From the NCBI GenBank assembly GCA_045593465.1, contig JAZNWT010000066.1:1-30569 (forward strand): a stretch of DNA of 30,569 bases, given 5' to 3'. This stretch comes from Clostridia bacterium. Its GTDB lineage: Bacteria; Bacillota; Clostridia; Christensenellales; CAG-138. Each line of letters starts with the position of its first letter. Within the stretch, counting starts at the first letter, position 1. Below, piece after piece: positions 1 through 30,569 of the stretch. Under the pieces are notes generated by a model. That model was not told where the DNA came from. It saw only the letters and a list, made by a program, of their open reading frames with translations, and searched no databases. The position numbers were made by a program, and so were the translations under genes.

Positions 1-2896
1 GCTTGCCGCTTTCATTTGCAACAATTACGGGTGCCATTGTGCTGGGCGACCTTGTCGATGCAACACCGTCACTTATGCAGGAGTTGAAGCAGAAACCGGT
101 ACCGGGTACTGCAACACTGCTTCCGAAGTTGTCACCCAATGTTACGTTTGCCGCAACTGCGTTTCCCCACTTATCGTAAGTTACAAGCATTGTTGTTGTC
201 TTATTGTCGAAAGGAACAACACCGTCGAGCAAATTGAGTATATCCTCTTTAACGCCAAGCGAAGATCCGCCACGTGCTGTCAAGCCGAAACCGACAGCCG
301 CCGCACGGACAGCATCTGCACTGTCGTGTCCGTATGAAGCCATATCATGACTCGACATTTTCGTGAGCATGCTTATGACACGCTGACCGCCGAAAGCCGT
401 ACCCGAACCTGCATAAAGCTTATAGCCTCTATACGTTGATGTCAGAGCCGTTCTTTCATAGCTTGTATAATTTGCAAAATCGTTTGTTGTTATAACGCCG
501 CCGATTGACCTAATGTAGGAAACAAGTTTTTCCGTAAATTCGCCTTTATAGAAAGCGTCTATGCCGCCGTCGCGGATAATTTCAAGCGTATTGGCTAAAT
601 CTTCGTTTCTGTAGGTATCTCCTACCTGAAGTGCTCCGCCCTCGCTATCCCGTGTAAATGTTTGCACCGCATACGGCAATGTTCCGCGTATCAGCCCTGC
701 TCTGTAAATGAATTCTTCACCAACTATGAATCCGCATCTTGCAAGCTCGATTACAGGATTAAGCACTTCTTCGAGAGTCATTGTGCCGTATTTTTCAAGC
801 ATTGAAATAGCACCGTGTACCATGCCGGGAACAGACAGGCACTTTGCTTGGGGGCTTGAGCTTGCACCGCTCATAGGTGAAAGCGTCATGTAATCGTACA
901 CGAAATATCTGTCCTCATCTGCAAGATAAATCGTAGCAAGACCGCCGCCGCCTACAGAAGAACCCGAAGGCTCGCAAAGACCTACCGCAAACATTGTTGC
1001 AACTGCCGCATCTATTGCGTTACCGCCTGCCTTGAGTATATCAAGACCTATCTTTGAAGCATATGCACTTGCACTTGATACAGCACCCTTTGTGCCGACC
1101 GAGCCCGTCTTGAATGTGTCACCCTCTATATTGCTCGGCACTTCCTCTGTGGGAATCGGCATTGCCGTAGGCTTGGGTGTAGGAGTAGGCTGAGGAGTTA
1201 TTTCACTTGTTGGTTTCGGTGTGGGTAAGCTGTTTCCCGATATATCTTTCCAGCTGTTTGCTGTTATACTTTCAGGCAATGTATTGCTCTGAGCGTATCT
1301 CTCAACTATGGAGCAGAACAAATACAAAAGTGATTCATAGCTCATATTGCCCAATGCGGTCTCGACGTAGCTGGGTACCATCATGTTATATTGAACAAAT
1401 TTGCATATTTTCTCTGCTGCCGTTTTATATTCATCGACAGTCAAAGCACCACTGTTCATACTTTCTGCCGTTCTCTCGCAGTTATCGACTGCATACATCG
1501 GCACTGTTTTATAAGACGTATCATTCACAAATATTGCCAATGTACTTAAAAGCTGAGGCATGCTTATTCTGACATCGCCCATTGTTATGTATGCAGGGAT
1601 ATCTTTAGTTATTTCTATTGTTTTCTTTACTCGCAAAGCCGCCTCAAAAAGTGTGCTTTTGGGCACATATCTCACAGGCTCGCTCTTATCATCATATGAC
1701 GGTTTTTCCGTAAAAGCAGGTGTTCTGCTTGGAGTTACCGGTACAGTTGCTTGCGTGGGAATAGGTGCAGCAAGTGCCGTGCCCGTTATTGTTTTCCATG
1801 ATTTTACCTGAACGGTTTCCAAAACAGTGCCTGAAGCATACATCTGTGCAACTATGTTTGAGAAGGTATGCACAAGCGTTTCAAAGCCTATTTTACCTAT
1901 GCTTGAATCGACATAGCTTACCGCCCTGCCCTCCGCCTGACAGAAATCAAGTATACTTTGTGCTATGGACGCATATTCGTTAAACTCAAGAATGCCTCCG
2001 CCGGTATCTTCGCCCGACTGCTGAGCCTTTTGTCTGTCATAATAATATATTTCTTCGGTTAATGTTCGATTATATGTATCAACCACTATTCTTGCCATAA
2101 GCTCTAAAAAGCTCGGCATCGAAAATCTTAAATTTCCCACTGTAGCATACAGCGGCAATTCTTTATTACGCTCGATTGCCGTATACACACGCAAAGCACT
2201 CTTTTTTGCCAATTCCGAAAATACGGAATCTGGCATGGGTGCAGGATGCGGTGTTGGTGTGGGAACGGGAGTGGGTGTGGGAGGCGGCGTTGAAGCCGAT
2301 GAGGAAATTTCCGCCCACGAATAAACCGTTACATAGTTCGGCAATGCACCGTTTTCATTGTAGTAATTTAATATTTTTGCCCATGAATAGACAAGATTTT
2401 CAAAGCCCACTTTTATTGTGGAATTTCTGCTGCTTTTATATGAGCAATAGTTTGCCGCCAAATCGTACTGTTCAATAAAATCGGAGTTTCTTTGGGACAT
2501 ATCAATATAATCGTCCTGTACTCTTCTAACTCCCATTTCTTCCGCTTTTTCGGTTGTAATATATATTTTCATTTCCGCAGTCACTGCATCACTCGGACTT
2601 TGCGGCATCATAACTTCTTCTATTGTAAGGTCTGAGTTTACGCCGTTGTGTATATTGAGAACGGTATCACACGCAAGCTTGAAATACTGCCCCAAATTTA
2701 TCTCGTTTTTGCCGACTGAAACAGTTTGAGGGAGTGAACAATATGTATCTATATATACTTTCAAATTGCTTGATGCATCCAAAATCTCCTGTCTGCTTAC
2801 AGTCCGGCTACTATCCGCAAAGGTTTTCGGAATAAAGGCAAAAAGCATTATAATTGCCATCATCAAAGCTGTATTCTTTACTGCATTCTTTTTCAT
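1..2896 (-). CDS. Secreted PMBR-like module (x3)-gamma-glutamyltranspeptidase fusion, paralog 1; 3'-partial, runs off the left window edge
   Basis: Hand translation from ATG at 2896 (RBS AAGGAG at 2904-2909) gives 965 codons with no stop down to position 2. Signal peptide MKKNAVKNTALMMAIIMLFAFIPKTFA; three wall-binding-type modules (e.g. [28 protein letters not shown]); GGT motifs [29 protein letters not shown] and [25 protein letters not shown] (predicted nucleophile Thr codon 194-196). Absent from the ORF track because its stop lies outside the window. Confidence 0.93.
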   Translation of the reverse strand, partial: MKKNAVKNTALMMAIIMLFAFIPKTFADSSRTVSRQEILDASSNLKVYIDTYCSLPQTVSVGKNEINLGQYFKLACDTVLNIHNGVNSDLTIEEVMMPQSPSDAVTAEMKIYITTEKAEEMGVRRVQDDYIDMSQRNSDFIEQYDLAANYCSYKSSRNSTIKVGFENLVYSWAKILNYYNENGALPNYVTVYSWAEISSSASTPPPTPTPVPTPTPHPAPMPDSVFSELAKKSALRVYTAIERNKELPLYATVGNLRFSMPSFLELMARIVVDTYNRTLTEEIYYYDRQKAQQSGEDTGGGILEFNEYASIAQSILDFCQAEGRAVSYVDSSIGKIGFETLVHTFSNIVAQMYASGTVLETVQVKSWKTITGTALAAPIPTQATVPVTPSRTPAFTEKPSYDDKSEPVRYVPKSTLFEAALRVKKTIEITKDIPAYITMGDVRISMPQLLSTLAIFVNDTSYKTVPMYAVDNCERTAESMNSGALTVDEYKTAAEKICKFVQYNMMVPSYVETALGNMSYESLLYLFCSIVERYAQSNTLPESITANSWKDISGNSLPTPKPTSEITPQPTPTPKPTAMPIPTEEVPSNIEGDTFKTGSVGTKGAVSSASAYASKIGLDILKAGGNAIDAAVATMFAVGLCEPSGSSVGGGGLATIYLADEDRYFVYDYMTLSPMSGASSSPQAKCLSVPGMVHGAISMLEKYGTMTLEEVLNPVIELARCGFIVGEEFIYRAGLIRGTLPYAVQTFTRDSEGGALQVGDTYRNEDLANTLEIIRDGGIDAFYKGEFTEKLVSYIRSIGGVITTNDFANYTSYERTALTSTYRGYKLYAGSGTAFGGQRVISMLTKMSSHDMASYGHDSADAVRAAAVGFGLTARGGSSLGVKEDILNLLDGVVPFDNKTTTMLVTYDKWGNAVAANVTLGDNFGSSVAVPGTGFCFNSCISDGVASTRSPSTMAPVIVANESGK

Positions 2897-2921
2897 ATTT
2901 CTGCTCCTTATGCGTGCTTCG

Positions 2922-2967
2922 AAAAAAGACACCCACAGATTATTATAATCTTTCTTGCAGGTGCCTT
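2922..2967 (-). terminator. Stem-loop with U-tract between paralogs 2 and 1; may alternatively overlap a promoter/operator for paralog 1
   Basis: Minus strand AAGGCACC...GGTGTCTT followed by TTTT, with inner palindrome AGATT-ATAAT-AATCT; a TATAAT (2947-2942) lies in the loop. Confidence 0.5.
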
Positions 2968-3033
2968 TCAGTATCTTTATTTTAAAGAATAATTCATGTC
3001 ACACCTCTGCAAATTATTATGCCACAAAACGCA

Positions 3034-6000
3034 TCAATAAGCAAATGACATATATTCTCGTCTGTGGTCCGCCGCAGACATTACAGTTCCGTCATTATCA
3101 ATATGTATTGCAGGAACGCAGCCTACACCGCTGCTGTACTCGCCCTCGCTTGTTGTAAGCGAATAACCCCAATTTCTCAAAGTTTGAAGTGTTGAATCGC
3201 TGTACCTTGTTTCAATAGTCATTGCCGAGCTTGAAGCATAGCCGAAGAATCTCGGAGCATTTACAGCTTCACATACATTCATGCCAAAATCGAGAATGTT
3301 ACTGATTGTAATAGCTGTTGCCGTGATTATAGCCTGGTCACCGGGTGAGCCGACAATTATCATGGGTTTGCCGTTGTTCCCCGCAACAATCGCAGGTGCC
3401 ATGGTGCTCTGCACTCTCGAAAGTGATGAGCCGGTGCTTGTTGTCATACCCGAATTAAAGCAGAATCCCATACCGGGTACAGCAACGGAGCAACCGAAAT
3501 TATAGCCCAATGTTACGTTTGCGGCAACCGCATTGCCCCACTTATGGTATGTTACAAGCATGGTTGTAGTCTTGTTGTCGTACGGTACAACATCGTTGAG
3601 CAGGTTAAGCATATCTTCCTTAACGCCGAGTGATGAACCTCGTGAAGTCATTCCGAATGCTACCGCCGTTGCTCTTACTGCCTGTGCACTGTCATGACCG
3701 TAGGAAGCCATATCATGTGCCGACATTTTATTGAGCATGCTTATCACTCTTGAACCACCCTGTGCAGTACCTGAACCTGCGTATACATTATAGCCCCTGT
3801 AATTTGTTGTGAGCGGCTCACGTTCAATACTTGTGTACTGCACAAAATCTTCCTTTGTGATGGTGCCGCCTATGGACTGTATGTAATCTACCATTGCATC
3901 GGTAAACGAGCTGTTATAAAATGCTTCGATTCCGCCATCACGGATTATTGTAAGCGTTGAGGCAAGGTCTACATTTGCAACCGCGTCACCTGCCTGAAGC
4001 GTACCGCCGTAAATATCCCTCGTGAACTGCTGTGTGGGATATGCATACTTTGTATTTATCTGCTTGGATCTGTATACAAACTCTTCGTCAATATAGAAGC
4101 CTCTCTTTGCAAGCTCTATAACGGGATCAAGGATCTGTGCAAGCGACATTGTGCCGTACTTTTCAAGCATTGTTATTGCACCGTGTACCATACCGGGTAT
4201 GCACATCATCTTTGCAAGCACAGTTGTGCTTCCGACACGTGTCGGGGTCTGTGCCATATAGTCCATTATGAGATATCTGTCCTCATCTGCAAGGTAGATA
4301 ACAGCCAAACCGCCGCCGCCTACCGATGAGCCCGAAGGCTCACAAAGACCTACCGCAAACATTGTTGCAACTGCCGCATCCACAGCATTTCCGCCTGCTT
4401 CAAGTATATCAAGACCTATCTTTGATGCATATGCACTTGAGCTTGATACAGCACCGTTTGTGCCCACTGCACCGCTGTTGAATGTATCACCCTCTATATT
4501 GCTGTTTACCTTAGCTGTGGGAACAGGTGCAACATCATAGCTTGCAGGAGGTGTAAACAGGGGGGCAAATGTGGGAGTCGGCGTGGGCGTCGGAGGCACC
4601 GTGGGCGTGGGCGGAGGTGTTATCTCACTTGTAGGCATAGGAGTCGGAAGTGTTTCTCCGCTCACAGTGCCGAAGCTGCTCACATTAAGCGTTTCCGAAA
4701 GCGTGTTGTTTTGAGCATTGTATGATGAAACGATCTTGCAGAAAATCACAACCAATGCTTCAAAGCTCACTTCGCCCAAAACGGTCGCAACATAGCCCGG
4801 CACCATACCGTTGTATTGCACAAATTCACAAACTTTCCGTGCAACACGCATATATTCTTCTTTATTCAGACTGCCTGCTGTCATATTTTCTGCAGACTGT
4901 TCGGGATTTTCCACTGTATACACGGGTGCGTGTGACATTGCGGTGTCCGTTACAAACTTGCATAATGTGTTTAAAAGCTCAGGCATTGTTAAACGAATAT
5001 CATCAAATGCAATATACAACGGAAGCTCTTTATTCAATTCAATGAACTTGCCTGTTCTTGAAGCCGCTTTTTGAAGCATTTCTGCTTCCATATAATATTT
5101 CACACTGCTGCCTGTTTGTGAAGCTGAAACATCCGGGGTAACATGAGCTGTCGGAGAAGGCAATACAACTTCGGATGTTGGAACAGGTAAAGGAAGTGCT
5201 GTTCCCGAAATATCGCTCCATAATTTGACCGAAACAGAATTTGCAAGCACCTCATTGTTTGAATAAGCGGCAAGTATGCGTGAATAAACATAAACAAGCG
5301 TTTCAAAGCCAAGCTTACCCAATGATGAATCAACATAACTTACGGCAGTATTTGTTGCTTCGGCATAGCCTATTATAAATCCTGCAATTTCTATATACTC
5401 GTCAGCAGTCAGGAAGCCTGCCGTTATATCTTCGCCCGACTGTTCGGGATTTTTTCTTCTGTAATAGGGTATTAAGCTCTTATTCACGCCATTTTTAAGC
5501 TCAATAACCGTTCTTGCCATAGCTTCCAGGAAGCTTGGCATATCTAATTTTACAGTTCCCACCGTTACGCTTTGGGGAAGCTTTTTATTGTTTGATATTG
5601 ACAAACTTACACGCTTTGCCGCCTTTATAAAAAATGCCGCGGACTGTGCATTACTCAAAAACGGTACATCACTAACTGCCACAGTGGGAACAGGTGTGGG
5701 CGTAGGCGTGGGAGTTTTCGTGGGAGTCGGAGTTTTTGTAACAACGGGGGTTGTTGCACCCGCTGCTATCTCGCTCCATGAATTTACGGTAACATAATTG
5801 GGCAATGCTCCGTTTTCATTATAGTAATTAAGTATTTTGGACCATGAATAGACAAGGTTTTCAAATCCCACTTTAACAGTTGAATTTCTGCTTTTCTTAT
5901 ATGAGCAATAGTTTGCCGCAACACCGTTGGTCGCTATAAATTCCGAGTTTCTTACGGACATATCATAATAATCGTCCTGCACTCTCCTAACGCCGAGCGA

Positions 6001-6354
6001 CTGTGCGGTTTCTGCATCCACATATGCCTTAAAGCTTTCCGTAACCTCATCGGCAGGATTCTGCGGAAGGTCTACCGTTTCTATGGAATGAGCAATGCTT
6101 GTGCCGTCATGTATAGCTATTACCGCATCGCACGCAAGCTTAAAATACTGTGCGGCATTTATCGCAGTGCCGCCCATATCTATTTGAGCAGGAATTGATG
6201 AATAGGTGTCGATATAGCCTTTCACCCAAGTTGAAGCAGTCAAAATATCCTGCCTGCTTACCGTGGTTGCCGCACTCGCGAACGATAAAGGCAAAATTGA
6301 AGCAAGCATTATAACTGCCGATATAATTGCTGTCGCCCTTTTCATCGTTTTCAT
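3034..6354 (-). CDS. Secreted PMBR-like module (x3)-GGT fusion, paralog 2
   Basis: 1119-aa ORF in the track; more likely start is ATG 6354 (MKTMKRATAII...; GAGAGGA about 8 nt upstream). Signal peptide ending ...SFASA; three modules separated by PT linkers; GGT domain ~4500-3034 with KT-TTMLVTY (nucleophile codon 3565-3567), STMAP and GSPGDQ. Confidence 0.93.
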   Translation of the reverse strand: MKTMKRATAIISAVIMLASILPLSFASAATTVSRQDILTASTWVKGYIDTYSSIPAQIDMGGTAINAAQYFKLACDAVIAIHDGTSIAHSIETVDLPQNPADEVTESFKAYVDAETAQSLGVRRVQDDYYDMSVRNSEFIATNGVAANYCSYKKSRNSTVKVGFENLVYSWSKILNYYNENGALPNYVTVNSWSEIAAGATTPVVTKTPTPTKTPTPTPTPVPTVAVSDVPFLSNAQSAAFFIKAAKRVSLSISNNKKLPQSVTVGTVKLDMPSFLEAMARTVIELKNGVNKSLIPYYRRKNPEQSGEDITAGFLTADEYIEIAGFIIGYAEATNTAVSYVDSSLGKLGFETLVYVYSRILAAYSNNEVLANSVSVKLWSDISGTALPLPVPTSEVVLPSPTAHVTPDVSASQTGSSVKYYMEAEMLQKAASRTGKFIELNKELPLYIAFDDIRLTMPELLNTLCKFVTDTAMSHAPVYTVENPEQSAENMTAGSLNKEEYMRVARKVCEFVQYNGMVPGYVATVLGEVSFEALVVIFCKIVSSYNAQNNTLSETLNVSSFGTVSGETLPTPMPTSEITPPPTPTVPPTPTPTPTFAPLFTPPASYDVAPVPTAKVNSNIEGDTFNSGAVGTNGAVSSSSAYASKIGLDILEAGGNAVDAAVATMFAVGLCEPSGSSVGGGGLAVIYLADEDRYLIMDYMAQTPTRVGSTTVLAKMMCIPGMVHGAITMLEKYGTMSLAQILDPVIELAKRGFYIDEEFVYRSKQINTKYAYPTQQFTRDIYGGTLQAGDAVANVDLASTLTIIRDGGIEAFYNSSFTDAMVDYIQSIGGTITKEDFVQYTSIEREPLTTNYRGYNVYAGSGTAQGGSRVISMLNKMSAHDMASYGHDSAQAVRATAVAFGMTSRGSSLGVKEDMLNLLNDVVPYDNKTTTMLVTYHKWGNAVAANVTLGYNFGCSVAVPGMGFCFNSGMTTSTGSSLSRVQSTMAPAIVAGNNGKPMIIVGSPGDQAIITATAITISNILDFGMNVCEAVNAPRFFGYASSSAMTIETRYSDSTLQTLRNWGYSLTTSEGEYSSGVGCVPAIHIDNDGTVMSAADHRREYMSFAY

Positions 6355-6385
6355 ACTCTTCGTCCTCTCTGTTTTGTGTTTTAAT

Positions 6386-6433
6386 TTAGGCACCCATAAG
6401 CACTATTCTTTTTAAATGCTGTAGGGTGCCTAA
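6386..6433 (-). promoter_or_regulatory. Intergenic stem-loop without U-tract between paralogs 3 and 2 (possible mRNA stabiliser or processing site)
   Basis: Perfect 10-bp inverted repeat TTAGGCACCC (6386-6395) / GGGTGCCTAA (6424-6433) with further imperfect inner pairing; not followed by a T-run on the minus strand. Confidence 0.5.
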
Positions 6434-6472
6434 TCAATCAGTTATTATTGTTCAAAACTGCTTGATTTTGAA

Positions 6473-9400
6473 TCAATATGCAAATGACATATACTCACGT
6501 CTGTGGTCAGCCGCCGCCATAATAGTTCCGTCACTATTAACATGTATTGCCGATACGCAGCCAACGCCGCTGCTGTATTCGCCCTCGCTTGTTGTGAGCG
6601 TATAGCCCCAATTCTTAAGCGTGTTGCGTGTTGTTGAGCTGTATCTTGTTTCGATGGTCATTGCCGACGTTGATGCATAACCGAAGAATCTCGGAGCGTT
6701 TACAGCCTGGCATACATTCATACCGAAGTCAAGAATGTTGCTGATTGTAATAGCTGTTGCCGTAATTATAGCCTGGTCACCGGGTGAGCCGACGATTATC
6801 AACGGAGTACCGTCCGTATCTGCAACGATCGTGGGAGCCATTGTGCTCTGTACTCTTGAGAGTGATGTGCCGGTGCTTGTTGTCATGCCCGAGTTGAAGC
6901 AGAAGCCGGTGCCGGGTACTGCAACCGAACAGCCGTAGTTGTAACCCAAAGTTACGTTTGCGGCAACCGCATTGCCCCACTGGTCGTAAGTTGTGAGCAT
7001 TGTTGTTGTCTTGTTGTCGTAAGGTACAACATCGTTGAGCAAGTTGAGCATATCTTCCTTAACGCCAAGTGATGAACCTCTTGAAGTCATACCGAAAGCT
7101 ACTGCTGTTGCACGCACTGCATTTGCACTGTCATGACCGTATGAGGACATACTGTGACTTGACATCTTGCCGAGCATCGAGACAACTCTTGAACCGCCCT
7201 GTGCACTGCCCGAACCTGTATAAACATCGTATCCTCTGTATGTTGTTGTAAGAGGATCTCTTTCAATACTTGTATACTGCTGGAAGTCGGACTTCTTGAT
7301 AGTACCGCCGATGGACTGGATGTAGTTAACCATTGTTGTTGTGAACGAGCTGTTATAGAAAGCATCTATACCGCCGTCACGGATAAGCTCAAGCGTTGTT
7401 GCAAGGTCTTCATTCCTGAATGCATCACCTGCTTCAAGTGTGCCGCCGTTCATATCCTTTGTGAACAGATTTGTGGGGTATGCGTAATTTGTATTTATCT
7501 GTGTTGCTCTGTAAACAAACTCATCGTCAATGTAGAAGCCGCTTCTTGCAAGCTCAATAACAGGATCGAGAATTTCAGCAAGTGTCATTGTGCCGTACTT
7601 TTCAAGCATTGTGATTGCACCGTGTACCATGCCCGGTACGCACATCATCTTTGCAAGCACTGTTGTACTGCCGACTGTTGACGGAGTCTGTGCCATGTAG
7701 TCCATTATGAGATATCTGTCTTCATCTGCAAGGTAGATAACTGCCAAACCGCCGCCACCGACCGATGAACCGGAAGGCTCGCAAAGACCTACCGCAAACA
7801 TTGTTGCAACTGCCGCATCTATTGCGTTACCGCCTTTTTGGAGGATATCAAGACCTATCTTAGATGAATATGCACTTGAGCTTGATACCGCACCCTTTGT
7901 ACCGACAGAGCCGCTCTTAAACGTATCGCCTGTTATCGTGCTTACAGTTGTTGCCGTGGGTTTGGGAGCAACAGTATAATCAGGTGAAGGTGTTGAAGGT
8001 GAAGTTGTCGTTGAGGGTGATGAGGTAGTTGTTGTTTCCGAATCAGCCGCAGGTACATACTGAAGTGTTACACTTGAGGGCAATGCACTGTTTGAATCAT
8101 AGTATGCAAGTATGCGTGTGAACATAAGCAAGCCTGCTTCATACGTCATCTGACCTGTGCAGTTTGAAACAGCAAATCCGTTTGCGTTGCTTGATGTTGT
8201 GGGATACGATGCACTTGCACCGACTGCATTCGTTGATGCACCGTTGCCCGTTTCCATGTATACCGTCTGACGGATTGCAAAGTTCATATAGAATGTCTTT
8301 GATACCGATGTAAGCTCAGTACCGTCCGTATACTTGATCGTATAGTTTGCAACAAGTGTGGGTACATCATATGAGTAGCTTGTTTTCTTATATGTGGCAC
8401 TTGTGTTGCCGTTGTAAATATCCTGTATAGCCTTTGCCGCAATAATGAAGTAATTCTGCGGTGCAACCGTTACACCGTCAACCGTTAAGCCGCCCGGATA
8501 GAATGCCGTGCCCGATGTGTAGCCTGCCAAAGCTGTATTTGCTGCAGCAGCAAGCTCCTTAATGGTGAATACTCCATCGGGTGTTGCTGTGGGAACAGGT
8601 GTCGGTGTTGCTGTGGGAACGGGCGTCGGTGTCGCCGTCGGAACGGGTGTGGGTGTCGCGGTCGGAACAGGTGTGGGTGTTGCCGTCGGAACAGGAGTGG
8701 GTTCCTCTGTGGGAACGGGAGTGGGTTCCTCTGTGGGAACAGGAGTGGGTGTTACTTCGCTCGTAGGAGCGGGAGTTGCAACAACCGTACCGGATACCGA
8801 TGCCCATGACTTGGGAGCTATTGTTTCTGCCAAACCGTTCTCTGCATCATAGCTTGATGCCAATTCACAGAACATTATAAGCAATGATTCAAAGCTCAAT
8901 TCGCCGAGTGACGTTGAAACATAGCTGGGAGCCATTGAGTTATAGTATACGAATTCGCAAATCTTTGCCGCAACTCTCTTGTATTCTTCCATGCTCAATG
9001 TGCCGTCGGTCATGCTTTCAGCTGTCTTCTGGCACTTTGCAACGGTGTATATCGGATACTCTGTCATTTCAGTATCCAATACAAATACTGCAAGCGTACT
9101 CAAAAGCTGGGGCATTGTAAGACGGAGACCGTCAGTTGTTGCAGTTATGTAAGAAGGAACTTTGCTGTTTGCGTTCACTGTCTTTAATACTCTTGCTGCG
9201 GTAGCAATAAGTATATCCTTTGTTATTGTTCCGGTTGCTTGAGCACTTTCAATGAATGCAGGAAGTGTTGCTTCGGGAACGGGAGTTGCCGATTGTGCAG
9301 GAGCCTGTGTTACAACAGGAGCTTCGGTTGCAACAGGAGCTTCGGTGGGAAGTACAACTTCTTCCGTGGGCAAAGGAGCAGGAAGTGCTGTGCCTGTTAC

Positions 9401-10642
9401 ATCACCCCATGCAACAACATCAACACTCGATGCCAATGCACCGTCTGCACAGAACTGTGCAAGAAGCTTTGCATATGTGTGCACGAGTGTTTCAAAGCCG
9501 ATTTTTCCTATGCTTGAATCAACATAGCTTACTGCTCTGTCAGTTGCTTCATAATATGCGAGTATTTCTTTTGCGATTTCAATATACTCTGAAACCTCAA
9601 GCGTTCCGCCCGTTGTATCTTCGCCGGATTTTTCTGCCTTTTCGCGTTCATAATAATATGTTACGTCGCCGCTTGTGCCTTCATATTTTTCAACTACAAC
9701 TCTTGCTGCAAGTTCCAAGAAGCTTGCCATTGAGAATTTAACCGTACCTATTGTCAGATATGTAGGTACCTTTTTATTTGTTTCAATTACCGTGTACAGA
9801 CGCTTTCCGCCTTTTACAGCCCAGTCTGTTGATATTGCATCGGGAGTTGGTGTGGGTTCAGCTGTGGGCTCGGGCGTGGGAGCTTCTGTGGGTGTAGGTG
9901 TAGGTGCAGCCGTTGTGGGTGCAACTGTGGGAGTAGGTGTGGGTGCAGCCGTTGTGGGTGCAGCCGTTGTGGGTGCAACCGTGGGTGTTTCCGTGGGTGT
10001 TGCCGTGGGTGTTACAGTAGGTGTTGCAGTGGGTGCAACAGTGGGTGTCGACGCATTTGCCGCTATGCTTGCCCATGAATCAACGGTTACATAGTTGGGA
10101 AGCGAACCGTTTTCATTGTAGTAATTTAATATTTTTGCCCATGAATAAACAAGGTTTTCAAAACCAACCTTTATTGTGGAGGATCTGCTCTTTTCGTATT
10201 CGCAGTAATTTGTCGCAATACCGTCCTCCATAAACTCGGAATTTCTTTCGGACATATCGGTGTAGCTGTCATAATGACGCGAACCCGACATTGAGCTTCC
10301 TTTATATTTTGTAACATAAATTTTAAAACTGCTGCTTACAGCATCTGAAGGGCTACTCGGCATTGATACAGACTCAACCGTGTAAGTTGAGTTACTATTA
10401 CCGTCATTAAGATCGATTATAGCATCACAGGCAAGTTTAAAATACTGTGCAGTATTGATAGAATTGCCTCCAACGCTTACACTGCTCGGGAGTGAGCAAT
10501 ATGTATCAATGTAAGACTTGAGGTTGCTCGATGCAGTAAGTATCTGCTTCAATGTTACCGTTGTTGCCGCACTTGCAATCGACACCGGAAGTATTGAAAC
10601 CACCATAATCACTGCCATCAAAAACGCTAAATACCTTTTCAT
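6473..10642 (-). CDS. Secreted PMBR-like module (x4)-GGT fusion, paralog 3 (1389 aa)
   Basis: RBS GGAGG at 10653-10657; signal peptide [25 protein letters not shown]; four modules, long Pro/Thr/Ala linkers and a Ser/Thr-rich linker; GGT domain ~7940-6473, nucleophile Thr codon 7004-7006. Confidence 0.95.
8582..8749 (-). repeat. Coding tandem repeat, 7 x 24 nt (PTPVPTEE x2, PTPVPTAT x5), Pro/Thr linker
   Basis: Direct 24-nt periodicity with synonymous variation and no spacers; lies inside the paralog 3 ORF. Confidence 0.9.
9839..10050 (-). repeat. Coding low-complexity Pro/Thr/Ala linker ([11 protein letters not shown]-type repeats)
   Basis: Imperfect repeats between modules 1 and 2 of paralog 3. 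Confidence 0.85.
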
Positions 10643-10675
10643 TTTTTCGACGCCTCCACTTTTATTGTCTATACT

Positions 10676-10728
10676 TTAACAAGTGTTTATTAAAAAAAAA
10701 TTAAATAGACACTGTTAACATTATAACA
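10676..10728 (-). promoter_or_regulatory. Extended -10 promoter (TGnTATAAT) for paralog 3, followed by an imperfect inverted repeat in the 5' leader
   Basis: Minus strand TGTTATAAT at 10728-10720; arms TTAACAGTGTCTATT (10718-10704) and AATAAACACTTGTTAA (10691-10676) around a T-rich loop. Confidence 0.55.
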
Positions 10729-10796
10729 TTATCATTTTTCGCCACATTGTTCAATAGTTTGTTAAAATATATTTTTTCCTTATGCTGCACTGCACT

Positions 10797-10827
10797 AAAA
10801 AAAGCGGATGTTATACCCGCTTTTTTT
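10797..10827 (-). terminator. Rho-independent terminator after paralog 4
   Basis: AAAAAAAGCGG-N9-CCGCTTTTTTT inverted repeat with flanking A/T tracts, 16 nt past the stop at 10844. Confidence 0.85.
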
Positions 10828-10843
10828 ATTTTTCTTGTTCCTG

Positions 10844-13800
10844 TTAGTATGCGTACGACATATATTCGCGTCTTATATCCGCCGCAGTATAAACCGTGCC
10901 GTCCTTGTCAACATAAATTGCCGATACACAGCCAACGCCGTCGCTGAATTCGTCCTCTGCATACAGTGTGAAGCCCATTTCTTTAAGGTCATCTATTACC
11001 CACGGAGAATAACGTGCTTCTATTGTTATTGTCGAGCCGCTTCCGTAAAGTCTGGGAGCGTGTATTGCCTGGACAACAGTCATGTCGAAATCCAGCATAT
11101 TGCTTATTGTTATTGCAGTTGCCGTAATGATTGCACTGTTACCGGGAGAGCCTACACCAAGCATCGGCGTACCGTCTTCATGAGCAACAATGCAGGGTGA
11201 CATCGTACTGCCTACTCTTTTGCCGACCGCACAATTGTGTGATGACATGCAGAAACCCGTACCCGGCATTGCTATTGCAGAGCCGAAGTTTGCACCCAAG
11301 GTATTGTTTGAGGATACCATATTACCGTATTTATCACGTGTTACAAGCATTGTGGTTGATTTCGTATCAAACCAATCAACATCTTCCGTAAGCTCATCAA
11401 GACTCAATACGAGCTTTTCATTCATACTGCTTGACGGGCGTATACCGAATGAAGTAGCGGTTATTCTTACGGTTTCACTGTGGTCATGCCCCAAAAGTGC
11501 CAAATCGTAATTATCCATTTTTGCAAGCATATTTATAACGCTTGCACTGCCCGTTGCACTGCCAGAACCGCCGTATATGGTATAGCCTCGATACTCTCCT
11601 ATTCTCGGTTCTCCTTCAAACGCTTCGTATGCCGCAAAATCCTCACGTGTTATTGTACAGCCTTGACTCTGCAAATATGCACAAAGCTCATCGGTAAATT
11701 CGCTGTCGTAAAAATACTCGACACCGTTATCGCTTATTGCCTGCAATACATTTGCAAGGTCTTCGTTTTTGAATATATCGCCCTCTTGGAAATATTCGCC
11801 GTCATTTCTCATCAGGCTGTTAAGGTATGTACCCTCCTTATCGCCTACAAGTCTTGACTTTTTGCAGAACGTATTTGTAACCGCAAAGCCCTCTCTTGCA
11901 AGCTTGATTACGGGAGCAAGAACTTGCTGTAATGTCATCGTGCCGTACTTTTCAAGCATCTGTGAAGCACCCAGCACAATACCCGGAACACCCACAGGTC
12001 CACTTCCCGTACCGGCCGTCATATAGTCGTATGTTATGTATTTATCTTCGTCCGCAAGATATATAACGGTTATTCCGTCGCCACCGATGCTTGAACCCGA
12101 TGGCTCGCAAAGTCCGACAGCGAATATCGTTGCAACAGCCGCATCTATTGCGTTGCCGCCTGCTTTGAGTATATCAACGCCTATTTTTGATGCGTACTTG
12201 CTGCTGCTTGCAACGCCGCCGTTTTGTCCGACGCCGCCTGTGCCGTAAAGGTCACCCTCCATCACACCTATGCCGTTATACGGTGTGGGAACGGGAGTGG
12301 GCATGGGCGACAATGTTACCATAGGAGTCGGGAGTACCATACCGGTAAGGCTTTCCCAGGTTTCCACCGTCACGGAGTCAGGCAAAACGTAATTATAATC
12401 TTCAAACTGTTCAACTGTTTTTGCGAAGAAATACAGGCTTGTTTTATATCCCATAGCACCGCTTGATGTTTGAACATACGAGGGTGCAAGACTTGTTTTT
12501 TTCGTATAGTCAAGCATTTCTTTTGCAAGCTTTATATACTCTTCTTTGCCAATTACTGCACCGTTTTTGATATTCTCGCCGTCACCCTCGGGATTGTCGG
12601 CATTTATGAGTGCAACGTCCACAAAAAGATTTCCGTCAATATAAAGAACGGTATTGAGCATGAGCATGAGGAAATCGGAAAGCTCAAGCGTATTTCCGTC
12701 TACCGTTATTCTGCTCGGAAGCTTTTGGGAATATTTAACCGATGAAACAAGTCTTTTTGCCGCAAGAGCAATGCTTGTTAAATCAGCCGTTTTTTCATTT
12801 CTTGCACGGCTTACGGTATTGTTACTTTCGGGAACAAACGACGGTGTTGCCGTATATTGCGGCTCTATGGAAGCTGTCTCAAGCTTTTCTCCCGTTATCC
12901 TTTCCCATGTTCTCACGGTAATGCTTTCAACAAGCTCGTCACTGCTGCTGTATGCAATTATTTCCGCATAGGTATATATAAGATTTTCAAAGCTTATGCT
13001 GCCCAAGCTGCACGGCATAAATTCGGGAGCTGTTCCCTCGTCAGACATATAAGCCAATATGCAGTATGCAGTTTCAAGATACTCGCTCCTTGAAAGCTTG
13101 CCCTCCTTCAAATTTTCCTTGCCCTTTGTAATATTTAAAACATTAAGCACGCTAAAGCCGCTGTCATTTTCGCACGCAACATCCAAAACAGTATCGGCAA
13201 AAAGTGAAAGCAATTCGCTCATATAAAGCTTCATATCGTCCATCATGACGCTCATCGGAAGCTTTTTGTTTCTTTCTATTGTAATAACTACACGCTCTGC
13301 GAGATGCTTTACCTGTATAAACTCTATTCTGCTGCCGGCTTGGTCTTTTTCGCTGTCCGCATCTTGGGCAATGAATATGTGCCACGGAACAATGTTGATA
13401 CTCTCCGGAAGAACATTGTTTTTGCCGTAGAAGGAAAGTATCTGTGCAAATGCAAACACTGCATTATTATATCCTATCCTGCCATTTACAGCAGTAAGAT
13501 AATTTGCCACTCTTCCGTTTTTCTCAATGAATGTGATTCCCTTTTGAGCTATTTCAATATAATCGTCCTTTGGCACCACGAACATTTCCGTGGTATCTGC
13601 AGGTGCAGGTGCAGCAGAAGCATCGACAAACATTACATCTTCATTATAGCCTTCGTTTATGCTTACCGTTGCTCTGAAAGCAAGGTTCATATACTGCCCC
13701 ATATTCATATCAACGCCGCCGACGTTTATTGTTTCGGGCAATGCACTGTTCTTTCTTATTTCACGCTCCAAGCTTATCGAAGCCGCCACTACCTGCTCAA

Positions 13801-14404
13801 CGGTATACATTTTACCCGTAGGTGCAACCGTGGGTGTTGCCGTGGGAGCTGTGGTTTTAAGGTCCTCACCGCTGAACGCTTTCCACGATTCAACCGTTAA
13901 TGTAAGAGGAAGTCTTTCATTTTCATTATAGAATTTAAGAACACGCGAAAACGCGTAGAGCACTCCCTGATAGGATATTCTGTTGTTTTTGGGAGTTGTG
14001 CTATGATTGGGTGCTCTGTTGTTGTTCTTTACGAAAGTCAATGCATTCTGAGCTATTGTTACATAAGCTTCGGTGTCCAGCGTTTCACTGCCCGAAAACT
14101 TTTCCTGCGGCTTGGGAGCAGCTTCACACGCAATTACTTCAATCTGTGCAAGAGTATCCGCCTCCGTGCTGAGTGCAACAACGGCACTGAGCATCAAAGC
14201 ATAGTAACACGCCGTATCCACCGTATCCTGCCCTATTTTTACGGTGTCGGGGATTTTTTTATTTGCATTTATGTATTCTGTTGCCGTTGCCGCCGCATCA
14301 AGCACCTGTGCAATGCTGTAAGTTTGGGAAGCGGCACTCGAAAGTGTGGGTATGTATGCAAAAAGCATCATAAACACTAAAATAAAAGATATTATTTTTT
14401 TCAA
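10844..14404 (-). CDS. Secreted PMBR-like module (x4)-GGT fusion, paralog 4
   Basis: The track starts at TTG 14413; TTG 14404 (MKKIISFILVFMMLFAYIPTLSSA) fits RBS AAAGGGG (14414-14420) with 9-nt spacing. Modules such as YVTIAQNALTFVKNNNRAPNHST...ISYQGVLYAFSRVLKFYNENERLPLTLTV; GGT domain ~12270-10844, KS-TTMLVT nucleophile codon 11354-11356. Confidence 0.93.
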   Translation of the reverse strand: MKKIISFILVFMMLFAYIPTLSSAASQTYSIAQVLDAAATATEYINANKKIPDTVKIGQDTVDTACYYALMLSAVVALSTEADTLAQIEVIACEAAPKPQEKFSGSETLDTEAYVTIAQNALTFVKNNNRAPNHSTTPKNNRISYQGVLYAFSRVLKFYNENERLPLTLTVESWKAFSGEDLKTTAPTATPTVAPTGKMYTVEQVVAASISLEREIRKNSALPETINVGGVDMNMGQYMNLAFRATVSINEGYNEDVMFVDASAAPAPADTTEMFVVPKDDYIEIAQKGITFIEKNGRVANYLTAVNGRIGYNNAVFAFAQILSFYGKNNVLPESINIVPWHIFIAQDADSEKDQAGSRIEFIQVKHLAERVVITIERNKKLPMSVMMDDMKLYMSELLSLFADTVLDVACENDSGFSVLNVLNITKGKENLKEGKLSRSEYLETAYCILAYMSDEGTAPEFMPCSLGSISFENLIYTYAEIIAYSSSDELVESITVRTWERITGEKLETASIEPQYTATPSFVPESNNTVSRARNEKTADLTSIALAAKRLVSSVKYSQKLPSRITVDGNTLELSDFLMLMLNTVLYIDGNLFVDVALINADNPEGDGENIKNGAVIGKEEYIKLAKEMLDYTKKTSLAPSYVQTSSGAMGYKTSLYFFAKTVEQFEDYNYVLPDSVTVETWESLTGMVLPTPMVTLSPMPTPVPTPYNGIGVMEGDLYGTGGVGQNGGVASSSKYASKIGVDILKAGGNAIDAAVATIFAVGLCEPSGSSIGGDGITVIYLADEDKYITYDYMTAGTGSGPVGVPGIVLGASQMLEKYGTMTLQQVLAPVIKLAREGFAVTNTFCKKSRLVGDKEGTYLNSLMRNDGEYFQEGDIFKNEDLANVLQAISDNGVEYFYDSEFTDELCAYLQSQGCTITREDFAAYEAFEGEPRIGEYRGYTIYGGSGSATGSASVINMLAKMDNYDLALLGHDHSETVRITATSFGIRPSSSMNEKLVLSLDELTEDVDWFDTKSTTMLVTRDKYGNMVSSNNTLGANFGSAIAMPGTGFCMSSHNCAVGKRVGSTMSPCIVAHEDGTPMLGVGSPGNSAIITATAITISNMLDFDMTVVQAIHAPRLYGSGSTITIEARYSPWVIDDLKEMGFTLYAEDEFSDGVGCVSAIYVDKDGTVYTAADIRREYMSYAY

Positions 14405-14450
14405 AACAAACAACCCCTTTACTTTTTATTTGCTGTATTATCCTATACCG

Positions 14451-16988
14451 TCAATATGCGTATGCCATATATTCACGCCTGTAATCCGCACCTGCATATA
14501 TAACATCGTTATCGTCAACATATATTGCAGAAACACAGCCAACGCCGCTGCTGTATGATTCCATGGTATTCAAGCTGTAACCCATGGCTCTTAATCCATT
14601 GAGCGTTGCACTTGAATAGCGGTTTTCAATAGTCAAGGTTGAGCCGCTTCCGTAAAATCTCGGAGCGTGTATTGCCTGACTTACATTCATGCCGAAATCA
14701 ATTATATTGCTTACGGTGATTGCCGTTGCCGTAATGATTGCACTGTTTCCGGGTGAGCCTGCACCGAGCATGGGAAGCCCGTCATTTCCCGCAACTATAA
14801 CAGGTGCCATGGTGCTCTGTATTCTTGATGACGGTACTCCCGTGCTTGTGTTCAAGCCGGAATTGAAGCAGAAGCCCGTTGTGGGTACTGCAACACCGCA
14901 GCCGAAGTTATCGCCCAAAGTATTGTTGGAAGCAACCATATTGCCCCATTGGTCATATGTGACGAGCATCGTTGTGCTCTTCATATCGTACCATTCGCAG
15001 TTTTCAAGATTGCTCAAGTCAAGCAATTCATCATCTTTTTGAGAAATCAGACGCGATGACGGTCTTACACCGAAAGCTGTTGCCGTTATTCGTACCGTTT
15101 CTGCATTGTCATGCCCCAAGGAAGCAAGGTCATATTCACTCATGCTGTTGAGCATGGATATAACTCTTGAGCCACCCTGAGCCGTGCCCGAGCCTGCATA
15201 AACCTTGTAGCCTCTGTAGGTTGTGGTAAGCGGAACACGCTCAAGTGATGTATAATTCGCAAAATCCGTTCTCGAAACGGAGCTGCCGTTATTTATGAGA
15301 TAATCGCACATCATATCGGTAAATTCGCTGTTGTAAAAACCCTCTATGCCCTTATCCGATATGAGCTGTAATGTGTCTGCAAGGTCCGGATTTTTATATA
15401 TTTCGCCCGTATTATAAAGTTTTCCGTTATTACGATAGAGATTTACGGCATAAGGATATTCCGTGGGAACTATGGTCATCTTATAAGCCATGGTAGATGT
15501 TACCTCAAAGCCCTCACGTGCAAGCTTGATGACGGGTGCCAAAATTTCCTGACGCGTCATTGTTCCGTATTTTTCAAGCATACTCAACGCACCGTGAACA
15601 ATGCCGGGGATCATTATTTTGTTTGCCCTGCCACTGCCCGTAAAACTCGACGGAGTTTGGGACATATAATCAAATACTATGTATTTTTCTTCATCCGCAA
15701 GATAAATTACCGACAGACCACCGCCGCCTACCGACGAGCCCGACGGTTCACAAAGCCCGACAGCAAATATTGTTGCAACAGCCGCATCTATTGCGTTGCC
15801 GCCTTTTTGGAGTATGTCAAGACCTATCTGTGATGCAAATTTGCTTGCACTCGATACTGCACCGTATACGCCCACGGCACCGGTTTCAAACTCGTCACCT
15901 TCCATTGCACCTACGCCCGCATACGGAGTGGGAGTGGGACGCGGTGTTGCAGTTGCCGTTTCAACAGGAAGCGGAAGCTCTTTTCCCGTGAGTGTTTTCC
16001 ATGTTTTCAGCTGATATGTTTCGGGTAAATAGTATTTATGCCTATAATGGCTTATTATTTCAGCAAGCAGACATATACCTGTTTCAATGCCGGCTTTTCC
16101 AAGCGATATCTCACAGTAGCTCGGCACCATGCCGCTTTTCTGAGTTTGTTTTACAACCTCACGTGCTATTTCTATATAATCATCCCGTGTTATATTGCCG
16201 TCTTTTAAATCTTCGCCGTTATTTTCAGGCTGTTCCGACTTGATTATTTCAATATTGCTTACCGTATTCGTTGAAAAATCCATCACAAGCTTTGCCAATG
16301 AATAATAAATTTCGGGCATTGTAAGCCTTGCCGAATCCGTAATTATATATACCGGCAGTTCCTTTTCAACTTTTACCGTCGTTAAAATACGCTCCGCCAC
16401 ATTCATAAGGGCTATTCTGCCGACTATCTTTGAACCGTCCTGCTTTTCTTCTGCCTGCTTCTGTTCAAAGGGCGATTCGAATTTTAAGCGGACAATCGAT
16501 GGCAAAGTATTATTTTCAATATAGCTTATAAGCACTCTTGAAAACGCAACCAGCATTGTTTCATAGCTTATTTTTCCGTATTTCGATGCACCGTAATTCG
16601 GCACTCTGTTATAGAGTGCCATAAACTTTGAAGCACTTTTTGCAATGCTCATATATTCGCTCTGCTGTGCATATATGTTGATAGTATTTCCGTTTGAATT
16701 TATGGGCTTTAAAAGCTTTTCATTCAAAGCTATGCTGCCTGTTTTTTTCGCTTCAACAGCCACTATTGCATCGGTTATAAGCTGGAAGCATTTTTCAACG
16801 GCAACGCGGTCATTTCCTATGTCAAGCTCCAACGGAACAGCTCTGCCTGAGTCAACAGCATTGCACACCTGATATGCTACGCTTCCGATTTCGGACAAAG
16901 TATAAGAAGTGTCGCTTTGTGCAGTTGCAAGCGGTACTGACGCAATCAATAAAATAAACGCAAGTATAAATGCTGTTATTCTTTTCAT
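14451..16988 (-). CDS. Secreted PMBR-like module (x2)-GGT fusion, paralog 5 (845 aa)
   Basis: Signal peptide MKRITAFILAFILLIASVPLATA; two modules (YMSIAKSASKFMALYNRVPNYGASKYGKISYETMLVAFSRVL); GGT domain ~15920-14451, nucleophile codon 14973-14975. Short gap and no terminator before paralog 4 suggest co-transcription. Confidence 0.94.
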   Translation of the reverse strand: MKRITAFILAFILLIASVPLATAQSDTSYTLSEIGSVAYQVCNAVDSGRAVPLELDIGNDRVAVEKCFQLITDAIVAVEAKKTGSIALNEKLLKPINSNGNTINIYAQQSEYMSIAKSASKFMALYNRVPNYGASKYGKISYETMLVAFSRVLISYIENNTLPSIVRLKFESPFEQKQAEEKQDGSKIVGRIALMNVAERILTTVKVEKELPVYIITDSARLTMPEIYYSLAKLVMDFSTNTVSNIEIIKSEQPENNGEDLKDGNITRDDYIEIAREVVKQTQKSGMVPSYCEISLGKAGIETGICLLAEIISHYRHKYYLPETYQLKTWKTLTGKELPLPVETATATPRPTPTPYAGVGAMEGDEFETGAVGVYGAVSSASKFASQIGLDILQKGGNAIDAAVATIFAVGLCEPSGSSVGGGGLSVIYLADEEKYIVFDYMSQTPSSFTGSGRANKIMIPGIVHGALSMLEKYGTMTRQEILAPVIKLAREGFEVTSTMAYKMTIVPTEYPYAVNLYRNNGKLYNTGEIYKNPDLADTLQLISDKGIEGFYNSEFTDMMCDYLINNGSSVSRTDFANYTSLERVPLTTTYRGYKVYAGSGTAQGGSRVISMLNSMSEYDLASLGHDNAETVRITATAFGVRPSSRLISQKDDELLDLSNLENCEWYDMKSTTMLVTYDQWGNMVASNNTLGDNFGCGVAVPTTGFCFNSGLNTSTGVPSSRIQSTMAPVIVAGNDGLPMLGAGSPGNSAIITATAITVSNIIDFGMNVSQAIHAPRFYGSGSTLTIENRYSSATLNGLRAMGYSLNTMESYSSGVGCVSAIYVDDNDVIYAGADYRREYMAYAY

Positions 16989-17023
16989 TCAAGCAATTCC
17001 AATCGGTATAAAATTTCTTTTAT

Positions 17024-17052
17024 ATCATATCACTGTGCATTGCTTTAATCAA
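17024..17052 (-). promoter_or_regulatory. Sigma70/SigA-type promoter for paralogs 5-4
   Basis: Minus strand TTGATT (17052-17047) - 17 nt - TATGAT (17029-17024), with the TG extended -10 dinucleotide. Confidence 0.7.
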
Positions 17053-17098
17053 TGAATAAAATAAGTCATTTTCCCTTATTGAAATGCCGTTTGACGTT

Positions 17099-18706
17099 TT
17101 ATTTGTTATAGTTTGGATTCAGCTCTATCGGAGGATACGGTGTGACCACAATTTGCGGAGCTTTTGATGAATAATCATAGTTTGGATTATAAAAAGGATC
17201 TCCCGAAATAAGCATCGGACGCAATGTTCCGTACATTCGCACCTCGTCTGCTTCGCTCCGCTCCCATGCACTGCCGTCATCATGCTTTATCATCACGGCA
17301 AACGGTTCATATATGTTGTCAAGTCCCTTTCTTCCGAGCCTCAGCGAAAACTCTATTGCGGCATCCGTATTTTCAATGGTTTCATCAAATCCGCCTGCAT
17401 CATAAAACGTATCACAGCTTATCATAAAGCATAATGATGAAACCGCACTGACCGAGCGTTTTACATTTATAAATCTGTTTTTGACCTCATCGCTTTTATC
17501 GTCCGCTTCTCCCCGATACAGACTGCCGAATGTTCCGAAAAGCCCCACGGTTATTCCGCATTCGTATATTTTACCCTCGCTGTTCAGTATCTTGCACCCA
17601 ACAGCACCCGTCCTTCCGTCTTCCACCGAGTCCATAAGGTTTTTAATATGTATGGGCGATATCAGCTCCATTGCAGGATCCAAAAAAAGCAACACATCAC
17701 AATCCGCCTCTGCAGCACCCATATTGCAAAGCTTGGAATAGTTTTTTTCATCGCTGTAAAGCACACGTACTGCTTTACTTTCTTCAAGTAATCGGCAATA
17801 CGCCTGCATTTTTGCATCATTTATACCGTAGCTTACCACCACTATTTTTTTAGGTATATTGAATATGCATTCTTCAATGGATTCAAGCAGTCTTCGAAGC
17901 GGAACAATATCCTTTCCGCTTAAAATGACTATTCCGAGAACACTCTTTCTCTTTTTCGCACTGCTCACACGGAATGTTCCGTAAACAAGTCCCTCCTCCA
18001 TAAGCCGTGAGCGGCGTTTTAACTGTAAATAAGCTTTAATGGCACTAAGTCCGCCCTCCGTTGATACAATACCCCGTTTTTTTGTGCGTGAAGCAAGCAC
18101 CTTTTTTATGTGTATTATTTCGGAAGAATGTGCAACACAGCTTAAAGCCGTACTGTAAAGTGCGTCCTCGTCAGACATATCAACTTTTGCAAGCTGTGAA
18201 AACACTTTTTTGCTTATCATTACAGGAATGCCTATGCAATTATAACTCAAAAGAGTTGTTTCGCTGTAATCAGGTTTAAAAAACGGATTTGAGCGTTCAT
18301 TGTTTAAACTCATTTCGTCCTCATCGGCATACAGCATATCTATGTAAGCATTCTTGTTTATTTCTTCGGCAAAACTAAATAACGCATCATTTGTAAGGAC
18401 GCAGTCATCCGTAAGCAGCAGCACGAAATCTCCGTTAACATTTTCTTCGCTGTTCACAAGCTCCCAATTTAAGTATGTCTGCTTTCCAAGTGAAGCCTTA
18501 AGCTTTTTATCGGCATCACTTACAAAAACACTTATGAGCGGCGAATACTCAAGCTCTGTCATAATCGCATTCTCGCCGTTATTTGACAAATACACCTCGT
18601 AACCGAGTGCATTTTTACTGTTTTTATTGTTTTTTTTGCCGTAAAAAAAGGCAGCTATTGCATTTTTACTTCTCTGTTTCATGCAAATATACTGCCTCAA
18701 TATCAT
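17099..18706 (-). CDS. Tandem GT2-domain glycosyltransferase-like protein, motifs degenerate
   Basis: QTYLNWELV, LYADEDE...RSNPFFKPDYS...LLSYN, NYSKLCNMGA, GAVGCKIL, SVSAVSSLCFMI...GGFDE match the double-GT2 family. Start could be 18682 (MKQRSK). Confidence 0.8.
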   Translation of the reverse strand: MILRQYICMKQRSKNAIAAFFYGKKNNKNSKNALGYEVYLSNNGENAIMTELEYSPLISVFVSDADKKLKASLGKQTYLNWELVNSEENVNGDFVLLLTDDCVLTNDALFSFAEEINKNAYIDMLYADEDEMSLNNERSNPFFKPDYSETTLLSYNCIGIPVMISKKVFSQLAKVDMSDEDALYSTALSCVAHSSEIIHIKKVLASRTKKRGIVSTEGGLSAIKAYLQLKRRSRLMEEGLVYGTFRVSSAKKRKSVLGIVILSGKDIVPLRRLLESIEECIFNIPKKIVVVSYGINDAKMQAYCRLLEESKAVRVLYSDEKNYSKLCNMGAAEADCDVLLFLDPAMELISPIHIKNLMDSVEDGRTGAVGCKILNSEGKIYECGITVGLFGTFGSLYRGEADDKSDEVKNRFINVKRSVSAVSSLCFMISCDTFYDAGGFDETIENTDAAIEFSLRLGRKGLDNIYEPFAVMIKHDDGSAWERSEADEVRMYGTLRPMLISGDPFYNPNYDYSSKAPQIVVTPYPPIELNPNYNK

Positions 18707-18733
18707 ATTTTTTATTCGATTTTTATGCTTATA

Positions 18734-19237
18734 TCAGCACTTTTCAGGCTCCTTTGAGCCGTCCTCATCAACCAATGTGATTTTCTTTATTCTTACGGTC
18801 GTTATCGGTGCATCGCGAAAATCCGTAGGTATTGATGCGATTTCATCAACTATTTCAATACCCTCAACAACCTTGCCGAACGCCGCATACTGACCGTCCA
18901 AAAACGGTGAATCCTTGTGCATGATAAAAAACTGTGAGCCGGCGGAGTTGGGAGCGGATGTGCGAGCCATTGATATAACGCCTCTTTTATGCTCTATGGG
19001 ATTATTGAAACCGTTGCCGATAAATTCACCCTTTATGGAGTAACCGGGGCCGCCCATGCCCGTACCATCGGGACAGCCGCCCTGTATCATGAAGCCGTGT
19101 ATTATGCGGTGGAATGTCAAACCGTCATAAAAGCCCTTTGATGCAAGATTCAAAAAGTTTGTTACCGTGTTGGGAGCAGCTTCTTTATCAAGCTCAAGCG
19201 TTATTTTTCCGCCGCCTTCCATTTCTATAACTACCAT
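18734..19237 (-). CDS. Cyclophilin-type peptidyl-prolyl cis-trans isomerase, cytoplasmic
   Basis: FYDGLTFHRIIHGFMIQGG, HKRGVISMAR, AGSQFFI, LDGQYAAFG; RBS AAGGAG at 19244-19249. Confidence 0.97.
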   Translation of the reverse strand: MVVIEMEGGGKITLELDKEAAPNTVTNFLNLASKGFYDGLTFHRIIHGFMIQGGCPDGTGMGGPGYSIKGEFIGNGFNNPIEHKRGVISMARTSAPNSAGSQFFIMHKDSPFLDGQYAAFGKVVEGIEIVDEIASIPTDFRDAPITTVRIKKITLVDEDGSKEPEKC

Positions 19238-19280
19238 GTTTTTCTCCTTTTGTTATGTATTTAGTTTTTTTATTTATAAT

Positions 19281-20813
19281 TTATATTTGCCCCATTACCG
19301 CACCGTATGCATTGAATGCTATTGCTATCACAGCTATTGCATACTCATACCATTTTACCTTCCACTCCTTATCAAGGAGCATATAGGCAAATGCGAGCGG
19401 CAAAAAGTCCACAGTATATCTTGCACCCCATTGCCAACCGCCGAGAGTTTTATGATAGCAGGTGAATATAAGCATTATATACATCGCAAATATAAGTGCA
19501 ATACGCATTGTTGAAGCATCTTTTGCAATAAACAGACCATGCACAAGCTTTATAATAAACAATACTGCCGCAAGTGCCGTGCAAATGATCGCAAGTGTTC
19601 TGAGCGTCGATGCTTCTTCTCTTCCCGCAATAAAAAATATGAACGACAAAAGCATGAGTCCCATTGTGATAATACTTAAGCTGTCGAAACGTTTTTTGAT
19701 AACATCCGACACAACCTTGATAATAACCACCAGGAAGAACGGATTTGCAAAGTAGAATATGAAACCGTTAAACATGGGGAAGCCTTCCTGCTTAAATGTT
19801 TTCGGGAAATAAACAAGCAGTCTGTAAAGGTTGCTTCCTATATACGATGTATTGAACTGTCCGTCGGGAGATTCGTAGAGAAATTCAGGCAAATAGTCAT
19901 GACCGAATTGGAACGGACTGTCGAAGCGTATATAGTTATATCCCATATACAAAAGCCCTACGCAAAGCGGTATTATCAAAAACCTGCACTGCGTGAGTAT
20001 GTATTTAAACACGCCTTGTGAGTTTTTGTTATTTTTTCCGAATGCACCGTTCTCTATGTCCTGTTCGGTGAAATATACAAAGAGCGGTACTGCGGCAACT
20101 ATTGAGAACGGGCGGCAACCAACCGCCAAAGCGACCATTGCATACGCAAGCATTCTGTTGTTGCACTGCATGGCATATATCATGCACATCAGGAAAAGAA
20201 CCGCAAGCATCTGTGCCTGGAACCATACGCCGCCAAAGCTGCTTATAAAAAGCATATTACTGCCAAACACAAACGCCATAGCAACAAATGCCGCAATCCA
20301 AGAGTTCATGTTTATTTTGCGAAGCGACGCATAGGCAAAGCAAGCAGTAATTATCGCATATATTGCAACCAAAAGATTGTTGGGCGTATCCGTACCGAAA
20401 AGCAAAACGAACGGAAGCATAACAAGCGACGGAAGCGGCGGGAACGAAACAAAGTATTTGCCGTTATATTGAGCTATTTCAAGCCACGAGAAATTCTCAA
20501 CGTCAACCTTACCGTTAAGCCATGCTTGTGCCTGGTATGTATAGCTGTCCCACATATTATGCGAGAAAAGCTGACGGTCCGCATTGCCGAACATATTAAA
20601 CATTACTTCATGAAGGATAACATATGCAACAAACATAAAAGCTATCATCACATAAAAAGGTATCTCACAAAAGATGCTGTTCTTTTTTAATGTGAGCGGC
20701 TGTACATTGTTTTGCGATTTTCCTGATTTGTTTTTGCTGTGTGCCATAAACTCAATATTTTCCTTTCCGAAAATAGACACTTTTATCATAACTGCAAACC
20801 ATAATTTCTTCAA
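19281..20813 (-). CDS. Polytopic membrane protein, probable GT-C-fold glycosyltransferase
   Basis: About 11-13 hydrophobic segments; acidic first external loop (MWDSYTYQAQAWL...YFVSFPPLPSLVMLP); C-terminal WQWGARYTVDFLP. Start may be ATG 20747 (MAHSKNK). Confidence 0.6.
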   Translation of the reverse strand: MKKLWFAVMIKVSIFGKENIEFMAHSKNKSGKSQNNVQPLTLKKNSIFCEIPFYVMIAFMFVAYVILHEVMFNMFGNADRQLFSHNMWDSYTYQAQAWLNGKVDVENFSWLEIAQYNGKYFVSFPPLPSLVMLPFVLLFGTDTPNNLLVAIYAIITACFAYASLRKINMNSWIAAFVAMAFVFGSNMLFISSFGGVWFQAQMLAVLFLMCMIYAMQCNNRMLAYAMVALAVGCRPFSIVAAVPLFVYFTEQDIENGAFGKNNKNSQGVFKYILTQCRFLIIPLCVGLLYMGYNYIRFDSPFQFGHDYLPEFLYESPDGQFNTSYIGSNLYRLLVYFPKTFKQEGFPMFNGFIFYFANPFFLVVIIKVVSDVIKKRFDSLSIITMGLMLLSFIFFIAGREEASTLRTLAIICTALAAVLFIIKLVHGLFIAKDASTMRIALIFAMYIMLIFTCYHKTLGGWQWGARYTVDFLPLAFAYMLLDKEWKVKWYEYAIAVIAIAFNAYGAVMGQI

Positions 20814-20838
20814 GCTTTATTTAAGTAAACACAAAACG

Positions 20839-20862
20839 AAAAAACTCCCTCAAGGGAGTTTT
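20839..20862 (-). terminator. Rho-independent terminator
   Basis: AAAACTCCC-TCAA-GGGAGTTTT hairpin with an A-run that reads as the U-tract on the minus strand, downstream of ORF 20923-21636. Confidence 0.75.
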
Positions 20863-20922
20863 AACAGGAATTTTTCATTATTCACCATTCATTATTCATT
20901 TTAAAGTCATTCATGACCTTAA

Positions 20923-21636
20923 TCACCAGCCTATCAGGCGTCTTATTCCGTTAATGAACGGTCCGAAGCCGATATTTATATGACTTGTGGAAGGTGTTAT
21001 CGCAAGAATTATGCCAAGCAAGCTCCAAACCAGGAACAATATCAGTATGCATATTATTACAAGCATAACAATATTCCACTTACTCATTTTCTTTCGCTTT
21101 GCTTCCATCTCAACCCCTTCGATAACATCATCGGGATAGTCCTGAAGTAAAAGTCTGCTCACTTCCTCCTGCGGATCAGCCGCCTGCCCATTTGCTGCAT
21201 TATTAAGCACGGTTGTTTCGGCACTGCTCTGCGATGCTTCATGTACCGTTGCAACGTGTTCTGAAACGGTTTCCATCTTTCTTCCGTTGATCCATGTATT
21301 GCTGTCGGATATTGCAGTATCATTCTGTTCTTCGGAGCTTATCATGCCGGACAAAGAACGCCATACTGTATTAAGACAAAGATCTTCTATTTTTTGTTCC
21401 TGCTGTGCACGGTTCAAAACGGAAACCACTGCCTCATTATCCTCGGCACTGCCGTTTTTGGCAATGGCATTTATATTGTAGAATGTGTCCAAAACTGCCT
21501 TTGCCGCAGCCTTTTGATTTCCATTGTTTTTGATAAGTGCTTCACGGTATATCTGATGACTGTAATCCTTAAACAAAGTCTCCAATGCCGCTTCGTCTCC
21601 GCCACGCAGTTTTGTAAGTTCTTCTTTTACAAGCAT
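20923..21636 (-). CDS. Membrane-anchored protein with a degenerate ECF sigma factor region-2-like N-terminus
   Basis: RBS AAGGAG at 21644-21649. N-terminus LRGGDEAALETLFKDYSHQIYREAL...AAAKAVLDTF resembles ECF regions 1.2-2; acidic low-complexity middle; basic stretch (KRKK) then a TM helix near the C-terminus. Confidence 0.6.
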   Translation of the reverse strand: MLVKEELTKLRGGDEAALETLFKDYSHQIYREALIKNNGNQKAAAKAVLDTFYNINAIAKNGSAEDNEAVVSVLNRAQQEQKIEDLCLNTVWRSLSGMISSEEQNDTAISDSNTWINGRKMETVSEHVATVHEASQSSAETTVLNNAANGQAADPQEEVSRLLLQDYPDDVIEGVEMEAKRKKMSKWNIVMLVIICILILFLVWSLLGIILAITPSTSHINIGFGPFINGIRRLIGW

Positions 21637-21674
21637 CGCTTTGCTCCTTCCGTATTTTTATTATGAAAAAATAA

Positions 21675-22283
21675 TCAGTTTATATATTCAGGTACCAAGC
21701 CTTCGCCGCCCTCAACCGTGATTGTTTCTATTACAACATCTACGATTGGTTTTTCGCCATTAGTCTGAACAGACGCTATTGCGTCAACAATTTCCATTCC
21801 GCTTGTAACCTTACCGAAAGCCGCATAGTCACCGTCAAGATGGGAAGCTTCGCCCTGTACAATAAAGAACTGCGAAGATGCAGAATCGGGATCCGGCGTT
21901 CTTGCCATTGAAATCACGCCGCGTTCGTGCTTAAGATTGTTTTCAAAGCCGTTTGAAGTAAATTCGCCCTTTATCTCTTTGCCGCTTCCCTCATAGCCCA
22001 AACCGTCGCTCGAACCGCCCTGAATCATGAAGCCATAGTCAACTCTGTGGAATATTCTGCCGTCATAAAAGCCTTCTCTTGCAAGAGTTACAAAGTTTGC
22101 AACGGTGTTCGGAGCAACGTCGGGATAGAGCTCCAATTTAATGTCACCATAATCCTTAACCTTTATTGTTGCCGATATGGGCGTTGTATCCGTGTTATCC
22201 GTAAACTGCTTATTATCAACATCACAGCCGCAGAAAGCCAGCATCATTACCATGCACAAAATTATCGATACTATACGTTTCAC
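21675..22283 (-). CDS. Lipoprotein cyclophilin-type peptidyl-prolyl isomerase
   Basis: Likely start GTG 22283 (AGGAGG 9 nt upstream); lipobox-like MKRIVSIILCMVMMLAFCGC; FYDGRIFHRV..GFMIQGG, HERGVISMAR, SSQFFI, LDGDYAAFG. Confidence 0.92.
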   Translation of the reverse strand: MKRIVSIILCMVMMLAFCGCDVDNKQFTDNTDTTPISATIKVKDYGDIKLELYPDVAPNTVANFVTLAREGFYDGRIFHRVDYGFMIQGGSSDGLGYEGSGKEIKGEFTSNGFENNLKHERGVISMARTPDPDSASSQFFIVQGEASHLDGDYAAFGKVTSGMEIVDAIASVQTNGEKPIVDVVIETITVEGGEGLVPEYIN

Positions 22284-22376
22284 GAAAACCATCCTCCTGA
22301 AAAAATCAAACTGTTTCCTCAATCGTAGCATATAAAAAGGCAATTCGTCAATCCGTAACCGTAACAGATAGTTAAC

Positions 22377-22405
22377 TTGTGTTAGTTATATTGCGGTTGT
22401 ATAAT
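22377..22405 (+). promoter_or_regulatory. Putative SigA promoter for the beta-propeller gene
   Basis: TTGTGT (22377-22382) - 17 nt - TATAAT (22400-22405); RBS GGAGG at 22417-22421. Confidence 0.55.
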
Positions 22406-22427
22406 ACTTGTATCACGGAGGTATTTT

Positions 22428-24185
22428 ATGGCACAAACAAGAAAACGCAGAAGACGCAGAGTTACACCTAAGTTCTTTTTATTTATACTTATTGTACTTG
22501 TGATAATTCTTCTCGGAATATTTCTTATAGTATCCTGTTCTCAAAACAGAGAAACACCAAACGGTGATCCGCTCAATGTAGATCCGAGTGCAAGCGGTGA
22601 TACTTTGCAAACCGTCGAGCCCACGGCTACGCCCGTTCCCTTGCCGGATCCCACATCAACCACTTCCACGCACCCCGACACGTTCGGTCTGCAAACAGAG
22701 ATGGGACGCAATTCCGGGCGTGTTTCCACCCATCTTTGGAACGCGGACCTCACATTCCCGAACGCCGAAAACTACACTTCAATGGAGGGTGTTATAACAT
22801 TCCGCGGCAATAACTACCGCAATGATTCCACATACGGCACGGCAGGCACGGTAACTCAAAAGAAGCTTGAGCTTGTGTGGACAACGGAAATTCGCGGCAG
22901 TATAAGCAAAAGCGGTGACGGCACATGGTTCGGCTGCGGTTGGACAGGTCAGCCTCTCATTGTTCGTTGGGACGAGCAGACCAAGAACAATATGAACATA
23001 TATTCCGAAAAGAAGCAGAAGAGCGACCTTGTAGAAATAATATACGCAACGGAAAACAGCAACATTTACTTCCTCGACCTCGAAGACGGTTCATTCACCC
23101 GTGATAAAATAAAGGGCGGTTGGACATTCAAGGGTGCAGGAAGCTTGGATCCGAGAGGCTACCCCCTCCTCTATGTCGGTGCAGGTGATGCAGGCCCCAA
23201 CGGAGCTTCAAGAAACATGATATTCTCGCTTATCGACGGCGAAATGCTTTACAGCTACGGTGCAGATGACCCGTTTGCACAAAGAAGCTTCTCGGCATTC
23301 GATCCTGCTTCGCTCATACACGCAGAAAGTGACACTCTCACATATGCGGCAGAAAACGGCATTGTATATCAGATGGATCTCAGCACAAATTACGATGCTC
23401 AAAACGGTACGATAAGCATAAATCCGTCAGACATTGTAAAGATGCGTTATTCAACATCACGCACAAGAGATGGCGGTTCTTCATCTTATTGGCTCGGTTT
23501 TGAATCAAGCCCCGTTATATGGCGTCATTATATGTACGTTTCCGACAATGCAGGCAATTTGTTCTGCATAGACATAAACACACTCGAAGTTATCTGGATG
23601 CAGGATGTAATGGACGATACCAACTGTTCACCCGTGTTTGAAATAAACGAAGAAACAGGCGAAGCTTCCATATATATCGGCACATCGCTCCACTGGACGG
23701 TTGACAACAATAATTACGGCTACATTCCTTTCTGGCGTATAGATGCACTCACAGGCGAGATAGTTTGGAAGGACGAAGGCTACCGTTGCACACGTTCAAG
23801 TGTTTCGGGCGGTATACAGGATACGGCGGCTCTCGGCAAGAACAATCTTTCAGACCTTGTTTATGTAGCATACGCAATGACGGTTGACACCGAAACTCGC
23901 GGTGTACTCGTGGCATATTATAAGGAGAACGGCGAAAAAGCTTGGGTAAAAGAGCTCGGTGCGTATAGCTGGTCCTCCCCCCTCATCATATATGATGACA
24001 ACGGCGACGGTTACATAGTTGAATGTACCTCGGCAGGCAGAATGTATCTCTTTGACGGAAGAACGGGCGAAAAGCTTGATATGCTTGAGCTTGAAGGTAA
24101 CTTTGAAGCAAGCCCCGCCGCTTTCGGAGATACGATAGTAATAGGAACCCGTGCAGAAAAAATATACGGCGTGAAAATTAAATAA
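22428..24185 (+). CDS. Membrane-anchored PQQ-binding-like beta-propeller repeat protein
   Basis: Basic N-terminus plus TM anchor, Pro/Thr linker, TFRGNNYRN, WTGQPL, and repeated Trp-docking motifs (DINTLEVIW, DALTGEIVW, ENGEKAW, DGRTGEKL). Confidence 0.8.
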   Translation: MAQTRKRRRRRVTPKFFLFILIVLVIILLGIFLIVSCSQNRETPNGDPLNVDPSASGDTLQTVEPTATPVPLPDPTSTTSTHPDTFGLQTEMGRNSGRVSTHLWNADLTFPNAENYTSMEGVITFRGNNYRNDSTYGTAGTVTQKKLELVWTTEIRGSISKSGDGTWFGCGWTGQPLIVRWDEQTKNNMNIYSEKKQKSDLVEIIYATENSNIYFLDLEDGSFTRDKIKGGWTFKGAGSLDPRGYPLLYVGAGDAGPNGASRNMIFSLIDGEMLYSYGADDPFAQRSFSAFDPASLIHAESDTLTYAAENGIVYQMDLSTNYDAQNGTISINPSDIVKMRYSTSRTRDGGSSSYWLGFESSPVIWRHYMYVSDNAGNLFCIDINTLEVIWMQDVMDDTNCSPVFEINEETGEASIYIGTSLHWTVDNNNYGYIPFWRIDALTGEIVWKDEGYRCTRSSVSGGIQDTAALGKNNLSDLVYVAYAMTVDTETRGVLVAYYKENGEKAWVKELGAYSWSSPLIIYDDNGDGYIVECTSAGRMYLFDGRTGEKLDMLELEGNFEASPAAFGDTIVIGTRAEKIYGVKIK

Positions 24186-24236
24186 TTTCAACGTCAAAAA
24201 TATCGCAGCCCCATTTAAGGCTGCGATATTTTTTGT
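24174..24236 (+). repeat. 63-bp direct repeat, copy 1 (3' end of the propeller gene plus terminator)
   Basis: Matches 25775-25837 at 60 of 63 positions. Confidence 0.92.
24196..24234. terminator. Bidirectional Rho-independent terminator
   Basis: AAAAATATCGCAGCC-N8-GGCTGCGATATTTTT perfect 15-bp inverted repeat between convergent genes. Confidence 0.9.
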
Positions 24237-24249
24237 GTGCTTTTCAAGT

Positions 24250-25074
24250 TCACATAATCAAAGCTTTCAACTTGTCCAAAATATTTTCATAAGTTATGTC
24301 TTGTGCATAGGCAAACTGTCTGCGATATTTTTCCCACATCGCTCGAAGCTCATGACTTTCCGATATATTTTTTAAAATTCCGTCCGTATCCGCAATTTGT
24401 TCCACAGTGCCACGATGCTTGGCAGTAGCAAGCAAAGCTTGCTTGAAAACATCATTATCAAACTTCTGCGTAACTGTAAGGATATAAATATCGTAAAAAT
24501 CTCTGGGACGGGTATTGAACACCGTTCTGCGAAGAACAGTTTCCACCTTTTCGGCTAAAATCGTTTCAATGTTATATGCCCATAATCTAAATGATTTCTC
24601 CTCATCAAAAATTTCATGAAATATAAGCTCTATTGCATCCGGAGTTATGGCATCACCCGTTGAAACATCAATGGAAATAGGAGTCAGCAAAGTATCATAC
24701 TTTGCATTTATCATAACACGATAACCCCCATAAACATCGGTATCTCTTATTGGCATAACATTCTTGACCTCGAATATAACATCGTCCTCACAAGTAATAT
24801 TGCAAATTTCAATCACTGCTTTTTTGATGTTTTCGGCAGTAAGCGGAAGATTTTTAACAGTAGTATCAAGATCCATTGTAGCTCTGTTGTCAAGACCTAC
24901 AATTGCCGCGACAAGCATTCCGCCCTTAAGAACAAATTTTTCTTTGTATTCCGATTTGGAAAGACGTACAAGCAAGCGTTCGAACATATAGTTTTGCAAA
25001 ATTACCTGCGAAGGAATATTGTTTTGTTTTGCAATATTTCTGATTTTTGCTTTTAAACTCATAGCATTGCTCAT
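24250..25074 (-). CDS. abiEii: AbiEii/AbiGii-family nucleotidyltransferase toxin (type IV toxin-antitoxin)
   Basis: FVLKGGMLV...RATMDLD nucleotidyltransferase motif, DVSTGD, ETILAEKVET, NTRPRDFYDIY. Confidence 0.93.
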   Translation of the reverse strand: MSNAMSLKAKIRNIAKQNNIPSQVILQNYMFERLLVRLSKSEYKEKFVLKGGMLVAAIVGLDNRATMDLDTTVKNLPLTAENIKKAVIEICNITCEDDVIFEVKNVMPIRDTDVYGGYRVMINAKYDTLLTPISIDVSTGDAITPDAIELIFHEIFDEEKSFRLWAYNIETILAEKVETVLRRTVFNTRPRDFYDIYILTVTQKFDNDVFKQALLATAKHRGTVEQIADTDGILKNISESHELRAMWEKYRRQFAYAQDITYENILDKLKALIM

Positions 25075-25664
25075 AAAAGCACCTCCAAATATTTTCGAAC
25101 AACGCCTGCTGTTTTCATTTCCGCAGCATAAGCATTCAGCTTGTTCAAATCCTTTTTGGAACTCGCCGCATACATTTTGATTGCAGCAAGAAATGTTTCA
25201 CTGCCCACTTTGTTTCGGCTTCTTACAATATCGCAAATCGTTCTTTCCAAATCATACCCTGCAACTTTGTTTCCTGCTGGAGTAATAAGCGTTGTTTTTC
25301 CCAACTCAAACAATTCGGGTTTTATATAGTAGATTTTGCACTCCTCTTGCATCGCCTTTGACGGAATTTTGCCCGAAGGTACGGTTATGCTATGTTCAAA
25401 CGGTGTCCTATCGGATATCCCATGCAGGAACAGAGCCGTTTCGTGTGAAAAAACAAAAAATTCAGACCGCATACCGATTGACAATAATTCATCCTGCATA
25501 TCGTCATTAAATATATACTGACCGCGTGTAATACGTTGAATCCTGTTATCCAAGCATAATTTTGACAGCATCGCTCTTGAAACACCGTATTCTGACGCTG
25601 TTTTATTATTTATAATACCGCCGTTATTTTCGGCTATCAGCTTTAATCTGTCAATATAGTCCAC
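25071..25664 (-). CDS. abiEi: AbiEi-family antitoxin / transcriptional regulator
   Basis: N-terminal wHTH (GGIINNKTASEYGVS...RITRGQY), FSHETALFLHGISD, YDLERTICDIVR; GTG start with GGAG RBS; ATGA overlap with the toxin start. Confidence 0.92.
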   Translation of the reverse strand: MDYIDRLKLIAENNGGIINNKTASEYGVSRAMLSKLCLDNRIQRITRGQYIFNDDMQDELLSIGMRSEFFVFSHETALFLHGISDRTPFEHSITVPSGKIPSKAMQEECKIYYIKPELFELGKTTLITPAGNKVAGYDLERTICDIVRSRNKVGSETFLAAIKMYAASSKKDLNKLNAYAAEMKTAGVVRKYLEVLL

Positions 25665-25694
25665 TTCTGCTCTCCATCATACTTTGATAAAAAC

Positions 25695-25723
25695 ATCATA
25701 TTCAAAATTACGATATTTGTCAA
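25695..25723 (-). promoter_or_regulatory. SigA promoter of the abiE operon
   Basis: TTGACA (25723-25718) - 17 nt - TATGAT (25700-25695). Confidence 0.85.
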
Positions 25724-25774
25724 CAGTATAAAGTTTTCTTTGCTATACTTTAAAATGAATCGGTCGTAAATGCT

Positions 25775-25837
25775 AAAATTAAGTAATTTCAATGTCAAAA
25801 ATATCGCAGCCCCATTTAAGGCTGCGTTATTTTTTGT
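25775..25837 (+). repeat. 63-bp direct repeat, copy 2, including a terminator hairpin
   Basis: AAAATTAAGTAATTTCAATGTCAAAAATATCGCAGCCCCATTTAAGGCTGCGTTATTTTTTGT, 3 mismatches to 24174-24236. Confidence 0.92.
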
Positions 25838-25871
25838 CTTTTTTTGAGAATCGGTTAATGCAAAAGTACCG

Positions 25872-26006
25872 TTACCAATTCTGCTCGTTATTGTTCTGGT
25901 TGTTCTGGTTGTTCTGATTGTTCTGGTTATTCTGGTTATTCTGGTTGTTCTGGTTGTTCTGGTTGTTGCGGTTGTTCTTGTTGTTCCGGTTGTTTTTGTT
26001 GTTCAT
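25872..26006 (-). CDS. 44-aa Asn/Gln-rich small protein, M(NNK/NNR)x4(NNQ)x8NNNEQNW
   Basis: Strong RBS AAGGAGG (26014-26020) 7 nt before ATG 26006; AAC/AAT synonymous alternation; terminator hairpin downstream (25797-25836). Confidence 0.7.
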   Translation of the reverse strand: MNNKNNRNNKNNRNNQNNQNNQNNQNNQNNQNNQNNQNNNEQNW

Positions 26007-26035
26007 TTTTTTGCCTCCTTTTTTGTTGTCAAGGA

Positions 26036-26064
26036 TAGTTTGTCTCCTTTGTGGAAAGCTATAC
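26036..26064 (-). promoter_or_regulatory. Possible forespore sigmaG/sigmaF-type promoter for the Asn-rich ORF
   Basis: GTATA (26064-26060) - 17 nt - CAAACTA (26042-26036), close to the G.ATA / CATA.TA consensus of forespore sigma factors. Confidence 0.4.
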
Positions 26065-26099
26065 ATAGCAAAATTTTTTGAATCAGGGAGCGGTATTTA

Positions 26100-27239
26100 A
26101 TGCTTTTAATAAGGAACGGATTACTAAACACCATGGAAAACGATGAAACAATATATGCGGATATGCTCATAAAAGACGGTAAAATTGCAAAAATAGGCAA
26201 AAACATTCCGGTAAATTCAGATACAAAAATTTTTGATGCAAAAAACAAATATGTTTTCCCGGGATTCATAGACGCTCACAGTCATATAGGTATTTCTCAG
26301 GAAAAAGCAACAATGCAAAATGACGAATGCAACGAAAGCACCAATCCCCTAACGCCCTGCATGAGGGCTATTGATGCAATAAACCCCATGGACAGTGCTT
26401 TTCACAATGCTTTAGCCGCAGGAATAACGGGCGTGATGGCAGGCCCCGGAAGTTCCAATGCAATAGGCGGACAATTTGCATTCATAAAAACTCACGGACG
26501 CTGTATTGATGACATGGTAGTGCTTGCACCATCAGCCATTAAGATAGCGTTTGGAGAAAATCCCATGACGTGCTACGGAGCAAACGGAAATATTCCGTCA
26601 ACAAGAATGGCAATAGCCGCACTTATAAGAGAGGAGTTTTTCCTTGCCGAACAATATTTTCAAGATTACAAAAACGGCTCTGTTCAGAAAGATTTCAACA
26701 TGGAATGCTACCGTGAGCTGTTCGAGTGCAAAATACCGCTCAAAGCCCACGTACACAGAGAGGACGACATTTTTACGGCAATACGAATTGCAAAAGAATT
26801 TAATTTGGACTTAACACTTGACCATTGCACCGAAGGTCATCTTATAGCGGAAGAAATAGCCGCAAGTACTTACCCCGCCATAGTTGGCCCCTCCCTTGCT
26901 TCACGCACAAAAAACGAAGTCAGCCTGTCGGATTTTAACACGCCCGGCATACTTCAAAAAGCAGGCGTTAAAATCGCACTGACCTGCGACCACCCTGTTT
27001 CACGCATACAATATCTGCCCCTTTGTGCGGCACTTGCCGTAAAAGAAGGGCTAAGCAAACAAGCGGCACTTCGTGCGATTACCATTGATGCGGCAGAAAT
27101 ATGCAGAGTATCGGAAAGGCTCGGCAGTTTAAAAGAAAACAAGGATGCCGACATAGTAATATATGACGGCGACCCGTTTGAAATTTCATCATCGGTAATT
27201 GCCACAATAATAAACGGTGAGGTTGTGTGGGAATCTTAG
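26100..27239 (+). CDS. Metal-dependent amidohydrolase (imidazolonepropionase-like superfamily); substrate unknown
   Basis: PGFIDAHSHIG metal-binding motif, LKAHVHREDDI, LDHCTEG, TCDHPV, GSLKENKDADIVI. Confidence 0.9.
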   Translation: MLLIRNGLLNTMENDETIYADMLIKDGKIAKIGKNIPVNSDTKIFDAKNKYVFPGFIDAHSHIGISQEKATMQNDECNESTNPLTPCMRAIDAINPMDSAFHNALAAGITGVMAGPGSSNAIGGQFAFIKTHGRCIDDMVVLAPSAIKIAFGENPMTCYGANGNIPSTRMAIAALIREEFFLAEQYFQDYKNGSVQKDFNMECYRELFECKIPLKAHVHREDDIFTAIRIAKEFNLDLTLDHCTEGHLIAEEIAASTYPAIVGPSLASRTKNEVSLSDFNTPGILQKAGVKIALTCDHPVSRIQYLPLCAALAVKEGLSKQAALRAITIDAAEICRVSERLGSLKENKDADIVIYDGDPFEISSSVIATIINGEVVWES

Positions 27240-27282
27240 TACCACACATCTCACCGTTCACTTTTTTTCTAAACTACATTCC

Positions 27283-27311
27283 TTGCTTTTTAAATATCAT
27301 CATGTTAAACT
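27283..27311 (+). promoter_or_regulatory. SigA promoter upstream of the riboswitch
   Basis: TTGCTT (27283-27288) - 17 nt - TAAACT (27306-27311), with the TG extended -10. Confidence 0.6.
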
Positions 27312-27317
27312 TACTGT

Positions 27318-27403
27318 AATCTGCCACCGGGTAGTGAAATGCATCAGCATTCGTTCACACATCGTTAGGTCTTTGAAGATGTGTGCCGAGTGCTTATTTT
27401 TTT
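27318..27403 (+). ncRNA. Guanidine-IV (GGAM-1)-like riboswitch with intrinsic terminator
   Basis: P1 CTGCC-ACCG-GGTAG (27321-27334, CCACCGGG signature). Terminator stem GCATTCG..CACACATC / GATGTGTG..CGAGTGC, loop containing AGGTCT (27367-27372, complementary to ACC in loop 1), then a U-tract at 27394-27403. Upstream of a PnuC-like gene, a known context for this class. Recognised from memory of the motif, not by a covariance search. Confidence 0.8.
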
Positions 27404-27413
27404 GGAGGATAAA

Positions 27414-28106
27414 ATGCAAAAGCATCAAAACATACTCGATTATTTTTCAAAAGCAGAGCTTTGTTTGTGGAGCGGTTCCGTTATTGTAACTGTTCTTGCA
27501 TTTATTATATTCGACAGCTCAAACTGTTTGTCGCTGATAGCTTCCCTGCTTGGTGCAACGGCACTTATTTTCAGTGCCAAGGGCAATCCCTTCGGTCAAT
27601 TTTTGATGATAGCTTTCGGTATTTTATACGGATATATTTCATACACATTTGCCTATTACGGTGAAATGATAACCTACCTCGGCATGACTGCACCGATGGC
27701 GTTCATATCTTTAATTTCCTGGCTTCGCAATCCTTATAAGGGCAATAAAGCCGAAGTTGAGGTGAACAAGCTGAAAAAGAGCGAATTTTTTATACTGCCC
27801 GTATTTTCCGTCGTTGTCACCGTTGCTTTTTATTTCGTTTTAAAGTTTTTCAACACTGCAAACCTCATACCGAGTACCGTTTCAATCACCACCAGCTTTG
27901 TTGCAGCATATCTCACATTCAGGCGAAGCCCGTATTTTGCCCTTGCCTATGCCATAAACGATATTATTCTGATAATTCTGTGGGTATTGGCATCAATCAC
28001 CGATTCTTCGTATATTTCCGTAATCGTCTGCTTTGTGATGTTCCTGTTCAATGATTTGTACGGTTTCTTTAATTGGTTGAAAATGCAAAAGAAGCAGGGA
28101 GAATAA
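27414..28106 (+). CDS. pnuC: PnuC-family (NMN/nicotinamide riboside transporter-like) membrane transporter
   Basis: True start probably ATG 27414 (GGAGG at 27404-27408); 7-8 TM segments; AKGNPFGQ, YYGEMITY, RRSPYFALAYAINDIILIILW, NDLYGFFNW. Confidence 0.85.
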   Translation: MQKHQNILDYFSKAELCLWSGSVIVTVLAFIIFDSSNCLSLIASLLGATALIFSAKGNPFGQFLMIAFGILYGYISYTFAYYGEMITYLGMTAPMAFISLISWLRNPYKGNKAEVEVNKLKKSEFFILPVFSVVVTVAFYFVLKFFNTANLIPSTVSITTSFVAAYLTFRRSPYFALAYAINDIILIILWVLASITDSSYISVIVCFVMFLFNDLYGFFNWLKMQKKQGE

Positions 28107-28165
28107 AGGGGCTGTAAAAAAACATATTATCTTTTATCGGTGAGCTAATAGATAGCACAAACATT

Positions 28166-28213
28166 GGCTCCCTCTGATGAGGGAGCTGGCACCGTAAGGT
28201 GACTGAGGGAGAG
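28166..28213. repeat. REP-like intergenic palindromic element
   Basis: GGCTCCCTC-TGAT-GAGGGAGCT hairpin, then CACC-GTAA-GGTG mini-hairpin and a further GAGGGAG. Confidence 0.5.
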
Positions 28214-28274
28214 AAAATTGCAAGCCTGCGGCTTGAAGTAATAAGTTAGAAGTAATAGTGAATAAGTTATGTTA

Positions 28275-28303
28275 AAACTCCGCTTTTTCGAGCGGATTTT
28301 TTT
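28275..28303. terminator. Bidirectional terminator between pnuC and the MocR gene
   Basis: AAAACTCCGCT-TTTTCG-AGCGGATTTTTTT hairpin with A and T tracts. Confidence 0.65.
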
Positions 28304-28305
28304 CG

Positions 28306-28340
28306 TTCACTATTCACTATTCACTATTCACTATTCACTA
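28306..28340. repeat. Heptamer microsatellite (TTCACTA)x5
   Basis: Five exact copies; related degenerate heptamers at ~20874-20901 and ~30487-30503. Confidence 0.85.
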
Positions 28341-28351
28341 TTATTATTCCC

Positions 28352-29410
28352 CTACTGTCTGTCTTTTCTTGCCCTGTTAAGGTGCCTCTCAAAGCTTCCG
28401 CTTGAGATGAACTCGGCAAGCACGTATTGGTCAAGTACGGGTACGGTGCATGAATACATCTTCATTTTTTCGTTATAGCGTGAAATTAAGCTTTCGGGCA
28501 GTATCATATATCCCATTCGCATTGACGGCGAAAGACTTTTTGAGAATGTGTTCATGTATATTACCCGGTCCGAATTGTCAAGCGAATAAAGCGATTCAAT
28601 TGGGTGTCCACGCATGAAAAACTCGCTGTCGAAATCATCTTCAACAATGTAACGGTGTTCCTTTTCCTGTGCCCATTTCAAATATTCGTACCGTTTTGAT
28701 GCAGTTGCCGTTACTCCCGTGGGATAGCTGTGAAACGGCGTTACATGAAGCACATCTATATCATTTGCTTTAAGTGCTTCACTCTTTATTCCGTCCTCCC
28801 CCATCTCAAGGTGTATTACATCTGCTCCCGAATCGGCGTAGACGGTTTCTATCTGCGAATATGACGGATATTCTATTCCGTATTTCTTTTCGGTTCCCAG
28901 CATTCTTACAACAGCCTCATAAAGCTGTTCGGCACCCGAACCCACTATAATGCTTCTTGGCTGAGCATACATTCCCCTGTATTTCAGCAAATACCGTGCA
29001 ATGGCATTTCTTAAAACCGCACAGCCCTCATTGGGCGATTTCACAAATAAGTTTTTTCCGTTGTCCGCAATTACTTTTCTTATTGTTTTGAACCATACGG
29101 AATATTCAAAATCATGCTCGCCTATATTGTTTTCTTCGTCCTCAATAAGCGTAAGCGTTTTTGTGTTCGGCACTGTTGATATGCCAAAAAGCCCGTCTAT
29201 TTTACAAACATAAAAGCCACTCCGCTCCCTTGAAATTATATATCCCTCATCGGCAAGCAGTCTGTATGCCGCCTCAACGGTTATTGTACTGCAGCCGCTT
29301 TTATCCGCCATCACACGCTTTGACGGCAGTTTTTCATTTGCCCGGTATTCTCCGCTTATTATCTTTGATTTTATTTCCCTATACAGCTTATAATACTTCT
29401 TTTCTTTCAT
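28352..29410 (-). CDS. MocR/GabR-family PLP-dependent transcriptional regulator (PdxR-like), short form
   Basis: GntR wHTH (KLPSKRVMAD...TVEAAYRLLADEGYIISRERSGFYV) plus aminotransferase-like domain (VTPFHSYPTG, IVEDDFDSEF, NTFSKSLSPSMRMGY); divergent from pdxK. Confidence 0.92.
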   Translation of the reverse strand: MKEKKYYKLYREIKSKIISGEYRANEKLPSKRVMADKSGCSTITVEAAYRLLADEGYIISRERSGFYVCKIDGLFGISTVPNTKTLTLIEDEENNIGEHDFEYSVWFKTIRKVIADNGKNLFVKSPNEGCAVLRNAIARYLLKYRGMYAQPRSIIVGSGAEQLYEAVVRMLGTEKKYGIEYPSYSQIETVYADSGADVIHLEMGEDGIKSEALKANDIDVLHVTPFHSYPTGVTATASKRYEYLKWAQEKEHRYIVEDDFDSEFFMRGHPIESLYSLDNSDRVIYMNTFSKSLSPSMRMGYMILPESLISRYNEKMKMYSCTVPVLDQYVLAEFISSGSFERHLNRARKDRQ

Positions 29411-29435
29411 CTGGGTATATAAAATTCTCTCCTTT

Positions 29436-29470
29436 TGGTTATTTTTATATCACCACTTAATCACTATAAT
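29436..29470 (+). promoter_or_regulatory. Putative MocR operator and -10 box of pdxK
   Basis: Imperfect inverted repeat TGGTTA-N8-TCACCA (29436-29455) overlapping the -35 position; TATAAT at 29465-29470 without a good -35. Confidence 0.45.
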
Positions 29471-29515
29471 AATTCCATCATCATTTGTAAAGAAAATTTT
29501 TACGGAGGCGTTAAA

Positions 29516-30343
29516 ATGAGTTACAAAAGAATTTTGACAATACAGGACATATCATGTGTGGGACAATGCTCATTAACCGTTGCACTGCCCATAATTTCCG
29601 CCTGTTCGATAGAATGTGCCGTACTGCCCTCGGCAGTGCTTTCCACGCACACGGCAGGCTTTAGCGAATATACTTTCCGTGACCTTACGGACGATATGCC
29701 GCTCATATGCGAGCATTGGCAAAAGGAAAATATAAAGTTTGACGCTTTCTATACGGGTTACTTGGGAAGCACAAAGCAGATAGACTATGTTATAAACATT
29801 TTCGACTCCTGTGCAAACAAAAACGCAATAAATATCGTAGACCCTGCAATGGCAGATAACGGCAGGCTTTACCCTGCATTTAACGCTGAATATGTTGAAG
29901 CAATGAAAAAGCTCTGTGCAAAGGCAGACTATATACTTCCCAACATAACCGAAGCGTGCTTCCTCACGGGCATGGAGTACCGTGAAACATACGACGAAGC
30001 ATATATTGACGAATTGCTTTCAAAGCTTTATTCCTTGGGCAGTAAAAACGTGATACTCACAGGCGTGAGCTACAGGGAAGGCACAACGGGCATAGCGGTA
30101 TATGACGGCAAAGTAAAGCAATACTATGAGCATGAGTTTTTAAGCAACAGCTGTCACGGCACGGGCGACATATACGCAAGCTCATTCGTGGGTGCCCTTG
30201 TAAACGGTCACAGTGCATATGACTCGGCAAAAATAGCCGGCGACTATACGGTCGAATGTATAAAAGAAACCGCAAAGCTTGATAATCATTGGTACGGAGC
30301 GGCATTTGAAACGGCACTTCCCAAGCTTATAGAAATGCTGTGA
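29516..30343 (+). CDS. pdxK: Pyridoxal/pyridoxine/pyridoxamine kinase
   Basis: Start ATG 29516 (GGAGG at 29504-29508); ILTIQDISCVGQCSL, FYTGYLGS, IVDPAMADNG, PNITEA, HGTGDIYAS ribokinase-fold motif. Confidence 0.93.
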   Translation: MSYKRILTIQDISCVGQCSLTVALPIISACSIECAVLPSAVLSTHTAGFSEYTFRDLTDDMPLICEHWQKENIKFDAFYTGYLGSTKQIDYVINIFDSCANKNAINIVDPAMADNGRLYPAFNAEYVEAMKKLCAKADYILPNITEACFLTGMEYRETYDEAYIDELLSKLYSLGSKNVILTGVSYREGTTGIAVYDGKVKQYYEHEFLSNSCHGTGDIYASSFVGALVNGHSAYDSAKIAGDYTVECIKETAKLDNHWYGAAFETALPKLIEML

Positions 30344-30364
30344 AATGAATGTCGAATAATGGAT

Positions 30365-30393
30365 AAAGGATTAACGAAACCGTTAATCCTTTT
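30365..30393 (+). terminator. Terminator after pdxK
   Basis: AAAGGATTAACG-AAAC-CGTTAATCCTTT perfect 12-bp hairpin followed by T. Confidence 0.75.
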
Positions 30394-30454
30394 GATTTTA
30401 TCGTTAAAGTTACAAAGATAAAGCACGGCATCGTCCCCGTTTTATACATAAAAA

Positions 30455-30478
30455 CAAACTCCGCATTTGCGGAGTTTG
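30455..30478 (-). terminator. Terminator for the incoming minus-strand gene
   Basis: CAAACTCCGC-ATTT-GCGGAGTTTG perfect hairpin with an A-run on its left side. Confidence 0.7.
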
Positions 30479-30505
30479 CACAACAATTATTCATTATTCA
30501 TTTAC

Positions 30506-30569
30506 TTACGCTCTTGCTTTTCTGATTGCAAGTATTCTCTGCATTTCGTTGTAGACGAGCATGAAGCCT
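30506..30569 (-). CDS. mal: C-terminal 20 aa of a probable methylaspartate ammonia-lyase (5'-partial)
   Basis: Minus frame reads GFMLVYNEMQRILAIRKARA-stop, which aligns with my recollection of the beta-methylaspartase C-terminus (GMMIVKNEMNRVLAL). Only 20 residues are visible. Confidence 0.55.
   Translation of the reverse strand, partial: GFMLVYNEMQRILAIRKARA

Follow-up and report, generated by a model that had tools for sequence, protein, structure and literature searches.

How did enzymes of the gamma-glutamyl hydrolase/transpeptidase (GGT) family in an uncultured member of the Clostridia from the goat gut come to carry pseudomurein-binding repeats (PMBR), and what might those repeats hold on to? 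The question is raised by a 30,569-nucleotide stretch of DNA (contig JAZNWT010000066.1, hereafter the window) in which five minus-strand paralogs, P1 to P5, lie in tandem, each with PMBR modules N-terminal of a GGT domain when the ORFs are compared with Pfam. With matches taken above gathering cut-offs, all five proteins matched PF09373 (PMBR) at 29–102 bits (cut-off 24.9) and PF01019 (GGT) full-length at 194–284 bits, spanning both subunit regions. A K-TTTML stretch was visible in all five GGT proteins, without alignment to a reference GGT. Every paralog begins with a signal peptide. P1 (2–2896; ORF 2–2932, likely ATG at 2896) has its 3' end truncated at the contig end and contains three modules. 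P2 (3034–6354; ORF 3034–6393) has three modules with Pro/Thr linkers between them, P3 (6473–10642) has four modules and long Pro/Thr linkers whose coding DNA is made up of 24-nt tandem repeats, P4 (10844–14404; ORF 10844–14413) has four, and P5 (14451–16988) has two.

An HMM built from the modules recovered 16 full-length copies (model positions 2–151), distributed 3/3/4/4/2 across P1–P5 and extending over 1223–16913, in agreement with the earlier note, which had counted about 16 in the same arrangement between 1200 and 16900. E-values were 1e-19 to 1e-65 for 15 of the 16. The sixteenth, residues 690–866 of P3, is divergent and scored 106 bits after inclusion in the model. All copies are on the minus strand. 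Module 1 lies at 2300–2809 in P1, 5761–6270 in P2 and 10058–10567 in P3; module 2 at 1781–2233, 5203–5655 and 9392–9844; and module 3 at 1223–1672, 4648–5100 and 8789–9235, respectively. The fourth module of P3 (8045–8575) diverges from the remaining window modules. The P4 modules are at 13868–14329, 13367–13816, 12890–13333 and 12341–12793, and those of P5 at 16470–16913 and 15984–16433. Modules at unlike positions were 14–34% identical to each other and equal-position modules of P1–P3 were 43–64% identical, while the GGT domains of the five paralogs shared 52–84% identity, so the modules are indeed far more diverged than the catalytic domains, as had been claimed. Module 1 of P1–P3 carries two distinctive stretches, the first being AEEMGVRRV in P1, AQSLGVRRV in P2 and [11 protein letters not shown] in P3, and the second NYC[S/E][16 protein letters not shown], which reads NYCSY... 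in P1 and NYCEY... in P3; in the alignment they appear as insertions of ~15 and ~6 residues. Alignment found the insertions in no other module, module 1 of P4 and P5 included, which confirmed the limits proposed for them.

AF2 models of P4 module 2 (pLDDT 93.5) and P2 module 1 (pLDDT 92.6) both had duplicated halves. In these models each ~150-residue module is predicted to be a compact domain of two homologous halves, each a strand-helix-hairpin-helix-strand, giving four helix-strand units of the PMBR motif type per module. PF09373 matches landed on motifs 1, 3 and 4, and across the module alignment the Pro of the first LP motif was invariant, with one Tyr and one Leu invariant or nearly so. 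The PMBR motif as published is a helix-strand unit of 30–35 aa that occurs in repeats, keeps a Pro close to its end and has hydrophobic residues in its core (PMC3210951). The top PDB match of the predicted module by Foldseek was PeiP (8z4f; probability 1.0, E 3e-4, 154 columns), which was the best structural match of P4 module 2, and the best match in BFVD was PeiP Q77WJ4. Half-modules superposed on the solved structures of PeiP and PeiR at 3.1–3.7 Å; the whole-module TM was just 0.41 because the halves sit at a different angle. The module profile had no significant match to PeiP with hhalign (E=0.07, 15% identity), tblastn of one module against 50,697 phage records returned no match, and a search of the PDB by sequence found no relative of the module. 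The link to the Pei enzymes is therefore one of predicted structure. ESM Atlas gave weak leads only, to archaeal PMBR clusters (scores 0.75–0.77).

Like the GGT paralogs, PeiP of psiM2 (8z4f), PeiW of psiM100 and PeiR (8z4n/8z4h) have an N-terminal wall-binding domain ahead of a C-terminal enzyme, which in their case cleaves the wall. The wall-binding domain of PeiP and PeiW contains four motifs, equal to the count in a single bacterial module, and Pei and bacterial motifs alike finish at the conserved Pro of their LPxxVxV-type strand. The GGT paralogs differ in having two to four whole pseudomurein-binding (PMB) domains per protein rather than one, a GGT-family Ntn hydrolase rather than a Cys-His-Asp transglutaminase-like peptidase as the catalytic partner, Pro/Thr-rich linkers between domains, and a bacterial host.

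On the archaeal side, an exhaustive profile search matched 1074 representative proteins, and 290 of these reached E≤1e-30. The best 150 of the 1074 matches were examined, and the profile was made from bacterial modules, so this archaeal sample is biased. An Asn-content rule used to separate archaeal from bacterial proteins misfiled two of ten checked (P0020 and P0089) and is a rough guide only. Named matches from isolate genomes included several Methanobacterium species (complete genomes), Methanothermobacter marburgensis, Methanobrevibacter wolinii and M. filiformis; the module carriers other than this bacterial lineage among the named matches were pseudomurein-walled archaea without exception. 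A PMBR protein labelled 'Bacteroidales bacterium' clustered with Methanobacterium modules and may be mis-binned. PMBR-transglutaminase surface proteins of Methanobacterium, Methanothermobacter and Methanobrevibacter, annotated as 'pseudomurein-binding repeat-containing' or 'transglutaminase domain-containing' and part of the adhesin-like protein repertoire, contain the same 150-aa module full-length at ~100 bits each, in tandems of two to eight. The same architecture occurs in four genes of the bacterial genome and can be aligned end to end at 35% identity, as in a protein with three modules and a transglutaminase core that was 35% identical to Methanobacterium proteins over 691 residues (contig C28). 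The bacterial and archaeal modules are thus homologous. GGT, dockerin or cohesin domains occurred on none of the archaeal matches listed, unlike the bacterial proteins, and modules within one archaeal protein were near-copies whereas those within one bacterial protein were deeply diverged.

These matches accord with the literature. Most Methanobacteriota have PMB domains (PMC13135261), the described PMB motifs come from Methanobacteriales and their viruses, and pseudomurein binding needs three motifs (PMC3210951, PMC3124540). The background given in the earlier note, that the repeats are mostly described from methanogens and their viruses and that binding strength depends on repeat number, is upheld by the same two papers, with the repeat-number effect measured on 30–35-aa motifs, four of which make up one bacterial module. 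Pseudomurein itself is known only from Methanobacteriales and Methanopyrus and contains gamma- and epsilon-isopeptide bonds (PMC4592898).

Among bacteria the module had a narrow distribution. It was present in all three genomes of the genus, with 24–36 PMBR matches apiece (36 in this genome), and was not found in 38 genomes from other genera of the same family and order or in 400 genomes of the class. A sample of 400 genomes of the phylum gave one weak match. None of 14 control genomes had it, including four archaea without pseudomurein. The bacterial carriers thus comprise one genus and a few MAGs, plus one of ~840 other Bacillota genomes sampled, and this is not the picture of a widespread, vertically inherited Bacillota domain that the earlier note had set against its own proposal. 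By this distribution a cross-domain origin of the module is well supported. The relatives' genomes are Clostridia from goat colon and rectum. Within this genome we found at least 32 ORFs with ~70 modules, which bears out the expansion suggested previously. Modules elsewhere in the genome accompany a GHL10-type glycosidase-like domain, the transglutaminase core, dockerins and a cohesin. Every one of the seven GGT genes in the genome has modules: the five in the window and two further paralogs with one module each on contigs C11 and C155, which therefore set the range of the GGT family at one to four modules. A search of genome contigs with P5 returned mainly distant GGTs (~30% identity) and two congeners, and the nearest GGTs without modules found there were only ~30% identical. 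The genome also encodes SLH domains. It contains a bacterial ribosomal protein L20, and L37ae and McrA were looked for and not found; a methanogen as host of the window was rejected on the missing McrA and the bacterial L20.

The near-absence of the module from the bacterium's relatives makes it probable that it moved from one domain of life to the other and multiplied afterwards. We propose that surface proteins of methanogens with pseudomurein walls are the native setting of the module family, which underwent an old inter-domain transfer into a narrow lineage of gut Clostridia, most probably from archaeon to bacterium. A possible vehicle would be the PMBR-transglutaminase gene, which both sides still have in common from end to end. 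Inside the bacterium the module would have spread to its present copies and been joined to GGT, the GHL10-type domain, dockerins and the cohesin. In the secreted proteins the modules would keep the gamma-glutamyl hydrolase/transpeptidase domain attached to pseudomurein sacculi, where gamma-glutamyl isopeptide bonds occur, and the bacterium perhaps grips or digests methanogen walls in this way. We infer that extra modules would supply extra contact points on the wall. Taken as a whole, this account of a methanogen PMB domain, an old transfer, expansion and GGT targeting to pseudomurein is one we favor with some reservation. A more ambitious version is speculative, and we would sooner doubt than accept it: that this goat-gut genus is specialised to attach to and dismantle pseudomurein methanogens via the borrowed module, which would target a whole toolkit of enzymes, secreted and assembled through cohesin and dockerin, in which GGT would attack gamma-glutamyl bonds, Pei-like peptidases the epsilon-Lys bonds and GHL10-type enzymes the glycan; the modules, fast to diverge and variable in copy number, would track the wall chemotypes of Methanobrevibacter and its relatives.

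The ligand is where this account meets its strongest competitor. The modules may instead bind bacterial murein or its fragments, either on the cell's own wall as a LysM/SLH-like anchor or on other gut bacteria, with the GGT acting on the gamma-D-glutamyl bonds of peptidoglycan or on poly-gamma-glutamate; a cross-domain origin would still be possible. Pseudomurein binding by a PMB domain has been published for MTH719 and PeiW only (PMC3124540). In the same study both PMB domains also bound lysozyme-treated Lactococcus and E. coli spheroplasts, and intact bacterial cells were not bound (PMC3124540). Binding by MTH719 was therefore not strictly specific, and the ligand need not be pseudomurein. 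Our literature search found no paper on any bacterial PMBR protein. A murein ligand is nonetheless an unlikely reading, if one to be taken seriously: SLH domains in the genome already serve self-anchoring, the partner domains of the modules include Pei-type transglutaminase-core peptidases alignable over their full length with proteins of methanogens, and the named carriers outside this lineage all have pseudomurein walls. Methanobrevibacter is abundant in the ruminant hindgut, the habitat of these Clostridia.

The direction of transfer bears on a second alternative, that the module was born in gut Clostridia and then passed to Methanobacteriales. A 95-module IQ-TREE phylogeny resolved positional clades within the window but was unrooted, with a poorly supported backbone (24/78), and a single bacterial clade was not rejected (AU p=0.292). 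FastTree with 510 modules placed two large bacterial clades outside the archaeal groups. Best identities were 27–35% between bacterial modules and 29–38% between bacterial and archaeal modules, and the bacterial modules were no less diverse than the sampled archaeal ones. In sequence terms, this diversity would fit transfer of pre-diverged modules, later fast change, or a bacterial origin. The missing root and the bacterial clades thus leave room for reverse transfer, and we regard it as improbable from the breadth of the carriers. Those on the archaeal side belong to several genera, some of them free-living and thermophilic (Methanobacterium, Methanothermobacter), and extend to viruses of these archaea (PMC3210951; PMC13135261), against the few bacterial carriers described above. 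The validated ligand is restricted to Methanobacteriales and Methanopyrus (PMC4592898), and the more divergent PMB domains, PeiP and PeiR, were on the archaeal side only. Carrier breadth and ligand logic together lead us to infer that the transfer ran most probably from archaeon to bacterium. Of the acquisition claimed earlier, then, the part that stands is that the module is foreign to the bacterium's relatives and typical of pseudomurein methanogens; its direction is not fixed by the tree. GC content was 41.7% in module DNA and 42.6% in the genome, with GC3 similar to adjoining genes, so base composition gives no sign of a transfer; this fits an old event, because orthologs in the sister species are already just 59–74% identical.

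Least credible of all are an old Bacillota domain inherited vertically, which would be far less parsimonious in needing loss from 38/38 family and order genomes and ~800 class and phylum genomes, and an archaeal contig mis-binned into a bacterial genome, for which one could cite the fragmented MAG (221 contigs, 3.9% contamination) and the possible precedent of the 'Bacteroidales bacterium' protein, but which is at odds with modules on >25 contigs of this assembly (G000) and in two sister genomes, with sigma-70 and PMBR genes that share 100-kb contigs in sister genome G001 (C23 and C38), with fusions to dockerin and cohesin, and with module GC that equals that of the genome.

Parallels exist for parts of this system. 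CapD of Bacillus anthracis is a GGT family member that acts on a polymer, and like the paralogs it is a secreted enzyme of the GGT fold that probably acts on an envelope polymer with gamma-glutamyl bonds. We know of no wall-binding repeats on known GGTs. In bacterial autolysins and cellulosome anchors, LysM and SLH domains also form variable tandem binding repeats on wall hydrolases, and copy number affects binding; their fold is unrelated to that of the module, whose repeats seem to be directed at the wall of another organism. The known pseudomurein-lytic enzymes are all from methanogen viruses, with none for gamma-glutamyl bonds or glycan (PMC3210951), and the literature searched described no enzyme of bacterial origin that binds pseudomurein or cleaves it. 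A natural bacterial set of enzymes directed at methanogen walls in the ruminant gut would offer new methanogen-lysing tools and leads toward less enteric methane, and it would show on a concrete example how a binding domain can cross domains of life and be rewired to catalytic and cellulosome components of bacteria.

Within the genus, the arrays changed more conservatively than the earlier suggestion of shuffling implied. P1, P2 and P3 have identical module order and formed three positional clades (starred in the IQ-TREE phylogeny), with the module 1 sequences of all three grouped at 100/100, and orthologs in two sister species retained module numbers of 2, 4 and 3. The nine GGT-proximal modules formed one window-only clade (97/88), to which modules 2 and 3 of P1 and modules 3 and 4 of P4 belong. 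P5 module 2 was sister of module 3 of P1–P3 (91/84), P4 modules 1 and 2 paired weakly (89/66), and P5 module 1 had a long branch of unsure placement. Module 4 of P3 is the exception to the conserved order: it shared 66% identity with the lone module of the C155 GGT paralog and 57% with the first module of a protein on contig C65 that combines dockerin and transglutaminase, and by sequence it looks like the sole good case of module exchange. Copy number in the GGT family could be explained by three processes: whole-gene duplication with order kept (P1, P2 and P3), duplication of modules inside the family, as for the nine that lie next to the GGT domain, and occasional gain, loss or exchange with paralogs elsewhere in the genome (P3 module 4). 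Orthologous modules were 35–59% identical, a divergence at which synonymous sites are saturated, and orthologous GGT domains 72–85%; this contrast is the one observation that bears on the tuning of avidity or of chemotype recognition suggested in the earlier note. By these identities the binding modules evolve about twice as fast as the attached catalytic domain, which makes the orthologous arrays of value for repeat biology.

The window is an entire 30.6-kb contig (C66) of a 92% complete, 1.69-Mb MAG in 221 contigs. Five large minus-strand ORFs (P1-P5, positions 2-16988) all matched the pseudomurein-binding repeat (PMBR, PF09373) and gamma-glutamyltranspeptidase (GGT, PF01019) above Pfam cut-offs. 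Each of the five proteins starts with a Sec-type signal peptide, and a recognisable anchor was not seen in any of them. P1 is truncated where the contig stops, and further array genes may therefore lie beyond it. A module HMM built from a few repeats recovered full-length copies of a ~150-residue unit in numbers of three, three, four, four, and two for P1 to P5, as the earlier note had counted; the divergent fourth module of P3 scored 106 bits after its inclusion in the HMM. Two more PMBR-GGT genes, on contigs C11 and C155, had one module apiece, and modules were present on 7/7 GGT genes of the genome. P1-P5 are secreted proteins with two to four four-motif PMB domains and Pro/Thr-rich linkers, followed by a GGT domain. 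The P3 linkers (8579-8753 and 9886-10048) are coded by 24-nt (also 15- to 72-nt) tandem repeats and are slippage-prone spacers between modules. Adjoining the array (within 17099-22343) were genes for two cyclophilin-type isomerases, of which one is extended at its N-terminus, and for a 535-aa protein that matched GT2 weakly; two further ORFs there (510 and 237 aa) lacked a Pfam match. The minus strand also encodes an AbiEii/AbiEi toxin-antitoxin pair at 24250-25664. An Rfam scan of the whole window gave zero families at gathering score, and a guanidine-IV riboswitch candidate (27283-28106) was not confirmed at that score.

AlphaFold modeled P4 module 2 (pLDDT 93.5) and P2 module 1 (pLDDT 92.6) as compact units of two homologous halves, each comprising strand, helix, hairpin, helix, and strand. 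The 33-residue Pfam PMBR matches landed on module motif positions 1, 3, and 4, which together with the duplicated halves indicates that one module contains four PMBR-type motifs, the number reported for the pseudomurein endoisopeptidases PeiP and PeiW (PMC4592898). The first Foldseek match in the PDB was the solved PeiP structure 8z4f (probability 1.0, 154 columns), PeiP ranked first again among viral structure models, and single module halves fit PeiP and PeiR at 3.1-3.7 A. The relation between PeiP and the modules was not significant by sequence comparison.

PMB domains bind pseudomurein and require three motifs to do so (PMC3124540), and pseudomurein has isopeptide bonds of both gamma and epsilon type, a gamma-Glu-epsilon-Lys cross-link among them (PMC4592898). 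We infer that the modules of P1-P5 would dock the enzyme multivalently onto methanogen sacculi, where the GGT domain would cut or transfer gamma-glutamyl bonds. The main rival ligand is murein, given that PMB domains also attached to bacterial spheroplasts treated with lysozyme, but intact bacteria were not bound in that study (PMC3124540), and both the SLH domains in the genome and the Pei-type partner enzymes of the modules argue against it.

Modules at different positions shared 14-34% identity and those at equal positions across P1, P2, and P3 43-64%, compared with 52-84% for the GGT domains, which agrees with the earlier note that modules are far more diverged. Its insertion and NYC[S/E] strings were also present and aligned as two insertions unique to module 1 of P1-P3. 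In the P2 module 1 model, the first insertion formed an additional short helix and loop where the halves join and the NYCSY stretch a longer hairpin; the sister-species ortholog kept the hairpin, with a junction loop of different length and sequence. Between ortholog pairs, modules were 35-59% identical vs. 72-85% for the GGT domain, and the distal modules of P4 had changed most.

Module numbers are old and stable within each line, since sister-species orthologs had identical counts (P5 type two, P4 type four, P2 type three) at 59-74% protein identity. P1-P3 were whole-gene copies with unchanged module order. The proposed shuffling of modules was thus mostly unsupported, with the exception of P3 module 4. 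This module was 13-26% identical to other window modules. Its identity rose to 66% with the only module of the C155 GGT paralog and to 57% with one from a dockerin-transglutaminase protein, a sequence pattern that suggests gain, loss, or exchange among paralogs. In the metagenomic relative P0079, the first module was of P1 type, but the protein had just two modules. In a sister species, the array extends past the P2-type gene by a fourth signal-peptide and module gene truncated by the contig end (L103, G002:C73, 1-697).

Widespread, vertically inherited modules in Bacillota, which the earlier note had set against acquisition from archaea, were not found among the genomes sampled and searched. 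The module occurred in 3/3 genomes of its own genus (24-36 PF09373 matches each), in 0/38 from the rest of the order (22 from other genera of the family, 16 from other families), and in 0/400 of the class, and the 150-aa profile gave one weak match in 400 genomes of the phylum. That match was an ORF of at least 691 aa from another family (L107, G824:C21:35559-38981) whose single module was weak, at 31.6 bits (26 bits with PF09373). Exhaustive searching of 1.84 billion representatives with the profile returned 1074 proteins, 290 at E<=1e-30, and the matches almost always spanned the full module. Named archaeal clusters were Methanobacterium (several species, complete genomes), Methanothermobacter marburgensis, Methanobrevibacter wolinii, and M. 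filiformis; PMB domains are reported from most Methanobacteriota (PMC13135261). Named bacterial clusters were 'Clostridia bacterium' and a single MAG labelled 'Oscillospiraceae bacterium', and by composition and names ~12 of the best 150 of the 1074 matches were bacterial. Modules of P0004 (775 aa, 'Bacteroidales bacterium' MAG) clustered with those of Methanobacterium, so its contig is either archaeal and mis-binned or the result of a recent transfer.

Mis-binning as the source of the modules in our genome was excluded by its bacterial ribosomal protein L20, dockerin and cohesin fusions to modules, module DNA GC content equal to that of the genome, and contigs shared by PMBR and sigma-70 genes in sister genome G001 (among control genomes, the sigma-70 family matched only the bacterial ones). 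Archaeal L37ae and McrA were searched for in the genome and not found, and its closest relatives were 'Clostridia bacterium' sampled from the colon and rectum of goats.

FastTree analysis of 510 modules placed bacterial modules in three large clades and archaeal modules in two groups, a Methanobacterium/Methanothermobacter kind and a Methanobrevibacter kind, without any common protein. Backbone support in an unrooted IQ-TREE phylogeny of 95 modules was just 24/78. Starred clades in this tree were modules 1 (100/100), 2 (100/99), and 3 (100/94) of P1-P3 and a window-only clade of nine GGT-proximal modules (97/88). A single clade of all 49 bacterial modules was not rejected (AU test, p=0.292), and one transfer is possible on the unrooted tree. 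Seven bacterial PMBR-linked transglutaminase domains formed one clade (SH-aLRT 99), and a C28 protein aligned with Methanobacterium proteins over 691 residues at 35% identity, which makes a PMBR-transglutaminase gene a plausible vehicle of transfer. GGT fusions were seen in bacterial-type matches only.

At least 32 ORFs with ~70 modules were found across the 1.69-Mb genome, including loci L002-L021 on contigs C28, C63, C65, C37, C11, C30, C69, C189, C200, C134, C79, C221, and others. A 2011 review restricted its list of PMB motif carriers to four methanogen genera, five genera of proteobacteria, and two prophages, and literature searches for bacterial PMBR-GGT proteins and PMBR expansion in Clostridia found neither described. 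The PMB domain is already known; the GGT fusion, the scale within a bacterium, and the fast divergence are new. Fusion partners included transglutaminase-core (Pei-type) peptidase domains (four genes), GHL10-type glycosidase-like domains (four), type I dockerins (seven), a metallo-beta-lactamase fold, BspA-type LRRs, and a VWA/tip-pilin protein. The genome had nine cohesin matches in total, and an 1178-aa protein combining PMBR modules, cohesin, and dockerin (L013, G000:C69:3847-7380) looks like an adaptor that could link wall-binding modules to a complex of the cellulosome kind. The database match P0222 (891 aa) joined GHL10, PMBR, and a transglutaminase core within one protein.

Follow-up and report, generated by a model that had tools for sequence, protein, structure and literature searches.

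Introduction

To our knowledge, pseudomurein is opened by a single known class of enzymes, the phage Pei cysteine endoisopeptidases. In the gamma-glutamyltranspeptidase (GGT) of E. coli, Arg114 is the alpha-carboxylate ligand, and Asn411, Gln430 and Asp433 form a clamp on the free alpha-amine of glutamate. Among GGT mutants, R114L is inactive and R109M/L retain 4-5% hydrolysis only, on standard substrates, while E. coli S463T is a conservative change that retains 60% activity (PMC8062742). D433N abolishes transpeptidation, admits an amine-less glutaryl group and confers glutaryl acylase activity, and lid-less GGTs accept poly-gamma-glutamate, which the open cleft of those from Bacillus is reported to take (PMC8062742). 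Pei enzymes cleave Ala-epsilon-Lys (PMC4592898) and are already under study as a way to reduce methane from ruminants (PMC6189367, PMC8963448). Pseudomurein itself contains an N-alpha-substituted Glu-gamma-Ala linkage (PMC10117817) and a gamma-Glu-Lys bond (PMC4592898).

The window analysed here, a stretch of 30,569 nucleotides from the genome of a gut Clostridia bacterium, encodes five GGT-family paralogs fused to PMB modules. Their donor pocket points to a gamma-glutamyl substrate that is N-substituted and embedded in a polymer, and we consider it likely that they are polymer-type gamma-glutamyl amidases in which this pocket is a clade trait. The case for pseudomurein rests on the PMB modules and genome context, not on the pocket.

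A five-gene array of PMB-GGT fusions

All five open reading frames lie on the minus strand, and each matches PF01019 (E 5e-57 to 3e-84; 194-284 bits against a curated cut-off of 27) as well as PF09373; no match to Transglut_core or Peptidase_C71 was found in them. P0001 (79 bits for PF09373, 263 for PF01019) consists, from N- to C-terminus, of a Sec signal peptide, PMB modules, Pro/Thr linkers and a GGT-family domain. Positions 3034-4300, the range of the initial annotation, correspond to the C-terminal four fifths of that domain. P0003 carries four PMB modules, and P0004 has an ortholog, P0006, on a syntenic MAG contig. Codon coordinates of the motifs were verified against the sequence.

2..2932, minus strand: paralog 1 (P0005); DYMT at 884-895, KTTTML at 185-202; truncated by the contig end after ...STMAP
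3034..6393, minus strand: paralog 2 (P0001, 1119 aa); from the ORF list, translation and Pfam
3037..4521, minus strand: GGT-family Ntn-hydrolase domain of P0001, residues 625-1119; from phmmer to 2e0w, AF2, Foldseek and VIA-align
6473..10642, minus strand: paralog 3 (P0002, 1389 aa); DYMA at 7691-7702, KTTTML at 6995-7012, GSPGDQ at 6773-6790
10844..14413, minus strand: paralog 4 (P0003, 1189 aa); DYMT at 12017-12028, KSTTML at 11345-11362, GSPGNS at 11135-11152
14451..16988, minus strand: paralog 5 (P0004, 845 aa); DYMS at 15660-15671, KSTTML at 14964-14981, GSPGNS at 14742-14759

A remodelled donor pocket

Residues 620-1119 of P0001 aligned without gaps around the motifs to the E. coli GGT precursor (2e0w) in phmmer, and a MAFFT alignment of 125 sequences, mapped onto E. 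coli numbering, gave the same result. The corresponding sites in P0001 are:

4255..4257, minus strand: Met713, in DYMA (E. coli Arg114, alpha-carboxylate ligand); from alignments
3565..3567, minus strand: Thr943 (E. coli Thr391), predicted autoprocessing site and nucleophile; from alignment and model superposition
3505..3513, minus strand: Thr961-Leu962-Gly963 (E. coli Thr409-Leu410-Asn411); from alignments
3439..3456, minus strand: NSGMTT in place of E. coli NNQMDD, with Gly982 at 430 and Thr985 at 433; from alignments
3403..3408, minus strand: Ser996-Thr997 (E. coli Ser462-Ser463); from alignments
3337..3342, minus strand: Gly1018-Asp1019 (E. coli Gly483-Gly484, oxyanion-hole backbone); from alignments

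All five paralogs have Met at position 114 (DYMT, DYMA, DYMA, DYMT and DYMS in paralogs 1-5), as do 12 of 12 PMBR-clade sequences; stand-alone clades have Met or Leu there, and canonical GGTs and CapD have Arg. The Arg337 equivalent is replaced too, and the PMBR clade conserves no basic residue that would compensate for Arg114, save a Lys two residues before the cleavage site. The alpha-amine ligand Asn411 is Gly in every paralog; position 430 (Gln in E. coli) is Gly in three, His in one (P0003) and Cys in one, and position 433 (Asp in E. coli) is Thr or a gap. Positions 462-463 read Ser-Thr, so that of the residues that hold a free-glutamate donor (Arg114, Asn411, Gln430, Asp433, Ser462 and Ser463) four are changed non-conservatively, Ser463 has become Thr, and Ser462 is the sole survivor. 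The equivalents of Thr391, the helper Thr409 and Gly483 are kept in the paralogs (Gly483 is not covered in paralog 1) and are invariant across the 12 PMBR-clade sequences. Given the common ancestry of the five paralogs, their agreement counts as one event, not five.

The initial annotation had reported the changes at 114, 411, 430, 433, 463 and 484, together with a conserved nucleophile and Thr409; HMM, MAFFT and structure-based alignments return the same substitutions, and both threonines are seen in all five paralogs. Its description of position 484 as a lost second oxyanion Gly needs amending. The substitution is present, as Asp, Asp, Asn and Asn in paralogs 2-5 (paralog 1 stops short of the site), but the 29 canonical (Arg114-type) homologues of our sample have Ala, Ser, Thr or Gly there, so the site is not strictly Gly. 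Asp or Asn at 484 resembles BlGGT G482E, which retains 4% activity (PMC8062742).

The loss of the lid loop and the shortening of the large subunit, also noted initially, are both borne out. The stretch between E. coli positions 434 and 461 counts 28 residues in E. coli, 18 in lid-less canonical GGTs and 16 in CapD, but 9-10 in the paralogs; in P0001, only 10 residues separate NSGMTT from the S-T-M motif, which leaves no lid loop. All PMBR-clade sequences (100%) are gapped in the columns matching E. coli 353-383, and the aligned start lies 318 residues from the nucleophile rather than 363 as in E. coli, making the large subunit about 45 aa shorter. A recount from the second Thr of K[T/S]TTML reproduced the predicted small subunits of 177, 177, 170 and 174 aa for paralogs 2-5. 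From these deletions, we infer that the GGT pocket is open.

Fold and catalytic competence

An AF2 model of the P0001 GGT domain (pLDDT 92, pTM 0.92) adopts the alpha-beta-beta-alpha fold of Ntn hydrolases, in which the small subunit begins with the nucleophile Thr. VIA-align matched the model to 2e0w with Z 49.3 and an rmsd of 2.2 A over 452 residues, Foldseek gave a TM of 0.85 to the E. coli GGT precursor, and the segment from model residue 319 (Thr943) to 495 overlies E. coli 391-580 with an rmsd of 1.7 A. The structure-based alignment to E. coli GGT that the initial annotation had proposed agrees with its residue assignments, placing Thr943 on Thr391. The model shows a disordered linker directly before Thr943 (pLDDT <50, model residues 297-316), which, with the conserved K[T/S]-TTML site, predicts autocatalytic cleavage.

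With dN/dS among paralogs of 0.12-0.22, the GGT domain is under purifying selection, and the nucleophile Thr, Thr409, Gly483 and an S-T-M-x-P motif are invariant down to 54% sequence identity. The equivalog model for canonical GGT/glutathione hydrolase (TIGR00066) scored 277.5 and 275.8 bits, below its cut-off of 357.85, which the stand-alone relative P0016 exceeds at 402.8 bits. Sequence and model together identify the product of this stretch as the catalytic domain of a GGT-family (MEROPS T03) Ntn amidase that is secreted and predicted to process itself.

The pocket predates fusion to PMB modules

A pocket argument from one gene family needs placement on a tree before it can count as independent evidence. 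The same pocket (Met/Leu114, Gly411, His430, Asn433, Thr463, Asn/Ser484 and no E. coli-type lid) occurs in about 80 membrane-tethered, stand-alone lipoprotein homologues that have no PMBR, among them proteins from MAGs of Spirochaetales and Sphaerochaetaceae. Support for the remodelled clade is 1.0, and nested inside it, with the same core residues at 114, 411 and 463, the PMBR clade (support 1.0) is sister (0.994) to a stand-alone Asn484 clade, with a Ser484 clade outside. On this tree the remodelled pocket is ancestral to the PMBR clade, an inherited trait, and the initial annotation's use of it as wall or pseudomurein evidence independent of the binding modules is not supported: a pocket inherited from PMBR-less relatives linked to polyglutamate is no independent evidence for pseudomurein.

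The inherited pocket nevertheless speaks to the chemistry of the donor. The initial proposal of an N-substituted or polymer-held donor glutamate gains support from the mutant data, from Ser411 and Asn433 in CapD and from pgs-linked relatives, the natural D433N/T and R114M/L changes mirroring the laboratory mutants. PgsB/PgsC/TIGR04332 genes lie within 7 kb at three of the six stand-alone loci examined (PgsB above cut-off), DUF6305 is present at all six, and most have a DctM-type permease (or permease-sized neighbour) and an AstE/AspA-type (M14-like) or similar-sized amidase gene. Members of the parent clade may be endo-type gamma-glutamyl hydrolases acting on chains whose glutamate amine is acylated; we infer a resemblance to CapD in function, not by descent. 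These results define a large, uncharacterised GGT clade, linked in genomes to poly-gamma-glutamate loci, with a donor site unable to hold glutamate in its free form. Its routine annotation as 'gamma-glutamyltransferase' is probably wrong in function.

A second layer of change marks the PMBR clade. The lipobox Cys conserved in stand-alone clades is absent from it (the column is gapped), its place being taken in this genus by two to four PMB domains. Two more deletions have cost the large subunit about 30 residues at its C-terminal end and the lid region another 9-10, and conserved residues of the parent clade have changed (H393M, T407N, H430G/C/R, N433T, W485Q/S). His430 is Gly, Cys or Arg in most members, and the paralogs vary among themselves at the changed positions. 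The altered His430, Asn433, Trp485 and His393 and the extra deletions suggest an altered substrate. Of the parent clade's uptake module (DctM/AstE/DUF6305), neither DUF6305 nor the 380-aa amidase was found in the genome.

PMB modules and genome context

The modules, which are very diverged, would point towards methanogens. All four P0003 modules align to residues 4-139 of ORF35 of Methanobacterium virus Drs3 (E 6e-13 to 6e-7), and a protein of the same genome with PMBR and a transglutaminase core aligns to ORF35 over its full length (32% identity, E 7e-44). At E<=1e-5, PMBR was found in three of three species of the genus and in none of 599 other genomes sampled (0 of 200 from the order, 0 of 399 from the class). 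The genome also fuses PMBR to Pei-like, GHL10-like, BspA-like and dockerin domains; it has 7 cohesin and 39 dockerin matches above the Pfam cut-off, and because some proteins carry PMBR and dockerin together, PMBR is not the self-anchor there. The habitat is the animal gut, including that of goat and sheep.

Homologue searches with the N-terminal modules of P0004 (E<=1e-5) matched its ortholog alone, giving no close archaeal donor. In ESM-Atlas, one module resembles PMBR clusters of Methanobacteriota at scores of 0.78-0.81, a lead only. A generic GGT-motif pattern listed 80 loci on genome contigs, all ordinary GGTs at 28-34% identity, and 11 matches on viral contigs, most at 23-35% identity with two higher-scoring short fragments; none was close, and there was no sign of a viral PMBR-GGT lysin among the 11. 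In the library searched, no paper combined pseudomurein with gamma-glutamyltranspeptidase, and of the four published since 2016 that mention PMBR, none deals with bacteria.

Candidate substrates

We propose that the PMB domains would bring the fused enzymes to a wall polymer, where internal gamma-glutamyl isopeptide bonds would be hydrolysed with water as acceptor. The most likely target would lie in the pseudomurein of gut Methanobacteriales, either its gamma-Glu-Lys bond or the N-alpha-substituted Glu-gamma-Ala bond of the stem. The enzymes would act together with Pei-like cysteine peptidases and GHL10-like glycosidases of the same genome that are also fused to PMBR, some of these proteins perhaps on a cohesin-dockerin scaffold. 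Together, they may form a bacterial tool-kit to attach to, remodel or lyse Methanobacteriales. We give this explanation as a whole an even chance, and place pseudomurein as the physiological substrate somewhat short of that. Only tentatively do we suggest the broader scenario, in which a gut Clostridia genus recruited a polyglutamate-type GGT amidase and methanogen-virus-type PMB domains, in at least seven paralogs that differ in their pocket residues, as a second and mechanistically new class of pseudomurein hydrolase, a Thr-nucleophile gamma-glutamyl isopeptidase. If true, a gamma-glutamyl-bond cutter on pseudomurein would be a second, orthogonal lytic activity and the first hint of anti-methanogen weapons or grappling tools in gut bacteria, beyond archaeal viruses.

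The pocket chemistry would suit murein (L-Ala-gamma-D-Glu/iGln-X) or poly-gamma-glutamate equally well. The glutamate of pseudomurein and that of poly-gamma-glutamate both carry a free alpha-carboxylate; since Arg114 is lost all the same, the pocket fits an amidated or neutral alpha-carboxyl (isoglutamine, as in many Gram-positive mureins) no less well. Murein has L-Ala acylating the Glu amine and, in many Gram-positives, an amidated alpha-carboxyl; this would account for the disappearance of the amine ligands and of Arg114 alike. On this reading, the enzymes cleave or transpeptidate the gamma-D-Glu/D-isoglutamine-diamino-acid stem bond of bacterial murein, their own or a neighbour's, while PMB binds a GlcNAc-containing glycan common to murein and pseudomurein. 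A LysM-GGT fusion in the wider clade (P0101) adjoins SLH proteins, one AstE/AspA-type neighbour of a stand-alone homologue is weakly similar to the murein tripeptide amidase MpaA (E 1.4e-7), and MTH719 has a PMB domain that binds the wall material of lysed bacteria as well (PMC3210951). Yet PMBR was not found in the 599 other class genomes sampled, an odd distribution if it anchored proteins to murein in general. Homology also links the modules and a companion enzyme to a Pei-like protein of a methanogen virus, and dockerins already give several PMBR proteins self-attachment; we regard murein as an unlikely target. Retention of the ancestral job, with foreign poly-gamma-glutamate depolymerised or trimmed and the modules merely holding the surface, seems to us quite improbable. 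The pgs loci of stand-alone relatives, the lid-less pocket and the Asn433 shared with CapD fit it, but the pgs genes and uptake module were not found in the genome, and the PMBR clade has altered the very residues and loops described above. A CapD-like role on the bacterium's own capsule was rejected as the main reading because PgsB (TIGR04012) and CapC (PF14102) gave no match in the genome, which at 92% completeness is no proof of absence.

Other readings question catalysis or the bond itself. With Arg114, Arg337 and most donor-site residues gone, and with Asp/Asn484 recalling a crippling BlGGT mutation, the GGT fold could serve as a binding or scaffold domain, an adhesin without processing or turnover. 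We consider such pseudo-enzymes very unlikely given the invariant Thr nucleophile, Thr409, Gly483 and S-T-M-x-P, the low dN/dS, and a widespread parent clade that sits in metabolic loci with the same losses. Least probable, in our judgement, is a substrate that is not gamma-glutamyl at all: the superfamily also includes glutaryl-7-ACA acylase, HpxW and LmbA, structural matches in Foldseek and VIA-align include the cephalosporin acylase 2nlz, LmbA and HpxW, and most free-glutamate ligands are gone, but Ser462/Thr463 and the overall donor-site architecture remain and the pgs linkage points to gamma-glutamyl chemistry.

Comparison with known systems

The paralogs share with E. coli Ggt (2e0w/2dbu) the fold, about 30% identity, Thr391, Thr409, Gly483, Ser462 and a precursor with an internal nucleophile. 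They differ from it in lacking Arg114, Arg337, Asn411, Gln430, Asp433 and the lid loop, in their shorter large subunit, and in being fused to PMB modules, whereas Ggt stands alone in the periplasm. B. anthracis CapD (3g9k) is likewise a lid-less GGT-family enzyme acting on a polymer with acylated Glu amines; it too has substituted Asn411 and Asp433 (Ser and Asn), and capD lies in the cap operon much as stand-alone relatives of the paralogs adjoin pgs genes. However, CapD is only 29% identical, branches outside the remodelled clade, keeps Arg114, Gln430 and Gly484 and has no PMB modules, and pgs/cap genes were not found in the paralogs' genome. The lid-less GGTs of B. subtilis (3a75) and B. licheniformis (4y23) match structurally at Z 45, but retain Arg113/109 and acidic amine ligands, use free gamma-glutamyl donors and have a 434-461 loop of about 18 residues rather than 9-10.

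PeiW, PeiP and Drs3 ORF35 resemble the paralogs in domain order, an N-terminal PMB domain preceding a catalytic domain that cleaves isopeptide bonds (predicted in the paralogs). The PMB modules are homologous, and full-length ORF35 homologues occur in the same genome. Pei enzymes are transglutaminase-like Cys peptidases (Cys-His-Asp), unlike the Thr-nucleophile GGT fold, which would be expected to cleave a gamma-glutamyl bond rather than Ala-epsilon-Lys. Finally, engineered D433N/D445N GGTs, similar to class IV cephalosporin acylases, accept amine-less donors once the acidic alpha-amine ligand is lost (PMC8062742), and the natural clade has Asn or Thr at that site. Those enzymes are point mutants with Arg114 intact, whereas in the paralogs the whole donor site has been remodelled and is conserved by selection.

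Architecture and setting of the PMBR-GGT array

The genes encoding the five paralogs form a single array in the ORF listing of the window:

2-16988, minus strand, array of five co-oriented ORFs (paralogs 1-5)

In each product, a Sec-type signal peptide precedes two to four modules of ~150 aa; Pro/Thr linkers and a C-terminal domain of ~480 aa complete the protein. In searches with Pfam profiles, the modules match PF09373 (pseudomurein-binding repeat, PMBR) and the C-terminal domain matches PF01019 (gamma-glutamyltranspeptidase, GGT). The source MAG comprises 1.69 Mb in 221 contigs (92% complete, 42.6% GC), one of which, C66, is the entire window; the remaining window genes are Bacillota-like, and two further PMBR/GGT paralogs are located on contigs C11 and C155. 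Sequencing runs containing window DNA originated from animal faeces and gut (goat and sheep included), and XIEF21, the metagenome assembly of a syntenic relative, presumably derives from a ruminant gut survey.

Immediately upstream of the array (17099-22343, minus strand) are genes for a 535-aa glycosyltransferase-like protein, two cyclophilin-type peptidyl-prolyl isomerases, a 510-aa polytopic membrane protein, and a 237-aa protein. One of the two isomerases begins with a signal- or lipoprotein-like sequence. The same gene order is found beside the array's orthologous counterpart in a related MAG, and these proteins may function jointly with the secreted enzymes. A separate two-gene pair (24250-25664, minus strand) encodes look-alikes, judged only by eye from the translations, of an AbiEii-type nucleotidyltransferase toxin (274 aa) and an overlapping AbiEi-type antitoxin/regulator (197 aa).

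Remodelling of the donor site

The initial annotation described altered pocket residues, deletion of the lid-loop region, a shortened large subunit, and the small-subunit sizes of paralogs 2-5; phmmer, multiple alignment, and AlphaFold2 superposition confirm the description. Using phmmer, residues 620-1119 of paralog 2 aligned to the E. coli GGT T391A precursor (2e0w) without gaps around every motif originally quoted. In an alignment of E. coli ggt (P0124) and B. anthracis capD (P0125) with 123 homologues, all five paralogs carry Met114, Thr391, Thr409, Gly411, and Ser-Thr at 462-463 (E. coli numbering), with Gly, His, or Cys at position 430 and Thr or a gap at 433. Canonical homologues have Arg114, Asn411, Gln/Glu430, Asp433, and Ser-Ser at 462-463. 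Gly483 is kept and position 484 is Asp or Asn (paralog 1 stops short of site 484). The 434-461 loop spans 9-10 residues in the paralogs, compared to 28 in E. coli, 18 in lid-less canonical GGTs, and 16 in CapD; no PMBR-fused sequence has the segment that corresponds to E. coli 353-383; and the predicted small subunits of paralogs 2-5 are 177, 177, 170, and 174 aa.

The AlphaFold2 model of paralog 2 residues 625-1119 (pLDDT 92, pTM 0.92, with disorder only in the linker preceding the predicted cleavage site) can be superposed on the E. coli precursor at 2.2 Å across 452 residues (Z 49.3). Its residues 319-495, the first of which is Thr943, superpose on E. coli 391-580 at 1.7 Å, placing Thr943 on E. 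coli 391. Two of the substitutions carry less weight: position 484 varies among the canonical homologues of our sample (Ala, Ser, Thr, or Gly), and S463T is a mild change, with 60% of activity remaining in E. coli (PMC8062742). We conclude that remodelling of the GGT donor site is real and under selection.

Ancestry of the pocket

The pocket is shared with ~80 stand-alone, PMBR-less proteins of 580-630 aa, which carry Met/Leu114, Gly411, His430, Asn433, Ser-Thr at 462-463, and Asn or Ser at 484 in the same alignment. Their lipobox Cys is conserved, and part of them are named as products of Spirochaetales and Sphaerochaetaceae MAGs. In a maximum-likelihood tree rooted on E. coli GGT, the remodelled sequences form a single clade (support 1.0) within which the 12 PMBR-fused sequences form a single nested clade (support 1.0), sister to the stand-alone "Asn484" clade (0.994) and with the "Ser484" clade outside both. 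This nesting, together with the pocket common to the stand-alone clades, indicates that the remodelled donor site predates its fusion to PMB modules.

We inspected six stand-alone loci (L106, L108, L110, L112, L113, and L114). All contain a DUF6305 gene, and five contain a gene for a DctM-type or similar-sized permease (420-433 aa), followed in four by an ORF of 48-51 aa. Most encode AstE/AspA-type (M14-like) amidases (one or two per locus) or neighbours of equal size that lack annotation; one of these bears a weak resemblance to MpaA, a murein tripeptide amidase. In three of the six, PgsB (scoring above its equivalog threshold), PgsC, and TIGR04332 ("poly-gamma-glutamate system protein") are encoded <7 kb away. 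The recurrent module of lipoprotein GGT, permease, 48-51-aa ORF, ~380-aa amidase, and DUF6305 adjoins pgsB-pgsC-TIGR04332 in half of the loci, and GGT genes occur as tandem pairs in L113 and L114. The module is probably an uncharacterised turnover and uptake system for poly-gamma-glutamate (or gamma-glutamyl peptide). Such surroundings would be expected if the enzyme, tethered at the surface, trims gamma-glutamyl polymers or peptides whose products are taken up and broken down intracellularly.

The pocket had been taken to support wall targeting independently of the binding modules. This argument does not hold: since the pocket was inherited from lipoproteins of polyglutamate loci, it offers no independent support for pseudomurein targeting.

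Changes accompanying fusion

Unlike the two stand-alone clades, the PMBR-fused sequences have lost the lipobox, with a Sec signal and PMB modules now in its place. Besides the region equivalent to E. coli 353-383, they lack 9-10 more residues after position 434. Residues conserved in the parent clade are altered (His393 to Met, Thr407 to Asn, Asn433 to Thr, Ser294 to Ala, and Ala157 to Met), His430 is replaced by Gly, Cys, or Arg in most members, and Trp485 of the sister clade has become Gln or Ser; the clade alignment contained no new conserved basic residue. Positions 430, 433, 484, and 485 vary among the paralogs. These patterns suggest that a second remodelling step went along with a change of substrate and that diversification came afterwards.

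GGT domains are 54-85% identical between paralogs (dN/dS 0.12-0.22), while the first PMB modules of paralogs 4-5 share only 21-28% identity with those of paralogs 1-3. Between the orthologs P0004 (paralog 5) and P0006, from two species, modules are 57% and GGT domains 85% identical. The binding modules evolve far faster than the catalytic domain, a contrast consistent with the modules having diversified for different surface targets.

Candidate targets: pseudomurein and alternatives

The four modules of paralog 4 each match ORF35 of Methanobacterium virus Drs3 across its entire PMB domain (residues 4-139; E 6e-13 to 6e-7). ORF35 is 300 aa long and combines PMBR with a transglutaminase core; its match to Peptidase_C71 (Pei) falls below threshold. 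The last PMB module and catalytic domain of a 718-aa protein on contig C28 align to full-length ORF35 (32% identity, E 7e-44), and the rest of its modules match the PMB domain of ORF35. Such homologues of a lysin-type protein of a methanogen virus are unusual in a bacterium. Companion PMBR proteins in the genome include:

C28:885-3038 (L003), PMBR with transglutaminase-like cysteine-peptidase core
C63:2292-4160 (L007), the same architecture
C63:4861-6780 (L008), the same architecture
C65:4136-6604 (L017), the same architecture
C30:6572-9757 (L016), large protein, PMBR with GHL10/DUF4015-type glycosyl-hydrolase-like domain
C30:9761-12772 (L010), the same architecture
C11:6746-10465 (L019), the same architecture

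One of the three large proteins also has a dockerin. Since no pseudomurein-glycan-cleaving enzyme was known as of a 2011 review (PMC3210951), the PMBR-GHL10-like proteins are candidates for this role. BspA-type LRR proteins are also fused to PMBR, and the genome has at least 20 PMBR ORFs. With a cut-off of E<=1e-5, all three species of the genus had PMBR, against 0 of 200 other genomes of the order (8 same-family genera included) and 0 of 399 others of the class.

The genome contains 7 cohesin and 39 dockerin matches above the Pfam cut-off, and several dockerin proteins also bear PMBR, LRR_5 (BspA-type), transglutaminase, or GHL10 domains. In proteins with both, the dockerin serves as the self-attachment device and PMBR looks like a substrate-targeting module, analogous to the CBM of cellulosomal enzymes. 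The whole resembles a cellulosome-like scaffold displaying wall-binding or adhesin proteins, instead of or besides plant-fibre enzymes.

Pseudomurein is favoured by the homology between the PMB modules and a protein of a methanogen virus, by the strict restriction of the modules to the genus among the genomes sampled, by the companion Pei-like, glycosidase-like, and adhesin-like fusions, and by the habitat. It also has suitable bonds for gamma-glutamyl cleavage: its stem is an N-alpha-linked Glu-gamma-Ala-epsilon-Lys-Ala, with an additional Glu gamma-bonded to Lys (PMC10117817, PMC4592898). Against it, binding by the MTH719 PMB domain extends to wall material from lysed bacteria (PMC3210951), and pseudomurein does not obviously account for the loss of Arg114. 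The main alternative is bacterial murein, whose gamma-D-Glu/isoglutamine bond suits the pocket chemistry at least as well. A LysM-GGT fusion of the wider clade (P0101, L114:5152-7050; Ala114, Gly411, His430, Asn433, Thr463) would be a murein-directed counterpart of the PMBR-GGT fusion; its neighbours encode SLH-domain proteins and a GH18/EndoS-like protein. Ranked after murein are retention of the polyglutamate depolymerase activity suggested for the parent loci (pgsB, capC, DUF6305, and the parent-module amidase had no detected match in the 92%-complete genome), a pseudo-enzyme, and a non-glutamyl substrate. On balance, we consider pseudomurein targeting by the PMBR-GGT enzymes possible, falling slightly short of probable. 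In the literature library searched, no paper describes PMBR fused to GGT or an enzyme from bacteria that is directed at pseudomurein.

Substrate chemistry and comparison with known GGTs

The earlier interpretation was half right: the N-substituted, polymer-embedded substrate is supported, but nothing in the pocket is specific to pseudomurein. In E. coli GGT, R114L leaves no activity; in B. licheniformis, R109M/L leaves only 4-5% of hydrolysis, with transpeptidation lost; D433N eliminates transpeptidation and gains activity on glutaryl-7-ACA, an amine-less donor; and lid-less GGTs accept polyglutamate (PMC8062742). This mutational literature fits a polymer- or peptide-trimming role for the parent clade. 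Judged from its residues, the pocket points to hydrolysis as the only chemistry, acting on a gamma-glutamyl substrate that is N-substituted and embedded in a polymer. Substitution of the donor Glu amine within a polymer is supported by the polyglutamate-linked relatives, by these mutants, and by likeness to CapD, which itself carries Ser411 and Asn433 in our alignment.
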